Below, in pieces: positions 1-64,000 of a DNA stretch of 64,000 nucleotides; positions within the stretch are counted from its first letter, which is position 1, and the number at the start of each line of letters is the position of its first letter. The position numbers and the translations under genes are program-made. This stretch comes from Escherichia phage phiWec187, in the sequence record LC739536.1; one strand, given 5' to 3'. Under the pieces are notes generated by a model, which was not told the DNA's origin, made no database searches, and was given only the letters and a program-made list of their open reading frames with translations.

Positions 1-1
1 G

Positions 2-1837
2 ATGATCAATGAAGAAATTCGTTGTGTTATTACGACTAATCAATCGAATACAACCCCGCTAACTTGGCCTGTTGTGAAGTCTAGAATGTTTGATCCTAAG
101 TTTTGGACAATAGATTCTCAAGCAACAGAAAGTTGTTCTATTATCTCTAATGGTGATTCTTTCACAGCAAGAATGGTTAATAGGACAGTGGCTGGTCTTG
201 CTGGGATTATTTGGTCAACTTACGATAAATATGATCACAAAGGATTAGGCTACCAAGAACATTCTGATTTAAGTAAAGAAAAACTTTGGTTTAAAATGGA
301 ACTTAGTCAAGGTGTTCCTGGATTAAAAGAAGAAAAATTAATGCCATCCTTAACAGTGACACTGAAGGATGAAACAGTTCATTATATATCTCTAAACTTT
401 TATGCAGAAGAAGTTTCAGAGGACGGTAAAACAGCAATAATCAAATTAGATTTCTCAAATTTAAAATCTGGGCCAGAAAATGATATTGTTGTTGACACTA
501 CACAGATAGATAACATGTTCTTCTCCTTGATTTCCGCAAGGTATCAAGAAATTGAAGATGTTATACCAGTAGACAATATAGATCTTTCCTTTAAGTTTAC
601 CATACTAGAGCCTGATACTGGTTACAGTATGATGAATATGGGTAATTTAAATGTTCCGGCGCACACCATAAGAATGTGTACATCTTATGATGATATGTAT
701 AACCTAACCCCAGAGCGAGTTATTTCTAACACCTATAGATTAGGTTATAGAGATATGATTAACCATTATAATGGTATGTCACACTATTATCAATTTAGTT
801 GGGATGCTGGATCTAATAAATGGGCTTTGAACAGAACAGAATATTTAAACCCAGCAACAGAGGCCTGGTTTGATAATTTCCACGCTAATGCAAAAGCTAT
901 GGGCTACACAGTAATGAACTCCTTAAGTTTTGAAATTATGAGTACAGTGTGTCCTGTAGAATGGGTACAACATACTTGGAATGATGATCTGGCTGCTACA
1001 GGTTATGAGCCACCAAGTTATGTTTTATCTCCTTCAATTGATGAAGGGATGAATTATTTACAAGGTGTAATAAATAAGATAGCTTCTATATCCGCTGCTA
1101 ATGATCTTCCGGTTATTATTCAGGTTGGTGAACCGTGGTGGTGGTATAACACAGCTACCAATCTCCCGTGTATTTATGATTATGCAACCAAAGTTGCATT
1201 TAATAATGAAACTGGATTATATGCACAAGATGTTGGTACAGTTAAGAATTATAAAACTGGTACACCATATGATGAATATTATGCATTCTTATCTAAAACA
1301 TTAGGACTGCGTGTTGCTAAATTTGCAACAGATACTAGATTAGCATATCCTGGAGCAAAAGTTACATTGTTACCATTTGTACCATCCATCTTAGGTAACG
1401 GTATGATGGAATTTGTTAACTTCCCTAAAGATTATTATATCCCAGAAAACTTTGACTTTTATTGTTCAGAATGTTATGACTGGTTGTTGGAAGGTCAGAT
1501 GGAAAGATCTTTCGATGCTATCACAATACCTAATGAACAATTAGGTTTTAGTTATGATAAGATACATTATCTTGCAGGGTTTGTTCCAGATGCAACTCTA
1601 GCACCATTATATGGCTTTGATCCTGAATCAGACTACAGAACATATTTGTGGAAAATGATTATAGGTAATATTGTATTGAATGACCAGAGGTTTGTTGGTT
1701 TGTATCAATACATATGGGCTTATCCACAAATTATGGCAGATTCATTAACTGTTCTTAATTCAAAATCCCAAGTTTTTTATATGGGTAACGTACCTCTGAA
1801 TGTCTTTTTACAAGATACAGTATATGTTTCTTCTTAA
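2..1837 (+). CDS. virion structural protein, putative tail/baseplate component; may be 5'-truncated by the window edge
   Basis: 611-aa ORF heading a co-oriented block of tail-fibre and baseplate-like genes; no recognisable catalytic motif; ATG at 2 may be internal. Confidence 0.45.
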   Translation: MINEEIRCVITTNQSNTTPLTWPVVKSRMFDPKFWTIDSQATESCSIISNGDSFTARMVNRTVAGLAGIIWSTYDKYDHKGLGYQEHSDLSKEKLWFKMELSQGVPGLKEEKLMPSLTVTLKDETVHYISLNFYAEEVSEDGKTAIIKLDFSNLKSGPENDIVVDTTQIDNMFFSLISARYQEIEDVIPVDNIDLSFKFTILEPDTGYSMMNMGNLNVPAHTIRMCTSYDDMYNLTPERVISNTYRLGYRDMINHYNGMSHYYQFSWDAGSNKWALNRTEYLNPATEAWFDNFHANAKAMGYTVMNSLSFEIMSTVCPVEWVQHTWNDDLAATGYEPPSYVLSPSIDEGMNYLQGVINKIASISAANDLPVIIQVGEPWWWYNTATNLPCIYDYATKVAFNNETGLYAQDVGTVKNYKTGTPYDEYYAFLSKTLGLRVAKFATDTRLAYPGAKVTLLPFVPSILGNGMMEFVNFPKDYYIPENFDFYCSECYDWLLEGQMERSFDAITIPNEQLGFSYDKIHYLAGFVPDATLAPLYGFDPESDYRTYLWKMIIGNIVLNDQRFVGLYQYIWAYPQIMADSLTVLNSKSQVFYMGNVPLNVFLQDTVYVSS

Positions 1838-1848
1838 GGATCTCTAGT

Positions 1849-2094
1849 ATGAGAAAATTTTTAATAGGTATGTTTTGTACATATCCTGATAATAAAGTCA
1901 GTTCTACTAAAGTTTGGAATGCTATTGGTATGATTGTTATGTCCAGTATGTTTATTTATTTGGGAATTGATAAAGAAATTCCTGAATGGATGGGCTGGGC
2001 TTTTGTTTTTATGATCACACCATCCAGACTGATGAAGAATTTAATAGATTTACGTTGGGGCAGATCACCTGCCCCTGATAAGGAGGATAACTAA
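1849..2094 (+). CDS. small hydrophobic protein
   Basis: 81-aa ORF with a hydrophobic core (MIVMSSMFIYLGI, WMGWAFVFMI); stop overlaps the next start (TAATG). Confidence 0.35.
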   Translation: MRKFLIGMFCTYPDNKVSSTKVWNAIGMIVMSSMFIYLGIDKEIPEWMGWAFVFMITPSRLMKNLIDLRWGRSPAPDKEDN

Positions 2095-3581
2095 TGGCAG
2101 ATTATGGTTTAACAGATGCTGGTTTTGTCATTCCAACGTTTGATGATATTTTAAATAATTATATGACAGCATTGAAAAACACTTTCGGTGCAGATACAGC
2201 TACATCTGAAGATACTGTCTTTGGTCAACTGTTTCGTATTATTGCATATACAGATTACACCCTTTGGGAAGGTATGCAAGGTGTTTACAATACCCAAACC
2301 TTAGATGGTGCAGAAGGTATTTATCTTGATGAAATTTTCTCTAAAAGGGGTTTTTATCGTAAAGCTGCTTCTGCTGGTAGTGGTTATGCTTATGTTAAAT
2401 CTAACAATAAGGCAGCTTGGACTTATGAGCTAAGCACAGATGTTTATTTTAATGCCGATAACGATTTGACATATTATGTCAGTGCACCAACAATGTTGAA
2501 TGCTAAGATTGGAGCATATACCATTTCTAAAGCAAACGCAACAGCTTCTGGTGAAACTTCTATTACTTTCTACATTCAAAGTGCTATTGACGGTGGTCTT
2601 AACAGTAAAACACTAAGTCCTAGCAATACAAACTTTATTTTAGATCTCACGAATTTCATTAAAGCTAACGTATCAACAACAGATCGTGCTTTAGTATGGA
2701 ATGATGCTAGTAATGTTTACATGGGTTATAATCCAGAAGATAATGTTAACCCAATAGGTTTAGTAACACCAGTGAAATTTTACGCATCTATTGCAATAGG
2801 TACAAAATGGAGTGAAATTCCAGTTACGTGTTCAGACGTTGGTTATAATCCAGTAGGTACAGAAAGTATCACAGGTATTTCTTCAACGTTTACAGGCTTT
2901 TTAGATACAGGTAACTTCTATCCATTCTCTCCAGGTACAGATGTTGAAACAGATGCAGAATTCCGTTCTCGTTTCAATGATAATATGGATGAAGCTAATG
3001 CTGCTACTCGTGCTGCTATTGTTAAAGCTCTGCTACTGACAGATGGTGTGACAAAGGTTAAGATTTATGATAACCCTACATTACATGATCAGGAACATGC
3101 TCCAGCTATGACATTCCAGACTATTGTGTATGGTGGTACAGCAGAAGAAGTTGCACAGGTTATTTATAATACTAAACCTATTAACACCTTAACCTATGGT
3201 ACAACAGCAATTACTATCGTAACAGAAGATGGCGGTCAAGAAGTAATTCGTTTTTCTCCTGGTGACAATGCTGAATATTCACTTAAACTGATATATCAAA
3301 CTGGCAATGGTAGTGTGTTAAGTACAACAGAAAGAGAAAATATTGTTTCTGCTCTTTCAAACCTACAGGCTTATTTTGAGTTAGGGTCAACAGTAACTAA
3401 CGATCAGATAAAAGGTGTAATTTATTCTGCACTTGCGTTCGGACGCTTGACTTCTCTCCGTGTTTATGTTAAACTTAATACTGAGGATGACAGTAAATAT
3501 AATGAGGGAGATATCACTCCAGCGTACAATGTTGTACCATCCTTTGACCTTGATAATATTTCCTACGAGTACGGAGTCTAA
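2094..3581 (+). CDS. putative baseplate protein (gpJ/gp6-like position)
   Basis: 495-aa ORF directly upstream of the fibre genes, translationally coupled; assigned by position only. Confidence 0.4.
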   Translation: MADYGLTDAGFVIPTFDDILNNYMTALKNTFGADTATSEDTVFGQLFRIIAYTDYTLWEGMQGVYNTQTLDGAEGIYLDEIFSKRGFYRKAASAGSGYAYVKSNNKAAWTYELSTDVYFNADNDLTYYVSAPTMLNAKIGAYTISKANATASGETSITFYIQSAIDGGLNSKTLSPSNTNFILDLTNFIKANVSTTDRALVWNDASNVYMGYNPEDNVNPIGLVTPVKFYASIAIGTKWSEIPVTCSDVGYNPVGTESITGISSTFTGFLDTGNFYPFSPGTDVETDAEFRSRFNDNMDEANAATRAAIVKALLLTDGVTKVKIYDNPTLHDQEHAPAMTFQTIVYGGTAEEVAQVIYNTKPINTLTYGTTAITIVTEDGGQEVIRFSPGDNAEYSLKLIYQTGNGSVLSTTERENIVSALSNLQAYFELGSTVTNDQIKGVIYSALAFGRLTSLRVYVKLNTEDDSKYNEGDITPAYNVVPSFDLDNISYEYGV

Positions 3582-3583
3582 AA

Positions 3584-4213
3584 ATGGCAGTGAGTGTTGA
3601 CCATGTGACAACGTGGGATAGTATCAATGAAGATGTTAAAGACCTACTGATTGAAGATTTTAAATCTTCTCCGAACATTGTCAAACTACTCTATATCATT
3701 TCTAGCGAAAAACAAAAGATAGATCAGGCAATGATCTATCTTGCCAAACACCGCTTGATCTCTACTGCAACTGGTAAGTATTTAGATCTTATTGGTGAAG
3801 AGATGGGGATGGAAAGAAATGGTGCTACAGATGAAGAGTATCGTACAATATTAAAAATCAGGGCTTATCGTGTTGCGTCTTCTGGTACGCGAGATGATAT
3901 CATTGATATGTTCGCTCGTTTTACAGGAACAGAAAAAGAAACGATCAATACATACGTTGGATTAAATAAAACATTCGACGTATTCTTTTATAATTTGTGT
4001 CTACAATCCGATCAGGCAGTAGCACAGTTACTTAACGTTTTCCCGATCCTAAGTAGTTATCGCTTAGGTGCGAAAGCGGGTTCAGCCTTTGGTTTCACTT
4101 CCTATTATGCCACAACTCCACCTCATGGCATAGGTGGTTTAGGTTCTCTTTACACAGAGGCTGAAGGAGATGATACAGGGCGAATGACTATGCTGATAGC
4201 TCAAATAGAATAA
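3584..4213 (+). CDS. putative baseplate/tail protein
   Basis: 209-aa ORF 3 nt after the preceding stop; sits between baseplate-like and fibre genes. Confidence 0.4.
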   Translation: MAVSVDHVTTWDSINEDVKDLLIEDFKSSPNIVKLLYIISSEKQKIDQAMIYLAKHRLISTATGKYLDLIGEEMGMERNGATDEEYRTILKIRAYRVASSGTRDDIIDMFARFTGTEKETINTYVGLNKTFDVFFYNLCLQSDQAVAQLLNVFPILSSYRLGAKAGSAFGFTSYYATTPPHGIGGLGSLYTEAEGDDTGRMTMLIAQIE

Positions 4214-4226
4214 GGAGTTACCCTTA

Positions 4227-5207
4227 ATGGCAAAGCCACAATACTACCCTGACTGGGCGACACAAACAGTAACCCTCCCAGGAACGGGAAACACAAACAA
4301 GATTAGACCAAAAGAAACCATCCGTAATGTTGGTATGGACTTTGGTCAGATTATGACTTGTGAAGAAATGAACTGGATCTTAAACAATATTGGGTCTTGG
4401 ATTCGCTATATGCAAGATGAATTCTTCCCAACATTGCCTACTACATATCTTCCTATAGTCGGTACTAAAATTACAATGGCAGGTGATGCTACAGGTGAAG
4501 TTACATGGAATGGTAATGCTGCTGTAACATTATCTATTCAAGTAGTAGATAACAGTCATAATCACTTATCAGCTAACATTACAGACGCAACATCGAACCA
4601 AGTTGTAGGAAATGTCCTTGTTAAGCGTGATAATGGTGGTGCTATCTATGCAGGTGATATTTACACTTGTGGTACAGGTGCTACAGATCCTGCAACATTA
4701 TTTTTTAGAAACTATAATGGACAAACAGTAGGCAATATGTCTTCTGAACCAGGTGCAGGTGGTCAACTCTATATTTATAGAATAAATCCATCTACTGGAG
4801 GAACATCTTGTGGAGTCCGTTTGTATGATGCAGGTTATGTTTTAATAGACAATCCTCGTTCTAATTCTGGTCAAGATACTGGCAATGGTAATGCTCTTGT
4901 AAGATTAGATTATCTTAACTCAAGACTAAACTCATTGCAAAGTACACTGCAAAATAATATTAACAACGTTAATAGCAACTTGCAAGGCCAAATTAATAAC
5001 ATTAACAATAGAGTTTCTTCTGTTGTGTCTTCTATCCGTCTAGGTACACGTATTAAAGCTGGTGTATCTGAATCTCCTTTCTATGCTGGTCACGTGATCA
5101 CAGGTTGGGGTTTTGGTGATAAGAAAGAACTTCGTGGTGCTTGGTATTGGTCTGCTCCGCTACAATATTACATTAATGGTAGGTGGATAACAGTAACCAA
5201 CGTTTAG
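4227..5207 (+). CDS. tail fibre protein (short fibre)
   Basis: Gly/Thr/Asn-rich beta-type sequence with a C-terminal heptad-like segment (LNSRLNSLQSTLQNNINNVNSNLQGQINNINNRV); RBS AAGGAG upstream. Confidence 0.5.
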   Translation: MAKPQYYPDWATQTVTLPGTGNTNKIRPKETIRNVGMDFGQIMTCEEMNWILNNIGSWIRYMQDEFFPTLPTTYLPIVGTKITMAGDATGEVTWNGNAAVTLSIQVVDNSHNHLSANITDATSNQVVGNVLVKRDNGGAIYAGDIYTCGTGATDPATLFFRNYNGQTVGNMSSEPGAGGQLYIYRINPSTGGTSCGVRLYDAGYVLIDNPRSNSGQDTGNGNALVRLDYLNSRLNSLQSTLQNNINNVNSNLQGQINNINNRVSSVVSSIRLGTRIKAGVSESPFYAGHVITGWGFGDKKELRGAWYWSAPLQYYINGRWITVTNV

Positions 5208-5219
5208 TAAGGAGAACAC

Positions 5220-5771
5220 ATGAAAAAAGATGTTATTTACACTGGCTTTGAACTATATCAACCAGAATTGACAGAAGAAAATGTCATCTATCTTTCAATA
5301 GGTGCTGGTTTTCTTAAAGATAAAGATGGTAATGATTGGTACGAAATTCAGAAATATTTATCCAAAAATTACCCTGATGCCTATTTCTTAACTCTAGATC
5401 ACAACAATGTAGTTGTTGCAGCTACGAAAGATGTTTCTACATATTTTCCCGCTGGTCTTACTGTTCTTGTAACATACAATGTTCCAGATAAAATAGAAGA
5501 AGAAAGCAACCTAGGGTCGTGGAGATATGACAATGGTAAGTTTATTTCTCATAATGGGTTTGCAATAGAAGATGCCAACCTTAAAATGGAAAAAGAATTA
5601 ACTTGGGCCACAAATCAAATATCTGCAATTCAAGATTTAGAGGAATTACAAGGTTTATCTGAAGAACAAAAAGATTGGTTAGGAAAAGTTAAACTCTATC
5701 GTGCAACATTAATTCAAATTAACGTTGAAGATGCACCTAATATAACTTGGCCTACAAGACCTAAGAAATAG
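5220..5771 (+). CDS. tail fibre assembly chaperone (Tfa-like)
   Basis: C-terminal DWLGKVKLYRATLIQINVEDAPNITWPTRP matches the Tfa C-terminal signature (W..YR..L..V......WP..P); directly follows a fibre gene. Confidence 0.6.
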   Translation: MKKDVIYTGFELYQPELTEENVIYLSIGAGFLKDKDGNDWYEIQKYLSKNYPDAYFLTLDHNNVVVAATKDVSTYFPAGLTVLVTYNVPDKIEEESNLGSWRYDNGKFISHNGFAIEDANLKMEKELTWATNQISAIQDLEELQGLSEEQKDWLGKVKLYRATLIQINVEDAPNITWPTRPKK

Positions 5772-5780
5772 GGGCAATGT

Positions 5781-6122
5781 ATGGAGCTAACAGAAGTATG
5801 GGATATCGCTAAAGAGGCGATTATCCCTCTTATTGGCGTAATCTGGGTGGTCTTCAAACAGAAGATAGATGATATGGCAAGTGATTTGGATAAAATGGAA
5901 GACAAATACCGCGAACTAGAAAAGAAGTTGGTGTTTGTTGAATCCACTTATGCTACCAAAGCAGAACTTGCTCAAATGCTTAACCAGATCAACTCTACAT
6001 TAATGGCAAATAATACTGCCTTAGAACAGAAGATTGAAAAAATAATGGATTTAAAAAATGCTCCTGTTCAATTAATGCTAGAGGAGATTACAAAGCGCAC
6101 ACAAAGTAAGGACAAAAATTAA
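5781..6122 (+). CDS. hypothetical protein (N-terminal hydrophobic helix plus coiled coil)
   Basis: 113-aa ORF; IIPLIGVIWVVF hydrophobic stretch then charged helical region; stop overlaps next start. Confidence 0.4.
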   Translation: MELTEVWDIAKEAIIPLIGVIWVVFKQKIDDMASDLDKMEDKYRELEKKLVFVESTYATKAELAQMLNQINSTLMANNTALEQKIEKIMDLKNAPVQLMLEEITKRTQSKDKN

Positions 6123-8536
6123 TGGCGAATTTTCCAACATATCCTGCTACGACACTAGAACAAGGTGTTGATCTGGTTATATTCTCGTCTAACCAGATGC
6201 ATGATGTTATTAATGGGGATGCTACAGCAACTGTAGAAACCGAAACAGGTTTAATACCTACACTGCGTAAAGCACTTGTTGATAACTTCTTCTTTAAGAG
6301 TCCTGTTGCTTGGTCAGCAGGATCAACTGAAACTGTATTTAACCAGTTACGTTATTTTGAAAACGGTATCTTGAGTGGGTACTATTATGCCCCATCTGCC
6401 ACTACTGCGAACCCTGTACCTATGCAGGGCACACCTGTAGGGGACAGTAACTGGACTCTGTACGCTCTTAAAACTGAACAGTTAGCTTCAGATGTGTATC
6501 CTTGGTATTTTAAAGGTGCTACAGGATATGAAACAGAAATCAGTCCTCCTTATATCTTTGATAATGCTATTGTCACCATTAACGGTGTAATTCAGATTCA
6601 AGGTGAAGCATTTACTATCAAAGATAGTAAAATTATTCTGGCAGAACCATTAGGTTTAGATCCGTCTACTGGTCTACCTAACAAATTGTTTGCTTTTATT
6701 GGTAAAACAACAGCTTCTACTTCTTACGTAGAGAAAAACCTTTTGTCATCTACTACTGGTGCAGCAATGGTTGGTCTTCCATCTGGAGGCAACCTGTTAC
6801 AAGCTCAATACTTTGTAACGCCTGAGCAGTTTGGTGCAATTGGTGATGGAGTTACCGATGATACTCAAGCAATTTTAAAAACTATCACTTTCGCTAACAC
6901 GAATAACATTCAAGTACGTGCAGATAAGAATTATAGATTCACAAGCTCAATTGCTATGTCTGGTATTCGTTGGTATGGTGGTACATTCACTGGTAACGGT
7001 GGAACAATGATTTCTACTGTGTCCTGTTGGATGGAAAACGTTCGCTTTGAAAAATGTTATGTTAAGATGTTAGGTGGTGATTGCCGATTCTATCGTAATA
7101 TCTTCTCCAACGCAACATCTACAGCAGCATTCTTAATGCAAGCAATGACAAGTGAAGGTACGTTGGACTTCAGTTACAACGAAATGTATGGTTGTAAATA
7201 TGCGATCCTGCAACAAGGTACTGGAGAAGTAATGACCTACGGGCGTTACTCTAACAACTATATTCACGATATCAAAGGTGATGCTATTGAACTTAACGTA
7301 GTTCAAAAACACTACACTGAAGGTTTGATTATCGAGAATAACCACATTGCTAACGTAGATGCTTCTGGACAAGGTGCAAACTGGGGTATTGGTATTGGTG
7401 TAGCAGGTAGTGGCCCATATGGTGTTGATGTTCCTGATTCACAATATGTACGTAATTTCAGTATCGTTGGGAATAGGGTTTACAATTGCCGTCAATGTTT
7501 ACACGTTGAAATGGGTAAAAACTTCACAATACGTGATAATGAAGTTTATCCTAACACAGCAGTTTCAACAGGTACAGGTTTAACTACTTGTGGTGTTGCA
7601 TTATACGGATGCCAAGATTTTGAAGTTGATGGTTTAACTGGTTATCTGCTCAATGATCCGTCTGTTTCAACACGTATGGTCTTTATTGACTGGGGTGTTA
7701 ACAGTGGAAGATATGCGGGGCCACCAATTAACTTTACAATTAAGAATTTGGATATTCCAGAATCTTCAATTGAGATTGCAACATCTGGATCAGATGCCTG
7801 GGAAAACTCTACAATTGTTAGTAATATCAATTGTAATATTTTTAAATGGCGTGGGCTACCATCTAGCTCTACCTTTAATAATATTCGTTGCCGTAGTATT
7901 GACTTTATTGGTCAACACGGAAGCGGAGAAGGAAGTGGTGGCGGTTTCTATACTCGCAGCCAATTCACGTATATGAAGTGGGTAGGATGTACAGCACTTA
8001 GCGGAGATGAAACAACAGTTTCTTTTGCTAAAATCTACACTGATCGTTGCGATCAGGTTGGAAATAACTTTGGTGTTCCAACTGCTGTTGATGGTACAGG
8101 TCATCGTGGGCCAGTTTTAACTACTATTTCTGAACAATATTTTACAGCTTATGATGAATTCCCAGGTGGGCGTGAATTCCCTACTGGAACAGTTATTCAT
8201 TGTGCAAGCGGTAAAAAACATGTTGTTACAGTAGGTGGTGCTTTCTTTAGTGACAACGAGAAAATAAAAGCAACTGTTACAGGTCAAACCTATCTACAGT
8301 CTAATGCTTTAAACTGGGCTAGTAATGGCTACGCTAAAGCAGCAGGTACTAAGATTGTTATTCCAGGTGCAGGTGCAAATGGCGGCGATCTTGTGACAAC
8401 TATAGCACGTGCTACATATGTGACAAATAGTTTGTACACAATAGATATTGCAGATCCAATTGTAACACCTACAGCAGAGAATACACAAATTAAAGCTCTG
8501 AATCCTGTTACTTTTGTTACTGTCAATAATGCTTAA
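6122..8536 (+). CDS. tailspike with right-handed parallel beta-helix (putative polysaccharide depolymerase)
   Basis: 804 aa; repeated beta-helix-like turns (NNHIANVDASGQGANWGIGIGVAGSG, VGNRVYNCRQCLHVEMGKNFTIRDNEVY); terminator follows. Confidence 0.7.
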   Translation: MANFPTYPATTLEQGVDLVIFSSNQMHDVINGDATATVETETGLIPTLRKALVDNFFFKSPVAWSAGSTETVFNQLRYFENGILSGYYYAPSATTANPVPMQGTPVGDSNWTLYALKTEQLASDVYPWYFKGATGYETEISPPYIFDNAIVTINGVIQIQGEAFTIKDSKIILAEPLGLDPSTGLPNKLFAFIGKTTASTSYVEKNLLSSTTGAAMVGLPSGGNLLQAQYFVTPEQFGAIGDGVTDDTQAILKTITFANTNNIQVRADKNYRFTSSIAMSGIRWYGGTFTGNGGTMISTVSCWMENVRFEKCYVKMLGGDCRFYRNIFSNATSTAAFLMQAMTSEGTLDFSYNEMYGCKYAILQQGTGEVMTYGRYSNNYIHDIKGDAIELNVVQKHYTEGLIIENNHIANVDASGQGANWGIGIGVAGSGPYGVDVPDSQYVRNFSIVGNRVYNCRQCLHVEMGKNFTIRDNEVYPNTAVSTGTGLTTCGVALYGCQDFEVDGLTGYLLNDPSVSTRMVFIDWGVNSGRYAGPPINFTIKNLDIPESSIEIATSGSDAWENSTIVSNINCNIFKWRGLPSSSTFNNIRCRSIDFIGQHGSGEGSGGGFYTRSQFTYMKWVGCTALSGDETTVSFAKIYTDRCDQVGNNFGVPTAVDGTGHRGPVLTTISEQYFTAYDEFPGGREFPTGTVIHCASGKKHVVTVGGAFFSDNEKIKATVTGQTYLQSNALNWASNGYAKAAGTKIVIPGAGANGGDLVTTIARATYVTNSLYTIDIADPIVTPTAENTQIKALNPVTFVTVNNA

Positions 8537-8540
8537 TTAA

Positions 8541-8562
8541 AAAGGGGCGAAAGCCCCTTTAT
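8541..8562 (+). terminator. rho-independent terminator after the tailspike gene
   Basis: aggggc-gaaa-gcccct hairpin followed by TT/A-rich tract. Confidence 0.6.
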
Positions 8563-8577
8563 AAAAGGAGTAGTAAA

Positions 8578-10539
8578 GTGATTTTAACACGTCCAAATAG
8601 TGCCATTGCAGACATGGTAGAGTCTCGCTATAGAAAGCGTAGAAGTTTTGCAAGTGGTTTTACCTTAAGAGATGCTCGTGAAGCATTGCTCTTTGAAACT
8701 GACGGTAACTACTATCAGTGGAAAGGTTCTCTACCTAAAGTTGTACCTGCTAACTCTACTCCTACATCTACTGGAGGGATTTCAGATACAGCTTGGAAAA
8801 ATGTGGGTAATGCAGATGACATTGCTCAAATAGAATCAGAATTAGATGCTATTGAAGCTGAAATTGAAGATCTTAGAGAATCCATTCCAGAGGCTGGTAA
8901 ATCAGCTTACCAGATTGCCGTAGACAATGGTTTCCAAGGTACTGAGACAGAGTGGTTGGCTTCTTTAAAAGGTGATCCAGGTGCTCCATTAAAGCTACTA
9001 GGGACGCTATCTAATACCAACCAATTACCTACAACTGGAAACAATGCAGGGGATGCATGGATTGTAGGCGAGAATATGTATGCTTGGGATGGTACTGCTT
9101 GGAGAAAAGTAAACTCACAGGGGCCAGAAGGTAAATCTGCTTATGAAGTATGGCTTGCAGCAGGAAACGAAGGTACAGAACTAGATTATCTTGCCGCAAT
9201 TAAAGGTGATAAAGGGGAGCCTGGCCCAGAGGGGCCACAAGGTGTGCCAGGTAATAATGCTAATGGTTTTGATTACCAAGGCGCAGCTAATTCCGTTTCA
9301 GATCTTCCTTCTGCATCTCCTGGAAACACATCTCAAGCATGGAGTATTGGTACATATCTATACGTGTCAAACGGTGTAGAATGGATCAATATGGGCGCTA
9401 TAGTGGGGCCAAAAGGAGATAAAGGCGACAAAGGAGATAAGGGTAACACTGGTGATTCAGCTTATCAAGTCTGGTTAAATGCTGGTAACGTTGGTACTAT
9501 TGACGAATATATTGCCTCTCTGAAAGGAGAAAAAGGTGATAAGGGAGACAAGGGTGATCAAGGTGAACAGGGTATACAAGGCTTGACGGGGCCAACTGGT
9601 GCAGGGTTGACCATTATTGACATTCTGACTAGCACTTCTGAACTACCACAAACTGGAGAAGATGGCGATGGTTATCTGATCAATAATGAACTTTGGGTCT
9701 GGTTGCAAGGAGCCACAGAGTGGACAAATGTTGGTCGTTTAGCTGGTACTCCAATCACTGCAAAAGGACACGTTGCGTCTGCAAGTGCACTTCCTCCTAC
9801 AGCCAATTACGGTGATGCTTATCTGACGGAAGATACAGGTCATCTTTACATTTACACCTATGATGAACAAACTCAAACTGCTGAATATGTAGATATGGGT
9901 AGTTTGAAAGGTGATAAGGGTGAAAAAGGTGACGCTGGTACTAACGGTACAGACGGTGCAACTTGGATTGTTAAAACAACAGATCCAATCTCTAGTGATG
10001 GTAAACAAGGTGATTATGCCTTTAATATCTCCACTGGCGAGGTGTTCTTAAAAACATCTGCAACTATCTGGACTTCTCAAGGTACACTACCTAGTATCAC
10101 AGATGCACCTAGTGATGGTAAGACTTATGCTCGTAAAGATGGAGCATGGGAAGAACTCACTAATTCTGTAGATGGTCAAGATATAGTTCCAACAAAAGTA
10201 ACAACTAATTTTATAGAGGTTACAGCATATACTAACAATTCTGTTACAGGGGACTGGACACCTCCAGGAACACATAACATGAATGTGTTGAATCTTACTG
10301 GTAACTCTACTATAAAAGCATGGCCTGGTGTCGAAGATAGCACAAAACCTAAACCATTCTCTGCAATAGTTTATCTTATCCAAGATGCCACTGGAGGTCG
10401 TACTGTTACTTTAGATCCATCTTACAAAGTAATTGGTTCCAGTGATATTAATACAGATCCTAACGGAGTAACAATACTACAACTAACATATTGTGGTGTT
10501 GGCGATTACGTGGATGCTATTGTTGCTAAACGCACATAA
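8578..10539 (+). CDS. tail fibre with collagen-like G-X-Y repeats and phage fibre repeats
   Basis: GDKGEPGPEGPQGVPG, GPKGDKGDKGDKGNTGDS, GEKGDKGDKGDQGEQGIQGLTGPTG; three copies of the SAYQVWL..G..GT..EY.ASLKG unit; GTG start after AAAAGGAG. Confidence 0.75.
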   Translation: MILTRPNSAIADMVESRYRKRRSFASGFTLRDAREALLFETDGNYYQWKGSLPKVVPANSTPTSTGGISDTAWKNVGNADDIAQIESELDAIEAEIEDLRESIPEAGKSAYQIAVDNGFQGTETEWLASLKGDPGAPLKLLGTLSNTNQLPTTGNNAGDAWIVGENMYAWDGTAWRKVNSQGPEGKSAYEVWLAAGNEGTELDYLAAIKGDKGEPGPEGPQGVPGNNANGFDYQGAANSVSDLPSASPGNTSQAWSIGTYLYVSNGVEWINMGAIVGPKGDKGDKGDKGNTGDSAYQVWLNAGNVGTIDEYIASLKGEKGDKGDKGDQGEQGIQGLTGPTGAGLTIIDILTSTSELPQTGEDGDGYLINNELWVWLQGATEWTNVGRLAGTPITAKGHVASASALPPTANYGDAYLTEDTGHLYIYTYDEQTQTAEYVDMGSLKGDKGEKGDAGTNGTDGATWIVKTTDPISSDGKQGDYAFNISTGEVFLKTSATIWTSQGTLPSITDAPSDGKTYARKDGAWEELTNSVDGQDIVPTKVTTNFIEVTAYTNNSVTGDWTPPGTHNMNVLNLTGNSTIKAWPGVEDSTKPKPFSAIVYLIQDATGGRTVTLDPSYKVIGSSDINTDPNGVTILQLTYCGVGDYVDAIVAKRT

Positions 10540-10542
10540 TCA

Positions 10543-10567
10543 AAGCCCCTTCTGGGGCTTATTATTT
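10543..10567 (+). terminator. rho-independent terminator after the collagen-like fibre gene
   Basis: aagcccc-ttct-ggggctt followed by attattt. Confidence 0.6.
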
Positions 10568-10578
10568 AAGGAGATTAA

Positions 10579-13398
10579 ATGTATCCTATTCCTTTATTTA
10601 TGTCAACAACATCAGCTTCAGTAGTAACAGCTACATCTATAACTACTTCCTCTATTGGTATTGCAATAGTTGGTGGTAAAAAACAACTGACATACACAGT
10701 TACACCGGAAGATGGTGCATTATTTGATATAGCTTTTTCATCTTCAGATAATACCAAAATGGTTATAGATAATAGTGGTATGATGGAGTTTGTTGCCGAA
10801 GGTGGTTTTGATGCAATAATGACAGCTAAAAATAATTTAGGTGCTGTCTTAACTGATCAATCTGGTGGTTATGCTTCAGAATTAAGTGTGTACACTGAAA
10901 GTCTATCGGCTATGGATGTAGGCACTACTCAACAGTTGGTTGCTACAATCAGTCCAGAAGGTGCTAAAGACCTTCCAGATATGGTAATTACATACACCAC
11001 AACAGATCCAGAAGTAGCTACTGTAAGCCCTACAGGGTTAATAACTGCTCTTAAAGATGGCGGTTGCCGTATAGGTTGTACTGCAACGTATCAAGGAACA
11101 GTTGTGGCCTCTGATAGGTCTTATTTAGGTGTTAATGCTATTCCTGTTATTTCTAATGTAACAGCCGTGGCAAACAGTTATGGAGACGTTCGTGTTGCTT
11201 GGGATGTAACTGATCCGCTAGACGGTGATACTTATACTGTAGAAGTATTAGATTTAAGTAATAATAGTGTTCAGTGGACTACAACAACCACGAATACTTA
11301 CGCTTACTTTGATATCTCTGACTCTATTCCTCTTTATGGGTTTGCTCCAACATACCTTAAAATTAGCGTTAAGAGCACCAAAGCAGCAGCCGTTATCTTT
11401 AATAACTCAATAGCTACAGATGATTCGTTCATTAAAGAAGTTATTGTCTTTGCTGGACAAGATAACGTAAATGCACACTTTACAGAACTATCTGGTGCAA
11501 ATAAAGCAGCAATGAGTAGCACAACAGCCCGTAATGCATATGCCACGCAACGTGGTTTAGCAAATGCTGAAGTTCTTCCGTTAAATACAGCTTCTGGATC
11601 ATCAGCAGCAGATAAATATGCAGATGATAAAGCCGGAACAGGAACACCAGACAACTACTGGTATGATCTGGATAACACAGCAGATGGGCCATGCTTAACT
11701 AACTTTATCACTAAAGTCACACCTTATGCAAGTAAGGTTAAAGCCATTATTTGGGGACAAGGTGAAAATGATGCTGTATCAGCATCTTCGACTGTTGCAG
11801 GTAGGTACAGTAACACTACACGTTACCATGATGCTACGATAGCCATCTTTGATAAGATGCGTACAATAGTTCCTGCTTCTCAAGCAAAAATTGTTTGGCA
11901 GATCCTAGGACGTTCTTATTTATATGGTGTAGAAGTTAATGGTGTGGATTGGCAGAAGTACAGAAATGTACAAAGAACCATCTCTACAGCACGTGATGAT
12001 GTTATCATTGGTTCTTGGGTAGATGGTGCTGAACGTTACAGTGGTTATGTTTATGAAGAAGGTATTGATGGTCGTATCCATTATATTTCTTCTGTATACC
12101 AAACAGCAGCTACAAAACTTGCTAAATCAGCAGCAGACGGTACAGACTTAACATCAACGTCACCTGTTTGGGTTGATATGGCTGTTCCAACTGGAGCAAC
12201 AGCTACTTCCCAATCTAATCAAGATACAATTTTAGCATGGGATGCTCAAGGCTATAGTAAACACTACTTCCGTAATATTAACGTCTTAACCGCATCTGTA
12301 TTAACTGAACAAACGCTTAATACGAACAGTTATACGTTTACCTATGCAGATCAAGTAGCACAATATGGCTTTGCAGCAGGAACTACTATATTTGATGTTG
12401 CATATTATGACGAAGCAAATGATGTGTTATCTCCTTTAGTACGTTTTAATGTTAACGTTACAGCAGGAACCGTAGAAGATAAACCTGTAGTGATGGATTA
12501 TGATTTAACACAAGAAACTCTTCCATCAGATGTTAAGGTTAATGGTGGGAACTCTTTTGCTCGTACTTCTGGAGATACACTTGTAGCCACTAACACCTTG
12601 GTTGCTCCGTTGGAGTATATTGGTACTACCCCTGTAGGTAGACGTGTAACAGCTAACACAGCTACACAAATTTTTGTCAACAACGCCTTAACAAGTGCAA
12701 GCCCGTGGGTAAAGACCAACTTAACTGTTGCAGCTTCATCTGATAACTCTCCGGTTGGAACTACTGCTAATGTATTCAAATTAACTCCGACTACAACCTC
12801 TGGTAGTCATATCTTAACTGCAACATATACTAACGCGTACAACATATCTGCCGGACGTAACTGGTCTGCCTCTGTTTTCTTGAAAGCGAACGGGATTACT
12901 AAGGCCAAACTAAGATTAAAAGCAGGAACTGAAGTTAATGAGGGTACTTTTGATTTAGCAGCAGGTACATTCACAGGAAGTGAAGCTAATATTATATCTA
13001 TGGGCAACGGTTGGTATCGTGCTATTCTGCATAAAACAGGGATAGCCAAACAGTCCTCCATAAGTTTTGAAATAATTGCCTTGGATGCAACTGGTGCGGA
13101 GATTTTCGCTGGAGATGGTACTAGTAACCTTGCAGTTTGGTTGCCACAGCTTGAAGGTGCTTCTACAGGAGAAACATCAAAAGCTGGATCGCCTTATGTC
13201 TGCACATATCCTGGAAATTTAGGAGGAGTATCCTTCACTATACCAAGGAACGGACATACTGGTGTGGATGTTTACTATTCCAACGGAGACGTTGTTCGTG
13301 ACGTATTCTCTGGTACGGCATCTACTTGGACAATAAACTACTCCAGCTTGTACGATTGGGGATCAGTCTTTATTACAGGTTTGAAATATTACGACTAA
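10579..13398 (+). CDS. large tail fibre/receptor-binding protein with Ig-like (Big_2-type) domain and putative esterase-like domain
   Basis: 939 aa; Big_2-like segment (TQQLVATISPEGAKDLPDMVITYTTTDPEVATVSPTGLITALKDGGCRIGCTATY); IIWGQGENDA resembles SGNH/sialate-O-acetylesterase-type motifs (weak); terminator follows. Confidence 0.55.
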   Translation: MYPIPLFMSTTSASVVTATSITTSSIGIAIVGGKKQLTYTVTPEDGALFDIAFSSSDNTKMVIDNSGMMEFVAEGGFDAIMTAKNNLGAVLTDQSGGYASELSVYTESLSAMDVGTTQQLVATISPEGAKDLPDMVITYTTTDPEVATVSPTGLITALKDGGCRIGCTATYQGTVVASDRSYLGVNAIPVISNVTAVANSYGDVRVAWDVTDPLDGDTYTVEVLDLSNNSVQWTTTTTNTYAYFDISDSIPLYGFAPTYLKISVKSTKAAAVIFNNSIATDDSFIKEVIVFAGQDNVNAHFTELSGANKAAMSSTTARNAYATQRGLANAEVLPLNTASGSSAADKYADDKAGTGTPDNYWYDLDNTADGPCLTNFITKVTPYASKVKAIIWGQGENDAVSASSTVAGRYSNTTRYHDATIAIFDKMRTIVPASQAKIVWQILGRSYLYGVEVNGVDWQKYRNVQRTISTARDDVIIGSWVDGAERYSGYVYEEGIDGRIHYISSVYQTAATKLAKSAADGTDLTSTSPVWVDMAVPTGATATSQSNQDTILAWDAQGYSKHYFRNINVLTASVLTEQTLNTNSYTFTYADQVAQYGFAAGTTIFDVAYYDEANDVLSPLVRFNVNVTAGTVEDKPVVMDYDLTQETLPSDVKVNGGNSFARTSGDTLVATNTLVAPLEYIGTTPVGRRVTANTATQIFVNNALTSASPWVKTNLTVAASSDNSPVGTTANVFKLTPTTTSGSHILTATYTNAYNISAGRNWSASVFLKANGITKAKLRLKAGTEVNEGTFDLAAGTFTGSEANIISMGNGWYRAILHKTGIAKQSSISFEIIALDATGAEIFAGDGTSNLAVWLPQLEGASTGETSKAGSPYVCTYPGNLGGVSFTIPRNGHTGVDVYYSNGDVVRDVFSGTASTWTINYSSLYDWGSVFITGLKYYD

Positions 13399-13403
13399 TA
13401 AAA

Positions 13404-13430
13404 AAGGAGCCATTAGGCTCCTTTTCTTTT
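13404..13430. terminator. bidirectional terminator between convergent genes
   Basis: aaggagcc-atta-ggctcctt followed by ttctttt; lies between a plus-strand gene end (13398) and a minus-strand gene end (13434). Confidence 0.6.
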
Positions 13431-13433
13431 ATC

Positions 13434-13865
13434 TTAATCAGTGAAAATTACGCTCACATCTTCTTTAGAGAAGAGTTTATGATCTTCACCTTTTGTCTCA
13501 AGAGTTTCATACAGGTTAAGAAGTTCTGAAACATCTTTCTCTACCAGTTTCTTCAATGTTGCAATTTTCTGTTTGCGATTCTTAATACGTTCAGCTACAA
13601 CCTTACGTTGGTATCCGGCAGTACGATAACCTGAGAAAGTTACACCAGTAAGACTTGCAGTTACAGGATCGTAGTGACGTTCAATCTGAAATTTATTAAA
13701 AGGTACAGCGTCATCACGAATAATCTTACCGCCATTACTTACTTGACGAAGACCAGTAACTTGCTCAAGTCGTGCCATAGAAATCTTTGGAGACAGACCA
13801 GAATCCAGGTTCATACCGTTGTTAATCAGTGCTTTCAGGGTGATTTTGCTGTTCAGTGTACTCAT
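13434..13865 (-). CDS. hypothetical protein
   Basis: 143-aa ORF co-oriented with and just downstream of the methyltransferase; listed start overlaps the MTase 3' end, true start may be the internal Met at 13814. Confidence 0.4.
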   Translation of the reverse strand: MSTLNSKITLKALINNGMNLDSGLSPKISMARLEQVTGLRQVSNGGKIIRDDAVPFNKFQIERHYDPVTASLTGVTFSGYRTAGYQRKVVAERIKNRKQKIATLKKLVEKDVSELLNLYETLETKGEDHKLFSKEDVSVIFTD

Positions 13866-14553
13866 TTAGTCGTTCCTCCGCTTGCTTAAAAATATTTACA
13901 TCGGCTTCACAGCCTAAGTATTCTCTACCTGTTAAAAGTGCCGCAACTTGTGTTGTTGCACTTCCAGAGAAGAAGTCTAAGACTACATCTCCTTCGTTGG
14001 TGTGTATATTAATAAGGTCACAAAACAAAGTCAAGTGTTTTTGTGTTGGATGAAAACGATCTGCTCCTTGATAGATAGGATACTCGAACACACCCTTATG
14101 GTAGGAAGCATTGAAGGTTGGCTTCGAACCTTTAACACAAACAATAGCCATCTCTTTAGCGTTACTAAGGTAGTTAACACCACTGTTGATGGGTACAGGG
14201 TTTGTTTTAATCCATTCAATAGTACGGAACATACGAAAACCAAGCGGTTCAAGGATTTCACGTAGCTCCTGGATCTTCCAGATATCATACCAAACTATAC
14301 AAGTACCACCTTTTCTAAGCACCCTGTAGGCTTCTTTGAATACTTCTTTAAAGTAAGGAATATCTACAACATCCCAATCACCAAAGTTGTAAGATACACG
14401 GAATCTATCCGTATCTTTTCCAGTCGGCTCTCCAGATTGAAAATTTGTGTCACGAGAAATAGCATATGGTGGGTCAGTAAGAATCAAATCTACACTATTG
14501 CTTTCGAGGGTTTGCAGGTAGTTTAACGCGGTGTTGTTTACAAATTCGCTCAT
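13822..14553 (-). CDS. DNA methyltransferase (N6-adenine or N4-cytosine, beta class)
   Basis: DPPY motif (LILTDPPYAI) preceding an AdoMet-binding-like FFSGSATT segment, the order typical of beta-class amino-MTases. Confidence 0.8.
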   Translation of the reverse strand: MSEFVNNTALNYLQTLESNSVDLILTDPPYAISRDTNFQSGEPTGKDTDRFRVSYNFGDWDVVDIPYFKEVFKEAYRVLRKGGTCIVWYDIWKIQELREILEPLGFRMFRTIEWIKTNPVPINSGVNYLSNAKEMAIVCVKGSKPTFNASYHKGVFEYPIYQGADRFHPTQKHLTLFCDLINIHTNEGDVVLDFFSGSATTQVAALLTGREYLGCEADVNIFKQAEERLNEYTEQQNHPESTD

Positions 14554-14571
14554 TATATCTCCTTCAAAGAA

Positions 14572-14591
14572 AAGGAGCCGTTAGGCTCCTT
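14572..14591 (-). terminator. hairpin/terminator upstream of the MTase gene, near-identical to the one at 13404
   Basis: aaggagcc-gtta-ggctcctt; same stem as 13404-13423. Confidence 0.5.
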
Positions 14592-14613
14592 ATATTTACA
14601 CAATATTTAACTA

Positions 14614-15561
14614 TTAGAAACAGTGCAGGAAGTTTCGACCATACTGCAAACCAATAGGAGCAAATGGGATATCATCATCGAAATCTTGAACAACAGGTTC
14701 TGGCTCTTTCGGTGCTGGCTCTTTCTTCTCTACTTTTTTAGTTTCTTTCTTAACTTCTTGTACCGGGGTAGACATTCCACGGATAGCAGCAGCTACTTTA
14801 TCAGACAAAGCAAGAACTTCACGAGCAGCTTCAATAATCTCTTCTGCCGTTACAGTCTTACCTGTATGATCACGACAAGCGTTAAGAATTGCGTGTCCAA
14901 CTGAAGCACCAAGATCATAGTCAGTCACATCAACGCCACGATCTTTAGCAATTTCTGCTTTCAGAGTAACAGTTGCAGATTGTACCACACCAGCCAAGTC
15001 GAAAGCATCACCTTTCACACCAGCACGTAGAAGCTCCAGAGCGCCGTTCACAGCGTGTCCTGTTTCAATCCCCACGGTATCACGTTTTTTGTAGTTAGGC
15101 TTGTTACCGTCATTATTAGATGGCTTATTTCCACCTTTTGAAGAGGATTGCGCTTGCTGAACACCTTCTGTTGAAAGAATAGTGATTTTACCTTTAGAGG
15201 AATTGTAGTATGTTTTGCCATTCCATTCAGAAGGTTTAACATCCATAGTTAGTTCTACACCTTTTTCGATAGTAACCCACTTGTCACCATCTTTAACTTG
15301 CAGGTTTTCATGTTCTGGATGCAGTTTAACTTCACCTAGGCTAACCCAAACACCTTTATCATCAGCACTAGCACCTTTCTCTTTAATAAGCAGAGATGCT
15401 TTGTGAGTTGATTCAATTTTCTTATCTGGCTGACCTGCAACCTTAATATAAGAGACTTTCATTTCATCAAACTTATCCAGTTTGACATATTCAACGATAC
15501 CTTCAGCCCAGAATGCTTCTTTTTTAGTACGACGGTCGATTTCAGAATTAATTACTGGCAT
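14614..15561 (-). CDS. SSB-like protein carrying an E. coli SSB-type acidic tip motif
   Basis: 315 aa; DFDDDIPF (identical to the bacterial SSB C-terminal tip) lies 15 residues before the stop; Gly/Asn/Lys-rich linker upstream; OB-fold not verifiable by eye. Confidence 0.45.
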   Translation of the reverse strand: MPVINSEIDRRTKKEAFWAEGIVEYVKLDKFDEMKVSYIKVAGQPDKKIESTHKASLLIKEKGASADDKGVWVSLGEVKLHPEHENLQVKDGDKWVTIEKGVELTMDVKPSEWNGKTYYNSSKGKITILSTEGVQQAQSSSKGGNKPSNNDGNKPNYKKRDTVGIETGHAVNGALELLRAGVKGDAFDLAGVVQSATVTLKAEIAKDRGVDVTDYDLGASVGHAILNACRDHTGKTVTAEEIIEAAREVLALSDKVAAAIRGMSTPVQEVKKETKKVEKKEPAPKEPEPVVQDFDDDIPFAPIGLQYGRNFLHCF

Positions 15562-15577
15562 AAATTCTCCTCTATAA

Positions 15578-15976
15578 TTACATTACTTTAACACAAAACT
15601 CTCGTAAAAGAGTAGCGTCAGTTTCTTCCAACAGGTATTTACCAAGACCAATACCAAATCCTATTTCACCACTTTCGAAATGGAGGATTTGTATCTTTTC
15701 TCCACCAAGGTTAATTACTTTTGCTTTTCCAGGATTATCCAAAACATCTCGTATTGTATCCTGTAGTAGCATTAGTTCACGTTTTGTGATAGTGGTTTCA
15801 GATATCTCTTTGTTTTCTACTCTCACTGTTAAACGGTTGTATCCACCAAAGAGACATAGTATTTGAATAAAAAAGGTATTATCTTGAGGTTCAACATCTT
15901 TTTTAGTTAACTCAAGACGATTAGTTTCTCTACTATAGAACGTCTCGACTAAGATTTTAGAACGATTATCTGTCAT
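15578..15976 (-). CDS. hypothetical protein
   Basis: 132-aa ORF in the replication block. Confidence 0.4.
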   Translation of the reverse strand: MTDNRSKILVETFYSRETNRLELTKKDVEPQDNTFFIQILCLFGGYNRLTVRVENKEISETTITKRELMLLQDTIRDVLDNPGKAKVINLGGEKIQILHFESGEIGFGIGLGKYLLEETDATLLREFCVKVM

Positions 15977-16019
15977 TCAAGTCCTCATAATAACACATAA
16001 TTATAATGTTTGTCAACAC

Positions 16020-16613
16020 TTAAATTTTAAATTCTTCACTGTTAAATGAATCCAGTGTACGTACTTCTGGTTCTTTGGGAATGAAAACGTCTTTTACAAA
16101 GCGGAACATAGGGAAACGTTCTGCCATTTTACGGACGTGTGCTTCTTTACCTGTGTATCGGTGATTAATAGTACAAATATTAGTTTTCAGTGCAAATTCA
16201 AAATCTGGATGATATACATAATTTTGACCATCCCAGTAACACAAGCAAATAGCTACATCAAAGTTCCATACGATTTCACTGCGTACACCTTCTTCCATAA
16301 TCATAAAGTTAAACTTAAGATCTTTATAGTATGCTTCAAATACCCATTTCAAATGCGGTAGTTCGGCATAAGTGTGTTCTGTTTGCTTAGTAAGTTGTTT
16401 AACATTACGTGCACCAACACCCAACATCAAAAATTTCTCTACTAATACGATTGTATTGTGGTTAGGCATACGCAAGTAAATATCAATATCTTGCGCAGGT
16501 TTCTCTAATCGCCAATCACGTACAGCGCCGCCAGCTACAATTGCAAACGGATCTACCAGTTGGCACATACGTAATACTTCTAAAGCTCGTACTTTTTGAT
16601 CTTCAATATTCAT
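16020..16613 (-). CDS. minimal nucleotidyltransferase (CCA-adding/poly(A) polymerase head-domain-like)
   Basis: AGGAVRDWRL followed by DIDIY, matching the GGxVRD...DxD signature of the Pol-beta-type tRNA nucleotidyltransferase head domain; only 197 aa. Confidence 0.5.
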   Translation of the reverse strand: MNIEDQKVRALEVLRMCQLVDPFAIVAGGAVRDWRLEKPAQDIDIYLRMPNHNTIVLVEKFLMLGVGARNVKQLTKQTEHTYAELPHLKWVFEAYYKDLKFNFMIMEEGVRSEIVWNFDVAICLCYWDGQNYVYHPDFEFALKTNICTINHRYTGKEAHVRKMAERFPMFRFVKDVFIPKEPEVRTLDSFNSEEFKI

Positions 16614-16750
16614 ATTTTCTCCTATCTCTTATGGTCTTTGCGTTATTCTAGATGTTCAAACATCTAATTATGAAATGGTTTAAAAGTGCGGAACAACCTT
16701 GGCAATTACAGATTGTTCCACATAAAAACTCCTTTAAAATCAAAGATTTG

Positions 16751-19700
16751 TCAATGACAACTAGCCCATGAGTTACCAACATCGTAACCAGCAGTGAGAG
16801 GTACATTAAGATTGTAATACTCACCAGCTTTATTAACAGCGATAGATGCTAATTCTCCAGCACGACTGTAGGCTGTAAACCAACCACCTTTCGGAGATTC
16901 ATGTACGTTAGCCCAAATCTTGCCAGTACGTTTCTCTTCCTCTTCTTTCCAGGTATTAACTTTATCCAAACATTCTTTATCAATTTTCTTTTGTTCTTCT
17001 GGATCATCAACTTGAGTCCAACCTAAAGATTCTTTAGAGAACCATTTAAAATGCACCAGATCACGAGTTACTTCAAGCTGTGCTTCATCGTGATATGCAA
17101 TCATTTGTTGAACGAATGACTTATTTTTCCAGTCATCAACAAAAAAGTCAACAGCTAATCCTTCTTCTTCGATAAGATCGTCGTAGATAACCATTGCTCT
17201 TTTTGCACAAATAACACCACCACTCTGGAACAGAGAGTTAAGTATTGCGTGTGCAGATCGTGTAGGTACTTTTCTACCATCAATACCGAGAATGTATTTC
17301 TTACCTGTTTTAACCCAAAAATCATGCAGACGTTCTTTAAGAAGCGCAAGAGGTTTTGCAGCTTCCCAGAAAGCATCGTATACAAGCTGTCCTGTATACA
17401 TATCACTACCTATAGTTTTTGCTACTTTTGCAGCTTGAGCGCCGTACGTGCAGTTACCTGTCAACGTGATAAAACCATTCTGACGCATAACAAAAGATTC
17501 ATTCTTGGTTGAGATACAGAATACATCTGTTACTCGTGAAAAAGCTCTTGTCAACCTCTGTCCTGAAATAGTTTGTCCGTTATTGATTGCCAACGTTAAC
17601 ATGCCATCTTTTTGAACAGAACCATACGCAATATTACCTGTCATATTGATAGCCAAAGAAACAGCGTCGCTAATCTTACCTTTCTTTTGACGGATAACAA
17701 GACTGCCGTTTGGACGCTTATGACCATCTGCCATCCAGAATGCCTCTAAGAATGCTTCCAACACAGCTTGACCTTGATTAGCAATTAATGTAGACCAGTC
17801 CACTTCGTGCTTATTTTGACCCACTTCAACGCCACATTTAGTCAAAAATTCCCTAAACTGACTCTTATTAGGACGTAATGAATGCATCGTTCCAGATACA
17901 TACTCGTCAAATGTGAAGATATCTCCCACAGCCTCACGTGCTTCTTCTAAGAATTTTTTCTCATCTTGATCTACCGTGACTGTAATACCCATTACTTTAT
18001 TTCTGGCTTTGCCAGACCACTTATAGTAGCCATCCGAAAGAAGCCAGCCTAAGAAACGACCTTCTTCCACTGTTAGAGTAGACACCACACCAGATCGCCC
18101 TGCTGCAATTATGTTTGACTCCGAGTTTAAATCCTCTGTAGATCTACGCTCCACTTGCATATACTTAACATTGTTACCATCTGATCGCATAGTTTTTCTC
18201 TGTGCGTTAATCCACATATGATCGTTAGTAACTTCTACTTTGAACCACTTGTTACCGAGAGAGACAACTTCTGCATCGTTATAGTCCCACAGCTTAAGAA
18301 TAGGGGTATATTCGTAAAGAGCGGTGTGAGTATTATAAGATAAAACTTCATCCCCTACAAAAAGATCTTTACGTTTCTTCCAACCCGTTCTTGTTAACAC
18401 TTCCGTATTATCTACAGGTACACAACCGTATTTAACGCTCTTAGCAGGACCACGTTCAAACTTACGTCCAATAATATCAGTAATATGTTTTGCCATCATA
18501 GTATGCACATCGTTTGGTTTTTCTAACAGAAGTGCATTACAGTAAGCATGATCAGGATTATCATATCTCCACGTATAATGCGACTCAATCTTCGCCTCTA
18601 ATGAATCAAAGTCATAACCAATCTGGAAGTATTTAGGAACCTCTACACCAAATAAGTTACGCATTTCATATCCGTACAGAGATGTTACACGTGGGATATT
18701 TGCTACTAACCTATGTTTCATACGAGATGTAGCTGCATCACACGTTGCAGCAGGAGTTGGTATACGACCATCAGCCCTTACTGCTGCCAGATAACCTTTA
18801 TCGTAATCCTCTTCTTCTTCCCAATCAGCACCACCCCCTAGAATAGAGTTCCTACGGTGTTTATACGTAAGATACTGCACAACCTGCGTAGCATAAGGAA
18901 ACTTTTCACCTAGTGCTTCCAAGTTAGGACAAATATCTTTCTCTTGCCCTTTTGTAAAGGAAGGGTTAGTAAGCACTTTAACACCACGACCTTTAGCTTT
19001 AGCAATACGATCTCTTAGTTTCCATTCCAAAGTTTCTGGTGTGCACTCCAGATGATCACATCTGTCCTGGCAGAAATTAGATGCTAATGTTTGATCAACA
19101 TAGTCACGAATGGCTTTCTCCATTTGTGCTTCATCTTTCTTAATCTTAGTGCCAGATTTAAGAGTGATATCTTTATCTTTATATTCAGATGGACTCCAAC
19201 CTAAACCAACTAACCAATTTTTAATATGTGTTGTGTCGTCTAAAGTAGCAGGTACTGTAGGATCACAAATAGGTTCTTCTGCTGGAATAGGTAGTTTAAA
19301 CTCTTTACCTAATGCAAATAACCACCAACCATCTTCTTTTTGTACAAGTTCACCAGAATGTTTCTCTGCAAACTTTATCATGTTACTTGAAGGTTCACCA
19401 TTCTTTTTAAACTGTAGTTTAGGTGGAATGAATGATTTCAAATAACCTTTAGTAGCAGGTTTAGGAGGTAGCACAGGTTCTGCCTCTAAACGACATGCTT
19501 CCATTCGAGCATCCAGATCACGAATATTATCTTCTGCTTGTTTCATGTTGAAAGCAAAGCCACGGTGCTCTTGACGTGTAATAATATCAGCTACACGTTG
19601 TTCTAAGTTAAATGGTTCAGACCACTTATTATAATCACCCCACTCTTCCATCAAATAACGGAACACTGCGGTGTTAGCTTTGTTATCGTAAATACAGTAA

Positions 19701-20299
19701 TACAGCATATCTGCTGCAAATGTTCTAAATCTTTCAGTTTCAGGGATGTTTTTTCTGAAATCAATTTTAACATCCCCTCCAGCTTTCTTAGATAACTCTG
19801 CCAGACTATGACCACCGAAGCGATCAGGGTTTAGTGTCTTACTTAAGATCATAGTATCACAAATTTCAATGTTACTATTACCCCAAGTATTGTACTTAAT
19901 ACTGTAGTTGAGTTTAAAAAATAATTTAATTGCCAGTAAGTCGAAGTTAATGATGTTGTGTCCAACTACTTTGGTAATTTTATAGTTTGAATTACCTTTA
20001 AATTTACCTGTTCCGTTTACAAAATCAGGAAAATCTTTAAGAGGGAAATGGGTATATTCTAAATGCTCATATTCCTCCAGTCGGTATTCATACTTTCCGT
20101 CAGTCTCAACATACGGACGACCATCGAAAAGATATTTATCACCATCATGGAAAGCAATAATCTCTCCAGTATCATGACTTTCGCACACAATACAGTGCAT
20201 TGCAAAACTATCTTTTAAACGATATGGACTTGCCAAGTAATCTACACTTTCGTCATTAAGCAAGTTGTTACTTTCAATGTCGAAAGTAAAAGCTCCCAT
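16751..20299 (-). CDS. family A DNA polymerase with N-terminal 3'-5' exonuclease, interrupted by an intein
   Basis: Motif B region RGPAKSVKYG...CTYGAQAAK split by a 324-aa insert; motif C AYHDEAQLE; N-terminal exonuclease-like FDIESN. Confidence 0.85.
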   Translation of the reverse strand: MGAFTFDIESNNLLNDESVDYLASPYRLKDSFAMHCIVCESHDTGEIIAFHDGDKYLFDGRPYVETDGKYEYRLEEYEHLEYTHFPLKDFPDFVNGTGKFKGNSNYKITKVVGHNIINFDLLAIKLFFKLNYSIKYNTWGNSNIEICDTMILSKTLNPDRFGGHSLAELSKKAGGDVKIDFRKNIPETERFRTFAADMLYYCIYDNKANTAVFRYLMEEWGDYNKWSEPFNLEQRVADIITRQEHRGFAFNMKQAEDNIRDLDARMEACRLEAEPVLPPKPATKGYLKSFIPPKLQFKKNGEPSSNMIKFAEKHSGELVQKEDGWWLFALGKEFKLPIPAEEPICDPTVPATLDDTTHIKNWLVGLGWSPSEYKDKDITLKSGTKIKKDEAQMEKAIRDYVDQTLASNFCQDRCDHLECTPETLEWKLRDRIAKAKGRGVKVLTNPSFTKGQEKDICPNLEALGEKFPYATQVVQYLTYKHRRNSILGGGADWEEEEDYDKGYLAAVRADGRIPTPAATCDAATSRMKHRLVANIPRVTSLYGYEMRNLFGVEVPKYFQIGYDFDSLEAKIESHYTWRYDNPDHAYCNALLLEKPNDVHTMMAKHITDIIGRKFERGPAKSVKYGCVPVDNTEVLTRTGWKKRKDLFVGDEVLSYNTHTALYEYTPILKLWDYNDAEVVSLGNKWFKVEVTNDHMWINAQRKTMRSDGNNVKYMQVERRSTEDLNSESNIIAAGRSGVVSTLTVEEGRFLGWLLSDGYYKWSGKARNKVMGITVTVDQDEKKFLEEAREAVGDIFTFDEYVSGTMHSLRPNKSQFREFLTKCGVEVGQNKHEVDWSTLIANQGQAVLEAFLEAFWMADGHKRPNGSLVIRQKKGKISDAVSLAINMTGNIAYGSVQKDGMLTLAINNGQTISGQRLTRAFSRVTDVFCISTKNESFVMRQNGFITLTGNCTYGAQAAKVAKTIGSDMYTGQLVYDAFWEAAKPLALLKERLHDFWVKTGKKYILGIDGRKVPTRSAHAILNSLFQSGGVICAKRAMVIYDDLIEEEGLAVDFFVDDWKNKSFVQQMIAYHDEAQLEVTRDLVHFKWFSKESLGWTQVDDPEEQKKIDKECLDKVNTWKEEEEKRTGKIWANVHESPKGGWFTAYSRAGELASIAVNKAGEYYNLNVPLTAGYDVGNSWASCH
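17453..18424 (-). mobile_element. intein with LAGLIDADG-type homing endonuclease inside DNA polymerase motif B
   Basis: Begins CVPVDNTEVL (intein block A), ends ...LTGN with +1 Cys; internal GWLLSDGYY and LEAFWMADGH resemble the two LAGLIDADG helices; removal restores K-x3-YG-x2-YG. Confidence 0.75.
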
Positions 20300-20392
20300 T
20301 CTCCCTCCTTAAAATATTTCTAAAGTCTTAATTTGTTAATACTGTACCATAAATTAATTGTTTTGTAAAGGGGCTTTCGCCCCTTCTTGTTA

Positions 20393-20785
20393 TTAATTGT
20401 CAGCACTTAGTTGTACTTTAATAAGGCAATTAGGGACACCATTGGTATTTCTCAAGCCTACACGGTCAATTTTAACTGTCCCTGTTAAGCCACTAAAAGT
20501 GGAAACAATGTTATTAATGTTTTCATCCTTACTAGCGATATCAAGAACAACTTTATCACTAACATTTTTCAGCATACGATCTACAAGCTCTCCCACAAAA
20601 CCACCGGTAGTTTGAATGAGAAGGTATAGGCAACCATCCTCAAACCACAAATGTTCACCATAAGCATAACCGTATGGTTCTAACTCCGATCCATCTTGAA
20701 ATTTAAACTTAGCAACAGTTTTCGTATAATCATACCCTAACGCAGAAGGGGATACCCCATAGAGGATATTTTCGTTGTCTTTCAT
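20393..20785 (-). CDS. hypothetical protein
   Basis: Start set at the internal ATG (20785) preceded by AAGGAGA; the longer listed ORF would overlap the primase gene. Confidence 0.5.
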   Translation of the reverse strand: MKDNENILYGVSPSALGYDYTKTVAKFKFQDGSELEPYGYAYGEHLWFEDGCLYLLIQTTGGFVGELVDRMLKNVSDKVVLDIASKDENINNIVSTFSGLTGTVKIDRVGLRNTNGVPNCLIKVQLSADN

Positions 20786-20795
20786 ATTTCTCTCC

Positions 20796-22568
20796 TTAAT
20801 AAAAACCATCAGGAATATTCTCTGGGTTACTTGTGTATTGATCGTAATCGTGAAGTGTAGCTGTTTTAATCTCATAGAAGAAACTACCTGCTGCACCAGT
20901 CTCTGAGAACTCACGGTTCTTTAGAATGTAGCAATATGTGCGGTTACGTTCCATAGGATCTTCAGCTTGTTTATCACGCTCCAGCGCAATTGTGATACCA
21001 GCACCTTTAGCAAGGAAGCTACTACCCATTGCATCATCTTCTACAATATGTTCATTACTATTGTTAGAAGACTTTTTAACGTGTGAAATTACAACAATGG
21101 TAATTGCGTACTCTTTCATAATGCGTTTGAGCCACGTCGCAAGTTCCTCTTGTTGTGACACGTCCATACCAGAAAGCAAGTCAGAATAAGGGTCGATAAC
21201 AAGAATGGTTACTCCGAAATAAATAATCATTTCCAGAACCTTCTCTTTAATCACATCTACGTTAGCCCCACGATCATCACAAACATAGAAACGTGGTGTT
21301 CCATCTTCTCGTTCGTAAAAATCACGAATCTTTTCTTCATTATCTTTTAAAATCTTTTCCTTCTCTTCTTTTGTTTTACGGTGAAGAGGGATGTGCAAGA
21401 ATGAAGACAGTAAGTTACGAGAATACTTCTTATACGTTGCCTCCAAAGATAAAATACCAAGAGTATGTTCTGGGTGTGCAAGAATAATGTGCTTCGTAAT
21501 CTCGTTAACCAACAGTGTTTTACCGATACTTGTTTTTGCAAGTATAACAGTAATTTCTTCTTCTACCAAGCCTCCACCTAACATATTAGAAGCAACACGC
21601 ATGAATGGAGGAAGGGTGATCATTTTAGCTTCCAGGCATTCCAAGGCTGCTTCATACAGTACGTTAGAAGCATAAACACCAGCAGGTGTGTACAGTTTAG
21701 CTTTGAAAAAGCGATCAAGAAAGTGATCAATTTTTCCTTCTACTAGTGCCTGGTTAGGATCTTTAACATCCGTTAGTTCCATCACGTAAACTTTATTACG
21801 TGGTAAGATTTTAACACATTTCTCAACTGCTGCACGTCCAGCTTCATCATTATCCATACACAGAACAATCTTTTTAAATTGATCTAAGAATTTATAACGA
21901 TGTTGAAGCTGCTTATGCAGAGATGTTTCGCCACAAGTGCCAGATACTACAGCAGGAACAGGATATTTACCGCCCTTGTTATAATCTTTTAGCATCTGTG
22001 TTGCAGCCAGCATATCGTGTTCACCACCAACGATTAGAATAGTACCGCTGTGGTTACGATATTTAAACTCACCAAAAAGATCACAATCCTTTCCTGTTTC
22101 ACCGATAGGATGCGAAAAATCTTTTGGATCAATACGTTGTTTATACCCAGCAATATTGTAATCTTTAGTTGTAGGGTATAGTGTTGAAATTACTTCGCCA
22201 GTAGCTTCATCGTACATATAGCGTACACCGAAAGGTTTAGAGATATCTTCACGAATACCGCGATAACCTTTTGGATTAGTTCCAGTGCTGGCTTTTAGTT
22301 TATCATGTACTTCTGGATTAAACTCACTACCCAAGATATCCTCCTCTTCAATTTCTTCGCCGTGTGCATTTAACCATTTTTGATCAGGGATAGTAAAGCC
22401 ACAAGAAAAACAATGTGCTCCTCGATGGTCTTCATCGGCATCTAAGCCATATACCATCAAATTGTTTTGTGATCGATCACGCCCTCCTTTCATACAACGA
22501 GGACACCCAGTATGTCCTTCTTGACTTAAATCAATGTTATACCCATATTTATTTACAACATAAGACAC
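20796..22568 (-). CDS. bifunctional DNA primase-helicase (T7 gp4-like)
   Basis: N-terminal Cys4 zinc ribbon (CPRCMKGG...HCFSCGF), central TOPRIM-like region, C-terminal Walker A (AKTSIGKT) helicase domain. Confidence 0.8.
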   Translation of the reverse strand: MSYVVNKYGYNIDLSQEGHTGCPRCMKGGRDRSQNNLMVYGLDADEDHRGAHCFSCGFTIPDQKWLNAHGEEIEEEDILGSEFNPEVHDKLKASTGTNPKGYRGIREDISKPFGVRYMYDEATGEVISTLYPTTKDYNIAGYKQRIDPKDFSHPIGETGKDCDLFGEFKYRNHSGTILIVGGEHDMLAATQMLKDYNKGGKYPVPAVVSGTCGETSLHKQLQHRYKFLDQFKKIVLCMDNDEAGRAAVEKCVKILPRNKVYVMELTDVKDPNQALVEGKIDHFLDRFFKAKLYTPAGVYASNVLYEAALECLEAKMITLPPFMRVASNMLGGGLVEEEITVILAKTSIGKTLLVNEITKHIILAHPEHTLGILSLEATYKKYSRNLLSSFLHIPLHRKTKEEKEKILKDNEEKIRDFYEREDGTPRFYVCDDRGANVDVIKEKVLEMIIYFGVTILVIDPYSDLLSGMDVSQQEELATWLKRIMKEYAITIVVISHVKKSSNNSNEHIVEDDAMGSSFLAKGAGITIALERDKQAEDPMERNRTYCYILKNREFSETGAAGSFFYEIKTATLHDYDQYTSNPENIPDGFY

Positions 22569-22580
22569 ATGATTCTCCTA

Positions 22581-22850
22581 CTAAAATGATTCGTTTGTCT
22601 CCATAATATATTGCATTTCCAAATCTTCCATATGTTTCTTAAATTGGTAAACAATTTCCGATGGGGAAATATCTATATCAAAAAGTTCTTTTGTACCAGA
22701 ATAAAACCTAATACCGTCAACAATAAGGCCACCATAATAATCCCAATCACTTTCTCGTGAGAAAGGATTAGGTTCTTCATAATAGTAATCTACTTCAACA
22801 ATAATAGGTTCTTTATTATCTTGTTTATACTCAAAATCAAAAGTGTTCAT
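22581..22850 (-). CDS. hypothetical protein
   Basis: 89-aa acidic ORF. Confidence 0.35.
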   Translation of the reverse strand: MNTFDFEYKQDNKEPIIVEVDYYYEEPNPFSRESDWDYYGGLIVDGIRFYSGTKELFDIDISPSEIVYQFKKHMEDLEMQYIMETNESF

Positions 22851-23794
22851 TATAAATCCTCGATAAGCAGTCTGCGGGTTTCATTTAAATCATCAATATT
22901 GTAGTTATCTCTTACATACTTAGCAAGAGCCAATCCTTTCTCAATACAAACATCAGGAGATTCGATTAAGTATTCTACAATATCTTTCCACTCTTTAACT
23001 GAATCAGCAAAGAAGATTAGATCTTTAAATTCTTCAGTATAATAGTTCTCTCGTGGTGAACAAACGAGTGGCAAACCTTTAGCACCAGCTTCAAGAATTT
23101 TTAAATTACTTTTGGCATTATTAAAATGATTATTTACTAACGGAGCTATGGAGATTTGATGACCATCGTATGCTTCCATATAACACTCATAAGGACGAAT
23201 ACCTTCATAAACACAATCTGGTTGAATATCTTCTTTAATTTGCAACCATTGAGCACTACTTAACTCTTCGTGATCTCTACGAAATCCACATAAAGTTAAA
23301 TCTTTACCAAAAGCAGGAAGAATTGCTAAATCATGTTTATGGGTTTCACTTCCCGCCCAAACCAGTGGGCTTTTAGAATAACGATCTTTAGTAAGAACAA
23401 ACTGCCCTTCATCAAAAGGTAGTCCGTTAGGCACAATATGTACATTATCATTGTATTGGCTTAATTCGACCTTTAATGCTGGAGTTGTTGTAGTTACAAG
23501 ATCGCTTCTTTCAAGGAACCATTTTAGGTCATCTCGGATTTGATTTTCAAATAATCCTTCCAGCATATGCCCTTCAGGAATAATTAAAGAATCATCCAGA
23601 TCCATTACCAATTTAAACCCAAGTTGTTTAAGAGCCAGGAAACCTGGCTTTCCACGTGTTGGTACTCCATTGAACACAAAAATATTATGCTTAGGATTAA
23701 TGGTCAGTTTGCGTTTATATGGCAAAATGATTCTATGAAAATCACATACACTATACTTTTCATTTCCGCGTGTGTCAAGAATAATATTAGGCAT
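22850..23794 (-). CDS. glycosyltransferase (GT-B/GT1-like), paralog A
   Basis: C-terminal KSNLKILEAGAKGLPLVCSP resembles the GT1/GT4 sugar-donor binding region; paralogous to the adjacent gene. Confidence 0.5.
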   Translation of the reverse strand: MPNIILDTRGNEKYSVCDFHRIILPYKRKLTINPKHNIFVFNGVPTRGKPGFLALKQLGFKLVMDLDDSLIIPEGHMLEGLFENQIRDDLKWFLERSDLVTTTTPALKVELSQYNDNVHIVPNGLPFDEGQFVLTKDRYSKSPLVWAGSETHKHDLAILPAFGKDLTLCGFRRDHEELSSAQWLQIKEDIQPDCVYEGIRPYECYMEAYDGHQISIAPLVNNHFNNAKSNLKILEAGAKGLPLVCSPRENYYTEEFKDLIFFADSVKEWKDIVEYLIESPDVCIEKGLALAKYVRDNYNIDDLNETRRLLIEDL

Positions 23795-23805
23795 ATAACT
23801 CCTTG

Positions 23806-24780
23806 TTAAAGACTTTCAATAACTTGACGACGCAGTTCATTGGCATCTGCAAGATTATAATTAAGACGAACGTGTTCTGCAAGCATCATACCACGATCTT
23901 CTGTGTATCTAGGGTTCCTCATTAGCTTGACAACTTCATAATGCCAAGATGCTTTAGAGTCTGCATAGATAACAGCCTTTGCATCTACCGGATTGAAGTA
24001 CGGCAGCACAGGAGAACAGATAATAGGAAGACCCTTTGCACCTGCTTCCAAAATCTTCAAATTGCTTTTACAGTTGTTGAAGTCATTATCTACCAGAGGA
24101 GCAATTGCAATACTGTGACCGTCATACACAGACATATACTCACCTAAATTTTTAATAGCTGGTTTATACTGTGCATTTGGAATTTTACGTTTTACTTTAA
24201 CCCACTCCGCAGTAGTTAGATACTGACTATTATTTCCAACAGGTGCAGAAGGATACACTTCATACCCTGCAATTGTCAATAGCGTATCATCAAATGTATT
24301 AGCTACAAGAGATAAATCAGGTTCATGGCTTGCTCCTCCCGCCCAAATAATAGGCGTGTCAGAATAACGGTCTTTTGTCAAAGTAAATTGACCTTCGTCG
24401 TAAGGTAGTGCGTTTCTAATAACGACAACATTACGATTTAAATGACGAATTTTGTAAGCTAGGTATTCTGTTGTTACAGTAACCACATCTGCTAACTTAA
24501 TCATCTCTACAATAGTCTTTGAGTGATTAGTAAATACGCCAGCCATATAATGTTCAGGATTAAGCGAATAAAAATCATCTAAATCAACAATAATCTTAAC
24601 ACCTTGTGCCTTCAGGCGTTTAACCTCGTCTGATCCACGAGAATACACTCTATTAAAAACTAAAACGTCTTTCTTAGGTTTAAACGTATTTCCAGCAAAT
24701 GGCATTACAATACGATGGTAATCACAACCACTGCCTAACTTATTATCACACTTAAGTACAGGAGTATTAGGATTTACCAT
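23806..24780 (-). CDS. glycosyltransferase (GT-B/GT1-like), paralog B
   Basis: KSNLKILEAGAKGLPIICSP and shared DLDD/IAPLV blocks with paralog A; start set at ATG 24780 after AGGAGG. Confidence 0.5.
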   Translation of the reverse strand: MVNPNTPVLKCDNKLGSGCDYHRIVMPFAGNTFKPKKDVLVFNRVYSRGSDEVKRLKAQGVKIIVDLDDFYSLNPEHYMAGVFTNHSKTIVEMIKLADVVTVTTEYLAYKIRHLNRNVVVIRNALPYDEGQFTLTKDRYSDTPIIWAGGASHEPDLSLVANTFDDTLLTIAGYEVYPSAPVGNNSQYLTTAEWVKVKRKIPNAQYKPAIKNLGEYMSVYDGHSIAIAPLVDNDFNNCKSNLKILEAGAKGLPIICSPVLPYFNPVDAKAVIYADSKASWHYEVVKLMRNPRYTEDRGMMLAEHVRLNYNLADANELRRQVIESL

Positions 24781-25453
24781 ATTTTTGAGCCTCCTCATAA
24801 GAGATAAAAGTTTTACCATTGCGAAGATCCTCCAGTGATTGTTTATATTGTTCCCAGTTTACACCAATCCCCTGTTCTTTCTCTTCTTTTGACAGATTTG
24901 CAAAAGGTAAAGGATTGTCTCCAAACACATCGTCAGGATGGATAAACGCCATAATTCGAATAGGACATGGTACGCCGTGAATACCTCGGTTCAAACCTGC
25001 AAGTGGAACGCGCTGAATCCACTCTGCATCTTCATATCCATAACCGTGGGTGTATGAGCGGAAATAGCCAGCTTTCTCAATAACTGCACGGGAATACATA
25101 CCAAACTGGCACATGCCTAGCTCCCAAATAACTACTTCTCCTTCAATACCTTTTACTTTATCTTTAAAGTATTCAGGCATACCAAAGAAATCCCAACCAT
25201 TTTCCTTCGCCTGTTTTACAAAATATGTTTCCCAACCTGGAACAACAGGATAACAATCATCATCAAAAATAAACCAGTAGTCATACCCTTCATCATAAAA
25301 CTTTTTCATCAGTTCATTACGGGCATATGCAACACCTTTTCGTTCACGATCATACTGTACAACAAAAGTAGCATTAGGATCAGTTACAAGATAATCTTTA
25401 AGAGGACGCTTACCTACAGTAATAACACCAACACCAATTTTTGTATTTTCCAA
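24767..25453 (-). CDS. glycosyltransferase (GT-A/GT2-like)
   Basis: WFIFDDD (DxD-type) and GYGYEDAEW motifs typical of GT-A fold transferases. Confidence 0.55.
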   Translation of the reverse strand: MENTKIGVGVITVGKRPLKDYLVTDPNATFVVQYDRERKGVAYARNELMKKFYDEGYDYWFIFDDDCYPVVPGWETYFVKQAKENGWDFFGMPEYFKDKVKGIEGEVVIWELGMCQFGMYSRAVIEKAGYFRSYTHGYGYEDAEWIQRVPLAGLNRGIHGVPCPIRIMAFIHPDDVFGDNPLPFANLSKEEKEQGIGVNWEQYKQSLEDLRNGKTFISYEEAQKYGKS

Positions 25454-25462
25454 AATAACTCC

Positions 25463-26026
25463 TTAAATAATTTTATTCATGTCTTGACAATGTAAAAGGT
25501 GTGAAACAGCTTTTCTAGGATCATCATTACCTAAACGGTATGTGTGAAATAAATATAACCCACGTAGTAAACCTAGCCTTTTATTGTTAGCGTGCAATGC
25601 TTTAGAGAAAATTATATCAAACTGTATTGATCTTTCCTCAAAAGGAATTTCATTCCACAGACTCTTACGAAAGAGAAGAAAGAATCCTGCTAAGATAGCA
25701 TCTGTAGGTACTTCCTCTATTGAGTTTCCCCATTCTAGATGTGCTCTTTTTGCAATCTCAATGTGGTGTAATATATTCGGATCTTCACTTCTTTCATTAT
25801 TAAATAATTGATATGTTGATCCCAATCTGTTACAAGATGCACCAAGAACATCAAAATCAGGATTTGAACGGACAATTGATTCCAGCCAAGCAGGTTGTTC
25901 TGGAAGAAGAAACATTGTATCAATGTCTCTTAGGCAAATCCAACTATCTTCTGGTAAGACACTTATTGTGTCATTGATACCTTTTCCAATATCTCCAGAA
26001 AGATAGGGAGTTATGTGAAATATCAT
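25463..26026 (-). CDS. hypothetical protein, possible GT-A-like transferase
   Basis: 187 aa; CLRDIDTMFL could be a DxD-type motif; weak. Confidence 0.3.
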   Translation of the reverse strand: MIFHITPYLSGDIGKGINDTISVLPEDSWICLRDIDTMFLLPEQPAWLESIVRSNPDFDVLGASCNRLGSTYQLFNNERSEDPNILHHIEIAKRAHLEWGNSIEEVPTDAILAGFFLLFRKSLWNEIPFEERSIQFDIIFSKALHANNKRLGLLRGLYLFHTYRLGNDDPRKAVSHLLHCQDMNKII

Positions 26027-26083
26027 ACTCCCTCCGTATTATTACTTTAGCATTTTTAGACTAAAAAGTCCAAATGGTTTTAC

Positions 26084-26278
26084 CTATTGATTACGTTTTG
26101 CGAGTTCCATTTGGATAGCTAAACTGTGATCTCGTGCTTCCATATACTCTTTATATGTTTCATTAAGATGATCACGACAAACATCACGCAGTTTAATCAG
26201 TTTATCTGTAGGGATACCACTAAGATCATCCCAAGATTTTACAACTTCACCAGTATCATTGATCCCAATGGTTTTCAT
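26084..26278 (-). CDS. hypothetical small protein
   Basis: 64-aa ORF. Confidence 0.3.
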   Translation of the reverse strand: MKTIGINDTGEVVKSWDDLSGIPTDKLIKLRDVCRDHLNETYKEYMEARDHSLAIQMELAKRNQ

Positions 26279-26486
26279 CTACAACCTCCTTAATTGCTAC
26301 AGCACAGTTTTTGCAGATACACTGCCCTTTACCTTTAGAAATCTGGATGTAAGGTTCATTTTCATTTTCGCCCTTACGTGAGTCATATATTACAGAATTG
26401 AAGCACACAACGCAAATATTTTTTAAGATTGTATACTTATCAACTTTCTTTTTTGTTTTAAAGTTAACTTCAATAACATCAGCCAT
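26256..26486 (-). CDS. hypothetical small Cys-containing protein
   Basis: CVVCFN...CICKNC pattern; start moved to the internal Met to avoid overlap. Confidence 0.3.
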   Translation of the reverse strand: MADVIEVNFKTKKKVDKYTILKNICVVCFNSVIYDSRKGENENEPYIQISKGKGQCICKNCAVAIKEVVDENHWDQ

Positions 26487-26764
26487 CAGTGTAACACTCC
26501 CAGTATGTTGCTTTGTGACATAACCATAGAACATTCAACATTATCGTGACTACGTGAAAAACGTTCCCAAACATCTTCATCGACTCGTAAAGCTATACAA
26601 GGATAGACGTTATCATTGATCATTTCAATTGAATAAACATCCACATTGTCTTCGTCTTCGATGAACATCATTGCAAACTGTTCTAAATGTTTCCTAATGT
26701 AATGTACATCCTCTTCTGTAAGACCAATAACAAGATAACTTGCAACGATAACGCCATCTTTCAT
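26486..26764 (-). CDS. hypothetical protein
   Basis: 92-aa ORF. Confidence 0.35.
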   Translation of the reverse strand: MKDGVIVASYLVIGLTEEDVHYIRKHLEQFAMMFIEDEDNVDVYSIEMINDNVYPCIALRVDEDVWERFSRSHDNVECSMVMSQSNILGVLH

Positions 26765-26774
26765 CTATATCTCC

Positions 26775-27284
26775 TTAGCGATAGAATTGATGTTCTTTGT
26801 AGCGGTACACTAGAACCATATCTTTTTCCCAGTGTGCTCTTATTGTAGATTTTTTAAAGTATAATGCTCCTTTTGTAATATCTAATGCAATTCGTAATTC
26901 TGGAAAATGCGTATCGAGATAAAGTAGACGTTCTGCTATAGCCTTAGCTTCCTTCCACTTATCACGTTCCATAACGTTGAATGTCTTTGTGTAAGAGAAT
27001 TGTCCTTTTTGAAACAAAACTTCTTTTATAGTATCAGGGAAATATGAATCTCTAGCCCTATTCAATACTACATTACCAACAGCAGACATACCGCGCTTTC
27101 CTTGATTACGACTTTCTGCATAGATTGCACAAGCTAATAGATTTTCTTTACTATCACGCTTTGTACACTTGTGAACTACTTTAGCAGTTTTTACGTTTGC
27201 AGCTTCGGCTTGCGCCACAACAGGTGTAAATGTAAAAGCAGTTAAGGATAGTAACGCAATTGCGACAAAGGTTTTTATTGACAA
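26775..27284 (-). CDS. secreted cell-wall hydrolase (SleB/CwlJ-like)
   Basis: N-terminal signal peptide (MSIKTFVAIALLSLTAFTFTPVVAQA); AIYAESRNQGKRGMSAVGNVVLNRARDSYFPDTIKEVLFQKGQFS matches the SleB-type hydrolase core. Confidence 0.55.
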   Translation of the reverse strand: MSIKTFVAIALLSLTAFTFTPVVAQAEAANVKTAKVVHKCTKRDSKENLLACAIYAESRNQGKRGMSAVGNVVLNRARDSYFPDTIKEVLFQKGQFSYTKTFNVMERDKWKEAKAIAERLLYLDTHFPELRIALDITKGALYFKKSTIRAHWEKDMVLVYRYKEHQFYR

Positions 27285-27377
27285 ACTTGCCTCCTATTTT
27301 GTTAAACGAACTTTTATTGTAACACAGAAGAGGCTGTTTTGCAAGTGGAGGGGGGATTATCCCCCTCTTACACTCTG

Positions 27378-27980
27378 TTAGATATTGTAAACCTTCGTAT
27401 GAGTTACTACACCATCTTCTACAAAATCAATACGTTCTTGATCCGTAACTAGTGCAGACAACACTTTAAATTTAATTTTTACACGTTCAAAAGCTGGTTG
27501 ACCATCTTTAAGATAATTATGTTCGGTTGTCACTGTCTTGTTTACAAAATCAACTTTCGCTTTACCGTTTTCGCGTAGGTGGAATGTTTTTCCTGCTTTG
27601 TACACAATTTCAACATTACCTTCGAGAATAATTCCTTCAAAAAGTTCACCCTCTTCTTCATTTTCTTCACTTTTGAACAGACGACGAAACTCTTCCATAT
27701 CAAGATAAACAACATCTTCAGAATAACTATCAGTAAGGTATGTCTTACCATCCATTAACCCGAAATATTGCCAGATCGCAGAATAAACATCACTAGTTGA
27801 TCCAAGGGTTTCTCTGAGTTTAGTTCCACGGATTACTTCATAAACTTCAAAATTGAAACCAGACTGCAAAGCATCAAACAGTACATCACTAACTTCTACA
27901 GCATAATCTTGATTGTTGTCAACATCCACAAGAAAATTGCCGCTACGAATAAGTTTTTGACCTTCTAAAGTAATACCCAT
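27378..27980 (-). CDS. hypothetical protein
   Basis: 200-aa ORF adjacent to TerD. Confidence 0.4.
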   Translation of the reverse strand: MGITLEGQKLIRSGNFLVDVDNNQDYAVEVSDVLFDALQSGFNFEVYEVIRGTKLRETLGSTSDVYSAIWQYFGLMDGKTYLTDSYSEDVVYLDMEEFRRLFKSEENEEEGELFEGIILEGNVEIVYKAGKTFHLRENGKAKVDFVNKTVTTEHNYLKDGQPAFERVKIKFKVLSALVTDQERIDFVEDGVVTHTKVYNI

Positions 27981-27999
27981 TGTTTTCTCCTCTTTTATT

Positions 28000-28024
28000 T
28001 AAAATATGCGCCCCGAAGGGCGCT
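28000..28024 (-). terminator. rho-independent terminator after the TerD gene
   Basis: gcgccc-cgaa-gggcgc hairpin followed by a U-run on the minus strand. Confidence 0.55.
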
Positions 28025-28032
28025 ATGATTTA

Positions 28033-28629
28033 TTACTCGAACCAATCGTCGCCAGCGCCAAACGCTTTAACTACATCGTAAATGTCAAGCCCAGCTTTAC
28101 CCACACCATACGCTTTCAGTTTCCATTCGCTATCTTCTCGCACCAGGGAGGCAACGTGGCAAATGGTGTTACCTGCAAGTTCTGGAGCCAAGAAGTCAAA
28201 GTCCAGCAGTTCAACATTACGTTCATCATCGAAGATTTTAAGGAAACCTTCGGTAGCGTGACCAAGGCGTTTCTTACCCGTTTCGTCATCAATAGTAATT
28301 ACGAATGCAATTTCCTGTGCTTCAGCAGAGATATTATCCAGTGTAACATCAATCTGCTCCATCTGTCCTACACCATCACGAACATCTTCACCTGCAAAAG
28401 TAGAACGTTCAGGATCAAATTTCTGCGCGTAGCACACCAGGTGACGAGGAGACAACAGTTCCGGCAGACCAGATGCATTGTGTCGGCAAATCAGAGCACT
28501 AACATCCAGATCCAGTTTTTCGTTAGATTTCCAAGAGAATTCCAGACGAATGCGTTTCAGTGCTGGTGCAATCTTTTTCAGAGAAACTTTTTCGCTAGAA
28601 CCTTTTTTCAGGGAAATTTTCTGAGTCAT
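28033..28629 (-). CDS. terD: TerD-family protein
   Basis: Aligns by eye along its length to TerD: SLKKGSSEKVSLKK, LDLDVSALIC, IAFVITIDD, SEWKLKAYGVGKAG against SLSKGGNVSLSK, FDLDASAFLL, IIFVVTIHD, GEWKFRAVGQGYAG. Confidence 0.8.
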   Translation of the reverse strand: MTQKISLKKGSSEKVSLKKIAPALKRIRLEFSWKSNEKLDLDVSALICRHNASGLPELLSPRHLVCYAQKFDPERSTFAGEDVRDGVGQMEQIDVTLDNISAEAQEIAFVITIDDETGKKRLGHATEGFLKIFDDERNVELLDFDFLAPELAGNTICHVASLVREDSEWKLKAYGVGKAGLDIYDVVKAFGAGDDWFE

Positions 28630-28701
28630 AATTTATTATCTCCTTTGTTGTTAATTTACGTTGTCTATTTTACTAATCTTTTCTACAAAGTCAAGCGTTT
28701 T

Positions 28702-29496
28702 TTACGCTTTTGCTCCAAATTTTTTAACCCACTCACCAAACTCTTCGGATAGCAGTTTATCGTAAAGTTCTTCGTCAGACAAGGACAAATCTGCAATACC
28801 GATAAAATCAACATTATCGTATTCTTTTGCCAAGTCTTTCAGGAATTTAAAGTTTGCATTACCTACACCAACCATAAACCAGTAAACAGGCGTATTGCGG
28901 TGTTTGTTCAGTAAGCTACGTACTGCTGAAGTATCCATGTTCTCCCCGTCAGTTTGGAAGAAAATCATTGCAGGAGTACGATCAACTTGTGCATCAGTAT
29001 CTACAACCTGTTCTACAACAGTACGTGTTACTTCTACAAGTTCTTTTTTACCAGTTAGTTTAGCAAGGAAACCTTTAGCCGGAACTTCTTCATACTCAAC
29101 GACTTCGCGTGTAATATTTTTCATAGGTACACTACCGAAGTATGTATCATAGATCTCTTGCATTACTGGAGCATAAGCAGTACCACCGTTGATGCAAACA
29201 TTAGACATGCAAGAGCCGACATAATCATCATACACATCAGCCGTTGCAGGAGGCAGTTCAAAAGAAGAACTATTGAAAGCCCACATGTCAATCTGTGCAT
29301 TATCATCAAACTTCATACCAAACGGCAGTAGCTTACCTACAAAATCACTGACAGTGCCATCACGATATAGCTCACACATACTACCCGAAATATCTAAGGC
29401 GCTACCGACACGAAGAACAACATCGTTAATCTTTTTCTTACGCAGAGATACAGTAAGAGTCTCTTGACGTTTTTTAAGACTGATTTTATTGGACAT
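28702..29496 (-). CDS. vWA-domain protein (TerY-like)
   Basis: MIDAS motif DISGSM plus downstream FFQTDGENMD (TDG motif); N-terminal ISLKK..LTVSLRKK resembles the TerD N-terminus. Confidence 0.6.
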   Translation of the reverse strand: MSNKISLKKRQETLTVSLRKKKINDVVLRVGSALDISGSMCELYRDGTVSDFVGKLLPFGMKFDDNAQIDMWAFNSSSFELPPATADVYDDYVGSCMSNVCINGGTAYAPVMQEIYDTYFGSVPMKNITREVVEYEEVPAKGFLAKLTGKKELVEVTRTVVEQVVDTDAQVDRTPAMIFFQTDGENMDTSAVRSLLNKHRNTPVYWFMVGVGNANFKFLKDLAKEYDNVDFIGIADLSLSDEELYDKLLSEEFGEWVKKFGAKA

Positions 29497-29497
29497 A

Positions 29498-29767
29498 TTA
29501 TTTCTCCTTTTTGACTGTAATGTTAGTAACTTCTAAATCCACTTCTACCACTTCTATATCATATAAAATACAGTTAAGTTGACCTCTTTGTGAACCGTTC
29601 AGACACATTGCTTGGTTTGTATTAACCTTAATAAACACTAAGTTTCTGAACGTATCTAAACCAGCATCTTGATAGGCAAAATAATATACAAATGTATCAC
29701 CTGCGTCAAGTTCTCCAAAACATTTAGGTTCATATGATTCGTCGTCTTTGATATTAAATTTAAGCAC
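29498..29767 (-). CDS. hypothetical protein
   Basis: 89-aa ORF. Confidence 0.35.
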   Translation of the reverse strand: MLKFNIKDDESYEPKCFGELDAGDTFVYYFAYQDAGLDTFRNLVFIKVNTNQAMCLNGSQRGQLNCILYDIEVVEVDLEVTNITVKKEK

Positions 29768-30323
29768 TATCTTCTCCTTTACCTACTTTCAAGCCTAAAT
29801 AGAAAGCCTCTCTAGTGATTTTTTGCAACTCGTTTAAAGAGATAGTTACAACTAAATCATCTTCAATTTCTAGCTTTGAGTCTTCTTCTGTCTCAATGCA
29901 AGTATTATGCACTTTGTGGTAAGGATTGTCAACACGTTTAAATTTATTATTTTCAGTGCTGAAGAAGCAATCTGGATCTTCTTCCACATCACCCCAACCC
30001 TGGTTAGGATCTTCTTCAGATCTTTCTGTTGGGATCTCACCTGTAAAGTGCTCTTCTAATACCAGAGCAATCCCATCTCCAGGATCGGAAGAGAACATCA
30101 AATTACAAACTTCTTCCCAAGGCATAGACCACTTAAATCTTTTACGATTGCCATGTTTATCTTCTTCGTTAGAGAAAACACTACCATAGCTATCATAATT
30201 CCCATACATCTCTTCGACAACCTTACCACCTTTCAAAAGAAATAGGTAGCAAGGAGAGCCATCGAAAGAGGTAGAAAGAGCAGCATTACCAGACTCTTTG
30301 CACAAGAAACTAAAACACCCCAT
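29760..30323 (-). CDS. hypothetical acidic protein
   Basis: 187-aa ORF. Confidence 0.35.
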   Translation of the reverse strand: MGCFSFLCKESGNAALSTSFDGSPCYLFLLKGGKVVEEMYGNYDSYGSVFSNEEDKHGNRKRFKWSMPWEEVCNLMFSSDPGDGIALVLEEHFTGEIPTERSEEDPNQGWGDVEEDPDCFFSTENNKFKRVDNPYHKVHNTCIETEEDSKLEIEDDLVVTISLNELQKITREAFYLGLKVGKGEDSA

Positions 30324-30523
30324 TATACACCAGCCTTAAGATCAATTAAAGCCAAAGTTGTTTCAGAGTGTGTTTGCTCGTCTACAGGTGCAGTCATATG
30401 ATAATACAAAAAATCTTCGGCATCATACCAATCTGATTCTTGACCTTGTTTCCAACCATCAATGAAAGCATCTTCCATAATGGTTTGCAATTCTTCACGA
30501 GTTAAGTGAATATCTTTACTCAT
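30323..30523 (-). CDS. hypothetical small protein
   Basis: 66-aa ORF, translationally coupled. Confidence 0.3.
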   Translation of the reverse strand: MSKDIHLTREELQTIMEDAFIDGWKQGQESDWYDAEDFLYYHMTAPVDEQTHSETTLALIDLKAGV

Positions 30524-30756
30524 TACACATTCTCCTCTTTTACCAAGTCCATCGTTGAACTATCAAAACCATCTTTAGAAGAATAGGTATAGACAGAACG
30601 TAGTTCTCGCAGGACAGTGAATACATTAGGATCATCTAACCAAGCATCCTGGAGGAGAACATAACGATCTTCATTGTCATACTGAACAGCAATCATAGAA
30701 CCAGACAGTTTGTAAATTTTAATATTCATAATATATTTCTCCTTAAAGTAGACCAC
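30523..30756 (-). CDS. hypothetical small protein
   Basis: 77-aa ORF. Confidence 0.3.
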   Translation of the reverse strand: MVYFKEKYIMNIKIYKLSGSMIAVQYDNEDRYVLLQDAWLDDPNVFTVLRELRSVYTYSSKDGFDSSTMDLVKEENV

Positions 30757-31846
30757 GTTTAACAGTTTGAATCATACCATCTTCAAGAGATTGCACTTCT
30801 TGAATGTAATCAATACGCGCAGCACGGGCTTCAGTGTTGATTCGGTTAGTTTCTTCCAACATTTTAACTAAGTTTTCTTGATCGCGACGTAATGTTTCAA
30901 TATCCAATACTTGACGATTAGCAAGTTGTGTAGCTTCAATTTGGTTTTGTGCAGCCAGATCACTACCCATTGCAATAGCAGCATTAAATTCATTCAGCAC
31001 ATTGTTCTGTGTATCGGCTGCTTTCTTCTGGCGTAGACTTTCAATATACATAGAAAAGTTTGCAGAGTAAGCAGGGATAACATTATTCACAATATTACGG
31101 GCTGATCGCATCAAACTTGCAGATACTTTCTGCATACTTTGTACACGTGGCCCCATCTGAACACACAGTAAACGCAAGGCTTTCAGGTCTGCAATACGAA
31201 TTTCAAGCAGATCCATAGTATCACGAGTACGTTGACGCTCTTCTACTTCATTTTCAGGTAGTGTATTAAGGCGAACTTCTTCTTTTTCATAAGTAGCTGT
31301 TAGAAGCTCTATATCCCTGTTTAAGCTAAGAGCATATTTTGCAATAGCCTCTTCTAAACGTTGCAGATATCGTAAAGAATCTTCTTCTTTTTTCAAGTCT
31401 GTTTGTAGTGTCTTTACCAAACCTTCAATACGATTATTGATGGTGTCAAATTCACCAAACAAATCTTCTTTCATACCTAATACTTTCTTAACCAGTTTAC
31501 CTAAGCCTTTAGATTGTTTAATAGAGTTAGGATCAAGTTGCTTTGCTTGCTTAATAAGTGCAGTTAAACGTTCACTCATTTCATCCCCCTGAGATGAACG
31601 CTGGTGTTTAAGCACTTCAGCATTAAGGTTACGAAGAGTAAGTCCTGCATCAGCACCAACTTGTTCAATCTCTTCACGAGACATTGGAGGCAGCATTTGT
31701 ACAGGTCGTGCAACAGCAGGGGCATATACAGGGCTTGCATCCATAGCACTTGGAGCAAACAAAGACTTACTTTTTTCTGTTGTTGCCGTGAATACACTCA
31801 TTTCAGACGGTTTGCTTTTTACGGCACTGATAAAAGGACTGGACAT
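30743..31846 (-). CDS. coiled-coil protein, possibly TelA-like
   Basis: 367 aa, mostly helical/coiled-coil; size and neighbourhood (TerD, vWA, TerC) fit TelA but no motif was verified. Confidence 0.3.
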   Translation of the reverse strand: MSSPFISAVKSKPSEMSVFTATTEKSKSLFAPSAMDASPVYAPAVARPVQMLPPMSREEIEQVGADAGLTLRNLNAEVLKHQRSSQGDEMSERLTALIKQAKQLDPNSIKQSKGLGKLVKKVLGMKEDLFGEFDTINNRIEGLVKTLQTDLKKEEDSLRYLQRLEEAIAKYALSLNRDIELLTATYEKEEVRLNTLPENEVEERQRTRDTMDLLEIRIADLKALRLLCVQMGPRVQSMQKVSASLMRSARNIVNNVIPAYSANFSMYIESLRQKKAADTQNNVLNEFNAAIAMGSDLAAQNQIEATQLANRQVLDIETLRRDQENLVKMLEETNRINTEARAARIDYIQEVQSLEDGMIQTVKRGLL

Positions 31847-31914
31847 TCAATTTCCTCCGTATTCTTTAGTAGATGGTGATACCTCTGTACCACCATCATA
31901 ACACAAATTAAGTA

Positions 31915-32766
31915 TTAAACAAACATATCTAAATAATTTGTAGTAATAAATGCTCCATCTGCTTCCAGATTAACATAACCAGTAGCATTAGTGGTTAAGA
32001 AATCCAGATCGAAGGACTCTTTAACACCCCGTACCTCAACACGAGAGATATCGAATACAGGTAGTGTAACAGCCTCTTCGTGCAATACCGTACCTTTGTA
32101 GGTTGCCTTAATGATAAACTTGATATTACCCGTTCCAGCATCATACAAAACACTTTCAAACCCTTTGAGAGTATACTTATCACCAGAAGTGAAGTGCAAA
32201 GTTGCTTTGTTTACAGTACGTTTTTTACGAGGAGTTCCTTTCACACGTTTATGATCACTACGTTTTTTGTATTTAGGAATGAATACAAACGATACATTGT
32301 GAAGAAAGGTATCAACATCAAGGATTTTAATATCCTCTGTTGCAGCAAATTTTGAAGTTGTTGCATCAAAATGCTTTTCCCGGCGATCATACATAAAGAT
32401 ATCAAACCGATCTTCTAAATCAAACAAATTATGTATTTTAATTTCAGAATGCTTGCGCATTGCAGCAACCTTGAACTCTTCAAAACGTGGGTGTTCTACA
32501 AGTTCTTCAAGTTTTACACCAAAGACAGTATATTGCTTCGGAGTTTTTTCTGGTGTTGGCATTACAGAAGCATAATCACCGATTGCGCTCTTAAAGCAAA
32601 ATTGTTCTTGACCTGTATTTTTACCAACGAATTTACAGTATTCGTCATCGTGCATACTTTCCTGGGTAGTACCAACAAACTCAAAACCATCTTTATTCTT
32701 CTCAAGAATTTCTTGATTAAAGATCCAACCTTCCAGGCGATATACTTTACCAACTTCTAGTTTCAT
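31915..32766 (-). CDS. hypothetical protein
   Basis: 283-aa ORF. Confidence 0.4.
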   Translation of the reverse strand: MKLEVGKVYRLEGWIFNQEILEKNKDGFEFVGTTQESMHDDEYCKFVGKNTGQEQFCFKSAIGDYASVMPTPEKTPKQYTVFGVKLEELVEHPRFEEFKVAAMRKHSEIKIHNLFDLEDRFDIFMYDRREKHFDATTSKFAATEDIKILDVDTFLHNVSFVFIPKYKKRSDHKRVKGTPRKKRTVNKATLHFTSGDKYTLKGFESVLYDAGTGNIKFIIKATYKGTVLHEEAVTLPVFDISRVEVRGVKESFDLDFLTTNATGYVNLEADGAFITTNYLDMFV

Positions 32767-32801
32767 CTGTTTCTCCTTCTTATTTAATCTGTATTAAATT
32801 A

Positions 32802-33392
32802 TTAACGACGACGTGAGCTACTAAAACTACGTTTCGACGAAGAATAACTTTTCGAAGACTTACTATAAGAGCTAACAGGACTTGAGTAAGACTTACCAGC
32901 AGAGTAATCACTATTCACTTTTGTTGTTGATGGGCGTGAATACGTTTGTACACTTTGCTGCTTAATTGTGTTTTGTTTAGTGGTTGTATATGTATTTCCT
33001 TGTTTATCATAAAAACTATGCTTTTGTGTTGTATATGCTTTACTATTAGTTGTAGGAGCAGCGTTGTTATTGATAATTGTTGTATTGCTACCGCCATCTC
33101 TATAACCACCACCGCCACTATTACCACTCAACATATGACCAAGAAGCATACCTGTAGCGAACTCACCTACGCCAGAAGAACCACTGCCGCCTCCTTGAAC
33201 AACAACTGTTGAAGGTTGTGCAGGTGCTGCTTGAACAACTTGAGGTGCAGGCTGATTTACATATTGTTCATCTACCATCTGATTTGGTGTTTGTTGGTAA
33301 CGTTGGTTTTGTACATTTTCAGAATCATCACAACCTACCAGCAATGCACTACCTAATACAACTGCAACAATAAAAGATTTAATGTTTTTCAT
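32802..33392 (-). CDS. lipoprotein, low-complexity Ser/Gly/Thr-rich
   Basis: Start at MKNIKSF after GAGAGGG; signal peptide with lipobox LVGC; C-terminal Ser/Tyr/Lys-rich tail. Confidence 0.5.
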   Translation of the reverse strand: MKNIKSFIVAVVLGSALLVGCDDSENVQNQRYQQTPNQMVDEQYVNQPAPQVVQAAPAQPSTVVVQGGGSGSSGVGEFATGMLLGHMLSGNSGGGGYRDGGSNTTIINNNAAPTTNSKAYTTQKHSFYDKQGNTYTTTKQNTIKQQSVQTYSRPSTTKVNSDYSAGKSYSSPVSSYSKSSKSYSSSKRSFSSSRRR

Positions 33393-33585
33393 TTGTAACC
33401 CTCTCATTTAAAGTCTCAACACAATTTTTAAAATCTCTAGAGAAACAATACATCTGTTCTCCGTTCCTGTTGATAGTAATTGTATGGTTATCAATATATG
33501 TTGTCAAGATAAAAATCAAACAAAACAACCCTAGAGCAAAACAAATATTTTCAAACAGAATCCAAAGAACACGTAAAACCACCAT
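33379..33585 (-). CDS. small membrane protein
   Basis: 68 aa with hydrophobic stretch FALGLFCLIFILTTYI. Confidence 0.3.
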   Translation of the reverse strand: MVVLRVLWILFENICFALGLFCLIFILTTYIDNHTITINRNGEQMYCFSRDFKNCVETLNERVTNEKH

Positions 33586-33624
33586 CAGATCACCTCAATA
33601 AAGCCCCCGAAGGGGCTTAATGAA

Positions 33625-34602
33625 TTAAGCAACAGCCTGGTCTTCTTTTTCAGGGAAGATTAAACTTGCAATAACACCCAGCCCAAGAGTACCTAACACA
33701 ATATACATACTGATCGTCGGATCAATGTGTGCTGGTAGGAAACTCACTTTTGCGTGCAGAGTTTCTGCAAACGGATGATACATCAGTTTTACACCCACAA
33801 ATACCAGGACTACGATAACTGCTTTCTCCAGATGAACCAAATACTTCAGTGCAACACTAAGAACAAAGAACAGAGCACGTAAACCTAAGATAGCACAGAG
33901 CATCGAAGAGAACACCAGCAGAGGTTCTTGTGTCACTGCAATCACTGCTGGAACAGAGTCTACTGCAAAGATTACGTCAACCATTTCCATTACAAACACA
34001 CAAACCAGAGCCGGAGTTGCTACACGAACACCATTTTTGATTGTGAAGAACTTCTCACCATCCATCTGATCAGATACAGGGAACAGCTTACGAACAATGC
34101 GAGTAGCCCAGTGTTTAGAGTAATCAACTTCTGCATCATTATCTCCAGCGAATACCATTTTAGCCGCACAGAAAAGGATGACCGCACCGAAGAAGATATT
34201 AACATACCAGCCCAAACTCAACAAGTAAGTGCCTACTGCTACAAACACACCTCGGAAGACAATCGCACCTGCAATACCCCAAAGTAGAATCTTGTGCTGC
34301 AAGTGTGTGCTTTTAATACCAAAACTTGCGAATACTGCCACAAATACTACTAAGTTATCTACAGAAAGAGATTTCTCCAACACATACCCACTTAAGAACA
34401 AGCTCGCAAAATCAGCACCGTGTTGGAAGTATACAAAACCATAGTAGGCTAATGATACCCCAATCCAGAAAATTGACCAGCCAATTGCAGATTTAAATGA
34501 AATTTCTTTGTTTTCTCTGTGTCCAAAGAAATCAATACAAATCGACAAGACTAAAATACCCACTAAAACAACCACATCAATAATTGGGAAACCCAGTTGC
34601 AT
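33625..34602 (-). CDS. terC: TerC-family integral membrane protein
   Basis: Multiple TM helices plus the two TerC signature blocks LEKSLSVDNLVVFVAVF and VIFAVDSVPAVIAVTQEPLLVFSSMLCAILGLRAL. Confidence 0.8.
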   Translation of the reverse strand: MQLGFPIIDVVVLVGILVLSICIDFFGHRENKEISFKSAIGWSIFWIGVSLAYYGFVYFQHGADFASLFLSGYVLEKSLSVDNLVVFVAVFASFGIKSTHLQHKILLWGIAGAIVFRGVFVAVGTYLLSLGWYVNIFFGAVILFCAAKMVFAGDNDAEVDYSKHWATRIVRKLFPVSDQMDGEKFFTIKNGVRVATPALVCVFVMEMVDVIFAVDSVPAVIAVTQEPLLVFSSMLCAILGLRALFFVLSVALKYLVHLEKAVIVVLVFVGVKLMYHPFAETLHAKVSFLPAHIDPTISMYIVLGTLGLGVIASLIFPEKEDQAVA

Positions 34603-34679
34603 TCTTTTCTCCTCTTTAATGCGGAGGACAATCCTCCGCTCTATGTCTTATACTATAAACTGTTTTTAAAGAAAGTCAA

Positions 34680-34928
34680 CTAGTTCAGTTCTGTAATTTT
34701 AAGTTTATCTTCTTTGTTAATGATAGGGAAAGCTACAGCATCACCTACATCATCAATAAAGCAAATAGCAAGACCACCTTCCACTTTGCTAACCTGACCA
34801 TTAAAGGCATGATACGGGGCAGGAACTTCATCTCCATCTTCAATGAGAATAGCCTCGTAAACCTTGCCGATAGTACAATCACGGGTGTTTATAAATTTTT
34901 CAAGCACTTCAACATTTACTTTACGCAT
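34680..34928 (-). CDS. hypothetical protein
   Basis: 82-aa ORF. Confidence 0.35.
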   Translation of the reverse strand: MRKVNVEVLEKFINTRDCTIGKVYEAILIEDGDEVPAPYHAFNGQVSKVEGGLAICFIDDVGDAVAFPIINKEDKLKITELN

Positions 34929-34942
34929 ATAAAGATCCTCTC

Positions 34943-35149
34943 TTATTTGTTAGATTGAAAGATACCACGGAGTACCGCAAGAATGAACGTCACACAGACT
35001 ACACTCCAAAACGTTACAGGAACATGATGCCAGTCTAAGCCGATAATGTCAATCATATAATTGTATGCTAAAAGCAGTAGCCAACTAGGGATTAACACAA
35101 TCAAGAACACAACAATAAAACAACCTAATACTGCTAAAACACCTGCCAT
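34943..35149 (-). CDS. small membrane protein
   Basis: 68 aa, two predicted TM helices. Confidence 0.35.
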   Translation of the reverse strand: MAGVLAVLGCFIVVFLIVLIPSWLLLLAYNYMIDIIGLDWHHVPVTFWSVVCVTFILAVLRGIFQSNK

Positions 35150-35158
35150 ACTTTCTCC

Positions 35159-35875
35159 TTATTTCAGTTTGTAAACAATTACATTTAAACCTTTGTTTAC
35201 TAGAGTTTCTTCGATCATAAGTTTTACAATATTCCAAGAACCTCCAGCCAAACCACAACCAAGCATTGGTAAACCTACAATTTTACCGCCTGAAGATACA
35301 ACATCGTCTCCCATACTATCTAGCGCATTGTAGATAGCTTCATAATTCAGGTCACGCTTACCTTCCTCACGACGACTATAACCATATTGTCCATATAAAT
35401 TATAAATTGTCAAATTGTTTTCTGTATATTTGGTAAACGTACCTAATTTTTTATAATCACCACGTTTAGTGGCACAATCTGCTTTAAACGCACCAGGCCA
35501 CTTGCTTTTAATTTTTGGTGCAATACCACTACCCATAGTGCAAAAACAGTTACAGCAGTGTGCTATAGCGTCTATATCGCCTCTCTCGGCTGCTGCTAAA
35601 AGATCACCGTATACCTCAATGATACCTGCTGGATAACTTGTTACAATTTCATCTTCCCAGTACATTTTCTCTACACCACCGATCAGTGCAAAGTTTTGTG
35701 TAATGCGATCATCAATATAGTTAAGCCCTGAAACATACACAGCGTATTCATCCTGTGCTGTAATACCTTGCACACGAATTCTTAAGACACCATCTTTATC
35801 TGTTGCTACACGCCCAAAATCTTTTTCTGTAATATTGGTGATAGGATCTCCGAAAGTCATTACTTTATTAGACAT
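35159..35875 (-). CDS. macro-domain protein (ADP-ribose binding/processing)
   Basis: AIAHCCNCFCTMGSGIA and GLPMLGCGLAGG resemble the paired Gly-rich loops of macro domains; start at ATG 35875 after AAAGGGGA. Confidence 0.55.
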   Translation of the reverse strand: MSNKVMTFGDPITNITEKDFGRVATDKDGVLRIRVQGITAQDEYAVYVSGLNYIDDRITQNFALIGGVEKMYWEDEIVTSYPAGIIEVYGDLLAAAERGDIDAIAHCCNCFCTMGSGIAPKIKSKWPGAFKADCATKRGDYKKLGTFTKYTENNLTIYNLYGQYGYSRREEGKRDLNYEAIYNALDSMGDDVVSSGGKIVGLPMLGCGLAGGSWNIVKLMIEETLVNKGLNVIVYKLK

Positions 35876-36725
35876 AATAATCCCCTTTAACATTAGATTT
35901 GTTGATAATGTTGCTTTCAAAAAATTGACGTAGGAAATCAAAGTTCTCTTTGTATTTTTCAATGTTATTGTAACCTTCTGCAAGGCAACCAAAGAACAGT
36001 TGTTCTACATAATACAAAGGAAGTTGTGAAAGTGCAATTTTAAAATCAACTTCGCTTTGACTCATTAGATACTTAATAGGACGAACCAAACATTTAGCAT
36101 CAGTTTCTTGCTTAATCATTTTAATAAAAGCTGCCAGATTATTGATATAGTTGAAGTTAAGTGCAGCTTCGGTATTGGCTTCTGTACCTTCATACTTTGC
36201 AAAGTACAGGAAAAACGTATCGTTTTCAACACCTTCTTTGTCTAAAATTTCAATAAGTTTTTCTTCGTGTGTTCCTGTAATATTAACATCATCAATGAAA
36301 ATCAGAGTTTTATTACCCCAGAAATCACGATTGATAGAGAAAGTGTCACCATCGATCAAAGCCTTACGATCTTCTTTGCTAAGAAATCCATAATCATTGA
36401 TATAACTCACTTTACGATGAACGATATCCCACTCCACTGCTTTACCTCCTTTGATAGAGATTAGGTAGTTGAGGTGATCTACAAAATGCTCAGATAACAC
36501 TGTAGCTGCATTTTTCACATAATTATATGGAGATGGAATAACAACAAAACTTTCATTTACTAGTCGTTCTTCATATTTAGAAAAGAAACTTTCAGCTAGA
36601 ATGCGTCCCATTCTTTTTGCTGCCTGGTTACTGCCAAACTTTAGTTTGGAATAATCTGCAATGTTAAATTTTGCTTCCTTCAGGTTAGTAAAAGTATTAG
36701 CAAAATGTTGAATTTGATTACGCAT
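35868..36725 (-). CDS. phosphoribosyltransferase-like protein (type I PRTase fold)
   Basis: TLIFIDDVNITGTHEE matches the PRPP-binding motif (hydrophobic run, DD, xxTGxT). Confidence 0.5.
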   Translation of the reverse strand: MRNQIQHFANTFTNLKEAKFNIADYSKLKFGSNQAAKRMGRILAESFFSKYEERLVNESFVVIPSPYNYVKNAATVLSEHFVDHLNYLISIKGGKAVEWDIVHRKVSYINDYGFLSKEDRKALIDGDTFSINRDFWGNKTLIFIDDVNITGTHEEKLIEILDKEGVENDTFFLYFAKYEGTEANTEAALNFNYINNLAAFIKMIKQETDAKCLVRPIKYLMSQSEVDFKIALSQLPLYYVEQLFFGCLAEGYNNIEKYKENFDFLRQFFESNIINKSNVKGDYYV

Positions 36726-37392
36726 TAATAAGTTCCTCTTTTTTAAGTTTAGCCAACAAGTCTTCTGGATTAATAATATGACAGAACTTCATCCCTATGT
36801 CAACAGCTTTTCCATCATAAATCAAACTATCTCCAACGTGTAAAATCTCCTCTGGTGCGAGATCAAACGTTACCATTTCATCAAAAGAGAGTTTAAAAAA
36901 CCTAGGATCTGGTTTACACAAGCAAAACTCATCAGAAAAATGCATAAAGTCAAATGGTAATTTTGTTAAGCCAGAATATACAGCTAAGAAACTACCTGGT
37001 ACAAAATTAGTATTGCTCTTAATACTCAAAGAATAGGTTGAACTTAGCTCTTCCAACTTCTTGCAAAGTTCAGGGTTCAATATTGGAGGATGTTTTATAA
37101 ACATTGCTAAACAGTCTCTTTTTAACCCATCCACTTTATCAAGATCAATGTTCAAACGAGTAGAAAGTGTTTCCCAAGCATTCCTAGACGTTCCACAAAT
37201 GCCTTTTTCTGCTTTTAAATCCAGGAGAGTTTTTACCTCTTTATATACGGTAGCTGCTTCTGCCTCAGAACAAGAGGCATACTCGGCAATAACCTTGTTG
37301 CGTTCTTCTGCATACAAAGGATTAGCAGTAATAAGAGTATTCCATACATCAAAAGAAATATGCTTAACAGTCATTTTTAATCCTCCGTCCAA
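36718..37392 (-). CDS. HAD-like hydrolase
   Basis: N-terminal ISFDVWNTL (variant HAD motif I) and C-terminal ILHVGDSLIYDGKAV (GDxxxD motif). Confidence 0.4.
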   Translation of the reverse strand: MDGGLKMTVKHISFDVWNTLITANPLYAEERNKVIAEYASCSEAEAATVYKEVKTLLDLKAEKGICGTSRNAWETLSTRLNIDLDKVDGLKRDCLAMFIKHPPILNPELCKKLEELSSTYSLSIKSNTNFVPGSFLAVYSGLTKLPFDFMHFSDEFCLCKPDPRFFKLSFDEMVTFDLAPEEILHVGDSLIYDGKAVDIGMKFCHIINPEDLLAKLKKEELINA

Positions 37393-37543
37393 AAGAATAT
37401 CATCTGCTTAATTTTATTGATCTCTTGATGTAGTAACTTTCCAGCATGTGATTGATCTTTAATATTGACAGCAAGAATTTCAAGCTCCGTTAGTTTTTCC
37501 TGTATAGCTTTATATTCATCATCTGTAAGCATTTTCTTCCCCT

Positions 37544-37747
37544 TTAGAATGGTAATCTTTGTATGTCACTTATCCCCACACCAAGAAGTCTAGCAATATC
37601 CTTATCTAAAAGCAACTCTTTTTGTTCTAAAATGTTAATCAGATCCCCTAATACTTCTTTAATGTCACGATCATTTTTAACAACGTGACCACCTGCTGTA
37701 TCAACTTTATCTTTAAAAACAAAGTAATGATCCATAATACCCTCCAT
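37544..37747 (-). CDS. hypothetical small protein
   Basis: 67-aa ORF. Confidence 0.3.
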   Translation of the reverse strand: MEGIMDHYFVFKDKVDTAGGHVVKNDRDIKEVLGDLINILEQKELLLDKDIARLLGVGISDIQRLPF

Positions 37748-37777
37748 ATAAATAAAGGAGGCTTTCGCCTCCTTTTA
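37746..37777 (-). terminator. rho-independent terminator after the ATPase gene
   Basis: aaaggaggc-tttc-gcctccttt hairpin with U-run on the minus strand. Confidence 0.55.
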
Positions 37778-37781
37778 TCAC

Positions 37782-38942
37782 TTAGTAAGAACGACCACCA
37801 AACACATACTCTGTGTAGTTTTTACGTTCTTTGTTTTTAATAACAACTTCAATGTTGTTGCCTTTATCATCGGTGAACACAAAGTGATAACCGTCACCAC
37901 CCATTGTACGGATGTGTTTTTCATCATACGTCAGCAAGATACGGTCTACACCCCAGTAGTAGTCACCTTCTTCGTCTTTATCTTCTACGGTAACGACTCC
38001 TTCCATTTCAGGAAGATGCTCTTCTCCTGACTTATGATCTACAGCTACAACATAACGATTACCGCTAAACAAACCTTGTGCTGTCATACCGTCAATATCT
38101 GTATCTGACGAAACATCTCCTGTACGATCTACACCGTTAACTTTCAGAAGTTTAACTTCTTTTGCAGCATAGCGGTGTTCAGTAATACTGATACCCATTA
38201 ATGCAAGTGCATCAGAGAATTTGTCATTAGGGTAACGGTTAAGTTCTTCTACTAATGACTGAACAATATCAAAGTTCAAGTCCACGGAAAGATTATAAAG
38301 CGTTTCAAAATCTGGTAAAAAGGCTTTGTTCTCCAGATTTTTAGCCAGATAGTCATCCATAGTAGCTTTAGGTAGTTTCTTATAGCTAAAGCTGTAGAAA
38401 ATACGGCTAGGACGATTACGCAAAAATTCTGATACATAACCATCGTTTTTAGTCAATACAAACAGCTTGTCGTAGCCACCTACACCATCCAGCAGGGTAA
38501 GCAAGCCATCCTGTGCATCTTTTTCAGCATACAGTTTATCAAATTCATCGATCATAATCATCACAGGTTGTGTGATTTTAGACATAAAATTGATAAAGCC
38601 TTCGCCATTAAAAGCACTACCGATAGAAATAGTAGGAATACCCATTTCACGAAGAGCAGAAGACAGCATTTTAGCTTGCAAAGTTTTACCGCTACCCTTC
38701 GTACCCTCAAGGAGAACACCTGTGTTTTTACCTTTGCGGCTAAGGAACGTCTTGATAATACGTTCTGATTTATCATCAGTATCACCGTATGTTACTGAAG
38801 GGACTTCCATATCGTTTTTAGGATACAGGAAGAACTCACCACTTTGAGTAACACCTACACCAAAAGTTCCTGCTGGAATTTCTTCAATATCTGTACCAGA
38901 CTTCTGACGCAGGAAGATTTGATTGCCGAATACTGTAAACAT
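37782..38942 (-). CDS. P-loop ATPase, paralog 1
   Basis: Walker A GTKGSGKT, Walker B IMIDEFDK; clearly homologous along its length to the 54446-55573 ORF. Confidence 0.6.
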   Translation of the reverse strand: MFTVFGNQIFLRQKSGTDIEEIPAGTFGVGVTQSGEFFLYPKNDMEVPSVTYGDTDDKSERIIKTFLSRKGKNTGVLLEGTKGSGKTLQAKMLSSALREMGIPTISIGSAFNGEGFINFMSKITQPVMIMIDEFDKLYAEKDAQDGLLTLLDGVGGYDKLFVLTKNDGYVSEFLRNRPSRIFYSFSYKKLPKATMDDYLAKNLENKAFLPDFETLYNLSVDLNFDIVQSLVEELNRYPNDKFSDALALMGISITEHRYAAKEVKLLKVNGVDRTGDVSSDTDIDGMTAQGLFSGNRYVVAVDHKSGEEHLPEMEGVVTVEDKDEEGDYYWGVDRILLTYDEKHIRTMGGDGYHFVFTDDKGNNIEVVIKNKERKNYTEYVFGGRSY

Positions 38943-38962
38943 AGTTTTCTCCTCTATTTAAT

Positions 38963-39433
38963 TTAGTCAGATTCCCAAATGTTGTCTTTCTTAATCCACA
39001 TTCGTTGATTATCTGAACCTCTATAACGTTTCGTTGTTGGTTGATTCATATCATACTTACCATCTATCACTATGTCAACCAGTTTTTTAATTTTTTCTGG
39101 AATTTCCTCAAAAAGATATCCTGTATATAAGACAATATCTTTTTTGTTTCCAAAACAATCTCTTACCTTCTCAAGAACATACTCTACAGTGTCAATGTTC
39201 TCTTTGTCAAGAGGTTCACCACCTAAAACTGTTAATCCTTTAATGAAAGGTCGAGATAAATCTTTCAAGATAAGATCTAATGTTTCAGTAGTGAACTCTT
39301 GTCCGTGGTTATACGACCAGGCTTTCTGGTTAAAGCAGCCACGGCAACCGTGGCTACAACCGCTCACCCACAAAGAGCATCTTACACCGTCACCGTTGAG
39401 CATGTCAACAGGTTCATATCCGGCGTAATTCAA
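38963..39433 (-). CDS. nrdG: anaerobic ribonucleotide reductase activating protein (radical SAM)
   Basis: CSLWVSGCSHGCRGC Cys cluster near the N-terminus; 156 aa; immediately downstream of nrdD. Confidence 0.8.
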   Translation of the reverse strand: MNYAGYEPVDMLNGDGVRCSLWVSGCSHGCRGCFNQKAWSYNHGQEFTTETLDLILKDLSRPFIKGLTVLGGEPLDKENIDTVEYVLEKVRDCFGNKKDIVLYTGYLFEEIPEKIKKLVDIVIDGKYDMNQPTTKRYRGSDNQRMWIKKDNIWESD

Positions 39434-40371
39434 AAATGTTTCTCCCTTTCTAGTACCTCTTGCATTTTACCTTTATTATAGGGGCGAGAGTTAGGGGCAG
39501 AAAGGTATCCTGACACTCTTCTGATCACAGATATGGATTCTTCTTCATGATTGCCACAACTTGGACACTCGAAGCCTTTAGCCGTTGCTTTAAATTCACC
39601 ATGAAAACCACATTTGAAACACTGATCTACAGGTTGGTTCACACCAAAATAAGGAATTTTGTTGTAGGCATAATCTACAAGAGTTTCCAGTGCTTGCAAG
39701 TTATTTTTAAGGTTTGGTGTTTCTACATAACCTATGTTCCCACCATTACTGATTTGTGCAAAACCTTCCTCATAATCCCACTTTTGGAACGGGGTAGTGT
39801 GCATCCATACAGGTTGATGGAAAGAGTTTGTCAAGTAGTCACGATCAATAGAACCAGGATAGCGATCATTTAATGCTTTGGCAAATTTATAGCACAAGGA
39901 TTCTGCTGGTGTTCCATACAAACTAAAAGCTAAACCAGAACGTTCTTTAAATGTGCCACAGATATCCTTCATATATTGAAGGATGTTTTTACCCATTGCT
40001 TTTGTATTGGTGTTACCTGGGTATAAAATCTCCATAGCTTCTGCTAAACCTACATAACCGATACTAATAGAGGCATAACCACCTTCGAATAGTTTACCAA
40101 TCTCTTCATTAGCTTCTAGTCGAGCTAAAGCCCCTTCCATAAACAATGTAGGGTTTTGAGATGCTTTGGTATGTCTAATACGGTTAACACGTAGCATATG
40201 TGCCTTATACGCCATCTCCATATGTTGTTCCAACAGTTCAGTAAATAAGATGCCCTTTTCACGGGACTCTGCTGCAATGATAGGTAAGTTTAAAGAAACC
40301 ACGCCTAAGTTGAAACGACCATCATATTTTTCACCTTGCTCTGTTGCGTAGTATGACAAGAAACTTCTACA
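39430..40371 (-). CDS. nrdD: anaerobic ribonucleoside-triphosphate reductase, exon 2
   Basis: Begins CRSFL; contains C-terminal zinc ribbon (CFKCGFHGEF...CPSCGN) and glycyl-radical motif RRVSGYL. Confidence 0.8.
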   Translation of the reverse strand, partial: CRSFLSYYATEQGEKYDGRFNLGVVSLNLPIIAAESREKGILFTELLEQHMEMAYKAHMLRVNRIRHTKASQNPTLFMEGALARLEANEEIGKLFEGGYASISIGYVGLAEAMEILYPGNTNTKAMGKNILQYMKDICGTFKERSGLAFSLYGTPAESLCYKFAKALNDRYPGSIDRDYLTNSFHQPVWMHTTPFQKWDYEEGFAQISNGGNIGYVETPNLKNNLQALETLVDYAYNKIPYFGVNQPVDQCFKCGFHGEFKATAKGFECPSCGNHEEESISVIRRVSGYLSAPNSRPYNKGKMQEVLEREKHF

Positions 40372-41140
40372 CATTATGTTCAAAGTGGCTCGCAAGGCCA
40401 CTCCCGCACCATTACGTGCTGCTGCATGTCACCATGCAGATCAGACTATATCTTCATGCTTAAAGCATGTCTACCATTTGGGGTGTCATAGGCTTACACC
40501 CTACGCTGCTACATTCATCACAGCTAGTCGTTAGGCATTTCGTAACAGAACTCATAATCATAATTATTTGGTGCTCCTCGCTTTAAGATTGCAGATATTC
40601 TTTTTCTGTCCAACCCTAAAGCGTCAGCACAACATCTCAGACTTTTAAAGTAAAAAACTTCACCGGTAGCCTTATGAGTAGCTTTTACACTGTGACACCT
40701 TGTGTAGAAAGCATAACAGTTATTATCGTAACCCTCTTGCGTGTTGTCTGGACAAGATCCCCACTCAAGATTGTATACACTATTGTCTTTCCTATTGTCA
40801 CCTTTATGCTTCACATAAGGTAAATTGTCTGGATTGGGTAAAAACGCTTCAGCTACAAGTCTGTGCACCCGAAAGCAAACAGTTTTCTTGTTTTTACGTA
40901 TTCTGACAAGTTGGTATCCTGTGTTTATTTCTTCCCACGAGCGAAGGATTCTTTCATCCTTATACCTGGTACAATAAACATTTCCAAGCTCGTCAATTTC
41001 ATACCCTTCAAAATCACGAATTTGTTTTCTCATATCAGTACCCCCTTCTTCTGTGTTGGGAGTTCTGTTACGTTTAGCACGGGATTGTCTCGTTGAGAGT
41101 TCCCCCGTTTAGGCAGATTTTACATGAGCAGTTATAGTTT
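40372..41140 (-). mobile_element. group I intron (IA2-like) interrupting nrdD
   Basis: 769 nt; 5' exon ends CAUGGGU, which can pair with intron GCUCAUG (P1, U.G at the splice site); intron core AAACGGGGGAACUCUCAACGAGACAAUCCCGUGCUAAA closely resembles the T4 td intron core; intron ends in G; splicing rejoins ...TSMG|CRSFL... Confidence 0.8.
40524..41033 (-). CDS. intron-encoded HNH homing endonuclease
   Basis: 169-aa ORF inside the intron; VHRLVAEAF...HKGDNRKDNSVYNLEW is an HNH signature. Confidence 0.75.
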   Translation of the reverse strand: MRKQIRDFEGYEIDELGNVYCTRYKDERILRSWEEINTGYQLVRIRKNKKTVCFRVHRLVAEAFLPNPDNLPYVKHKGDNRKDNSVYNLEWGSCPDNTQEGYDNNCYAFYTRCHSVKATHKATGEVFYFKSLRCCADALGLDRKRISAILKRGAPNNYDYEFCYEMPND

Positions 41141-41998
41141 ACCCATGCTTGTGACGCGACCATCTGAAGATCCTGTAACTTCTTTGTTTAAAGGTACAGA
41201 GATAAAATCAGGATAAATGCGTTCAGCACAACACTCCATTGCCAGTTGCTTCAAATCATAGTTTGGATCGCCAGCTTTCATGTTAACACCATCTTCCAAG
41301 AAGAAGATAACTTTAGGAAACACAGGAGTTACCCTATCTTTTCCTAATCCTTGTTTGTGCACCATTAGGTAGTTTTTAGTGATCATTCTACCAAAAGCAG
41401 AGGTATCCAAGCCTAAACTAATTGTTATAAAAGGTGACTGACCATTTACACTCATTAGGGTGTTCACCTGGTAGATTAAAGTTTGCATTGCATCATAAAC
41501 CTGTTTATCTACCATACGCATAGCAATATCATAATCGCCAACATCGGCGTATATTTTATTAAAACTTGCTTTAACGTATTGACTAAGCCCAGTATCAATA
41601 TGTGCACAAGTTTGTCCACCATATTGGCTAGAAGCTACTGCTTGAATAATTTGAGTTAGGACAGTAGTTGCTACACCGATAGATTTTGGTTTTTCAATAT
41701 GTGCATTACCAATACGGAAACCGTTCTCAAGCATATCTTGGTAATTTACCAGGCAACAATTAGTTAGAGGTGAGAGTAAATAATCTAAATCGTGAATGTG
41801 ACCATACCCACTTTTATGCCATTCTGCCAGATCTTCCGGTAAAATATGGGTCATTGCCATGTGCTTGCTTAGGATACCTGCTAGTAAGTCTCGGTGAGTA
41901 TTAACAATCATTGCAGGTTTGTTTGCATTTTCACGAGTAAATTCTTCGGATGTTTGTTCGAGGAATCCGATTACATCCTCATATAGTTTTTGGGTCAT
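41141..41998 (-). CDS. nrdD: anaerobic ribonucleoside-triphosphate reductase, exon 1
   Basis: 286 codons ending ...GRVTSMG at the 5' splice site; the listed ORF reads 2 codons into the intron before a stop. Confidence 0.8.
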
Positions 41999-42009
41999 TA
42001 ATCCTCCGT

Positions 42010-42040
42010 GGAAAATAAAAGCCAGCTTAATGCTGGCTTT
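42010..42040 (-). terminator. rho-independent terminator
   Basis: aaagccagc-ttaa-tgctggcttt hairpin followed by U-run on the minus strand. Confidence 0.55.
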
Positions 42041-42087
42041 AGGGTGGATCTTTATTTTAAATCTTTTTCGTAAGATTGTCCTTGATC

Positions 42088-43038
42088 TTAGTCAAGGTTT
42101 TTGGTAATACGTGTACAACCGTCAGAAGTCAAACCGTCAACTTGAGTTTCCCAAGTACCATGAATATTTCGGAACAATGTTGTTACACCTTTTGGTTCAT
42201 TAATAATGATTGCCATAACAAGTTTAGGATCGATAACAGACATAATCTTTTCCTCAATACCCTCTGTAATAACATTATTGCGCACAATATTAATTGCATC
42301 TTCTTGTACAGTAAGAACACTTACGTTCTTAAGAGTATATACCTGCTGTGTAGTGTAAATAATACGAACATAACTTACAGAACGAGTAGGCACAGGTTTA
42401 CGCGGTCGGCGAAAACGTGGTTTTGGTGAAGATTCAGTCTTACTTTCATTTTTTGAATAATACTCCTCAAACAGTTTAGTAAATGTTTTTACATCAACTA
42501 CAAACCGATCTTTCCTATATGGAGAATTCTTATGTGCACCATTAATACCACTGTTTTCATCGAAGAAAGTAATGTTTTCTTCAGTTGAATACATTAGATA
42601 ATGCTCTGCATTTTTCCAATGTGGTTGTGGACAACGAGGATTACAAACGGAAAGCAAATAATTAATATTTTCTTCCGTGGCCTCAGTATCCAGGAAACAC
42701 GTATTATGCACAGTCAGTTGTACTTTTTCAGCCATATCCTTTTCTTTATCCTCATTGGTAAGATATTCAATACGAAGAATTTCCAGAAAATTTTCAGGTG
42801 TTACTTCCATAAATGTATATTCAGGATGAAGTTCCATATATTCAAATCCACAACCATCTAATTGCTGTAGAAAGTTAGGGTAGAAGAACAAATCATTAAC
42901 ACTGTGAATCAGATCATTGATTTCTGCTTCAGTTGTGTAACCAAAACTTTTGTGAATTGCCTCGTTAAGAATATGCAGGATACCCATCTCTTCTGCTGCT
43001 TTTTTAACTTCCAGTTTATTAGCGTAAAATGCAATCAT
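42088..43038 (-). CDS. hypothetical protein
   Basis: 316-aa ORF. Confidence 0.4.
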   Translation of the reverse strand: MIAFYANKLEVKKAAEEMGILHILNEAIHKSFGYTTEAEINDLIHSVNDLFFYPNFLQQLDGCGFEYMELHPEYTFMEVTPENFLEILRIEYLTNEDKEKDMAEKVQLTVHNTCFLDTEATEENINYLLSVCNPRCPQPHWKNAEHYLMYSTEENITFFDENSGINGAHKNSPYRKDRFVVDVKTFTKLFEEYYSKNESKTESSPKPRFRRPRKPVPTRSVSYVRIIYTTQQVYTLKNVSVLTVQEDAINIVRNNVITEGIEEKIMSVIDPKLVMAIIINEPKGVTTLFRNIHGTWETQVDGLTSDGCTRITKNLD

Positions 43039-43055
43039 TATGTTCTCCTTCTAAA

Positions 43056-43490
43056 TTAGTTTAAAATTTCTTTTGCAATGGTAGAAGCAAGTTTTCCATC
43101 ATATTGATTCGGATACTCTGCTTTAAGGTGTTTCATCATATCTGGCATTTTCTTGCCTGTCAAGGCAAATTCTTCGGCAATAGCTCGAAGATCATCTTCA
43201 GATAGCATTTCTGGTAAATATTTCTCCAGAGTGGTGATATCACGCATAGCTCTCTCACATTTGCTAAGGGAAGCATTAACTTTCTTAAGCGAGTCTAGTT
43301 CCTCTTTAGCGTGTGCAATACCAATCTTAACAATGTTAATCATAATATCGTCTTCTGATTTGTTTAGATTTGCCTTTTGAGTACGAGCAAGGTCAAACTC
43401 ACCAATAATATTAGTTAACAAAGCAAAAGCACCCTTATCGGTTGTACGTGCTAAGATACGATCTGCTTTCATTTGTGTCACAATAGACAT
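43056..43490 (-). CDS. GatB/YqeY-domain protein
   Basis: 144 aa; C-terminal LRAIAEEFALTGKKMPDMMKHLKAEYPNQYDGKLASTIAKEIL resembles the YqeY C-terminal domain. Confidence 0.45.
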   Translation of the reverse strand: MSIVTQMKADRILARTTDKGAFALLTNIIGEFDLARTQKANLNKSEDDIMINIVKIGIAHAKEELDSLKKVNASLSKCERAMRDITTLEKYLPEMLSEDDLRAIAEEFALTGKKMPDMMKHLKAEYPNQYDGKLASTIAKEILN

Positions 43491-43502
43491 TCTATTCTCC
43501 TC

Positions 43503-44075
43503 TTATTTGCTAATGCTTTGAGTCTTGTTTATAACACGGTTTATTGCCAGTGAAGCCCTAGGCTCCGCAATACCTGTTGCATAGATATAAGGATGACCTC
43601 TTGGAGACTCCCTCATACCGAATGAACCTAATTCTAAACCATATTCATCCTCTACGTCAACCCCAATATTAGTGGGTACTAAATATGTTTTAACTCCATA
43701 ATAAGTAGAGAAGAAACAGCGCATAGCGTTAGCATACTCTTCAATTGTAGCATCAGGGTAGAACTCAATCAACTCCAATTTCAAGAAAATATTAAAATGG
43801 GTATCATCTAAATTTTCTTCTGTACGGTAACATGGCGTTAGTGCCATATACGGATTACCTGCTGCAAATTCAAAACCATCCTTCTCCATTTGCAGGAAAG
43901 ATTGTTCTGCACTAGCTACATAGTATTTACCGTTAGGATGCCCTAATGGGCGATCCTCTTTATTTTCTGGTAGTGTGTACGCTAGTATATCAGCATCCAC
44001 GAGATATGGAACTTCTAACATTTGTGCAAATCGACCATAGTAATCAATAGCTTGAGCTATTACTGCAACATTCAT
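43503..44075 (-). CDS. class II aminoacyl-tRNA-synthetase-like catalytic core fragment
   Basis: ALTPCYRTEE...HFNIFLKLELIEFY resembles class II motif 2 (fRxE...EF..lE); only 190 aa. Confidence 0.35.
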   Translation of the reverse strand: MNVAVIAQAIDYYGRFAQMLEVPYLVDADILAYTLPENKEDRPLGHPNGKYYVASAEQSFLQMEKDGFEFAAGNPYMALTPCYRTEENLDDTHFNIFLKLELIEFYPDATIEEYANAMRCFFSTYYGVKTYLVPTNIGVDVEDEYGLELGSFGMRESPRGHPYIYATGIAEPRASLAINRVINKTQSISK

Positions 44076-44323
44076 GATCGACCTCCATTGCGGAATGCAC
44101 GTTTAGTAATGTTTGACATAGTGATCAAATCTTGAAGCGTCATATCAGGAAAATGCTGTTCAAGAACACCTTCAACAGCGCCTACAATATCTGATAACTC
44201 AATAAGTTGCATCAGCTTGCAGTCTTGATCAATAGCATCTTGAAGTTCATAAAGCTCTTCTTGAATCTTAGCAACAGAACCATATTCCTCTTTGCTAATC
44301 TCCTTCAAATGATACCCTGCCAC
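44072..44323 (-). CDS. MazG-like nucleotide pyrophosphohydrolase (small)
   Basis: IQEELYELQDAI...LIELSDIVGA fits the MazG EExxEL...ELxD pattern. Confidence 0.45.
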   Translation of the reverse strand: MAGYHLKEISKEEYGSVAKIQEELYELQDAIDQDCKLMQLIELSDIVGAVEGVLEQHFPDMTLQDLITMSNITKRAFRNGGRS

Positions 44324-44333
44324 TTTAACCCCC

Positions 44334-47108
44334 TTAGTTTACCAGTTTATTTATGTCTGGTAAAAGATTTATTTCACCTAAGAAATCACCTTCACCTTCC
44401 TCTAGCCAACTCTCATATGCTTGTGCATGATTATAGTTACCATCAAAAGAATCTGCAACAAATTTTTCTACAGTTTTTCGAGATGTGTCAGCGCCAAATA
44501 CACCAAGTTTAATACCATTGATAGGTAAAGTGGTGCTTGTGGGTACTTTCTCTGTTGCAACACGGTTGATATCTATAATCTCCTGTACGGTTGTGTTCCA
44601 TTGTAAGCATTTAACACAACGGGTGTGCGCTACATACAGTAGGTTTCGCTCTGCCTCTTCTAGTCCTACCCATTCACCAGTCTTTTTATCATAATTGGAA
44701 GGAAAATCATTAGCAACAATAACCTGATCCCACTCCAAACCTTTAGATTTGTGTGCTGTAGTCAATGTGACTTTTGCTGTAGGAGAATTTCTATGCGTTC
44801 TAAGTGTATGTGCTATAGTGTTTGCCTTACCAGAAACTACAATGTTTAACAAACGTTTAGCATCTGGATCAGCCTCTGCACACTCAACAAATTCATCCCA
44901 GTCTGCATAAGGTAATACAGTTTCATGTTTTACTTTCTCAATATCTCCTCTCCGAAGAGCATTAACACTATCTACCATAGAGATAAAATCCCTGGTATCT
45001 ACGTTAATAATAATTTCTTCCCCGTCTGCAATACGATCCATTGCCTCCATAAGCAAGGTTAAATTCTTGCGAAAGATGATAGTGTAAGGTTTTGTATAGT
45101 CTACAACATCTGATTTGTAGCTACCTACTACAGTATCAAAGCCTTTACCAACCAAAGGATGACGCAAAGGTTCTTTATCGCTTAAAATCATATTGGCAAT
45201 GTTTGCCACTTTGGGGCCAAAACGGAAGCAAGCAGTTAATGGAAGTTCTGCCCCATACTTAGCTGTTTCAATCATCATATTAGAGCTACCTCTAAATTGA
45301 TAAATGCAGTTGTGGCTAAGAATTTCATTGCCAAAGAAGTTAGCAGTATCCTCTACTTCAATATCATAATAGATACCCTCACTATCTACAATGTCCACAA
45401 TCTCTTCTGCCGTTACAGTATCACCATCTTTTACCAACACAGACATGCCTTTAAACAAACCCGCTGCCGGAATTAAGTTATATTTGGCACTGTTCACAGA
45501 GGACATGCATTCTTTTAAAGATGCAAACGGAACTATTTCAAGGATCTTTTGTGCAAAACTCAATGCTTCACGATAAGAATTGAAATATTTACGTACACGG
45601 TAACGACCTTCCAATTTAGCAGCACTTACGCTTACACCTGCTTTAATCAGTGAAGAATAGATCGGCATTTCACTTTCTGTCCACTCAAAACTAACTTGTG
45701 TTCCTTTACAACCTTGTGCTCGCAAAGTCACTGTTAGCATTTTTCTTTCATCTACTGCACAATTGATGCTGTGCCAGTGTGGATAAGCAAAATGATAATC
45801 TTTATCCTCTAAAAGTTTAAAACCATTTTGTCCGAATTGTTCAAAGATGTTATTGATCTTTTCTTGATTAATGCCGCGTGAACTTGCTTCAAATACACAA
45901 GTAGGCATGCCATATTGTAAACTGTAAGCCATTTCTTTTTCCATAGCAGCTTCACGGTTTTCAACAATATCCAACACCCATAATTTCTGTGCTTTTTCAG
46001 AACGTGTACGTTGCCCCAGTTTAGAAAAACCTTCTTTATCATCGAATTTGTTAGTGATCCCTACTCGGAAACCTAAATCTTTCCTCCACATTAGGTATAC
46101 CACCATCTGATCATCTTTCAGAACATAGGATGAAGCCCAAATACGATGGTTATGTGTCATATCTAAAGTTTTACCTGTGGCAGTAATAATATTCCTACCT
46201 TTTGTACGTGTAGATAAAGTCTTATTTGTTACTTTTCTAAATGTAATTTTACCATTAGAATAAGACTCTACCTTATCACCGATTTGTAGGTCTTTCATTG
46301 TAACCTGACCATTCTCGGTATTAAGTACCGTGTTTTCCGACACACATTGGAATTCATCGCCCACTACCACAATTTGTTTTGCAGATTTAGCATTTCGCAG
46401 AATAGACAAGAATGCAGGGTTAACATCCTGGAATTCATCACCAAAAATAATGTCATAACCAAGATCAGCACCTGATAATTCAAACAATTTTACATAGGTG
46501 TCATGCGTCATCAAAGTATCTGTGTTAGGATCGATGCGCTCTCGCCACAATTGTTTTGCATACTTAACCACTTCTGTAATTAGTTTATGTTCGTTAATAC
46601 CTTTTCTTTTAATATCTGCAAGATGTACACCAGGAAAATGTTTACGGCTGATAAAAGGATCATCCGAAAATTCAAACTTACCTACGGTTTGTTTGATCAT
46701 TAAACCAATCATAGCACGAGTTAACAGTGTTTTCCCTCGTTTATCAATAAGATTATTAATCTTAAATTTCTTTGCTATCTCGCTACCTGTACCTGCAACG
46801 TTAACATACTGTCCTTCTGGTCGTGACAGTTTTGCACGTAAACGATGATCCAGGAATTGATAGCAAATAGAATGCAATGTACGGCATTCTACATTTAGTG
46901 GCATCTTACGTCGTGCTTCTTCTGCCATGCTTTTATTGAAAGCTAAGTAAAGAATGCGATCTTCTGTACTGTTAGCCAGCAAATAAAGTGTTGACGTTTT
47001 GCCTGATCCAGATTTAGCTTGGATAGTTAAAAAGCGATGGTCTGGAAAAGCCTCCTTAATAGCTGTTTGCTCTTCTGTTGGAGTGAAGCTCAACTCTTTC
47101 TTAGCCAT
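44334..47108 (-). CDS. SF1 (UvrD/Dda-like) DNA helicase interrupted by an intein
   Basis: Walker A AKSGSGKT; motif II IIFGDEFQD; motif III VVVGDEFQ|CIYQFRGSS split by a 346-aa insert; start set at ATG 47108 (MAKKEL). Confidence 0.75.
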   Translation of the reverse strand: MAKKELSFTPTEEQTAIKEAFPDHRFLTIQAKSGSGKTSTLYLLANSTEDRILYLAFNKSMAEEARRKMPLNVECRTLHSICYQFLDHRLRAKLSRPEGQYVNVAGTGSEIAKKFKINNLIDKRGKTLLTRAMIGLMIKQTVGKFEFSDDPFISRKHFPGVHLADIKRKGINEHKLITEVVKYAKQLWRERIDPNTDTLMTHDTYVKLFELSGADLGYDIIFGDEFQDVNPAFLSILRNAKSAKQIVVVGDEFQCVSENTVLNTENGQVTMKDLQIGDKVESYSNGKITFRKVTNKTLSTRTKGRNIITATGKTLDMTHNHRIWASSYVLKDDQMVVYLMWRKDLGFRVGITNKFDDKEGFSKLGQRTRSEKAQKLWVLDIVENREAAMEKEMAYSLQYGMPTCVFEASSRGINQEKINNIFEQFGQNGFKLLEDKDYHFAYPHWHSINCAVDERKMLTVTLRAQGCKGTQVSFEWTESEMPIYSSLIKAGVSVSAAKLEGRYRVRKYFNSYREALSFAQKILEIVPFASLKECMSSVNSAKYNLIPAAGLFKGMSVLVKDGDTVTAEEIVDIVDSEGIYYDIEVEDTANFFGNEILSHNCIYQFRGSSNMMIETAKYGAELPLTACFRFGPKVANIANMILSDKEPLRHPLVGKGFDTVVGSYKSDVVDYTKPYTIIFRKNLTLLMEAMDRIADGEEIIINVDTRDFISMVDSVNALRRGDIEKVKHETVLPYADWDEFVECAEADPDAKRLLNIVVSGKANTIAHTLRTHRNSPTAKVTLTTAHKSKGLEWDQVIVANDFPSNYDKKTGEWVGLEEAERNLLYVAHTRCVKCLQWNTTVQEIIDINRVATEKVPTSTTLPINGIKLGVFGADTSRKTVEKFVADSFDGNYNHAQAYESWLEEGEGDFLGEINLLPDINKLVN
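45309..46346 (-). mobile_element. intein in helicase motif III
   Basis: Starts CVSENTVL (block A), ends ...EILSHN followed by Cys; 346 aa implies an embedded endonuclease of unclear type. Confidence 0.7.
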
Positions 47109-47109
47109 T

Positions 47110-47586
47110 TCAACCTCTCTTAATTTGTTTAACAAGCATAGGAACAAAATCTCGTTTTAAAATTTGTTCAATAATATGATCAGGTAGCTGTTGGAAATTA
47201 TAATTAAAAGCTACTGTCTCACCTTTAGGTGTTTCTACCCGCACATATAACATGTTACGAAGTTTATCCACTTGTGCTGTGTATTCTAAACCATGTAATT
47301 GATGTAATGCAAACATCAAATCATCAGTTTCAGTTTGGAATCTATCCCTTCCCTGCATCAAGGACAAGGAAAAAGGTAGATTTTCCCTAAGAGCCACCTT
47401 CTTAGGCACTAGTGAAGGGAAATACTCCCCAATAACTTCCTGTGTAAGCTGAATACACTCTTTTTCAAGCTGGTTTTGTTCCTTGAGTTCACAAACACTC
47501 TTTTGTAAAGTGTTAACCTCTTTTTGCAAAGCTGCTAGTTGAGCACTTAACTTTCTTTTTTGATTACGACCAAAACGTTTAGACAT
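47110..47586 (-). CDS. hypothetical protein
   Basis: 158-aa ORF; stop 1 nt before the helicase start. Confidence 0.4.
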   Translation of the reverse strand: MSKRFGRNQKRKLSAQLAALQKEVNTLQKSVCELKEQNQLEKECIQLTQEVIGEYFPSLVPKKVALRENLPFSLSLMQGRDRFQTETDDLMFALHQLHGLEYTAQVDKLRNMLYVRVETPKGETVAFNYNFQQLPDHIIEQILKRDFVPMLVKQIKRG

Positions 47587-47594
47587 ATTTCCCC

Positions 47595-48110
47595 CTAGTA
47601 AAACCCTTTAACAATCTGTATTAACTCGGCACAACGGTTGACCAACTTTTCCTCATACAATACACGTTGTGGCATATGTTGTATAATATACTCCATTTGC
47701 TCATGCCATGTCCACTTTTCTTTTTTGTCTGGGATAACATCACTAGCACGAGAATTATCTTTTAATGTTTGTATAATCCAATTGCTTGGAAAGTGCTCTC
47801 CACCTTTCTTAAATGGTTTATAGTGGCCTAGAGTGAATTGAGAATCCCCTGTTAGAGCACCCAATTTATTTAGATGGATAATCAAACTACGAAACACATA
47901 GTATTCATAGATGTTATCCACCGTATAGCAAGCATAATATTTCAAGATGCCCTTATCTCGCGGATACTTACCAACATCCAGATTGCACCAGTTGACATTT
48001 TCTGGATCATAGTGGTGTTCCTTAAGCCATATTTCTCTTTCATCAAAGTCTGGATATATTACCGCTCTGCTTACAGAGTCAACAAGTGGAGATTGAGCAT
48101 CAAAAAACAT
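47595..48110 (-). CDS. hypothetical protein
   Basis: 171-aa ORF. Confidence 0.4.
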   Translation of the reverse strand: MFFDAQSPLVDSVSRAVIYPDFDEREIWLKEHHYDPENVNWCNLDVGKYPRDKGILKYYACYTVDNIYEYYVFRSLIIHLNKLGALTGDSQFTLGHYKPFKKGGEHFPSNWIIQTLKDNSRASDVIPDKKEKWTWHEQMEYIIQHMPQRVLYEEKLVNRCAELIQIVKGFY

Positions 48111-48131
48111 TATATTTTCCTTATTGGTTTG

Positions 48132-48572
48132 TTAAACGTTTTCTAAATCTTTTAAGGCATTACCCAACGTTAGAACAATAACATCGTTTGCTGCCTCTTC
48201 CCCATTGATATTGGTGAAATTTGGTGTGACAAAAGTAACCATATAAAACTCGTCCACCTGGAAGATAGCAATAACACCATCCATCTTAACATCTTGACGA
48301 AAGGAAAAACCAATCATCTTCTCTTGCAAAGGCATATCCCCTTCCTTCATTACCGCTAGGGAGTTTTCAGGAATGTTATATTTATCTGCTCCGATGTAGA
48401 TGTACGTAATGTTATCTTTATCGTGATGATACAGGGTTGCTTTTTCCATATCTAAACCTGACAGATCAAATACGTTAATTTCTTGTGTAGTCTTCATAAA
48501 TATCCTCCCAAATCCAATAATCATCTGTGTAAGTAGGATGCCTTTTATCCCACTCTGTTCTAGCCCAAGCAA
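48132..48572 (-). CDS. hypothetical protein
   Basis: 146-aa ORF; 5' end overlaps the upstream gene so the true start is probably internal. Confidence 0.35.
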   Translation of the reverse strand: MLGLEQSGIKGILLTQMIIGFGRIFMKTTQEINVFDLSGLDMEKATLYHHDKDNITYIYIGADKYNIPENSLAVMKEGDMPLQEKMIGFSFRQDVKMDGVIAIFQVDEFYMVTFVTPNFTNINGEEAANDVIVLTLGNALKDLENV

Positions 48573-48810
48573 CCGCTGCTACCAACACATCACCATGACA
48601 AGGTTGAGGTGAGCAGAAGCAAACTAAGTCTTTCCCTTCTAATTCTAACAAATCCTCAAGAGTGATTTTACCACAATGAATTTGTTCCCACAACCACTCT
48701 TTATATCTTTGTATAGTTGATCCTCGTGGTTCATCATCCTTTAACTTAAAAGGATTTGCAAACTTTGAGGCTTTTAACCCCATATGAGGCATAGCTCTGC
48801 CAATGTACAC
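48475..48810 (-). CDS. hypothetical protein with conserved-looking Cys/His motif
   Basis: 111 aa; KDLVCFCSPQPCHGDVL. Confidence 0.4.
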   Translation of the reverse strand: MYIGRAMPHMGLKASKFANPFKLKDDEPRGSTIQRYKEWLWEQIHCGKITLEDLLELEGKDLVCFCSPQPCHGDVLVAAVAWARTEWDKRHPTYTDDYWIWEDIYEDYTRN

Positions 48811-48863
48811 TGCACCTTCAGGTATTACTTTACCTAAGTGGTAAAAAATTTAATACTTTCATA

Positions 48864-49214
48864 TTAACCCAAACACATTTGTGCAATCAAGCCCTGTATA
48901 AATTTATTAGCTTCTTTACTGTCGTAGTCAGTCTCTTCTGGATATCCATCTTCATCGTACACAACTGTACCTTCAATATACCCTGCCTCAATTAAGGCGC
49001 GGATCATATCAAATTGCCAGCATGAGTTACCAAATGGACGTTTACCATTAAAACACTCTTCTTCTCTCCATAACGTAGAGAGTAGTTGTCGGAAATATTC
49101 CCGTACAGTGACAGTACCAAGATCTGAATCCTCAAACATAACATCCAGGGCATCAGGATTGCTTTTCTCTACATAAGGGATATATTTAACACCATTAATA
49201 GTTACATCAAGCAT
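48864..49214 (-). CDS. hypothetical protein
   Basis: 116-aa ORF. Confidence 0.4.
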   Translation of the reverse strand: MLDVTINGVKYIPYVEKSNPDALDVMFEDSDLGTVTVREYFRQLLSTLWREEECFNGKRPFGNSCWQFDMIRALIEAGYIEGTVVYDEDGYPEETDYDSKEANKFIQGLIAQMCLG

Positions 49215-49577
49215 TTATTTCTCCTTATCATCATATTCTAAGAACATATCTGCACGATATGCTTTACGCTCTTCAAACTTAGCAGGATCTACAACAATAA
49301 GCAATACAAGGTTAACATCTAAATACTTCTTAACAAATAGAAATAAATCTTTTCCACAGTTAAAACCTACACCAGTATAGGCATCCCCATATTGATCTAC
49401 TGATTTAATCTTCTTACTAACCGTACACTCTATGCTATTCTTTTCTTCTTGGTATAAGGCTTTCCCACCCCAATATGTAAAGAATTTAGTACCGTCAGCA
49501 CCAAGTTTAAAACCTTCTGTTGCATGTCCCGCAAATGAAAGTAAACATAACCAAGTGATCATCAGGTACTTTAGCAT
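49215..49577 (-). CDS. secreted hypothetical protein
   Basis: Start at internal Met; signal-peptide-like MLKYLMITWLCLLSFAGHA. Confidence 0.4.
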   Translation of the reverse strand: MLKYLMITWLCLLSFAGHATEGFKLGADGTKFFTYWGGKALYQEEKNSIECTVSKKIKSVDQYGDAYTGVGFNCGKDLFLFVKKYLDVNLVLLIVVDPAKFEERKAYRADMFLEYDDKEK

Positions 49578-49578
49578 T

Positions 49579-50061
49579 TTAACCACCCAATTGCAAATGT
49601 TTAGAAAGAACAATATCCCACTGATCACCACAACCGTTATCTATGCGGAACATAATGTACGTATCATCTTCTTCTACGACATATAATACCTCATAGGAAT
49701 TACAACAGCCTTCCCAATTTTTAACAGCCTCTGGTGTATCATGTGTAAAAATTTCATTACCATCATATAACCAAAACAAAGGGGTAAGGTTTTCGAAGGT
49801 CAGTGAAGTAGGGTTTACTTCATCTTTAACTGCTTCCTCATATTCTTTATGCGTTTGTACTGCTTTAGTTAGTGTACTCATGTCTATCTCCTTTTCTCCT
49901 TCTTGACTATGGAGGATAGCAAACTCTCTAAACTCCACTTCACGCCATGTTTTCAGGTAGTGCTTTATAATTTTATCAACATCTGCCTGTTCAACATTAC
50001 TTTTCAAGCAATAGTAATCATGGTCTTCGCCCATTCTACCCCATATGCTATACATTGTCAT
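49579..50061 (-). CDS. hypothetical protein
   Basis: 160-aa ORF. Confidence 0.4.
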   Translation of the reverse strand: MTMYSIWGRMGEDHDYYCLKSNVEQADVDKIIKHYLKTWREVEFREFAILHSQEGEKEIDMSTLTKAVQTHKEYEEAVKDEVNPTSLTFENLTPLFWLYDGNEIFTHDTPEAVKNWEGCCNSYEVLYVVEEDDTYIMFRIDNGCGDQWDIVLSKHLQLGG

Positions 50062-50329
50062 CTGATTGATCCTTTACATTGTTCGTGGTATACACAGGAA
50101 TAACATCATTGTGATCTTTATTACTTTCATCTGTTAAAGCCCAAAACAACTTACCTGCTGGATGTTTAAAGATGTAAGCAATAGGTTCCTCTTCCTGGGC
50201 TTCTTTGCTACGGATACCATCCCGCCAGGCAAGCCAAGTGTAGATCATCACTTCTTGACGTTCTTCTTCGTTAGGCCACATATGTGGTGGAAAGTTTTTA
50301 TCAAACCATTGCTTAAATTCTTCAGTCAT
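50048..50329 (-). CDS. hypothetical protein
   Basis: 93-aa ORF. Confidence 0.35.
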   Translation of the reverse strand: MTEEFKQWFDKNFPPHMWPNEEERQEVMIYTWLAWRDGIRSKEAQEEEPIAYIFKHPAGKLFWALTDESNKDHNDVIPVYTTNNVKDQSDDNV

Positions 50330-50564
50330 AGTCTACTCCTTAGCGTACAAAGTTAACTTCTGCTTCTTTCAGCTTTGACACTTCTACATAACCACCATGA
50401 TCATCTTTAATCCATTCTTTTCCTTTACGGATGATAACAGGATATGTAGAGTGAGTAAGTTTAGGTACAGATCTTTTTGTTTTAGTGATAGAAATGTTTT
50501 GCATAGTAGTCTCCTTAGTAAATTTTACATAGAGTCTAGATTATTTAGTAGATAGAGTCAATAA

Positions 50565-50831
50565 CTAATTACTGTTAGATCTGTATTCTGTCTTCCATTC
50601 ACAATGGTAAACTTCAACAGGTTCTAACTTCCAATGTTCAGGAACTAATTCAGGGCAATATCTACAAAAGAGAAATAGATAGATAACTAAGACAGGTATT
50701 AAATAGTAAAATGGTATACGATCATAACCATACTTACGAGATAACATGTAGACATATAGATAGGGTATAACAATTAATCCTATAACTATAAGTAAGAAGA
50801 GAAGTATAAACCTTAGTGTAGTAACATCCAT
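50565..50831 (-). CDS. small membrane protein
   Basis: 88 aa; two hydrophobic helices. Confidence 0.35.
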   Translation of the reverse strand: MDVTTLRFILLFLLIVIGLIVIPYLYVYMLSRKYGYDRIPFYYLIPVLVIYLFLFCRYCPELVPEHWKLEPVEVYHCEWKTEYRSNSN

Positions 50832-50995
50832 AGTATTCTCCTATACAGTAATATACTCTGTTCCTGCCCCTCCATGAGTGACAGGAACAATATCTATAGA
50901 GAATACTAACTCGCTTCGCTCGTCACCTTTCAGGTTTAGGGTAGCATGTTTTTCTGAAAAAGTCAATACTCTCCACAAAACTTTACAAAATACTT

Positions 50996-51268
50996 TTACA
51001 TAGGTACAACAGAGTCTGTTTTGAAGTCGTACATATGATTTACACCTGTGATTTTTGACATAGAGATCGCACGTTTAGCACCTGCAATTACCTGGTCTGT
51101 CTTCTTAATCTCTTCACGGAACTTACGTACAGTTAAAGAGAAGAAACGATGATCCATCCATTGACGATTCACACGATCACGCTTGAAGTGACGGAAATCT
51201 TCAATCTGTTTATTACGCAATCGGCGCAGTACATGTAATAGTTTATAGTAAGGGTGTTTATTTTTCAT
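50996..51268 (-). CDS. hypothetical basic protein
   Basis: 90-aa ORF. Confidence 0.35.
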   Translation of the reverse strand: MKNKHPYYKLLHVLRRLRNKQIEDFRHFKRDRVNRQWMDHRFFSLTVRKFREEIKKTDQVIAGAKRAISMSKITGVNHMYDFKTDSVVPM

Positions 51269-51271
51269 AAT

Positions 51272-51700
51272 TTATTCTCCAAATCGAAAATCGTCAATAT
51301 CATCAAACCATACACAATGGCGAGTCCTTTCTTTTTCTGTTGCAGACATTGTTTCAACAGCTTTAGGACTAAGCACAACAGGAATGTAACGAACAGGTCG
51401 TTCATAATAGTAGCCATACTTTTCTGTATTAGCTGCCTCAAAGACTTTACGGCGTTCTTCAAGATCTTCTATGGTGAATCCTACCATATAACCATCATGT
51501 TTGCTACCCCATCCTTCCTCACTTTCAACAATTGGGATATAAAAGCCGTTACGCGTCCCTGACGCTGGTTCTTCTTGAGCCTGAAGGCAAGCCTCCCATC
51601 CTGCTTTAAAGACGTTATAGAGCGATTTACGCACGTTATGAGTGCCGCTTTCGCTTGCTGGATAGAGTTCATTAAATTTATCTTGGATTTGTTGTGTCAT
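51272..51700 (-). CDS. hypothetical protein
   Basis: 142-aa ORF. Confidence 0.4.
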   Translation of the reverse strand: MTQQIQDKFNELYPASESGTHNVRKSLYNVFKAGWEACLQAQEEPASGTRNGFYIPIVESEEGWGSKHDGYMVGFTIEDLEERRKVFEAANTEKYGYYYERPVRYIPVVLSPKAVETMSATEKERTRHCVWFDDIDDFRFGE

Positions 51701-51843
51701 ACTCGCCCCTTAGTGATTATTTGACCAGCTAAACAAATAGCTTGTAGTACAATAAAGAAGTAGCCTAATTTTACACTACCCAATACCCAGAATGCAATGT
51801 TTGCAAACAAACAAAAAGCAATATTAAGTCTAAAGAATAACAT

Positions 51844-52110
51844 TTAATCCCCTTCATATTTAGGTAAAGGCATATATGCCACAATAGGAGGGTAATCAAA
51901 GTGAAAATGATGGTTCACCACAATAATCTTACCAGACATACTTTTATGCACTTCACAATACCCTTTTTCACCATCTTCCATTACCACCACATACTCACCT
52001 AGTGGAATATCATATGGATCTTCTACTTTTACCCATTCTGTCATTTTGTAAACTCCTCGTAGTAAGGTAAAGCCTTGATCAGTTGTTCTGAAGTGCCATT
52101 TTGCACCCAC
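51844..52110 (-). CDS. hypothetical protein
   Basis: 88-aa ORF. Confidence 0.35.
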   Translation of the reverse strand: MGAKWHFRTTDQGFTLLRGVYKMTEWVKVEDPYDIPLGEYVVVMEDGEKGYCEVHKSMSGKIIVVNHHFHFDYPPIVAYMPLPKYEGD

Positions 52111-52208
52111 GTAACACCATTGTCAACAGAAACATACCCTTTTTTGTCAATAAATTTACGCAGACAACCAGTGAACTTATTTTTGTAGATAACCATCCTT
52201 ACTCCTTG

Positions 52209-52562
52209 TTACATCCACAGGTTATGAAAATACTTAGCAAACAAAATGCGACCTTCTAAACGATCTTGCCGCTGTTTTTCATTAACTTCTTCTGGTGGAG
52301 TTGAGTCCTTAAAAGAAGACTCCATTTTTTCAAGAATTTCTAACCAGTGTTCTGCTGCTCGTTCTTCCATATAAGGTAGATAGTCACCTTTAGCGTGTGG
52401 GTACATCCGACGAAGTAACCCACTAGGAATTTTAACATTGTTTGTGGCTATCACTTTTGCACGATACGCAGAAAGTGCATTGTAGATCAGTTTACTTAGT
52501 GTCACATCTAGATCAAGAAGATCACTCTCTTCAAATTGAATTTCATCGTGTACAATTTTCAT
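52209..52562 (-). CDS. hypothetical protein
   Basis: 117-aa ORF. Confidence 0.4.
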   Translation of the reverse strand: MKIVHDEIQFEESDLLDLDVTLSKLIYNALSAYRAKVIATNNVKIPSGLLRRMYPHAKGDYLPYMEERAAEHWLEILEKMESSFKDSTPPEEVNEKQRQDRLEGRILFAKYFHNLWM

Positions 52563-52573
52563 ATCACTCTCCT

Positions 52574-52864
52574 TTATAGTAAAACACGTTTTGCACTGCT
52601 TGGTGCATTGTCGAACATGTCTATCACTTTGTCAAGTTTGTGTATTAACTCGTTCGTAATGTTCCACTCTTTGTATGATCTCCATTGTTTCTTATTCTCA
52701 CCTACCTGGTGTAAAACTTTGATTGGTGCATTCAAACGTACATTGCGTTCTTTGTCCTCTTCAAAAGAGGCTAACCATTTTTCGTTATGCCCATGAACAG
52801 CAATAATAATGCCAAAACCATCAAAAGTTTCTGTAATATTCTTAGTTGCTAGTGTGATGTTCAT
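52574..52864 (-). CDS. hypothetical protein
   Basis: 96-aa ORF; first gene of the minus-strand block. Confidence 0.4.
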   Translation of the reverse strand: MNITLATKNITETFDGFGIIIAVHGHNEKWLASFEEDKERNVRLNAPIKVLHQVGENKKQWRSYKEWNITNELIHKLDKVIDMFDNAPSSAKRVLL

Positions 52865-52923
52865 ATCTAACCTCTTTTGTTACGATACACACAGAGTACC
52901 AGAAACTAATTTCAGATCAAGTA

Positions 52924-52951
52924 TTGACATACTGTTTTATTGTGCTAATCT
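52924..52951 (+). promoter_or_regulatory. sigma70-like promoter in the divergent region
   Basis: TTGACA at 52924, 16-nt spacer, TAATCT at 52946. Confidence 0.45.
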
Positions 52952-52983
52952 TAATGCATACACAAATGAGAGGAGATAAACGA

Positions 52984-53535
52984 ATGCAAAACACCGATCT
53001 GACTTGGGTAGAAGCCAAAGAAGCAATGTTAAAAGGTAAACGTGTTAAACATAAATACTTTTGCGAAGGGGAATGGTTTGAAATGCGTAACCGATCCATT
53101 GTAGATGAAAAAGGGAATGACATGCAACAATGGTTCAAAAATGAAATTTGGCAGGGAACAGGTTGGTCTGTAGTTGAAGAGCAGCCTAGCTCAAGCGCAC
53201 TGTTTAGCCCTATTATGTATCGCGTTATCGGTGCTTTAGTTGTTGATCACGGGATTGCAGTGGAAAAAGAATGCTGGGAAGAGGTATCTTTTTTCAACCT
53301 GGCTTCTTATGCAAAAAGCCATATGCACTTGTTTGAAGAAGGGGATGAATTTGTTCTTCGTATGCGATATGGCAAAGAATTCAGATTACCACTTGATAAT
53401 GATGTAGACACTGTTGTAAAATGGTTAGCAGAGCATTACGCTTACGATGCAATTTGTGGTCGCAGCTTCGGCAACGAACGCTGGGACATGATTTGTGAAA
53501 AATATGATTTTGAGCCGGAGTACGGAGTTTTATAA
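52984..53535 (+). CDS. hypothetical protein
   Basis: Start at ATG 52984 after GAGGAG. Confidence 0.4.
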   Translation: MQNTDLTWVEAKEAMLKGKRVKHKYFCEGEWFEMRNRSIVDEKGNDMQQWFKNEIWQGTGWSVVEEQPSSSALFSPIMYRVIGALVVDHGIAVEKECWEEVSFFNLASYAKSHMHLFEEGDEFVLRMRYGKEFRLPLDNDVDTVVKWLAEHYAYDAICGRSFGNERWDMICEKYDFEPEYGVL

Positions 53536-53786
53536 TGTTAAGTATCAAACCTAAAATGATAACAGCAGATGAAGCAGACTTTATTTTCAAATGTGGACGT
53601 GTATGGAGAGAATTCACAAAAGGGAATGAAGTGGTTGTTGTTGTCGAACACAAGATATCTATCCAGGATCTGTTTGGACAATATGTTGATGTTATTAAAT
53701 TAGGTATTGACAAGGGTTTAGTTGAGGTGTTAACATTAGATCAAGTTGAAGCAGAGCACCTCGATAAAGTGGTGGTTGAATTTTAA
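53535..53786 (+). CDS. hypothetical protein
   Basis: 83-aa ORF, start overlaps the previous stop. Confidence 0.35.
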   Translation: MLSIKPKMITADEADFIFKCGRVWREFTKGNEVVVVVEHKISIQDLFGQYVDVIKLGIDKGLVEVLTLDQVEAEHLDKVVVEF

Positions 53787-53994
53787 AATACAGACGGGAG
53801 AAAGGTATGAGTTTCTTTGTTACAGTATTTATGGCTATCTGGATTGTAGTCTCACTCGTTCTTTTCCTGGTGGGTTGTCTGGAAGAGATTAAGAAAGCGG
53901 TTATTTGCGGTTTCTTTGGCTTTATTATCTCTCCTGCCTGGATGTGGTTCTTCATTATGATTGGTTTCCTTAAAAGGTAAGTGAGGAATAAAGA

Positions 53995-54432
53995 ATGAGT
54001 AAAACAAACGCAATCGCAGATAAAGCAACGGATGTACTTCTGAACATGGTTAACGTCACTATTCAAACAATGAGTGATGTTGTGGAGTTTGGAAAACAAC
54101 AAATTCCAGAAGTAATCCATCAATTATTAGTGTGGAAAGCAGTATCCGCAGGTTTATGGCAACTTTTTAGTATTTGCTTTATGTTTATTACTTTTATTGC
54201 TGTGCGGAACCTCATAAAAGCAATTAAAGATAAAGAATGTCTGTGGTCACGAGATCGCTATGGTGAGGTATCTGCTTTGCCTATTGTTGGTCTTGTTGTC
54301 TGTGCTTTCTTTTTCTTTTTAGGATTTGTTATTTTCTTTTCGAATTTCGATTGGCTAAAAATTATTATTGCACCAAAAGTGTATCTGATTGAATTTGCTG
54401 CTGATTTAATTCGTTCATCTCAACAAAGATAA
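53995..54432 (+). CDS. membrane protein
   Basis: 145 aa with several hydrophobic helices. Confidence 0.4.
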   Translation: MSKTNAIADKATDVLLNMVNVTIQTMSDVVEFGKQQIPEVIHQLLVWKAVSAGLWQLFSICFMFITFIAVRNLIKAIKDKECLWSRDRYGEVSALPIVGLVVCAFFFFLGFVIFFSNFDWLKIIIAPKVYLIEFAADLIRSSQQR

Positions 54433-54445
54433 AAGGGGGTTTAAA

Positions 54446-55573
54446 ATGAAATACACGATTTATGGTGATATTGTAAGTGTAAATAAAGATATGGGCGTGG
54501 AATCTAACTATCTTCCACCTGGATTCTATACTGTTAGTCGTGATCCCCTTGGCAATTATTTTTTAAGCCGTGGTAATCTGACAGGTGTACCGGATGTTCT
54601 GTATGGTGAAACAGAAAAACGAGCAAATCACGTTATCCGTACATTCCATCGCCGGAGTGCACAAGGTAAAAACACAGGCTTGCTTCTGACAGGAACTAAG
54701 GGCAGTGGTAAAACTATGTTAGCCAAACTCATTAGTCGTGACCTTGTAGAAGAAGGTATTCCAACTATTATGGTTACTCAAGCCTACAGTGATGCTAATT
54801 TCATTGAACTTATTAGCAAGATCACCGACAAAGCAGTGATTATTTTTGACGAGTTTGATAAAGTGTATGAGAAGAAACAAGATCAAGAAGCACTTCTCAC
54901 TTTGTTAGATGGTACTGGCAGTGGTAATAAACTGTTTATTCTGACTAAAAACAGTGGTTTTATTTCTGAATTCTTTTTAAATCGTCCTAGTCGTGTGTTT
55001 TATAATTTTAATTATGATAAAATCTCACTAGAAACTATGATTGACTATTTAGATAAAAACCTAGATAACAAAGCACACTTTGATAATTTCCAAAGACTTT
55101 GGGATGTAAGTTTAGAGTTGTCCTTTGATGTGATCCAAGGTATAGTAGAAGAACTTAATTTCTACCCTGATTTATCCTTTAAAGAATGCATCTCTATGAT
55201 GGGCGTTTCTTTGGGTGGTGGTAATAAGTGGGATATCAGCAGCGTTGTTATTAATGGGAAACTTCAGAAAGTTAGCTGGGTATCTAGTTGGCATAACTTC
55301 ACACCTGCAATCTTTTTAGGTGGTTCGTGCACACTGGACGTGTACTTGTCATCTCCAAGTGATGCAGATTCTAAAGAAGCCCTTGCTAATAGCTCTTACG
55401 TGGTTTTTGATGATGAAGGCGATGCTCGAATTCCATTGAATGCGACAAAAATGAAAGCAGATCTTATTACAGGCGGTAAAATCGTTGTGTTTAGTGATGA
55501 TCCAGAAGATTCTTTCCGTATTGTTCTGGAACCAACTATCACCAATGGTGCAACTTTGGCAAGTGTGTTTTAA
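54446..55573 (+). CDS. P-loop ATPase, paralog 2
   Basis: Walker A GTKGSGKT, Walker B IIFDEFDK; homologous throughout to 37782-38942; terminator follows. Confidence 0.6.
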   Translation: MKYTIYGDIVSVNKDMGVESNYLPPGFYTVSRDPLGNYFLSRGNLTGVPDVLYGETEKRANHVIRTFHRRSAQGKNTGLLLTGTKGSGKTMLAKLISRDLVEEGIPTIMVTQAYSDANFIELISKITDKAVIIFDEFDKVYEKKQDQEALLTLLDGTGSGNKLFILTKNSGFISEFFLNRPSRVFYNFNYDKISLETMIDYLDKNLDNKAHFDNFQRLWDVSLELSFDVIQGIVEELNFYPDLSFKECISMMGVSLGGGNKWDISSVVINGKLQKVSWVSSWHNFTPAIFLGGSCTLDVYLSSPSDADSKEALANSSYVVFDDEGDARIPLNATKMKADLITGGKIVVFSDDPEDSFRIVLEPTITNGATLASVF

Positions 55574-55587
55574 GTAAGCCAGCAAAT

Positions 55588-55612
55588 AAAAACCCGCTCC
55601 GGCGGGTTTTCT
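55588..55612 (+). terminator. rho-independent terminator
   Basis: aacccgc-tccg-gcgggtt followed by tttc. Confidence 0.6.
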
Positions 55613-55647
55613 TGTATTGATGCCAGATTTAATAAAAGGAGTAGTAG

Positions 55648-56637
55648 ATGGCAGCACCAAAATCATGGGAACAATATAAAGAAGAGTGTATACCAATAGC
55701 AGAGAGTAAGCAAATCCAAATCTTAGGATGGACGGGACAATGGAAAGGGGTCCACACAAAACTTGATTTGTTGTGCCATTGTGGTTATAAATGGGATACT
55801 ACAAGTATTAACAGTTTTAAATGTGGTAGCGGTTGTCCACAATGTAGGAGGAAGAATATAAGGAAGTCACAAACAATGTCCGACGATCAACATATTGCAG
55901 ATTTCTTTTCTACAGGGAAATTTAAGGAAGGCACTATCTTCACTAACACAGGAACACGGGGTAAAGGATGTAGGAATATTATCTGGATGGTTGAATGTCC
56001 TGTTTGCTCTCATGATGAATATGTTCAAGCAGGTGTTTGTGATGGTAAATTTTACTCTGAAGGAGATAACCTTAAACGAGGGTATATTCCGTGTCGTTGT
56101 GGGAACTATCGGTATACAGAAGACCAGATCACCTATAGGGTAAAAAAGGAAGTAGAAGGGAAAGGGTATGTCTGGGTAGATTGGATTACCAAACCCTCTT
56201 CTATAGGTAAGTTTAAATATCTTTGTCTTGTGCATGGGGAGCAGATAGGGAGTGCTCATAATTTATTAAGCCTCGGTCGAGGTTGTCCTATGTGTGCTGG
56301 TCATAGTCAGCAGCAGTTATATATTAATATTGTTAAGGATGATAATATTATAGTTGCTCTTAAGTTTGGTATAGCTAAAGATAGTGATAGACGATTAAAA
56401 ATTCAAAATAGCCGTAATATGTTTCCTATGGAGCGTATTTGTTTATATGATTTTAGCACAGTAAAACAATGTAAGGCTGCTGAAAGAGCTATAAAGAAAA
56501 AATTAAAAACTGGTATTTTAACGGAAAGAGAGTTGAAAGACGGTTATACAGAAACAGTAAGTGTTTCTGATTTGGAAAATCTTCAAAAAATTATTACACA
56601 ATATGGTGGCAAATTAGTATACAGTAAGGAGATGTAA
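55648..56637 (+). CDS. zinc-ribbon-rich protein, possible nuclease
   Basis: Repeated CxxC pairs (CGSGCPQC, CPVCSH, CRCGNY, GRGCPMC); C-terminal YINIV...KFGIAKD is weakly GIY-YIG-like. Confidence 0.35.
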   Translation: MAAPKSWEQYKEECIPIAESKQIQILGWTGQWKGVHTKLDLLCHCGYKWDTTSINSFKCGSGCPQCRRKNIRKSQTMSDDQHIADFFSTGKFKEGTIFTNTGTRGKGCRNIIWMVECPVCSHDEYVQAGVCDGKFYSEGDNLKRGYIPCRCGNYRYTEDQITYRVKKEVEGKGYVWVDWITKPSSIGKFKYLCLVHGEQIGSAHNLLSLGRGCPMCAGHSQQQLYINIVKDDNIIVALKFGIAKDSDRRLKIQNSRNMFPMERICLYDFSTVKQCKAAERAIKKKLKTGILTERELKDGYTETVSVSDLENLQKIITQYGGKLVYSKEM

Positions 56638-57189
56638 ATGCGGATTACTGATAAGTATGTGTTCTTCTTTTCAGCAAAAGATGAATTTAGCAACTGGTAT
56701 CTATCATCTTTTATTGAACCTTTAGCACCCAAGTATAATAATTCTATTACAAGTTCTGTTGAATTTACTTGTGTGGAACAATATATGATGTGGAGAAAAG
56801 CATGTTTGTTTTATGATTACAGTATTGCATCTTCTATTTTAACCGGAGATCTAAGATATACAGGAGAAAAAGAACAAGCATATTATAAGCGACTAGGCAG
56901 ATTAGTTAAAGATTATGATGAAGATACCTGGACTTCTTTACGGGAGAAGATTGTCAAACGTGGTTTGTATCTTAAATACACACAAAATGAAGATCTCAAA
57001 AATAAACTTATAGCTTACGCAGATAAGGAGTTTGTAGAGGCAAGTCCTTATGATTCTATTTATGGTATCAAAATGGGGATGTGGGATCGGGACGTGGAAA
57101 ATAAGGATTGTTGGAAAGGACAAAATCTTTTAGGAAAATGGCATACAGACCTTGCTGTTTATCTAAAAGCCCACTCTGATATTTCCTGA
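56638..57189 (+). CDS. NADAR-domain protein (YbiA-like)
   Basis: FFFS...FSNW, EQYMMWRKA, EASPYDSIYGIKMG and GQNLLGK blocks match the NADAR/YbiA pattern. Confidence 0.6.
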   Translation: MRITDKYVFFFSAKDEFSNWYLSSFIEPLAPKYNNSITSSVEFTCVEQYMMWRKACLFYDYSIASSILTGDLRYTGEKEQAYYKRLGRLVKDYDEDTWTSLREKIVKRGLYLKYTQNEDLKNKLIAYADKEFVEASPYDSIYGIKMGMWDRDVENKDCWKGQNLLGKWHTDLAVYLKAHSDIS

Positions 57190-57405
57190 TATTTTGAAAA
57201 TTTTTATTTTTATAAAAAGGGGTGTGGGTTTCATGTACGGAAATTCACCCTCTGAATAATATATTCAGAGTAAATATTATTTTGTACTCTGTTAATAAAC
57301 TATTTAATTTGTTTGTTGGATTATGATATCTGGTTTTTAAAAGGCATACTATCTCTTAACTACTATTTATAACAGAACAGTAAAATCATTTTTATAAAAA
57401 GGACA

Positions 57406-57610
57406 AAATTATTTAAAGTTTTTACAGATTTTTGGATACAAATTTTGAAAATGAAAAGTTCAAGTTTGGTCAAAATTATTTAAAGTTTTTGTATGTATTT
57501 CTATCCAGATTTTGAAAATGAAAACTTCAATTTTTTAAAAATTCCCCAGTTTATTTAAAGTTTTTTTGCCTTTTTCCGTAGAAAAATCAAAAATGAAAAG
57601 TTCAATTTCG
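57406..57610. repeat. three tandem ~65-75-bp direct repeats
   Basis: Each unit carries tatttaaagttttt then, about 20 nt later, tttgaaaatgaaaagttcaa. Confidence 0.7.
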
Positions 57611-57629
57611 TGTTTTTATAGGTGTGCGT

Positions 57630-57745
57630 ATGATAATCATTCTCATTTGTAAATGAGAATGATTATCATTTAATTATGTAAGTGATAATCATTCTCACTA
57701 AGAGAATGAGAATCATTAGCAAATGAGAATTTTTCTCATTTATAG
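57630..57745. promoter_or_regulatory. cluster of Fur-box-like palindromes
   Basis: Perfect 19-bp inverted repeat atgataatcattctcattt / aaatgagaatgattatcat (57630-57669) containing AATGATAATCATT, an exact 13-nt match to the core of the E. coli Fur box GATAATGATAATCATTATC; two more partial copies to 57745. Confidence 0.5.
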
Positions 57746-58001
57746 AATAACGCGCAGGGGTGGTGTTTGTCTCGCGCTCCCGTGTCCCCTCGCCATACAA
57801 TAAGAATAGCATAACTAACAACAAAAGCAAGCAATTATTTTTATCTTTACATTTCTTTACAAATTTATTTTAGACGAGCTACCGGCGATCAACCTTCCAA
57901 CCAGTGCCCCCTGGTATGTTAGCCCCGCCTTTACGCCGTGGGGTGGCGTTTCCTCTTCTGTATGTAAAACAGTATAAGCCCGATCCCTGGGCTTGTCAAG
58001 A

Positions 58002-58268
58002 TTATTTTTTGTTTTCTTGCCAGGATAGGACACCTAACCAAAAATACATGTCGCCCCGCGCCCCTGGCGGGATCTTGCTTTCCCCGCCGCCACTGCAAGC
58101 CCATAGATAACCATTAGCGAACGGATCAAAGTGATCTATTTCTTCCACCTTATGATCGCCCAGGTTGAGAACGGTTTCAACCTTTAAGCCCGTTGCGCTT
58201 GCTACCTGGTGCGCCGTGCCGCCTTGCCAGCCTAATGAGTGCATGAGGTGTAGAGTAGTATTTGTCAT
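58002..58268 (-). CDS. hypothetical small protein encoded in a GC-rich island
   Basis: 88-aa ORF with its own promoter and 5' hairpin-RBS architecture (gcgcc-ctggtt-ggcgc, then caaagaaaggg...ATG); GC content far above the flanks. Confidence 0.45.
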   Translation of the reverse strand: MTNTTLHLMHSLGWQGGTAHQVASATGLKVETVLNLGDHKVEEIDHFDPFANGYLWACSGGGESKIPPGARGDMYFWLGVLSWQENKK

Positions 58269-58315
58269 GGTATCGCCCTTTCTTTGATGTGCGCCCTGGT
58301 TGGCGCGGTAGAAAG

Positions 58316-58344
58316 ATAATAGCCCTTTCCTTTATAGATAGCAA
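58316..58344 (-). promoter_or_regulatory. sigma70-like promoter for the 58268 gene
   Basis: Minus-strand TTGCTA, 17-nt spacer, TATTAT. Confidence 0.45.
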
Positions 58345-58380
58345 GCAAAAAAAAGAAATGAAAAAAGATTAAAAAAGGGG

Positions 58381-58409
58381 TTGACGTTCCTCACCTGGTA
58401 GCGTATTAT
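58381..58409 (+). promoter_or_regulatory. sigma70-like promoter (divergent partner)
   Basis: TTGACG, 17-nt spacer, TATTAT. Confidence 0.5.
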
Positions 58410-58536
58410 TCATCTTGTCGAGGGGGGCGAGGCACAACGACAATAAACAAAAGGAGGGCGCAATGTAGGACGGGCAAAGGTGAGGATCTCCATAATCCAC
58501 CGTCACAATAACATTACTTATAAAAGGTTGATAACG

Positions 58537-58632
58537 ATGATCAAGAAAGAAAACAGCTTGACGGTTGGAACGATTAACGCTATCATTCTTGCCGTTCCAT
58601 TTTGGATTGTAGTTGCGGTTATTATTTTTTAA
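58537..58632 (+). CDS. small hydrophobic peptide (31 aa)
   Basis: MIKKENSLTVGTINAIILAVPFWIVVAVIIF; below the ORF-track length cutoff; weak RBS. Confidence 0.3.
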   Translation: MIKKENSLTVGTINAIILAVPFWIVVAVIIF

Positions 58633-58640
58633 AAATATTC

Positions 58641-58668
58641 TTGACAACGTTTTTTAATCTGATAAGAT
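58641..58668 (+). promoter_or_regulatory. early promoter
   Basis: TTGACA, 16-nt spacer, TAAGAT; followed by the 58681-58696 hairpin. Confidence 0.6.
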
Positions 58669-58720
58669 GTATCACATAGGGCGGCAATAGTGCCGCTCAT
58701 AACAGAAGAGAGAAATAATC

Positions 58721-58993
58721 ATGGCATCATATAGCGCATCAATGATCGTAATGGGCATCACTGGTAAACCTATGCGCGGTGGCGGATCTTTCGCTAACAT
58801 CAATATTGATGGGCGTTTATCCCTGGATGCAGCGATCACCGTGGCACGGGAAACATTTAAAAAAGAATGCAATTTCAATAAACAAGATTATCTCGGTTTC
58901 GCTATTGAAAAAACCGCGCGCTTTGTGGATTATAAAAGCCCGAAAATGATCGACACTACACTAAAAGCGCAAGATGTAGCGTTTTTGCTTTAA
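58721..58993 (+). CDS. early protein, hypothetical
   Basis: 90-aa ORF with promoter, 5' stem-loop and RBS. Confidence 0.5.
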   Translation: MASYSASMIVMGITGKPMRGGGSFANINIDGRLSLDAAITVARETFKKECNFNKQDYLGFAIEKTARFVDYKSPKMIDTTLKAQDVAFLL

Positions 58994-58996
58994 GGC

Positions 58997-59024
58997 TTGA
59001 CACTGAAAAATAATTTAGTAATAT
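58997..59024 (+). promoter_or_regulatory. early promoter
   Basis: TTGACA, 16-nt spacer, TAATAT; hairpin ggcgggg...cccgcc at 59036-59057. Confidence 0.6.
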
Positions 59025-59079
59025 ATACCACGTAAGGCGGGGAAATGATTTCCCGCCAAATCAAAGAAAGGGTAATGCA

Positions 59080-59442
59080 ATGAGCAAGCAAATCAATACT
59101 ATCATGTTTAATCTGGTATCTTTCCGCGATGACGTGAAAAACCTTTCGCGTGATGCAGTGGATGCACGGATCGAAAGCTATCGCACACAGATCGCAACGT
59201 TACCGCTGAAACGTGATCAACATGCCGCTAATATGATGCTTGATGCTATGATTAAAAAGATGATTCAATGTGATCTTACCCTGGCTTATGAATATGCTGG
59301 CGATCTTTTTGTAACGTATAATAAGCCCGTTCCAGGTATGAGCACCACGGAAGAATTGCATGCCTTAAATCTGCGACAAGATGCATGGGATAACATGCGC
59401 CGTGTTATGGTATGGGTAGAAAGCGGTAAAATTTACGAATAA
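59080..59442 (+). CDS. early protein, hypothetical
   Basis: 120-aa ORF with promoter/hairpin/RBS. Confidence 0.5.
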   Translation: MSKQINTIMFNLVSFRDDVKNLSRDAVDARIESYRTQIATLPLKRDQHAANMMLDAMIKKMIQCDLTLAYEYAGDLFVTYNKPVPGMSTTEELHALNLRQDAWDNMRRVMVWVESGKIYE

Positions 59443-59448
59443 AAACGG

Positions 59449-59476
59449 TTGACATTGCACTAAAACCTGATAAGCT
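59449..59476 (+). promoter_or_regulatory. early promoter
   Basis: TTGACA, 16-nt spacer, TAAGCT; hairpin gcgggaa-ttg-ttcccgc at 59485-59501. Confidence 0.55.
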
Positions 59477-59520
59477 ATCTTAAAGCGGGAATTGTTCCCG
59501 CTTACATAGGATAAAACTTT

Positions 59521-59667
59521 ATGAAACAATATGTAATGAGTATTCACACCAAAAACGGCGCTACTGTTACGACTCCGGCACGGTTTGCACTTGTAAACCG
59601 CTGCAAGAGACTAAAACGAGAGCTAAAAAACAACCGTGCAACGGGCTTTAAACGCTGGGGAGGATAA
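59521..59667 (+). CDS. early small basic protein (48 aa)
   Basis: MKQYVMSIHTKNGATVTTPARFALVNRCKRLKRELKNNRATGFKRWGG; below the ORF-track cutoff. Confidence 0.4.
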   Translation: MKQYVMSIHTKNGATVTTPARFALVNRCKRLKRELKNNRATGFKRWGG

Positions 59668-59669
59668 TC

Positions 59670-59930
59670 TTGTTTTTTCTAAAAGTTTTTGATAATGTGA
59701 TCGCTTTTGAACATGCTACAACGTTCGACCTGGCGAGATACGCTATCAGGTTTAAAGATAATGTTTATCCCCGTGCTGGCGGCGGTTACACTATTTTTAA
59801 TCATCGTAACGCTCAATTAACGGATATAACTAATCCAGGCCCTGGAGTGTATCGCATAGGCTGGCTACCGTCAAAAGACGCGGCAAGCATGTTTAAGGTA
59901 TGTAAACTACTAACAGAAGAGGCGAACTAA
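59670..59930 (+). CDS. early protein, hypothetical (TTG start)
   Basis: 86-aa ORF starting at TTG 8 nt after GGGGAGG, translationally coupled to the preceding small ORF. Confidence 0.4.
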   Translation: MFFLKVFDNVIAFEHATTFDLARYAIRFKDNVYPRAGGGYTIFNHRNAQLTDITNPGPGVYRIGWLPSKDAASMFKVCKLLTEEAN

Positions 59931-59931
59931 C

Positions 59932-60486
59932 ATGGGGCGTGAATATGTGATCCAGTCCTGGGTAAAGCATGATGCTAATGATCCGCGCATAATACCAGAT
60001 GACATGATCGATCACATGGTAGGGTATAGCGGGGAGCAGATAGGAAATCGAGCGGCAAAGAGCAACGGCAACACAAAGGCGCGATCCGTTCGCCCTGGTT
60101 GGCTGGCAAATGGTAACGCTGACATTGCAAGCGCCGCAGATCCAAGCGATGACGCTAAAAATAATCCCTTATACAGCATTGATCCGGCTTTTAAGGTGTT
60201 AGAAGAATATCCCGCTAAATTAGCCGCACTAGATAAGGCATACGAAGAAAAGCGCATGGCATGGACTGTATACAACACCGCTAAAATGGTGCTAGATGCA
60301 AAATTGATTAAAGCCCAGGAGAAGATCAATAAACTTGTTGCAGTAGCGCAAGAGGAAGACCAGGACGACCAGGAGGAAGAGGAAGAAATCATGCCTACCC
60401 TGGAAGAGGAAGAGATCCAGCCATACACGCCGACAGAAGAGGAAAAAATACAAGCCTTAAAAAATTATAAAAATTGTATTGTGTAA
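59932..60486 (+). CDS. early protein with highly acidic C-terminus
   Basis: 184 aa; EEDQDDQEEEEEIMPTLEEEEIQ tail. Confidence 0.45.
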   Translation: MGREYVIQSWVKHDANDPRIIPDDMIDHMVGYSGEQIGNRAAKSNGNTKARSVRPGWLANGNADIASAADPSDDAKNNPLYSIDPAFKVLEEYPAKLAALDKAYEEKRMAWTVYNTAKMVLDAKLIKAQEKINKLVAVAQEEDQDDQEEEEEIMPTLEEEEIQPYTPTEEEKIQALKNYKNCIV

Positions 60487-60489
60487 GGC

Positions 60490-60518
60490 TTGACATATGC
60501 AAACAAGCCCCGTAATAT
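60490..60518 (+). promoter_or_regulatory. early promoter
   Basis: TTGACA, 17-nt spacer, TAATAT. Confidence 0.55.
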
Positions 60519-60567
60519 GTACCACATAGAGCGGGGCAACCCCCTCAAAGGTGAAATAAAAAATCAC

Positions 60568-60595
60568 TTGACAACTGAAATCAGTAAGCTATAAT
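60568..60595 (+). promoter_or_regulatory. early promoter with consensus elements
   Basis: TTGACA, 16-nt spacer, TATAAT (both hexamers perfect). Confidence 0.65.
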
Positions 60596-60632
60596 GCTTA
60601 TATAAATTAAAGCGTTACTAAGGAATAAAATC

Positions 60633-60998
60633 ATGGCTAAAAATATCAATGTTTCTGCTTATGCTACCCTGGCTAACACTGCTAAAATTGAACTATCCAG
60701 CATTGAAGCGGTACATATTAGCGCCCGTCGCTGGTTTCAAAAGTCTTATGGTAATACTTATTTCTCTTTGATGGTTGACGTTGAGATCGGCGGTAAACTG
60801 ATTGAAGTCGTTAACGTTCCGTTTCAATATGGTTATGGTGATCATTTTGATACCGTCGCCCTGGAAGAGTTTAGCAAGGTTATCAACCTGGAAGGTAAAG
60901 ACTTTTCAAATTATGCTTACCTTTCCCGTTTTTGCCGTGATAATGGGATCGCTGTATACAGTCATGCAAGCGATGTTAAACGTAAAAAAGATTTATAA
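60633..60998 (+). CDS. early protein, hypothetical
   Basis: 121-aa ORF downstream of tandem promoters. Confidence 0.5.
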   Translation: MAKNINVSAYATLANTAKIELSSIEAVHISARRWFQKSYGNTYFSLMVDVEIGGKLIEVVNVPFQYGYGDHFDTVALEEFSKVINLEGKDFSNYAYLSRFCRDNGIAVYSHASDVKRKKDL

Positions 60999-61004
60999 AA
61001 AGCA

Positions 61005-61032
61005 TTGACAGCACGAATAAAAAGCATATAAT
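61005..61032 (+). promoter_or_regulatory. early promoter
   Basis: TTGACA, 16-nt spacer, TATAAT; hairpin gcgggaa-tag-ttcccgc at 61046-61061. Confidence 0.65.
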
Positions 61033-61086
61033 ACTTATATCGAGAGCGGGAATAGTTCCCGCCTCACTGAAAAAGAGATTAACATC

Positions 61087-61326
61087 ATGGCTAAATCTAA
61101 AATGTTCTTAGGTCACAAAAACAAAACTCATTGGAATGTAAGCCTTTGGATCAACAACGATGAAGGTTTTTATAATCTTGCGCGTGAATTTATCGCAGCT
61201 AACACCAATAAGAATGACGCAGCGCGTGATATGATGTTATTTCTTGAAAGTATGGATCAAGATAAAACGCCAGACGGTTACAAGTTCAGTAAAACTGCAA
61301 TCCGTGCCGCTATGGTAGGAATGTAA
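61087..61326 (+). CDS. early protein, hypothetical
   Basis: 79-aa ORF with promoter/hairpin/RBS. Confidence 0.5.
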   Translation: MAKSKMFLGHKNKTHWNVSLWINNDEGFYNLAREFIAANTNKNDAARDMMLFLESMDQDKTPDGYKFSKTAIRAAMVGM

Positions 61327-61335
61327 TAAAAGCAG

Positions 61336-61363
61336 TTGACAACGTTTTTTAATCTGGTATAGT
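61336..61363 (+). promoter_or_regulatory. early promoter, near-duplicate of the one at 58641
   Basis: TTGACA, 16-nt spacer, TATAGT; first ~24 bp (ttgacaacgttttttaatctg) identical to 58641-58661; hairpin ggcgggaaa-tgg-tttcccgcc at 61375-61395. Confidence 0.6.
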
Positions 61364-61417
61364 TTATCACATAGGGCGGGAAATGGTTTCCCGCCAAATC
61401 AAAGAAAGGTTATCATT

Positions 61418-61645
61418 ATGGCTATCGTTATTGTTCGCGTATCCGGTACGGTTGGAAGCTCCCAGGTAGTAGCAGTTATCACCGAGAAGAAAGGGGATGA
61501 TCTTCACTCTTCCTTGAATAGCTGGGCGGTCGCTAACTTCGGGCAATGGTCGAGCGTTGAGTACATCGAATCCTACCAGGTGCCAACGATTAGCCTAACC
61601 GATCTGAATGTTGATCGCTTGTTGTGCCTGGATGGATTAAACTAA
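61418..61645 (+). CDS. early protein, hypothetical
   Basis: 75-aa ORF. Confidence 0.5.
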   Translation: MAIVIVRVSGTVGSSQVVAVITEKKGDDLHSSLNSWAVANFGQWSSVEYIESYQVPTISLTDLNVDRLLCLDGLN

Positions 61646-61653
61646 AAATAATA

Positions 61654-61681
61654 TTGACAAGATAACTAAAATCAGTAAAAT
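61654..61681 (+). promoter_or_regulatory. early promoter
   Basis: TTGACA, 16-nt spacer, TAAAAT; hairpin gggcggca-atag-tgccgccc at 61692-61712. Confidence 0.6.
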
Positions 61682-61732
61682 GTAATGCATAGGGCGGCAA
61701 TAGTGCCGCCCCTAGTGAGAGAGATTATCAAC

Positions 61733-61948
61733 ATGGCTAATATCCGCACCTTGTTAAAAAATGCAAAGCAAGTTTTATTTTCAGATGACGAATATTTTAA
61801 TAAAGATATTACAGGCGTGAAAAATTTAAAAGACGTGAAGGATGTTATCGGTATCCGTGGATCTTTACGTAAAGGTGACATATACGGTAACAAGGTGCAG
61901 TATAAACTGTCAAAAGATTATGATTTTACTTTGACAATTATTTCATAA
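61733..61948 (+). CDS. early protein, hypothetical
   Basis: Start at the internal ATG after the 5' hairpin; the listed longer ORF would begin inside the promoter/hairpin. Confidence 0.5.
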   Translation: MANIRTLLKNAKQVLFSDDEYFNKDITGVKNLKDVKDVIGIRGSLRKGDIYGNKVQYKLSKDYDFTLTIIS

Positions 61949-62038
61949 AACTACTTGCAAACCTGGTAAAATAAAGTAAACTATATTCATTAAGGCGGTG
62001 GAATAGCCCACCGCCTAACAAAGAGAAGAGGAAACATC

Positions 62039-62209
62039 ATGATCACTTTCGCTACCCGTGAAGCCGCTCGCAACGTTGCACGTAAAGTTAATGCCGCCAA
62101 CCTGGGCGCTACGCTTAAAGCCCCGGTAAAAGATGAATCAGGAAAATGGATCTTCCCTGGTCTGCGTCACGCTGATAAGCTGGGAACATTAACGTTAAAA
62201 AATAAATAA
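62039..62209 (+). CDS. early small protein (56 aa)
   Basis: MITFATREAARNVARKVNAANLGATLKAPVKDESGKWIFPGLRHADKLGTLTLKNK; preceded by hairpin ggcggtgg-aatagc-ccaccgcc (61994-62015) and RBS. Confidence 0.45.
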   Translation: MITFATREAARNVARKVNAANLGATLKAPVKDESGKWIFPGLRHADKLGTLTLKNK

Positions 62210-62216
62210 TATCCGC

Positions 62217-62245
62217 TTGACAGTAGCATGATTTATAAGTAAAGT
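62217..62245 (+). promoter_or_regulatory. early promoter
   Basis: TTGACA, 17-nt spacer, TAAAGT; hairpin ggcgggaaa-tgg-tttcccgcc at 62255-62275. Confidence 0.55.
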
Positions 62246-62295
62246 AACAACAACGGCGGGAAATGGTTTCCCGCCATCAATAAAGAGATAAGATT

Positions 62296-62655
62296 ATGAA
62301 ATCAGTAAAAGCAATTAAAACTTACATTGTGTCGGCTATTTCTTTTGAAGGTACTACAACAGAAAAAGAAAAGATCACCGAACTGATGCGCCGTTTTAAG
62401 TCTGAATACTGGTATACCGATAATCAAAAACGTTACAATCATAACATGACCAAGGCGATAGCCTCATGGTTACAAGGTTTACCGTCAGAAATCAATATTG
62501 CTTTTGATTATAACGAGATCGATCACTTGTTAATCGAATGGAAGTATATAAAAGAAACAAGCAAAGAAACAACCGTTACCCGTGAGCGGGAAAATTATTG
62601 GTTATATATTGCAAGCATGATCGTAACTTTGGCAAAATATCATAAAGTAGCGTAA
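62296..62655 (+). CDS. early protein, hypothetical
   Basis: 119-aa ORF. Confidence 0.5.
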   Translation: MKSVKAIKTYIVSAISFEGTTTEKEKITELMRRFKSEYWYTDNQKRYNHNMTKAIASWLQGLPSEINIAFDYNEIDHLLIEWKYIKETSKETTVTRERENYWLYIASMIVTLAKYHKVA

Positions 62656-62669
62656 TTAAGAGGAAAAAC

Positions 62670-62807
62670 ATGAACGCATCACAGCAGATCGAAAAATTCA
62701 ACCGCAACAAAGCGCGTAAAGATTGGAACGAAGAGATCACCAAGAAAGGCGACAAGCGGAACAAAACAAAGAGAGATCGCAGCACAAAAAGATACTGGAA
62801 CGAATAA
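62670..62807 (+). CDS. early small basic protein (45 aa)
   Basis: MNASQQIEKFNRNKARKDWNEEITKKGDKRNKTKRDRSTKRYWNE; RBS AAGAGGAAAAAC; terminator follows. Confidence 0.4.
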   Translation: MNASQQIEKFNRNKARKDWNEEITKKGDKRNKTKRDRSTKRYWNE

Positions 62808-62812
62808 CAAGA

Positions 62813-62840
62813 AAGGGCGCAATAAGCGCCCTTTTAGCTT
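62813..62840 (+). terminator. rho-independent terminator
   Basis: aagggcgc-aata-agcgccctt followed by ttagctt. Confidence 0.6.
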
Positions 62841-62925
62841 ATATAGAGGCTTGTTACCCATAGGCAATGGTAACGCCAGGATAAGCCTATAAACCACGTT
62901 AGACAGCTTTACAGGAGCTTTAAAA

Positions 62926-63108
62926 ATGAAATTAGACGAAATAAGCAAGGCACTAGCCCAGGGGCAAAGGTTATGCGCCCGATATCGTGATCAATATGGC
63001 TTCATAACTAGCGGCGTGATCCTGGGGATTGAAGGCAATAAGATTTTTATTGACACGTTGAAAAACGTTGTATATAGTGACAATATAATCTCAATAAAAC
63101 ATATATGA
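62926..63108 (+). CDS. hypothetical small protein
   Basis: 60-aa ORF; its 3' end contains a promoter-like TTGACA-N17-TATAGT. Confidence 0.3.
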   Translation: MKLDEISKALAQGQRLCARYRDQYGFITSGVILGIEGNKIFIDTLKNVVYSDNIISIKHI

Positions 63109-63116
63109 GGCAAGAA

Positions 63117-63518
63117 ATGAAAAAATTATTGATCGCTGGTTTACTCTCTTTTGGCATGGTTGGAACATCTAGCGCGGCGATATCCTCCACAGTAGCAGAA
63201 TTAAGCGCCGTTGATGCAATGGAAAACGTCATGCTTATTAATAATGCGATCCCCGATGAAATCATGGAGGATTTACACATGATCGCTTATGGTGCTGTTA
63301 CACAACTAACGGCAAAAATAGATAAATCTATTGTTAATGGCTTAAATGAAGATGTACCATGTGAAATTATTACCAGTGTGCTGACTACTCAAAATTTTAC
63401 GCCGTGGCTAAAAAGTATTCAAAAGGTGCATAGTGCAGCCGCAGATCGTAGCAATGAAAAACTAGTGTCAGCACTTGCAACGTATACCCTAGCAAAATGC
63501 ACCGAGATAAAAGATTGA
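63117..63518 (+). CDS. secreted/periplasmic hypothetical protein
   Basis: Start at MKKLLIAGLLSFGMVGTSSA (signal peptide). Confidence 0.45.
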   Translation: MKKLLIAGLLSFGMVGTSSAAISSTVAELSAVDAMENVMLINNAIPDEIMEDLHMIAYGAVTQLTAKIDKSIVNGLNEDVPCEIITSVLTTQNFTPWLKSIQKVHSAAADRSNEKLVSALATYTLAKCTEIKD

Positions 63519-63565
63519 CAACATAGAAAGCACGTTATAAGATACACACAACAAAGGAGAACTAC

Positions 63566-63868
63566 ATGAACGGCATAGCTAAAACGTTTTTTCTTTTTTC
63601 TGGTGTAAATGATCCATCAATAAAAGTCGATAGTGTAAAAGAAAACAATACTATCACCGCTAAATTGTTTCAAGATGAAACAAATAACGTGCTAATCATT
63701 AATCTTAAAGAAATAACGAAAGGTTATTATACTATTGCTTACCATGCAATTTATCATGCTGGTACTAGTGAGGAAGTGCAAACAAGCAACAACGAAAGCG
63801 CGGCGCTACCTGGTGATCTGGTGCTGGGCGTTATCAGTTTAATTGTCAATGATTTTTTTAAGGAGTAA
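63566..63868 (+). CDS. early protein, hypothetical
   Basis: 100-aa ORF after TTGACA-N15-TATAAG and RBS AAAGGAGA. Confidence 0.45.
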   Translation: MNGIAKTFFLFSGVNDPSIKVDSVKENNTITAKLFQDETNNVLIINLKEITKGYYTIAYHAIYHAGTSEEVQTSNNESAALPGDLVLGVISLIVNDFFKE

Positions 63869-64000
63869 AACCATGCCCTATTTACATTTATTTTTCGGTA
63901 TCTTATTGACAGGATCTTTTTTCTTCTGTATGCTTGTTTCTATTGTAAACCACGTTTTAAGACATTAAGGAAACAGCATGAAAATTATTCCCGTACAATA

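Follow-up and report, generated by a model that had tools for sequence, protein, structure and literature searches.

Paralogues of aminoacyl-tRNA synthetases (aaRS) with non-canonical acceptors include GluQRS (YadB), PoxA/EpmA and AsnA, which have other parents than the family described here (GluRS of class I, LysRS and AspRS of class IIb), are 300-330 aa long and in no case have a MazG-like partner. The aa:[carrier protein] ligases are about 290 aa long and derive from the methanogen-type, zinc-dependent seryl-tRNA synthetase (SerRS), and they have a phosphopantetheinylated carrier protein as partner. These ligases (Bll0957/Atu2573) are truncated SerRS-like class II paralogues that have kept adenylate formation and hand over the amino acid to a small protein encoded in the neighbourhood; truncated aaRS paralogues are also described as aminoacylating non-tRNA acceptors or a tRNA base (PMC9437257). 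In phages with Z-genomes, MazZ supplies (d)GMP to PurZ (PMC8342488).

The locus studied here resembles the aa:[carrier protein] ligases in that a class II core without the tRNA-binding domain is encoded next door to a small partner, and differs from them in that the partner has a MazG metal-binding motif. It also resembles the MazZ-PurZ (DatZ) module, as conservation couples a small MazG/HisE-type NTP pyrophosphohydrolase (here putative) to an ATP-dependent amino-acid-joining enzyme (here predicted); the ligase, however, has the class II aaRS fold, with acyl-adenylate chemistry, rather than that of PurA. Close relatives have no annotated PurZ or DatZ in the roughly 9 kb to either side of the three genes, and no phi92-like phage is known to carry Z-DNA.

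The locus in phiWec187 and the conserved gene pair

We analysed a window of 64,000 nucleotides from Escherichia phage phiWec187 (LC739536.1), a phi92-like E. coli phage (Justusliebigvirus). Three consecutive ORFs were found on the minus strand at exactly the coordinates given in the initial annotation, which had described three small ORFs in a row (Table 1). Each is preceded by a Shine-Dalgarno site. The gene for the 83-aa protein has a GTG start with a GGGGG ribosome-binding site ahead of it, and a GGAGG site inside this gene lies 7 nt upstream of the aaRS-like start. On sequence grounds, the ATGA overlap is one of translational coupling between the MazG-like and aaRS-like genes. GenBank records carry prior labels for the three genes ('seryl/histidyl-tRNA synthetase', 'YqeY-like' and 'MazG-type fold'). 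We found no tRNA genes in the window and no Rfam families at the gathering score. PADLOC gave no match to defence systems for the three proteins, an NCBIfam search of the window proteins returned no match, and a direct sequence search of solved structures found no family member, the single sequence giving chance matches only.

Table 1. Features of the phiWec187 locus, in positions of the window
Feature	Coordinates	Strand	Remarks
MazG/HisE-fold (all-alpha NTP pyrophosphohydrolase-like) protein, 83 aa, putative	44072..44323	-	homologue of phi92 gp197; pair gene 1
Minimal class II aaRS catalytic core, SerRS-like, 190 aa	43503..44075	-	homologue of phi92 gp196; pair gene 2
YqeY-domain protein, 144 aa	43056..43490	-	homologue of phi92 gp195; lineage-specific neighbour, outside the conserved pair
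ATGA overlap of the MazG-like stop and the aaRS-like start	44072..44075	-	read directly from the sequence

The YqeY domain proposed for the 144-aa protein is borne out by a Pfam PF09424 match above threshold (30.4 bits against a gathering score of 27, residues 38-143) and by a match to PHROG 1460 (E 2e-36); most of its homologues carry a precomputed PF09424 match. The homologues are confined to phages of about 140-156 kb. They are 65-72% identical and occupy an unchanged syntenic position in related phages where no MazG/aaRS pair lies within 6 kb (loci L087 and L089), and YqeY adjoins the pair in phi92-like loci only. We therefore reject the three genes as a conserved operon, and the 'trio' that had been put forward does not stand as a unit. 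YqeY is a phi92-lineage-specific neighbour that is not inherited together with the pair.

The real unit is the pair of MazG-like and aaRS-like genes, which is widespread and sometimes fused. In a set of 84 related loci, with aaRS-like sequences down to 24% identity, 79 have both genes on the same strand, 55 of them no more than 60 nt apart; a six-frame search recovered the MazG-like gene in one further locus. The gap between the two domains is -15 to +10 nt in most related loci. Their order is permuted in 15 loci. About 11 loci (L055, L058, L062, L067-71, L077, L081 and L083) have them as a single fused ORF, and so do 9 of the 150 cluster representatives with the highest scores. Clustering at 50% identity divides the aaRS-like family into about 1,600 groups, and 272 cultured phage genomes carry a member. 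The module occurs mainly in large virulent phages, jumbo phages included, and also on CPR/DPANN chromosomes. A mirror-tree test on the pairwise identities of both proteins gave a correlation too weak to be informative (Pearson 0.47, Spearman 0.14). Literature searches on such a pairing returned nothing, and its conservation is the main point that had been overlooked in the initial annotation.

The aaRS-like core and its MazG-like partner

The 190-aa protein has the antiparallel beta-sheet core fold of class II aaRS and carries motifs 1, 2 and 3, the TxE loop and the serine-binding glutamate of FxKxE, in agreement with its earlier recognition as a class II core. Its nearest relatives in both sequence and structure are SerRS. 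It had also been termed a fragment, a label we discard since the family stands alone and the protein is a complete member of it. Across 260 aaRS-like sequences, the class II motif positions are conserved at 96% (P23), 95% (E/D86) and 100% (R84, the motif-2 arginine, and R173, the motif-3 arginine). Also 100% invariant are E148 and S151, at the Mg ligand positions, and the SerRS-specific S55 and E57 (TxE loop), E101 (FxKxE) and T167. The latter four residues align with T237, E239, E291 and S391 of E. coli SerRS, positions to which SerRS crystal structures assign serine recognition. From this alignment serine is the predicted substrate. At the level of sequence, the active site is intact, with all ATP-, Mg- and serine-binding positions kept.

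The signatures shared with bacterial-type SerRS are TPC[FY]RxE, FxKxE, ExxS and [ST]GxAxxR, which map to T237/E239, R268/E270, E291, E355/S358, S391 and R397 of the E. coli enzyme. The differences are substantial: the protein is 190 aa long against 430 aa for SerRS, identity is only 17-20%, the C-terminal extension is lacking and about 58 loop residues have been removed, 6 of them from the motif-2 loop (17 residues against 23 in E. coli SerRS). The alignment begins at residue 169 of E. coli SerRS, placing the N-terminal coiled-coil tRNA-binding arm outside the protein. Pfam Seryl_tRNA_N gave no match to it, whereas the canonical SerRS of locus L067 does have this domain. Unlike SerRS, the core is paired or fused with a MazG-like protein, and both proteins are strongly acidic. 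Only one of the 35 aaRS-like members scanned matched Pfam tRNA-synt_2b, below threshold (E 0.21); their best weak matches were to tRNA-synt_2 and tRNA-synt_2d, and NCBIfam gave no match to the aaRS-like protein.

The 83-aa protein consists of three helices only and scores 15.0 bits (E 0.034) against Pfam PRA-PH, for which the gathering score is 21.3. Among 45 diverse members of its family, 37 match PRA-PH (best E 2e-4) and 5 match MazG, all weakly. Residues K19, E22, E23, E26, E42 and D45 are invariant in these 45 sequences. The metal-binding signature EExxE-(12-28)-ExxD is present with the spacing of 16 residues found in the N-terminal domain of E. coli MazG, and the motif K-x2-E-E-x2-E ... 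E-x2-D aligns without gaps to that of E. coli MazG; hhalign aligned the motif alone (E 0.033). Motif and spacing are common to this protein and to MazG/HisE (PRA-PH), and one thing that sets it apart is its obligate pairing or fusion with an aaRS-like core. Foldseek placed HisE and MazG on top with non-significant E-values, the best fold matches being 1yvw, 2a7w, 3cra, 2yxh and 1vmg (sub-threshold). The family has additional invariant motifs, an N-terminal GYH and a C-terminal F..G.R, and Pfam gave no match to the extension domains fused to MazG-like proteins.

The MazG-like assignment remains putative, combining an invariant signature motif and best fold matches to HisE/MazG, which speak for the call made earlier, with profile and fold scores that are all below threshold. 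Profile searches of each ORF, the check suggested in the initial annotation, placed YqeY above the curated thresholds and the MazG-like and aaRS-like proteins below them. We also considered the 83-aa protein as an acyl or peptidyl carrier for an aa:[carrier protein]-type ligase, as its 'ELSD' recalls the 'DSL' of ACP. This candidate was rejected: the sole candidate serine, S44, is often replaced by Ala or Cys among the 45 homologues, and the invariant set is that of the MazG acidic residues.

Genomic contexts of the pair

All-versus-all BLAST clustering and Pfam scans of the first, second and third neighbours revealed no universally conserved third gene, and no other gene family is common to more than about 9 of 64 loci. 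The partners that do occur are restricted to particular lineages: a viperin/MoaA-like radical-SAM protein, a sulfotransferase and a cupin-like HxH domain. The fused gene overlaps the radical-SAM gene in Woesebacteria, Nanoarchaeota and another archaeon (CPR/DPANN). The radical-SAM proteins of these loci are mutually homologous and match PADLOC pVip at 1.9e-10 and NCBIfam MoaA at 7e-10; viperin-type and MoaA-type enzymes both act on free NTPs. The Woesebacteria genome with the aaRS-like gene also has a canonical SerRS of 424 aa, 5 kb away. In two PVC-group MAGs, a sulfotransferase replaces the MazG-like protein upstream of the aaRS-like gene. Fused genes adjoin an IMPDH-family gene and an adenylosuccinate-synthetase-family gene (the latter at locus L097), and neighbours of the pair include NrdD/G, RNR, ThyA and DHFR. 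Radical-SAM, sulfotransferase and purine genes are absent from the flanks of the pair in most phage loci, so the cellular contexts may not transfer to phages.

In 8 of 57 loci, from 5 lineages, the pair is embedded in a tRNA gene array or borders one, often with tRNA-Ser genes; as a raw count, this enrichment is modest. Genes for RNA ligase, RlaP, PTH2 and the CCA-adding enzyme recur near the pair, which may have a tRNA-linked role.

Possible functions of the pair

We tentatively propose, at somewhat less than an even chance, that the module at 43503-44323 is a two-component serine-adenylating ligase with a nucleotide-type acceptor rather than a canonical synthetase. Two subunits, an NTP pyrophosphohydrolase of MazG/HisE fold and a SerRS-derived minimal class II ligase, would work as one enzyme system. 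The 190-aa core would bind ATP/Mg and serine (or a very close analogue) to form the aminoacyl-adenylate, and the aminoacyl group would then be passed to a nucleotide-type acceptor, that is, to a hydroxyl or amine of a mononucleotide or nucleotide derivative. Because it is without every known tRNA-recognition element of SerRS, the core would not act as a canonical seryl-tRNA synthetase. The MazG-like partner would turn an NTP into the acceptor NMP, much as MazZ provides dGMP for PurZ, which ligates an amino acid, and the NTP might be canonical or, where a viperin/MoaA-like radical-SAM enzyme is present, modified by it. The proposal builds on the folds, invariant active sites, pairing or fusion and gene contexts observed in the family; that the two proteins form a complex, that serine is used, what the acceptor is and which way the pathway runs are inferred.

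A more specific form of the ligase proposal, which we regard as possible but doubtful, is that the pair is an aminoacyl-nucleotide synthase, in which the core of about 180 aa esterifies or amidates serine onto the mononucleotide released by the MazG-like protein. In CPR/DPANN, the NTP would first be remodelled by the viperin-like radical-SAM enzyme. In phages, the outcome would be a seryl-nucleotide metabolite or, alternatively, the neutralisation of host chain-terminator nucleotides (for example ddhNTPs).

Loci in tRNA arrays, RNA-processing neighbours and, in phiWec187, the YqeY tRNA-binding-domain gene next door are observations that run against a ligase. Alternatively, the pair may be a genuine minimal SerRS, whose core charges host or phage tRNA(Ser) with tRNA binding provided in trans by the MazG-like protein (and by YqeY in phi92-like phages), thereby aiding phage translation. 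This is consistent with SerRS being the closest relatives in sequence and structure, with the invariance of all serine- and ATP-binding positions, with the occurrence of the pair in tRNA arrays of 5 lineages, often with tRNA-Ser genes, with the adjoining YqeY in phiWec187 and with PTH2, CCA-adding-enzyme and RNA-ligase neighbours at some loci. We nevertheless consider a minimal SerRS unlikely. The coiled-coil arm, which to our knowledge every characterised SerRS needs to recognise the long variable arm, is absent, the motif-2 loop is shortened by 6 residues, both proteins are very acidic, and the MazG-like partner keeps a metal-binding NTP-PPase motif and not basic RNA-binding features. Moreover, a canonical SerRS is found alongside in the reduced CPR genome (Woesebacteria), YqeY is not co-inherited with the pair, and the radical-SAM and sulfotransferase partners seen elsewhere would be senseless for a housekeeping synthetase. 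The earlier view that so truncated a core is not an ordinary synthetase is in line with these features.

A role in tRNA 3'-end repair or counter-defence appears improbable. Here, the core would dock the CCA end, the MazG-like protein would strip a blocking pyrophosphate or nucleotide (for example, that of CapRel/FaRel-type 3'-pyrophosphorylation) and the core might then re-acylate the end or shield it. In its favour, pyrophosphate linkages are cleaved by MazG-type enzymes and A76 fits into class II active sites, the surroundings include tRNA arrays and RNA-repair genes (RNA ligase, RlaP and the CCA-adding enzyme), and large virulent phages are the main carriers of the module. The argument is, however, purely one of analogy, and a docking role leaves the invariant serine-binding residues unexplained. 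The module is also found on CPR/DPANN chromosomes with a radical-SAM partner, the pair has no PADLOC or other defence-related matches, and the tRNA-array enrichment is the modest raw count given above.

A further reading, close to the initial annotation, takes the three genes as independent neighbours, namely YqeY, a generic amino-acid ligase and a MazG enzyme whose task is alarmone degradation or sanitation of the dNTP pool. For YqeY, independence of the pair does hold, and phages are known to have stand-alone MazG enzymes. Jumbo phages carry scattered MazG-like triphosphatases (PMC7824862). Separate functions for the MazG-like and aaRS-like proteins nonetheless sit badly with their same-strand adjacency in 79/84 loci, the stop/start overlaps, the permuted order and the repeated fusions. 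Hundreds of lineages have the MazG-like protein translationally coupled to the aaRS-like protein or fused with it, so that it no longer fits an independent alarmone-countering enzyme; none of the observations made here concerns alarmones, and we give independent neighbours very little credence.

Also very improbable is a dinucleoside-polyphosphate or other nucleotide-signal enzyme in which the core makes Ap4A/Ap4N from the aminoacyl-adenylate, as LysU does, and the MazG-like protein shapes or degrades the product. Class II synthetases are capable of the Ap4A reaction, the ATP site is intact and the partner is nucleotide-directed; nothing specific speaks for such an enzyme, a synthase fused to a hydrolase of its own product would be unusual, and the radical-SAM and sulfotransferase partners are left unexplained. 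A non-catalytic regulatory paralogue in the manner of SLIMP, Pol gamma B or HisZ, which is without adenylation activity (PMC9437257), with the MazG/HisE-like protein as the regulated partner, is scarcely credible: HisE is the best Pfam and Foldseek match of the partner, but the motif-2 and motif-3 arginines, Mg ligands and amino-acid-binding residues are invariant in 260 sequences and no HisG-like gene was found in any neighbourhood scanned, and a HisZ-like role was rejected on these grounds.

The tRNA synthetase label on the aaRS-like gene is probably wrong. In hundreds of phage genomes this gene is labelled 'seryl-' or 'histidyl-tRNA synthetase', and the gene for its 83-aa partner is called 'hypothetical'. 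With 175-200 aa and all catalytic residues invariant, the family would provide the smallest natural class II synthetase-type core known to us. It is near the size of the engineered 'urzymes', and offers a natural test case for minimal aaRS ancestors. A module so widespread must serve something generally useful, and candidate roles are a new nucleotide-amino-acid metabolite, a precursor for DNA or tRNA modification, or counter-defence against nucleotide-based immunity.

Gene layout at the locus

The window is 98-99.4% identical to phi92-like E. coli phages (Justusliebigvirus, Stephanstirmvirinae). The initial annotation placed three consecutive genes, for YqeY-like, class II aaRS-like and MazG-like proteins, at 43056-44323, and three minus-strand ORFs, homologues of phi92 gp195, gp196 and gp197, lie at exactly these positions. 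Each has a good ribosome-binding site, and the 83-aa gene ends within the start of the 190-aa gene, their stop and start codons sharing the sequence ATGA. The trio is flanked on one side by an intein-containing UvrD-type helicase gene and on the other by a gp194-like gene, beyond which lie nrdD and nrdG.

The annotation of phage JohannJBalmer records the helicase intein; in KMB37 the homologue has only 578 aa and no intein. The anaerobic ribonucleotide reductase gene nrdD is split by an insertion of ~800 nt, likewise in the homologous locus L003, and is unbroken in JohannJBalmer and KMB37. The gp194-like protein matches phrog_15930, ‘ribonucleotide reductase’ (E 2e-182), a PHROGs label that looks unsupported because the protein has no match in Pfam or PADLOC. 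A conserved block downstream of the trio, also seen in loci L087 and L089, encodes a PRTase_3-type phosphoribosyltransferase, a HAD hydrolase and a macro-domain protein, with an additional PARP-like gene in L087 and an NMN-transporter gene in L089; it may be an NAD/ADP-ribose-related module.

Coordinates of features in the window and in homologous loci (L handles)
Feature	Locus	Position	Strand	Remark
MazG/HisE-like ORF, 83 aa	Window	44072-44323	-	GTG start
aaRS-like ORF, 190 aa	Window	43503-44075	-	
YqeY ORF, 144 aa	Window	43056-43490	-	
UvrD/Rep-type helicase	Window	44334-47147	-	937 aa owing to intein
gp194-like gene, 316 aa	Window	42088-43038	-	
nrdD, split	Window	39430-41998	-	
nrdD N-terminal part, 288 aa	Window	41132-41998	-	
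HNH/I-HmuI-like homing-endonuclease ORF	Window	40524-41033		Inside nrdD insertion
Group I intron match (Rfam)	Window	40422-40529		In nrdD insertion; sub-threshold, 39.2 bits (gathering score 50), E 2.5e-8
nrdD C-terminal part, 323 aa	Window	39430-40401	-	
PRTase_3/HAD/macro-domain block	Window	35868-36725		And neighbours
Radical-SAM gene	L067, Woesebacteria	7234-8004		CxxxCxFC near N-terminus
Radical-SAM gene	L069	7822-8487		CxxxCxFC near N-terminus
Radical-SAM gene	L083	5771-6457		CxxxCxFC near N-terminus
Sulfotransferase	L075, PVC-group MAG	1686-2762		Pfam Sulfotransfer_3, ~1e-21
Sulfotransferase	L076, PVC-group MAG	2609-3538		Pfam Sulfotransfer_3, ~1e-21
Cupin-like, N-terminal to MazG-like	L032, jumbo-phage contig	5070-5760		Fusion
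Cupin-like, N-terminal to MazG-like	L040, jumbo-phage contig	4953-5600		Fusion
Cupin-like, C-terminal to MazG-like	L094, Acinetobacter phage Phab24	4500-4999		Fusion
Cupin-like, stand-alone	L078	5579-6214		Just downstream of pair

The aaRS-like and MazG-like proteins

The 190-aa protein passes no Pfam or NCBIfam threshold; it matches PHROG 4806, labelled ‘histidyl tRNA synthetase’ (E 3e-71), and GenBank annotates the gene as seryl- or histidyl-tRNA synthetase. Profile searches, the check named for a class II core, recovered SerRS: the family profile matches Aquifex SerRS (E 2e-5), and hhalign comparison with SerRS from E. coli and Woesebacteria (E 2.6e-6) aligns query residues 3-187 with E. 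coli SerRS 169-411. The AlphaFold2 model, built from an alignment of 35 homologues, has a pLDDT of 95.6. In the alignment, phage residues correspond to E. coli SerRS residues in the TxE loop (S55/E57 to T237/E239), motif 2 (R84/E86 to R268/E270), FxKxE (F97/K99/E101 to F287/K289/E291), the Mg ligand positions (E148/S151 to E355/S358), the residue before motif 3 (T167 to S391) and motif 3 (R173 to R397). Twelve residues (S55, E57, R84, F97, K99, E101, D140, E148, G150, S151, T167 and R173) are 100% invariant among 260 non-identical members. We take the aligned positions to be those contacting ATP, Mg and serine in SerRS crystal structures, and on this basis the protein is predicted to be a catalytically intact, serine-type, adenylate-forming core. 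Unlike SerRS, it has no N-terminal coiled-coil arm or C-terminal extension and is missing ~58 loop residues, 6 of them in the motif-2 loop. Its homologues found by search are all stand-alone proteins of ~176-220 aa.

The 83-aa protein reaches just E 0.034 against Pfam PRA-PH. Among 45 diverse homologues, 37 match PRA-PH weakly and 5 match MazG, and K19, E22, E23, E26, E42 and D45 are invariant. Its segment EELYELQDAIDQDCKLMQLIELSDIV aligns gap-free with the E. coli MazG N-terminal-domain motif EETYEVLDAIAREDFDDLRGELGDLL (10/26 identical). The proposed MazG-like assignment falls below formal thresholds, but a MazG/HisE-like protein is a well-supported prediction.

Occurrence of the pair

Viral contigs (up to 578 kb) scanned with the aaRS-like profile yielded 64 phage loci, with sequences 28-98% identical to the query; cellular and other loci brought the set to 84. 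The MazG-like and aaRS-like genes share a strand in 79 of the 84, separated by ≤60 nt in 55 of these 79, mostly with stop/start codon overlap. A six-frame search added one locus with a MazG-like gene and another with a remnant only; the gene is absent from 3/84. In 15 loci the two genes stand in the opposite order, and in ~11 a single ORF carries the aaRS-like part at the N-terminus and the MazG-like part at the C-terminus. An exhaustive profile search (E ≤1e-3) returned 1,605 aaRS-like clusters at 50% identity, with 9 such fusions (260-274 aa) among the top 150 cluster representatives. By tblastn, the aaRS-like gene occurs in 272 cultured phage genomes, including phi92/phAPEC8-like, Acinetobacter T4-like, Caulobacter and Brevundimonas jumbo, Microcystis, Pectobacterium and Erwinia phages.

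There is no universal third partner, as no other gene is common to more than ~9/64 loci. The 144-aa YqeY protein passes its Pfam threshold (PF09424, 30.4 bits; gathering score 27) and matches PHROG 1460 (E 2e-36). It adjoins the pair in phi92-like loci only, and its homologues (≥63% identity) are limited to phages of ~140-156 kb. Two relatives, neither of which has the pair within 6 kb, retain YqeY in its syntenic position (helicase ... YqeY ... gp194-like ... PRTase, macro domain). YqeY is independent of the pair, and the pair, rather than the proposed trio, is the real unit.

Gene neighbourhoods and proposed function

Some cellular copies of the fused gene, from a Woesebacteria chromosome, Nanoarchaeota and a further archaeon, overlap a small radical-SAM gene (221-256 aa). 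These radical-SAM proteins are mutually homologous and match PADLOC pVip (prokaryotic viperin; 1.9e-10) and MoaA (7e-10), enzyme types whose substrates are free NTPs. In CPR and DPANN chromosomes this overlap suggests a nucleotide pathway of three enzymes; none of the phage loci examined has a member of the radical-SAM family. In two PVC-group MAGs (Pirellulaceae / Verrucomicrobiia), a sulfotransferase gene lies directly upstream of the aaRS-like gene and the MazG-like gene is absent. IMPDH-family and adenylosuccinate-synthetase-family genes also adjoin fused genes. A cupin-like HxH domain (FGLGF.Q.K ... H[DN]H...F.S..LKG), without a Pfam match, is joined to the MazG-like protein in three lineages; a fourth has it as a separate protein downstream. 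A smaller HxHxHPWxF family occurs one gene upstream in loci L048 and L063.

Together with the strongly acidic character of both the 190-aa and 83-aa proteins, these contexts favour a nucleotide or small molecule as acceptor. There are precedents: MazZ provides (d)GMP to the amino-acid-ligating PurZ (PMC8342488), and truncated aaRS paralogues use carrier proteins, EF-P, ammonia or a tRNA base as acceptors (PMC9437257). The best-supported reading is that the pair is a two-component, sometimes fused, enzyme, in which a minimal SerRS-derived ligase would activate serine and a MazG/HisE-fold subunit would process an NTP to the acceptor or a related intermediate.

A tRNA-directed role is a live rival. 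The pair lies inside or beside tRNA gene arrays in 8/57 phage loci from 5 lineages; genes for RNA ligase, RlaP, PTH2 and CCA-adding enzyme are found repeatedly in the vicinity; and YqeY is the next gene in the window phage. These associations are raw counts over the collected loci. The Woesebacteria genome encodes a canonical 424-aa SerRS 5 kb from the fused gene, which is therefore no SerRS replacement. The earlier suggestion that the truncated core is an amino-acid ligase is likely correct in that the protein is not a real synthetase; that the MazG-like protein acts against alarmones is not supported.

A full-text literature search found no description of the aaRS-like/MazG-like pairing. The aaRS-like protein belongs with the aaRS-like paralogues, a known kind. 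The interest of the pair lies in its breadth of occurrence, its extremely small size and its tie to a viperin-like enzyme.

Follow-up and report, generated by a model that had tools for sequence, protein, structure and literature searches.

The helicase gene of Escherichia phage phiWec187 (LC739536.1) is interrupted within motif III, which raises three questions: what the interrupting segment is, whether it moves between phages, and what its middle module encodes. We analyzed a 64,000-nt stretch of this genome (the window). The reading that we consider probable is an active, mobile class 1 intein in motif III of a UvrD-like helicase, with a middle module that is most likely a GIY-YIG-derived nuclease.

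The precursor coding sequence, delimited from the open reading frame list and its translation, extends from an ATG to a TAA stop codon (44334-44336), and identical limits are annotated in phages PaulScherrer, phi92, and EC.P2. It matches the Pfam families UvrD-helicase, UvrD_C, and AAA_19 as well as PHROG 1967 ("DNA helicase," E = 4e-162). The spliced product would be a 578-aa UvrD-like SF1 helicase, as predicted from sequence. The gene is laid out as follows:

44334..47108, minus strand: helicase precursor coding sequence, 924 aa
46347..47108, minus strand: N-extein (aa 1-254), ending in ...IVVVGDEFQ, the first half of motif III
45309..46346, minus strand: class 1 intein, Cys1...His345-Asn346 (346 aa, 1038 nt), exactly present or absent in relatives
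46116..46346, minus strand: N-terminal Hint lobe (intein aa 1-77), blocks A and B, with Pfam Hint/Hint_2 on aa 1-74 and strands in the model
45309..45476, minus strand: C-terminal Hint lobe (intein aa 291-346), blocks F and G
44334..45308, minus strand: C-extein, beginning with Cys+1 (45306-45308), then IYQFRGSS, the second half of motif III, and running to the stop

The splicing signature of the segment is complete. Block A supplies Cys1 as nucleophile (46344-46346), and block B reads T64-H65-N66-H67, with H67 (46146-46148) invariant in an alignment of 34 homologues; Cys1 is invariant there too, but this says little because the set was chosen for a Cys start. Block F is represented by D328 (45363-45365) and block G by H345-N346 (45309-45314). 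The +1 nucleophile is Cys here and Ser or Cys in homologues. The segment has a Hint fold: besides the Pfam Hint/Hint_2 matches, TIGR01443 matches intein aa 327-346 (20.0 bits versus a cutoff of 15.6), and PDB intein matches cover intein aa ~275-346. An earlier note, made from the letters of the window, had proposed an intein with canonical boundaries in SF1 helicase motif III and a profile search for Hint domains; these residues and matches bear the proposal out, as does the exact absence of the segment from sister phages.

At the level of DNA, the full-length query was present in 37 of 55 phage records at ≥95% identity, and seven of the other matches listed were shorter, at 1776 bp (2814 minus 1038). 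Base-by-base alignment covered four of these seven intein-less matches (alia, 92CQ, ESCO8, and KKE7M). All four, which belong to the same genus, lack exactly 1038 bp, as does Phapecoctavirus nieznany, and these genomes read GDE(F/Y)Q-SIYQFRG at this position. Removal of the 1038 bp restores GDE(F/Y)Q-(S/C)IYQFRG. The segment is thus missing precisely from insert-less relatives, rather than being carried by them as an integral domain, the outcome that the earlier note had named as contrary to an intein. Two observations could be cited for reading the segment as a lineage-specific domain integral to the helicase, or as an artifact of assembly: Pfam Intein_splicing (PF14890) scores 34.4 bits in the phiWec187 protein, 1.4 below its gathering cutoff of 35.8, and the phi92 reference mentions merely "2 discontinuous domains." The same Pfam family matches all 34 homologues at E ≤ 1 (best, 8e-12). 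Because sister phages lack exactly these 1038 bp and the splicing signature is complete, we rejected this explanation, to which we assign next to no probability.

Is the intein mobile? Comparison of five intein-containing with four intein-less alleles revealed 22 fixed differences, all of them between positions -27 and +50 relative to the junction, in two extein tracts:

46347..46373, minus strand: upstream co-inherited extein tract, positions -27 to -1, with 6 of the 22 fixed differences
45258..45308, minus strand: downstream co-inherited extein tract, positions 0 to +50, with 16 of the 22 fixed differences

The downstream tract changes helicase residues (S>C, Q>S, K>I, S>A, and T>K); the +1 codon is Cys (TGC) in the phiWec187 allele versus Ser (AGC) in intein-less alleles. 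Throughout the tract, intein-less alleles share the state of the Phapecoctavirus outgroup, and by this outgroup comparison the intein-less state is ancestral. Outside the tract, intein-containing and intein-less backbones are interleaved: phi92, with the intein, differs from ESCO8, without it, at 10 of 1652 sites, and EC.P2, with it, from KKE7M, without it, at 13. Intein presence does not track the helicase backbone. The confinement of all fixed differences to a short tract, combined with interleaved backbones, is a signature of repeated homing. Allele comparison shows that, as far as the fixed differences indicate, a copied intein always takes extein sequence with it, ~27 bp from upstream and ~50 bp from downstream, including the +1 Ser-to-Cys change. 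Selection for resistance to cutting, instead of coconversion, could account for part of the flanking tract.

These population data also bear on the idea that the intein has been domesticated, such that conditional splicing regulates the helicase and the middle module owes its conservation to a benefit for the phage and not to homing. Conditional splicing has been proposed as a form of regulation for some replisome inteins (Novikova et al., PMC4760082), and insertion at a catalytic motif recalls the "panic button" idea of the same authors; moreover, the insert as a whole is under purifying selection comparable in strength to that on the helicase. Nevertheless, the intein is absent from one third of otherwise near-identical phages, its presence is independent of the helicase backbone, and foreign flanks travel along with it. 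Patchy presence, backbone independence, and foreign flanks are those of a selfish element and not of a fixed regulator, and we therefore regard domestication as improbable.

With a mobile intein as the favored reading, we examined what lies between the Hint lobes. The middle module comprises ~210 aa, which the structural model divides into three parts:

45888..46115, minus strand: GIY-YIG-like subdomain (intein aa 78-153), beta1-beta2-alpha1-beta3-alpha2
45747..45887, minus strand: helical linker (intein aa 154-200) with a conserved RG(L/I)NQ..I..IF..FG.NG..LL motif
45477..45746, minus strand: second alpha/beta subdomain (intein aa 201-290), SUI1-like, beta-beta-alpha-beta-alpha-beta

Invariant residues of the first subdomain are Y84 (46095-46097), R94 (46065-46067), G96, R113 (46008-46010), E117, and E138 (45933-45935). 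In the linker, G172, G175, and L179 do not vary, and R157 hardly does. The second alpha/beta subdomain gave weak fold matches to eIF1/SUI1-like domains and presumably serves to bind DNA. No second copy of the middle module was found in the 64-kb window.

The earlier note had supposed an endonuclease that was divergent or degenerate, and only the first of these descriptions held. The module retains 16 invariant residues across a family that is ~40% identical, its omega is ~0.09 versus 0.05 for the extein, 43 of the 56 polymorphic sites fall at the third position of a codon, and no indels occur in 37 copies. Modeled alone, it folds with a pLDDT of 90.9. Low omega, the lack of indels, the 16 invariants, and the confident fold together rule out a decaying enzyme.

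Its divergence is evident from the sequence searches. The middle module had no match in Pfam, NCBIfam, or PHROG for this protein or in Pfam, PHROG, or PADLOC for 34 homologues, and a module profile run against PDB sequences returned no matches at E ≤ 10. Neither LAGLIDADG nor HNH gave a profile match or a convincing fold match in this protein or 33 homologues, in line with the earlier note, which had seen neither motif by eye, and we rejected both types on these grounds. Pfam PF01541, T5orf172, and MUG113 were likewise absent at E ≤ 1 among 34 members (25 most-matched of 28 families).

Fold comparison gave a different picture: two programs run on two libraries both returned hits enriched for GIY-YIG proteins, at low scores. 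In profile-profile comparison with hhalign, a weak GIY-YIG signal appeared only with a more diverse, 14-sequence I-TevI alignment (probability, 6%), which paired the expected motif residues and scored better than all 80 shuffles; a 10-sequence I-TevI alignment was negative (P = 0.59), as was an alignment for the Escherichia coli GIY-YIG protein YhbQ (P = 0.28), which was shallow (Neff, 1.9). Residue by residue, the invariant Y84 lies on beta1 in V-Y-L, a strand that the hhalign alignment does not reach. The Tyr of YIG is absent from beta2, where the invariant R94-V-G96 keeps the Gly and has Arg for Tyr; hhalign pairs these residues with I-TevI Y17-V-G19. The invariant R113 is at the N-terminal end of alpha1, four residues ahead of E117; in the hhalign alignment, across a loop of variable sequence, it falls opposite another Arg. 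The metal-binding Glu has a counterpart in the invariant E138 (E-K-E), aligned to I-TevI E75 (E-R-E). Fold and profile support is weak but consistent, suggesting that the module most resembles GIY-YIG nucleases.

A contrasting explanation accepts a real and mobile intein but takes the module to be something other than GIY-YIG derived, either a nuclease with a novel fold or an element that does no more than bind DNA or serve as a scaffold, with spread by ordinary phage recombination or by a nuclease acting in trans. The missing profile matches in every library, the low fold scores, the low hhalign probability with two other negative tests, and the loss of the motif's second Tyr all speak for it. 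Against it stand the enrichment found by two fold-search programs in two libraries, the pairing of the expected motif residues beyond all shuffles, and free-standing copies that persist beside helicase genes (see below). Invariant Tyr, Arg, and Glu fit an enzyme better than a scaffold, and the sharp, short, insert-linked tract is the expected product of a site-specific break. We consider this explanation unlikely, although appreciably less so than domestication.

Under the preferred GIY-YIG reading, residues and fold suggest the following course. The 924-aa precursor would splice itself by an N-S acyl shift at Cys1 and transfer to Cys+1, followed by Asn346 cyclization and an S-N shift, which would join ...VGDEFQ to CIYQFRG... 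and release the 346-aa intein. The released intein, or the precursor, may then cut intein-less helicase alleles of coinfecting relatives near the motif III codons. Cutting would be performed by the middle module through a site composed of Y84, R94-x-G96, R113, and E138, in which the second Tyr is Arg, and the SUI1-like alpha/beta subdomain, joined via the helical linker, would supply DNA recognition.

This intein belongs to a family of >1100 cluster representatives, mostly at the same helicase site; within the homologue set, hundreds of UvrD-like proteins carry a member at GDxxQ|SIYxFRG. Homologues were collected by exhaustive HMMER searching, as a word-indexed search with the middle module gave one match only. 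A pattern-based locus search from a 6-sequence alignment yielded 5 bacterial and 11 viral loci, counts that are limited by the method and carry no claim about distribution. On five contigs, free-standing copies without splicing residues lie directly downstream of intact helicase genes. A broader proposal follows, for and against which we judge the case to be evenly balanced: that the intein of this coliphage belongs, as a culturable representative, to a large and so far undescribed intein class (>1100 cluster representatives) that (i) carries an in-frame GIY-YIG-derived nuclease with an Arg-substituted "YIG" and a SUI1-like DNA-binding domain, (ii) targets at least three UvrD-like helicase motifs, and (iii) has repeatedly escaped to free-standing Hint-plus-nuclease homing genes downstream of intact helicases. 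If true, in-frame intein nucleases would include a third type besides LAGLIDADG and HNH.

The intein itself is not new. PaulScherrer (MZ501100.1, bas60_0082), JohannJBalmer (MZ501084.1), and vB_EcoM_ZYD (PQ110661.1) carry it in the same gene at the same site, with DNA 98-99% identical, and GenBank labels the product "intein-containing UvrD/Rep family helicase precursor" with mat_peptide features; the BASEL phage collection was described by Maffei et al. in 2021 (PMC8594841). Those three records extend the intein by one codon, to 1041 nt, and are silent on endonuclease, polymorphism, and flanks. Most GenBank records of the genus, including the phi92 reference, give a plain helicase or hypothetical protein with the intein unmarked. 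The suggestion that three genes in the window carry selfish elements also stood: alongside the helicase intein are a polymerase intein, annotated in PaulScherrer, and a split nrdD, which is divided around an HNH-like ORF and has a subthreshold group I intron match.

What is new is the cargo, a conserved, GIY-YIG-like module under purifying selection in a large intein family. No description of the module was found in the literature searched. The in-frame endonucleases that reviews and surveys list for inteins are LAGLIDADG and HNH alone, a 2025 actinophage survey likewise found no others in frame, and two papers state that no GIY-YIG enzyme is known from an intein (Dunin-Horkawicz et al. 2006, PMC1564403; Dassa et al. 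2009, PMC2677866). The hosts of this intein are easily grown E. coli phages that occur naturally with and without the insert, so that splicing, cleavage specificity, and homing are testable by simple crosses.

Among known systems, the 16 bacterial UvrD/PcrA-family helicase inteins of Novikova et al. (2016, PMC4760082) are likewise class 1 and likewise interrupt P-loop NTPase motifs of an SF1 repair helicase. The mini-inteins gp41-1 (PDB 6riz/6qaz) and Npu DnaB (4o1r) and the hedgehog Hint domain (1at0) have no inserted nuclease, whereas here ~210 residues separate the two Hint lobes. The free-standing relatives recall the HO endonuclease, a free-standing descendant of the VMA1 intein (PMC3384342): in both PI-SceI (VMA1 intein)/HO and the present family, free-standing forms keep the Hint scaffold and nuclease and have lost the splicing residues, and the copies beside helicase genes would add to HO a second natural case of an intein turned independent endonuclease gene. 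PI-SceI and HO, however, use LAGLIDADG, unlike this family, and the free-standing copies adjoin their presumed target gene in phage-like contigs, in which they are closer to the T4 seg/mob genes than to HO. With GIY-YIG nucleases (I-TevI, T4 Seg, UvrC, SLX1, and PD-T4-3) the module appears to share, by fold search, the beta-beta-alpha-beta-alpha core and a Tyr ... x-V-G ... Arg ... Glu pattern in which E138 corresponds to I-TevI E75; like GIY-YIG homing endonucleases, it pairs a putative catalytic domain with a separate presumed DNA-binding part. It differs in having Arg for the second Tyr, a 16-residue loop before the Arg, no PF01541 match, no NUMOD or zinc-finger DNA-binding tail, and a position in frame within an intein. 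Finally, in the fractured phage replication genes of Dassa et al. (2009), Hint splicing domains are likewise associated with a homing nuclease of the GIY-YIG type. In those systems, the inteins are split, and the nuclease gene, GIY-YIG or Vsr-like, stands free between the intein halves, whereas the phiWec187 intein is unsplit and its putative nuclease is a contiguous in-frame domain.

The window derives from a phi92-like myophage of the genus Justusliebigvirus. Over the helicase region it shares 99% identity with Salmonella phage UAB_1 and phage VEcB, and 98% with phi92. The ORF list gives the gene as follows:

47147 (TTG) to 44334, minus strand: helicase ORF

Translation probably begins at the ATG at 47106-47108, which is preceded by GAGAGG, is also annotated in phi92, PaulScherrer and EC.P2, and gives a product of 924 aa. 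An earlier note had placed an intein within motif III of this helicase, leaving out only the strand. That observation is right to the base, because 45309-46346, translated from the reverse complement, gives precisely 346 aa (CVSENTVL to EILSHN) bounded by ...IVVVGDEFQ and CIYQFRGSS.... For the small genes directly downstream of the helicase (43056-44323, minus strand), sister-phage annotations name a MazG-like pyrophosphohydrolase fold and putative tRNA-synthetase-like proteins.

The helicase flanks match UvrD-helicase, AAA_19 and UvrD_C (Pfam), and the insert matches Intein_splicing (E=2.3e-8; 34.4 bits, cut-off 35.8), Hint and Hint_2 (Pfam) as well as intein_Cterm (NCBIfam, above its cut-off). 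The class-1 set is complete (Cys1, T64-x-x-H67, D328, H345-N346, Cys+1). Its internal residues are invariant or nearly so across 34 aligned homologues (~40% mutual identity) that were chosen for Cys at the start and Asn at the end. A profile of these homologues matched the gp41-1 intein in the PDB (E=2e-14), the AlphaFold2 model of the intein is confident (pLDDT 92.7, pTM 0.89), and removal of the insert restores SF1 motif III. Together, these results bear out the intein in motif III: the finding is real, and its original interpretation is right.

This intein has been recorded before. GenBank annotates the gene as an intein-containing UvrD/Rep helicase in the BASEL phages PaulScherrer and JohannJBalmer and likewise in phage ZYD; the BASEL paper placed inteins by comparative annotation (PMC8594841), and UvrD inteins appear in a bacterial survey (PMC4760082). 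In GenBank records of the genus, the gene is mostly called "DNA helicase," "hypothetical protein" or "DEAD/DEAH box helicase," with the intein unmarked, and "2 discontinuous domains" is the sole remark on it in the phi92 reference. The part that deserves attention is the conserved GIY-YIG-like putative endonuclease module of ~210 aa between the two Hint lobes (the middle module), together with its free-standing relatives.

The entire 2814-nt query is present in 37 of 55 phage records (≥95% identity), and among the matches listed, seven shorter ones span 1776 bp, exactly 2814-1038. We aligned five occupied alleles (window, PaulScherrer, phi92, EC.P2 and OZ035770) with four empty ones (alia, 92CQ, ESCO8 and KKE7M) and one Phapecoctavirus outgroup. 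In the empty alleles the gap is exact, and the +1 residue is Cys (TGC) in occupied alleles and Ser (AGC) in empty ones. All 22 fixed differences between the two classes fall within -27 to +50 of the junction, and at these positions the outgroup shares the empty-allele state. Outside this tract, the gene backbone does not correspond to intein presence: occupied phi92 is nearest to empty ESCO8 (10 differences in 1652 nt), occupied EC.P2 to empty KKE7M (13 differences) and the window allele to empty 92CQ (19 differences). Justusliebigvirus alia, one named species, includes both kinds of isolate. Taken together, the polymorphism, foreign flanks and interleaved backbones are the classical footprint that repeated homing with a short co-conversion tract would leave. 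Five "Campylobacter phage" records (host C. jejuni; MG065639, MG065645, MG065656, MG065689 and one more) match phi92-like phages of E. coli at 98.4% identity over the helicase gene and have an equal genome size, suggesting that these records are mislabelled or contaminated.

By Nei-Gojobori counting across the five occupied alleles, omega is ~0.09 for residues 74-292, 0.07 for the Hint parts and 0.05 for the extein, with 43 of 56 polymorphic sites at third codon positions; no indels occur in 37 intein copies. Invariant in the module across the 34 homologues are Y84, M86, G92, R94, G96, R113, E117, W123, A134, E138, S142, L143, P148, G172, G175 and L179. The endonuclease had been proposed to be divergent or degenerate; this low omega, the lack of indels and the invariant residues show that the middle module has not degenerated.

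With the intein as query, a HMMER search run exhaustively over 1.84 billion representatives returned 1137 proteins at E≤1e-3, of which 124 reach E≤1e-30, and nearly all full-length matches contain the middle module. The majority lie at the same place in UvrD-like helicases (xxGDxxQ, then C...(S/T)HN, then (S/C)IYxFRG). Two other helicase sites carry the same module, one in the DExQ box (...VDE, C...SHN, CQDLN) and one at ...AHN, C...SHN, SKQIP; they were seen in P0003-P0008, P0061, P0068, P0072, P0074, P0081 and other proteins from the search. Some proteins of 1800-2500 aa hold two to four intein copies, and several of these cases have a truncated middle or C-terminal part.

The middle module had no match in Pfam, PHROGs or PADLOC (all 34 members scanned) or in NCBIfam (this protein scanned), and its profile had none among PDB sequences. 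Modelled alone, residues 74-292 (pLDDT 90.9) form three parts:

intein aa ~78-153: first subdomain, beta-beta-alpha-beta-alpha
between the two subdomains: helical linker
intein aa ~201-290: second subdomain, beta-beta-alpha-beta-alpha-beta

The best 50 Foldseek matches among viral models include at least six proteins labelled GIY-YIG or MUG113 and several more labelled just homing endonuclease or NUMOD (probability up to 0.96); the second subdomain gave SUI1/eIF1-like matches. Profile-profile comparisons with shallow alignments of YhbQ and I-TevI were negative. A third template, of 14 diverse I-TevI-like endonucleases assembled from tblastn matches, was weakly positive (score 19.0, P=0.006), pairing R94-V-G96 with Y17-V-G19 and E138 with E75; the best of 80 column-shuffled controls scored 16.6, and reversing the template gave 11.3. 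Because of the Foldseek matches and this comparison, we interpret the first subdomain as GIY-YIG-like, with Arg replacing the second Tyr, but stop short of calling it a proven superfamily member. The module is apparently active.

A related middle module was found in BFVD entries A0A8S5TZY8 and A0A8S5V111 (25% identity over 129 columns, probability 1.0), the proteins being a 782-aa uncultured-myovirus protein labelled adenine-specific DNA methyltransferase and a 789-aa siphovirus helicase, so inteins in other host genes may also carry the module. GIY-YIG nucleases were not known in inteins according to Dunin-Horkawicz et al. 2006 (PMC1564403) and Dassa et al. 2009 (PMC2677866), and a 2025 actinophage survey lists only LAGLIDADG and HNH as in-frame nucleases. 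Searches on "UvrD intein" and on inteins with GIY-YIG and Hint found nothing relevant, and no description of the module was found in the literature searched; since that coverage is incomplete, an earlier description is possible.

Two other genes in the window are interrupted or carry Hint matches:

16751-20299, minus strand: family-A DNA polymerase ORF, 1182 aa, with weak Hint matches
41132-41998, minus strand: nrdD part, 288-aa ORF
40524-41033: 169-aa ORF between the nrdD parts, with weak HNH_3 and I-HmuI NUMOD-like matches
39430-40401, minus strand: nrdD part, 323-aa ORF

The polymerase Hint matches lie at aa ~617-707, and LAGLIDADG_3 matches faintly at aa 847-871; the PaulScherrer orthologue is annotated as containing a 245-aa intein, and its CDS is 78 codons shorter. 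nrdD (anaerobic ribonucleotide reductase) is a single 609-aa CDS in PaulScherrer and is split in the window (39430-41998, minus strand). A group I intron match at 40422-40529 is sub-threshold (39.2 bits versus gathering 50; E=8e-8 from a 3.2-kb search), and the whole-window Rfam scan at the gathering threshold found none.

Five relatives of the intein are separate ORFs of 302-350 aa (P0001, P0053, P0055, P0062 and P0070). Free-standing relatives in this size range were noted at these loci:

L004, 510-1418: free-standing relative
L011, 4001-5002: free-standing relative
L012, 2087-3088: free-standing relative
L013, 1943-2929: free-standing relative
L015, 3001-4014: free-standing relative
L016, 3001-4053: free-standing relative

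They start with Met and have neither the terminal His-Asn nor a +1 nucleophile, but they retain the Hint scaffold and a nuclease-like module; P0001 and P0053, the two read by eye, preserve the Y, R-x-G, R and E residues. The spacing between each ORF and the uninterrupted UvrD-like helicase gene (483-499 aa) upstream of it ranges from a 4-bp overlap to 48 bp. On a short contig the ORF follows the helicase gene's 3' end, and one relative sits in a 163-kb phage-like contig. For two additional relatives, P0096 and P0123, the contigs are too short for a helicase to be seen. These helicase-adjacent copies argue that the middle module is what keeps the element alive. Their arrangement is as would be expected of a homing nuclease gone from its intein, like that of HO (from VDE) and the T4 seg genes.

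Follow-up and report, generated by a model that had tools for sequence, protein, structure and literature searches.

Homing endonucleases of the GIY-YIG type in phage T4, among them I-TevI and the Seg proteins, consist of a small catalytic domain tethered to separate DNA-binding modules. This design has been described as 'beads on a string' (PMC10448857). The T5orf172 domain is regarded as a branch of the GIY-YIG nuclease superfamily (PMC8263062; PMC10448857), and MUG113 is a profile highly related to it (PMC10448857). Tandem zinc fingers of the CapR, DUF723 or DUF4397 type are found in 87% of T5orf172 genes, and these genes are known to undergo repeat-mediated in-frame deletions and to exchange their DNA-binding modules; homing has been experimentally demonstrated for none of them (PMC10448857).

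Several putative homing endonucleases of phage ICP1 (gp165, gp174 and others) combine an N-terminal CapR part with a C-terminal T5orf172 domain (PMC8096241). The CapR domain is a zinc finger of the form CxxC...(24-26 aa)...CxC, the cysteines of which are needed for DNA binding by CapR, the capsid-operon repressor of PLE, a phage satellite of V. cholerae, according to gel-shift experiments with Cys-to-Ser mutants (PMC8096241). Another ICP1 protein, Odn (gp88), attacks the PLE satellite by cutting its replication origin and establishes that a T5orf172 domain is able to cleave DNA site-specifically; the exchange E180A abolishes cleavage both in vitro and in vivo (PMC8263062). Within the T5orf172 family, metal-dependent DNA cleavage has been demonstrated for Odn only (PMC8263062).

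Here we describe a gene of this kind in a stretch of 64,000 nucleotides from Escherichia phage phiWec187 (LC739536.1), in the following called the window. The window belongs to a Justusliebigvirus, a phi92-like myovirus of E. coli with a genome of about 147 kb, and is 98.7% identical at the nucleotide level to phages BME3 and VEcB over positions 53900-57900. A preliminary description, made from the letters alone, had proposed a zinc-ribbon-rich protein with a possible GIY-YIG-like C-terminus and had suggested a free-standing homing endonuclease or DNA-targeting factor. RefSeq orthologs of the gene are already labelled 'endonuclease' and UniProt lists a 'CapR homology domain-containing protein', while the entry 'hypothetical protein' persists in many GenBank records of the phage group.

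The gene and its immediate neighbours

The open reading frame is real and has exactly the coordinates first given for it (Table 1). It starts with ATG, is preceded by an AGGAG motif that is likewise annotated for gene 222 of phi92, and ends with a stop codon that directly abuts the start of the next gene. Its placement between the second of two ATPase paralogs and a NADAR gene holds as well: the upstream gene encodes an AAA-type ATPase with a paralog of 47% identity on the minus strand at 38184-38939, and the downstream NADAR gene is translationally abutted to the endonuclease gene, with its ribosome-binding site inside the 3' end of the latter. Going by known NADAR enzymes, we take this NADAR gene to be a candidate counter-defence gene. 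A tblastn search of the endonuclease against the window returned no paralogs, a tRNA scan of the full 64 kb returned none, and no Rfam family was found in 55300-59200.

A terminator-like hairpin sits between the stop codon of the ATPase gene and the start of the endonuclease gene. It is the main element in an RNA fold of positions 55571-55660 (z=-2.1), and phi92 and muut share it apart from a single change in its loop. It may, for example, serve to dampen read-through into the endonuclease gene.

Table 1. Position of the endonuclease gene, its parts and its neighbours in the window, with the basis of each assignment.
Feature	Position	Strand	Basis
AAA-type ATPase gene, upstream of the endonuclease	54446-55573		PHROG 2376, E=7e-108
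Terminator-like GC-rich hairpin with U-run	55589..55610	+	Pattern scan
AGGAG ribosome-binding site	55636..55640	+	8 nt before ATG; read from sequence
Endonuclease gene, 329 aa	55648..56637	+	ORF list; Pfam/PHROG matches; AlphaFold2 model
Zinc-finger unit A, residues 5-66, ligands C43/C45 and C63/C66	55660..55845	+	Unit HMM from alleles
Junction of 201-bp in-frame deletion (GGACAATGGAAAGGG)	55735..55749	+	Comparison with phi92
Zinc-finger unit B, residues 79-155, ligands C117/C120 and C149/C151	55882..56112	+	Canonical CapR type (C117xxC120...C149xC151)
Zinc-finger unit C, residues 156-216, ligands C193/H196 and C213/C216	56113..56295	+	Ligands (nearly) invariant (C193xxH196...C213xxC216)
T5orf172 / GIY-YIG-type nuclease domain, residues 221-329	56308..56634	+	Pfam, invariant residues, model
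NADAR gene	56638-57189	+	Pfam NADAR, E=3.5e-36

Domain architecture of the protein

Comparison of alleles resolves the protein into three zinc-finger units, named A, B and C, and a C-terminal nuclease domain. Residues 1-216 contain three CxxC motifs (CPQC 63, CPVC 117, CPMC 213), two CxC motifs (CHC 43, CRC 149) and one CxxH motif (CLVH 193), which pair into three four-ligand sites, one in each unit (Table 1). The preliminary description was right in seeing Cys-rich zinc sites in this region and miscounted them as four CxxC pairs.

A search with Pfam profiles supports this part of the assignment clearly. The CapR homology domain (PF21817) matches with 89.1 bits (cut-off 24.2; E=2.1e-25) in three stretches of the protein, of which residues 90-152 score best. 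Scanned one by one, all 47 homologs match the CapR domain, and two related zinc-finger families, DUF4379 and DUF723, are matched in 18 and 16 of the 47, respectively. The zinc ligands are invariant or nearly so across the same homologs. Because of this conservation and the E-value of the CapR match, the cysteine pattern lies far beyond chance. Unit B follows the canonical CapR arrangement, with 28 residues between C117-x2-C120 and C149-x-C151, which is slightly over the published 24-26 aa. Units A and C are variants of the motif (CxC...CxxC and CxxH...CxxC, respectively), and unit C is homologous to unit A, since residues 156-216 are likewise matched by an HMM derived from A units. By analogy with CapR, the array of units would be expected to bind DNA in a zinc-dependent and sequence-specific manner.

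Unit C is followed almost immediately by the nuclease domain, with only about six residues between its last zinc ligand and the start of the domain. The T5orf172 profile (Pfam PF10544) matches residues 231-288 with 20.6 bits (cut-off 20; E=6.7e-4), a marginal pass. The same profile is found in 27 of the 47 homologs at E<=0.01, with a best value of 3.5e-6, and MUG113 gives a weaker match at the C-terminus of the window protein and matches seven of the homologs. PHROG 681, annotated as 'endonuclease', matches the window protein with E=3.3e-69, while NCBIfam contains no model matching it. Among PDB sequences, a profile search retrieved only noise (ribosomal protein L31, TUP1) and no relative.

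Six residues are invariant across the 47 homologs, down to about 30% identity: C216, Y225, K239, G241, R249 and E279. N254 and E302 are nearly invariant. The segment that had first drawn attention as a loose resemblance to the GIY-YIG core (YINIV...KFGIAKD...R) is indeed the conserved core, reading L-Y225-I-N-I-V, K239-F-G241-I-A-K-D and R248-R249. E279 aligns with E180 of ICP1 Odn, which is a member of the same nuclease domain family, and the alignment also brings together the Tyr, Gly and Arg positions. The canonical second tyrosine of the 'YIG' motif is Phe240 in the window protein and Val in ICP1 Odn and gp165.

Structure prediction, one of the checks named in the preliminary description, gives a putative nuclease fold; the refuting outcome stated there, the absence of any predicted nuclease fold, was not obtained. 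The AlphaFold2 model of the full-length protein has a mean pLDDT of 91.6; the linker of residues 211-220 is its least confident part (mean pLDDT 77). The model of the C-terminal domain (pLDDT 94.3, pTM 0.87) has the order strand-strand-helix-strand-helix-helix. Foldseek was uninformative with the full-length model of this multi-domain protein, and the domain alone was used instead. The top seven PDB matches of the domain are GIY-YIG nucleases, yet with E-values of 0.1 at best, all short of 1e-3; the best placed are Slx1 (6sei, 7cq3) and At-HIGLE (7wme), with query-normalised TM-scores of 0.41-0.58 and weak E-values, and UvrC appears lower down the same list with non-significant E-values. A comparison with predicted viral structures yields 189 matches at E<=1e-3, whose names include CapR homology, T5orf172, GIY-YIG and homing endonuclease.

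With the CapR and T5orf172 matches and the invariant R249 and E279, the window protein almost certainly belongs to the CapR/T5orf172 family, and the original guess of a zinc-finger protein with a GIY-YIG-like endonuclease domain was well aimed. In our judgement, the protein is quite probably an active site-specific nuclease. The family has already been described and is covered by Pfam models; the protein is an ordinary member of it and does not represent a new kind of system.

Comparison with known relatives

The closest parallel is found in ICP1, a Mohonavirus of Vibrio, whereas the window belongs to the Stephanstirmvirinae of E. coli. An alignment of 252 residues with ICP1 gp165 shows 33% identity (E=1e-33), and the window protein has the same order of tandem CapR units at the N-terminus and T5orf172 domain at the C-terminus as gp165 and gp174. 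The idea of a free-standing homing endonuclease or DNA-targeting factor can on this ground be retained as a putative one. Both the ICP1 family and the locus studied here display variable repeat numbers and module exchange. The genomic context of ICP1 ORF165 differs from the ATPase/NADAR setting of the window, and the ICP1 genes vary in their presence between isolates, whereas the window gene is apparently fixed at one site in two genera and varies in content.

Other relatives share only parts of the architecture. The PLE protein CapR has the CxxC...CxC finger in common with the window protein, of which unit B is the best Pfam CapR match; however, CapR is a transcriptional repressor without a nuclease, whereas the window protein retains a complete nuclease domain with an invariant core. 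Odn carries a RepA_N-like DNA-binding part (Pfam DUF6945) where the window protein has zinc fingers, and it is an anti-satellite weapon and not a homing gene. I-TevI and the Seg proteins resemble the window protein in their modular design and in being free-standing between conserved phage genes. They differ in the DNA-binding elements, which are helix-turn-helix or minor-groove elements in the T4 enzymes and tandem zinc fingers with a very short linker in the window protein, and in the second motif, which is Tyr-Ile-Gly in the T4 GIY-YIG enzymes and Phe/Lys-x-Gly here. In addition, the nuclease domain of I-TevI is N-terminal and that of the window protein C-terminal.

Homologs were found by tblastn in 419 phage records, including phages of Vibrio, Aeromonas, Klebsiella and Pectobacterium, and 2,066 cluster representatives match at E<=1e-3. 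They also occur in unrelated phages with unrelated gene contexts. Some tblastn results gave two places per record and were considered as a possible second paralog; the extra place turned out to be an additional N-terminal repeat of the same gene. Neither blastn against complete E. coli genomes nor tblastn against plasmids found a match to the endonuclease, and none turned up among close relatives in species-representative genomes. The CapR/T5orf172 family thus appears to be confined to phages at the sensitivity applied.

Variation at the locus between related phages

The gene is present between the ATPase and NADAR genes at every Justusliebigvirus and Phapecoctavirus locus inspected. The order ATPase, endonuclease, NADAR is the same in phi92, muut, alia, EmilieFrey and ECGD1, and in the Phapecoctavirus-type phages phAPEC8, ESCO13 and PsgM04F two small genes are placed between the endonuclease and NADAR genes. 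Record counts suggest that essentially all Justusliebigvirus records carry the gene: 55 phage records have the ATPase at 95% identity or more (54 of them at 99% or more), and 55 have the endonuclease at 60% or more, with values spread over 60-100%. No empty site was found among close relatives, and the inspected loci display allelic variation only.

A sister lineage without the gene exists in the same subfamily and comprises Klebsiella phage phi1_175008 and an IMG/VR contig, one of four loci found in IMG/VR for the neighbouring ATPase. Its ATPase is 74% identical to that of the window. Both genomes have neither endonuclease nor NADAR gene and contain a small ORF and a DUF6939 gene instead. The DUF6939 gene was considered as a diverged NADAR gene, for which BLASTP found no similarity. 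Homology between the window and this lineage ends at position 55573, the stop of the ATPase gene, and resumes at about 57404; therefore, the endonuclease gene stands at the exact left edge of a replaceable cassette that includes the NADAR gene.

Against seven close relatives, the flanks of the gene are 95-100% identical in windows of 100 bp, and in the zinc-finger region (55700-56300) identity drops to 49-87%, with the affected sub-segments varying from phage to phage. Compared with phi92, the window is 54% identical at the nucleotide level in units B and C, where dS is saturated, and 93% identical in the nuclease domain. The comparison with phAPEC8 yields the reverse pattern, i.e. 75% in the fingers and 57% in the nuclease. 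The B+C module of phi92 is found at 95% identity or above in three of 50,697 phage records, the next best among the matches listed having 52%. As this module has no close relative in these records, the pattern indicates that it was replaced from an unsampled source.

The number of A units varies as well. The window and EmilieFrey have one, phi92, muut and phAPEC8 have two, and alia and ESCO13 have three, and the lengths of the homologs step accordingly (about 330, 395 and 465-485 aa). In phi92, an exact direct repeat of 15 nt, GGAGAATGGAAAGGG, occurs at nucleotides 88 and 289 of the gene, spaced by 201 nt, and the window allele corresponds to unit 1 of phi92 before the junction and to unit 2 after it (Table 1). 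From this comparison, the window allele has evidently lost one A unit through a repeat-mediated 201-bp deletion; the step from ICP1 gp174 to gp174*, an in-frame deletion via intragenic repeats, is an event of the same type. Altogether, the locus holds an allelic series of one to three A units and at least two unrelated B+C modules, and the alignments indicate an unusually fast reshuffling of the zinc-finger part among phages that are close relatives.

Values of dN/dS are 0.13-0.34 in diverged pairs, in the fingers and the nuclease domain alike, and the protein is therefore maintained by purifying selection.

Possible biological role

Based on these data, we hypothesize that the gene serves homing or marker exclusion, to which, reasoning by analogy with the known relatives, we assign a probability of roughly 60%. 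The three tandem units would bind a composite DNA site, and the GIY-YIG-type domain would cut next to it by means of Arg249 and Glu279. In a mixed infection, the genome of a rival related phage would be cut at or near the ATPase-NADAR locus, and recombinational repair would then transfer the endonuclease gene to the rival, probably together with the NADAR gene next to it. The likely substrate would be the corresponding region of the co-infecting phage. Exchange, duplication or loss of zinc-finger units could quickly alter the specificity, and the window allele would be a one-unit deletion variant. What the data show directly for the window gene are its domains, the intact catalytic motif, the predicted fold, the conserved position, the cassette edge, the module mosaicism and the way in which the deletion arose; DNA cleavage, the target and homing itself we infer.

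The position at a cassette boundary and the mosaicism of the fingers fit this homing reading and thus support it. So does the occurrence of homologs in unrelated phages and contexts. Together these features match what is described for the T5orf172 genes of ICP1 (PMC10448857). As is typical of homing genes, the gene is a stand-alone ORF placed between ATPase and NADAR; it has a ribosome-binding site of its own, and homologs of it occur elsewhere.

Under classical homing, close relatives would be expected to differ in whether they have the gene at all. The polymorphism seen here is allelic and no clean empty site occurs, which counts against homing in the classical sense. The marginal T5orf172 score and the non-significant PDB E-values likewise weigh against the main explanation, and no target site was found for it. 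The allelic polymorphism would be explained equally well by alleles competing in an arms race or by an Odn-type resident weapon. In its full form, the latter explanation states that the gene is a domesticated, fixed phage weapon whose finger array is aimed at competing phages, satellites or host elements, and that the fast turnover of the fingers reflects an arms race with the target. Fixation at one position across two genera would be expected of such a weapon, as would purifying selection on both halves of the protein together with invariant catalytic residues, and DNA-binding modules that are hypervariable and laterally replaced. Odn is a precedent, in which a T5orf172 domain was joined to a new DNA-binding domain and serves against a satellite (PMC8263062). 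However, the architecture of the window protein is that of the putative homing genes of ICP1 and not that of Odn, in which a RepA_N-like part takes the place of zinc fingers. Moreover, no candidate target site emerged from complete E. coli genomes (where blastn gave no similarity), plasmids or close relatives in species-representative genomes; a site of about 20-40 bp for binding would, however, escape such a search. We consider both the weapon and the arms race with its target rather unlikely. A somewhat less likely variant is a permanently resident nuclease that is quickly retargeted through finger units of about 65 residues and is used in conflicts between phages or with satellites; such a nuclease might also drive the adjoining NADAR gene.

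The gene could also be the decaying remnant of a once-active homing gene, in which the 201-bp deletion was the first step of degeneration and no function is left. In-frame deletions and frameshifts are signs of instability in the homing-type genes of ICP1 (PMC10448857), and the allele of ECGD1 has a 1-nt frameshift, which may or may not be real. The split allele of phage KKP 3954 was considered as a further case of decay and set aside, as the adjacent ATPase gene is split too and sequencing errors are the probable cause. Against decay, the window ORF is intact with all ligands and catalytic residues kept, and the form with one A unit recurs in many lineages (325-334 aa), including Phapecoctavirus-type phages. 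Simple decay is improbable because of the purifying selection seen in dN/dS values well below 1 in diverged pairs.

Least probable is a DNA-binding regulator with a lost or rarely used nuclease, controlling for instance NADAR or the conserved region downstream, for which CapR as a repressor built from the same type of zinc-finger domain (PMC8096241), the autorepression by I-TevI (PMC10448857) and the operon-like setting, with its upstream hairpin and the ribosome-binding site of the next gene inside the own 3' end, can be cited, but in which a full-length nuclease with Tyr, Arg and Glu invariant over the divergence of more than 2,000 cluster representatives would be unexpected, given that CapR itself has no nuclease domain and that hypervariable fingers are ill-suited to a conserved promoter; the invariance of the catalytic core makes a pure repressor unlikely.

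Conclusions

The data justify a confident annotation of the gene as a CapR-zinc-finger/T5orf172 (GIY-YIG-type) endonuclease. The data extend to the Stephanstirmvirinae of E. coli the pattern known from ICP1, in which nuclease genes mark the edges of exchanged DNA and change through the shuffling of repeated DNA-binding modules. The added value is modest and consists in a very clean set of natural alleles at one fixed position: dozens of near-identical genomes that differ almost only in the finger array provide a natural series for tests of homing and targeting. If each unit should prove to read a definable stretch of DNA, as the notion of a quickly retargeted resident nuclease would have it, this allelic series would become a system for working out the recognition code and the proteins would form a new class of modular nucleases.

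Elements flanking the endonuclease gene and its ATPase neighbour

A terminator-like hairpin lies between the AAA-type ATPase gene and the endonuclease gene, and a perfect palindrome follows the NADAR gene (see table). The hairpin is kept in relatives and may limit expression of the endonuclease. The palindrome is likewise kept in relatives, as displayed by reverse-strand blastn matches, and repeat regions are annotated close to its position in phages muut and alia; it could act as a terminator in both directions or as a binding site for a protein. The adjoining ATPase has a paralog elsewhere in the window. Justusliebigvirus genomes carry two ATPase copies, whereas Phapecoctavirus records match at one place according to the tblastn table.

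Features of the endonuclease/NADAR region and related loci
Feature	Coordinates	Location or strand	Details
Terminator-like hairpin	window 55589–55610	ATPase/endonuclease intergenic	AAAACCCGC-TCCG-GCGGGTTTT, then T-rich run
Perfect palindrome	window 57630–57669	intergenic, after NADAR	18 bp stem, ATGATAATCATTCTCATT-TGTA-AATGAGAATGATTATCAT
ATPase paralog	window 38184–38939	− strand	47% aa identity, residues 3–256
Replacement cassettes	L007 7168–8002; L013 6167–7122		small ORF + DUF6939 gene

Split alleles and replacement of the cassette

In the records of phages ECGD1 (locus L015, 1947–3118) and KKP 3954 (locus L016, 1501–2492), the annotation divides the endonuclease into two overlapping coding sequences. 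The ECGD1 gene has lost one nucleotide (CC to C) between zinc-finger units B and C. For KKP 3954, the ATPase beside the endonuclease is split as well, which suggests that the interruption there results from assembly errors rather than from pseudogenisation. Klebsiella phage phi1_175008, like an IMG/VR contig (L007), has a small ORF and a DUF6939 gene in place of the endonuclease and NADAR genes; in a BLASTP comparison, the DUF6939 protein did not match NADAR.

Mosaicism around the cassette

Another mosaic zone is situated about 2 kb upstream, at window 52900–53500 (ORF 52924..53535, 203 aa), with 57–72% nucleotide identity in PD06, EmilieFrey and one IMG/VR contig, and 94–100% in phi92 and muut. 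Identity returns abruptly to about 99% at roughly window 53600.

Downstream of NADAR, window 57533–58428 and also 58656–59056 contain few ORFs; searches of this tract returned no Rfam families and no tRNAs. It shares 85–91% nucleotide identity with the Phapecoctavirus genomes phAPEC8, ESCO13 and PsgM04F, whereas the adjoining genes share only 63–73% with the same genomes. By tblastx, window 57907–58363 displays about 90% in all six frames. The tract could be a conserved non-coding element; alternatively, it could be a tract of recent exchange between genera, with its end near the endonuclease/NADAR cassette.

Follow-up and report, generated by a model that had tools for sequence, protein, structure and literature searches.

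A stand-alone NADAR gene of Escherichia phage phiWec187, orthologous to adfN^Bas60 and very probably active against DarT1

The NADAR gene and its genomic setting

The window analysed here, a 64-kb stretch of the Escherichia phage phiWec187 sequence (record LC739536.1), is that of a Justusliebigvirus (Stephanstirmvirinae), a phi92/VEcB-like E. coli myovirus. Up to 13.4 kb its genes lie on the plus strand; those between 13.4 and 52.6 kb are minus-strand genes, and from about 52.9 kb the plus strand is used again. In the related phage EmilieFrey (Bas61) this last plus-strand block runs for approximately 30 kb and contains mostly small hypothetical genes. The NADAR-domain gene is located at 56638..57189 (+) as an ATG-to-TGA open reading frame (ORF) of 183 amino acids. 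The earlier note had described its position as the edge of the early region, which is a fair account of the strand layout but only roughly right for the gene, placed about 4 kb inside the ~30-kb block. A tRNA scan of the window returned none.

A Shine-Dalgarno sequence (AAGGAG, 56626..56631, +), read directly from the DNA, lies 6 nt 5' of the NADAR ATG. The TAA of the preceding gene (56635-56637) abuts this ATG, which suggests co-transcription and translational coupling of the two genes. The preceding gene (55648-56637, +) encodes a CapR/T5orf172 endonuclease-like protein with three CapR-homology repeats and a T5orf172 (GIY-YIG-like) domain, assigned to phrog_681 'endonuclease'. Its counterpart in PaulScherrer (Bas60) has 138 extra N-terminal residues, which are further copies of the same repeat, and the shared part is 80% identical, compared with 99% for the NADAR protein. 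It is a variable homing-endonuclease-like gene that is possibly mobile and apparently translationally coupled to the NADAR gene. A terminator-like hairpin (55589-55610) separates the endonuclease-NADAR pair from an upstream ATPase gene, and no strong sigma-70-like promoter was found after this hairpin. The window encodes two paralogous AAA-type ATPases (phrog_2376), at 54446-55573 (+) and 37782-38942 (-), which are 47% identical over 254 amino acids. One of them is annotated as 'FtsH-like protease' in BASEL records, and the ATPase domain is the only one detected.

The ORF matches the Pfam family NADAR (PF08719, DUF1768) with an E-value of 3.5e-36 and 125.4 bits (gathering score 35.1); the alignment spans positions 9-154 of the 163 in the profile and begins at residue 13 of the protein. 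With TIGR02464, the NCBIfam model for riboflavin biosynthesis intermediates N-glycosidase, the score is 109.4 bits and the cutoff 73.7; the PHROG family phrog_1017 is matched at E=5.9e-50. The NADAR/YbiA-type assignment of this ORF, made beforehand from the sequence, is thus borne out by matches far above the cutoffs in Pfam, NCBIfam and PHROG. The gene is the sole NADAR copy in the 64-kb window. Membership in NCBIfam NF053876, the 'DS32_2' anti-phage NADAR family, was rejected (26 bits vs a cutoff of 240).

At the DNA level, the NADAR locus is 98.6% identical to that of Escherichia phage VEcB and 96-98% identical to those of about fifty other phi92-like Justusliebigvirus phages, which include the BASEL phages PaulScherrer (Bas60), EmilieFrey (Bas61) and JohannJBalmer. 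The protein has the same length as bas60_0111 of Bas60 and shares 181 of 183 residues with it, the two differences (A178T and H179Q) being conservative and in the C-terminal tail. An identical count (181/183) is obtained with bas61_0107 of Bas61, where the differences are S62N and H179Q. The protein bas60_0111 was equated with the published AdfN^Bas60, as it is the sole NADAR match in the Bas60 genome. Near-identity and shared synteny make the phage gene an orthologue of adfN^Bas60: it is essentially the same protein, in the same genus, and its gene stands at the same place behind those for the ATPase and the endonuclease. The synonymous to nonsynonymous codon differences are 13:2 vs Bas61 and 7:2 vs Bas60; being mostly synonymous, they would fit purifying selection.

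In 55 close records the gene keeps its position, as it does in the sister genus Phapecoctavirus, whose NADAR protein is 57-59% identical. The order of ATPase gene, endonuclease-like gene, NADAR gene and a gap of more than 1 kb without annotated gene is also found in Phapecoctavirus. The orthologues are labelled in GenBank as 'hypothetical protein', 'putative YbiA-like N-glycosidase', 'NADAR family protein' or 'GTP cyclohydrolase II', and in one record as 'DNA methyltransferase'. The label 'GTP cyclohydrolase II' probably traces to fusion proteins (e.g. 'ribA/ribD-fused uncharacterized protein'). Four records deposited as 'Campylobacter phage' with host C. jejuni (MG065639, MG065645, MG065656 and MG065689) match this E. 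coli phage in genome size and are 97.6% identical to it over the NADAR gene. They are probably mislabelled or contaminant Justusliebigvirus genomes.

Other features of the window

The 1.5 kb 3' of the NADAR gene contain no long ORF. Three AT-rich tandem direct repeats of ~70-79 nt occupy 57388-57608, the copies being 71-73% identical to the first. The repeats have the boxes TTATTTAAAGTTTTT and AAAATGAAAAGTTCAA in common and are recognisable in phAPEC8 too. Five overlapping or adjacent 15-nt palindromes, TGAKAATNATTMTCA, are placed at 57629-57742 (starts 57631, 57654, 57683, 57707 and 57724); they span 57631-57738, and 0.12 would be expected by chance. The palindromes are kept in Bas60 and Bas61, and in phAPEC8 they are diverged yet palindromic. 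They resemble the E. coli Fur box, whose 7-1-7 form is TGATAATnATTATCA; GAGAAT occurs in the aerobactin box. The cluster is a possible Fur-regulated site, Fur-titrating site or phage repressor operator, and the repeats, palindromes and adjacent promoters together give the region a regulatory or origin-like appearance.

On the minus strand, a near-consensus sigma-70-like promoter (TTGACA-17-TATACT) extends from 57999 to 57971, and a conserved element of ~100 nt lies behind it, within 57862-57999 (-). This element is near-invariant between Justusliebigvirus and Phapecoctavirus, both Stephanstirmvirinae, and 77-88% identical in distant Vequintavirinae (phages of Klebsiella, Proteus, Cronobacter, Pantoea and Pectobacterium), mostly without annotation there. 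All of its 17 distinct copies (17/17) retain the promoter. RNAalifold proposes two helices with one fully compensated pair (A-U in 9 copies, G-C in 8), which lends weak comparative support to a structured element. Single-sequence folding of either strand gave no signal (z-scores of ~0.6), and an Rfam search with the element had no match at E<=0.1. The element is a candidate for a small RNA not described before or for a DNA element linked to transcription. The motif TGTAAAGA follows the element in two copies, and a second conserved promoter-like site is then found at ~57826 to 57797 (-).

The patch 57750-58470 has a GC content of 47.7% vs 37.7% for the whole window. An ORF of 88 amino acids at 58002-58268 (-) has no Pfam match and is hypothetical in relatives; in Vequintavirinae a CDS of ~62 amino acids takes the same position upstream of the conserved ~100-nt element. 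An E. coli origin of the GC-richer sequence at 57.7-58.5 kb was rejected, with no match in all complete E. coli genomes. Further downstream, a sub-threshold Rfam match to the hilD 3'UTR was recorded at 61679-61835 (-), with 39.8 bits vs a gathering score of 74 and E=1.7e-5. It covers 157 nt of the 310-nt model and is probably a chance match in AT-rich sequence.

The family-A DNA polymerase ORF (16751..20299) carries an in-frame insertion of 324 amino acids, from 18424 to 17453 (-), that is absent from Bas61. The insertion is placed between ...SVKYG and CTYGAQ..., begins with Cys (CVPVDN...) and ends with ...LTGN, after which a Cys follows. It contains two LAGLIDADG-like motifs, FLGWLLSDGYY and FLEAFWMADGHK. 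The Cys start, the Asn end followed by Cys and the two motifs make an intein with a homing endonuclease the probable identity of the insertion.

A second gene related to ADP-ribose chemistry, a macro-domain gene ~21 kb from the NADAR gene according to the earlier note, was found at 35159..35893 (-). It is 20.7 kb from the NADAR gene and not physically linked to it. The 244-amino acid product scores 30.8 bits with Pfam Macro (cutoff 22); the macro domain covers residues ~90-240, and a Pfam search of the first 94 residues found no match for the N-terminal ~90. The Bas61 counterpart is annotated as 'putative macrodomain protein'. Among solved structures, the protein matches 5E3B/SCO6735 of Streptomyces (E=3e-15), TARG1 (3e-10) and the DarG macrodomain 5M31 (9e-4), and it is 30% identical to T4 Tk.4/AdfM (E=1e-17). 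By profile match and homology, it is a member of the TARG1/DarG/AdfM-like group. Tk.4 was named AdfM in a 2025 preprint, according to which T4 needs AdfM to resist DarTG2, and a 2026 paper lists SCO6735 among the enzymes that reverse the thymidine ADP-ribosylation by DarT2. The macro-domain gene is a reasonable anti-DarTG2 candidate. The phage encodes two ADP-ribose-processing folds, the NADAR protein and a macro-domain homologue of T4 Tk.4/AdfM, as had been proposed. T4 has the same pairing, which makes a two-fold defence a reasonable inference.

The macro-domain gene belongs to a minus-strand block (30743-37392) that also encodes a ComF-like phosphoribosyltransferase (PRTase_3, 143 bits), a HAD hydrolase, TerC and TelA. 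This set recalls the Ter-associated 'nucleoside-like metabolite' neighbourhoods of Anantharaman, Iyer and Aravind. The macro domain may serve the chemistry of this Ter-like block, instead of or alongside the reversal of DNA ADP-ribosylation. In Bas61, at loci outside the window (L009 19023-19835; L010 4845-7543), a sirtuin-family protein and an adjacent pair formed by a Prs-like PRPP synthetase and a nicotinamide phosphoribosyltransferase (Nampt) are encoded. The pair resembles the NARP1 NAD+-reconstitution pathway. With the sirtuin and this pair, the phage group has several NAD/ADP-ribose-related genes beyond NADAR and Macro.

Fold and predicted active site

The structure of the NADAR protein was modelled with AlphaFold2 from an alignment of 49 homologues with 36-60% identity to it; the same alignment served for residue conservation. 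The model has a mean pLDDT of 96.9 and a pTM of 0.91. Its strands (7-10, 25-27, 41-43 and 131-134) are arranged around helices in a YbiA-like NADAR fold. A Foldseek search of the PDB returned 8BAU, the Phytophthora NADAR with ADP-ribose (E=1e-9, TM 0.77, 28% identity), and 2B3W, the E. coli YbiA (E=1.2e-5, TM 0.68-0.74); below E=5 no fold besides these two was retrieved. By sequence, the best solved relative is also the Phytophthora nicotianae protein (PnNADAR, 8BAU), with a phmmer E-value of 3e-12 against the PDB.

The residues of PnNADAR that contact ADP-ribose or act in catalysis have been defined by crystallography and mutagenesis (Schuller et al. 2023). The HMMER alignment to 8BAU was read against these residues, the numbering of the deposited chain being offset by +2 from that of Schuller et al. 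2023. E43 and K50 of PnNADAR correspond to E47 and K54 of the phage protein, and E125 to E134 at the third catalytic position; the three are predicted to be catalytic. K75, R79, W89, R93 and D130 correspond to K84, R88, W98, R102 and D139, which are predicted ADP-ribose contacts, as is Y142, the counterpart of W133 (Trp-to-Tyr). Of the nine ADP-ribose-contacting residues in 8BAU, eight are identical in the phage protein and the ninth is Y142. A structure prediction and an active-site comparison, proposed beforehand as checks on the NADAR assignment, are in agreement with it: the model matches 8BAU, the catalytic residues align, and E47, K54 and E134 are all present.

E47, K54, K84, W98, E134 and D139 are invariant in the 49-homologue alignment, and the two residues that differ from Bas60 and the two that differ from Bas61 leave the predicted active-site positions untouched. 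The catalytic Glu-x6-Lys pair, E47/K54, has its counterparts in E43/K50 of PnNADAR, E88/K95 of E. coli C7 and E36/K43 of T4. The third catalytic position is Glu134, as in YbiA and the general NADAR families, whereas it is an Asp in DarG1 and a His in T4-type proteins. PnNADAR differs from the phage protein in being eukaryotic and in having W133 in place of Tyr142, and the phage clade has two insertions of its own, at residues ~27-40 and ~70-83.

Anti-DarT1 function and its alternatives

The phages Bas60, Bas61 and Bas62 share a NADAR protein named AdfN^Bas60 (Johannesman, Awasthi, Carlson and LeRoux, Nat Commun 2025;16:1598; preprint 2024). Produced ectopically, AdfN^Bas60 neutralises DarT1 in E. 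coli without phage and brings RB69, T5 and Bas25 back to full titre on DarTG1 hosts, while it is without effect on DarTG2 (Johannesman et al. 2025). In the published phylogeny, it groups with bacterial NADARs outside both the DarT-associated and the YbiA-like sets, an indication that it was acquired independently of T4 AdfN (gp30.3) (Johannesman et al. 2025). The BLASTP and phmmer comparisons with gp30.3, YbiA and PnNADAR agree with this placement.

The phage gene very probably encodes a stand-alone NADAR ADP-ribosyl glycohydrolase, the Justusliebigvirus orthologue of AdfN^Bas60, that reverses the guanine ADP-ribosylation caused by DarT1. This rests on the NADAR assignment, the fold, the conserved residues and a sequence nearly identical to the tested AdfN^Bas60, all established in the present analysis. 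The activity against DarT1 in vivo is carried over from the literature on AdfN^Bas60, and the chemistry would be that of DarG1, PnNADAR and T4 AdfN. The proposal of the earlier note that the protein de-ADP-ribosylates DNA bases and so counters DarT-type toxins is supported, as anti-DarT1 activity was demonstrated experimentally for a protein identical at 181 of 183 positions.

In the proposed mechanism, the DarT1 toxin of a host with a DarTG1-type toxin-antitoxin defence attaches ADP-ribose at the N2 amino group of DNA guanines during infection, and replication is blocked. A basic and aromatic pocket of the phage NADAR, formed by K84, R88, W98, R102, D139 and Y142, would hold the ADP-ribose. 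E47 and K54, together with E134, would then cleave the N-glycosidic bond between ribose and guanine, which would leave unmodified DNA and allow replication to proceed. The protein would act as an orphan type IV antitoxin whose target is the modification and not the toxin. Consequently, it should also counter other guanine-specific DNA ADP-ribosyltransferases.

The closest functional parallels are separated from the phage protein by distinct features. T4 gp30.3 (AdfN^T4) is likewise a stand-alone phage NADAR with the Glu-x6-Lys pair, and it counters DarTG1 by removing guanine-linked ADP-ribose. On the other hand, it is only 16% identical to the phage protein in a multiple alignment, and AdfN^Bas60 rescues uninfected cells from DarT1 toxicity whereas T4 AdfN does not. 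A relative of T4 AdfN was rejected, since the pairwise similarity is undetectable (BLASTP E=2.4) and T4 AdfN has a His where the phage protein has E134. DarG1 of E. coli C7 and of Geobacter lovleyi is a type IV antitoxin that acts without binding the toxin. It has the same fold and hydrolyses guanine-N2-ADP-ribose, the reaction presumed by analogy for the phage protein. However, DarG1 is encoded beside darT1 and the phage gene has no darT neighbour; the DarT1-associated NADARs have a basic N-terminal extension that the phage protein lacks, and at the third catalytic position DarG1 has an Asp (D171 in E. coli C7) instead of Glu134. A DarG1-like antitoxin was rejected on these three differences.

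The Glu at the third catalytic position, in place of the Asp of DarG1 or the His of T4, makes wider or different substrates conceivable, and the substrate range may be wider than guanine or the main natural substrate may be another. One alternative is that soluble ADP-ribose derivatives, such as immune signalling molecules or RNA-repair by-products, or ADP-ribosylated RNA or cytosine are the main substrates, with the anti-DarT1 effect as one facet. From gene context, phage NADAR and Macro proteins have been argued to target mostly low-molecular-weight ADP-ribose derivatives, and the two families co-occur in DNA viruses above chance (Iyer et al. 2022). Cytidine-ADP-ribose is removed by NADAR-family and YbiA-type enzymes, which also act on RNA, but not by DarG1s or T4 AdfN (2026 paper), and PnNADAR, the best solved match, is a member of the cytidine-ADP-ribose-removing family. 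An RNA ligase, a polynucleotide kinase, the sirtuin and the Prs-like and Nampt pair of Bas61 would also suit such substrates. However, the phenotype reported for AdfN^Bas60 concerns only the guanine ADP-ribosylation of DNA, with DarTG1 rescued and DarTG2 not, and this alternative is considered unlikely.

A role as metabolite damage-control enzyme, acting on riboflavin intermediates like E. coli YbiA, is highly improbable. YbiA, a host housekeeping gene product from a LexA-controlled operon, shares with the phage protein the core fold, the third-position Glu and a TIGR02464 score above the curated cutoff (109 vs 73.7 bits for the phage protein), and several GenBank labels read 'YbiA-like N-glycosidase' or 'GTP cyclohydrolase II'. 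The second of these labels is probably a carry-over from fusion proteins, though, and the similarity to YbiA is low, 24-27% in identity (27% over 82 amino acids, E=2e-8). At E<=0.01, phmmer retrieves PnNADAR from the PDB and not YbiA, the Bas61 genome annotation is without riboflavin genes, and the published phylogeny puts AdfN^Bas60 outside the YbiA-like group (Johannesman et al. 2025). Moreover, YbiA gives no protection from DarT1, whereas the near-identical AdfN^Bas60 has a direct anti-DarT1 phenotype (Johannesman et al. 2025). Self-immunity or regulation for a phage-encoded ADP-ribosyltransferase, whose own off-target DNA or RNA modifications the NADAR would remove, has hardly any probability: Bas61 does encode a sirtuin-family protein, but no ADP-ribosyltransferase is annotated in its genome (where many genes are hypothetical), none adjoins the NADAR gene by Pfam and PHROG searches, and AdfN^Bas60 acts in uninfected cells on a host toxin (Johannesman et al. 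2025).

The reversal of DarT1 guanine ADP-ribosylation is therefore the preferred reading of the gene, and a broader version of it can be put forward tentatively. Justusliebigvirus AdfN might be a broad-spectrum base de-ADP-ribosylase, as its nearest solved structure is PnNADAR and enzymes of the NADAR family and YbiA type also take ADP-ribose off cytidine and RNA. Together perhaps with the AdfM-like macro protein, which would cover thymine-ADP-ribose and DarTG2, the Prs-like and Nampt pair and the sirtuin, it might give Stephanstirmvirinae several layers of protection from ADP-ribosylation and NAD depletion. This extension is somewhat doubtful.

Since the family, fold and anti-DarTG1 function of a protein two residues away have been described before, the NADAR gene adds nothing to the knowledge of NADARs. 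The by-products of the analysis, namely the Fur-box-like palindromes, the conserved ~100-nt element and the polymerase intein, are of more interest than the NADAR gene. The case illustrates that a real counter-defence gene is recognisable from raw sequence alone, in a phage group of which many GenBank records mislabel it as 'hypothetical protein', 'GTP cyclohydrolase II' or 'DNA methyltransferase'. The therapeutic-type E. coli phages of this group would probably resist DarTG1-type defence.
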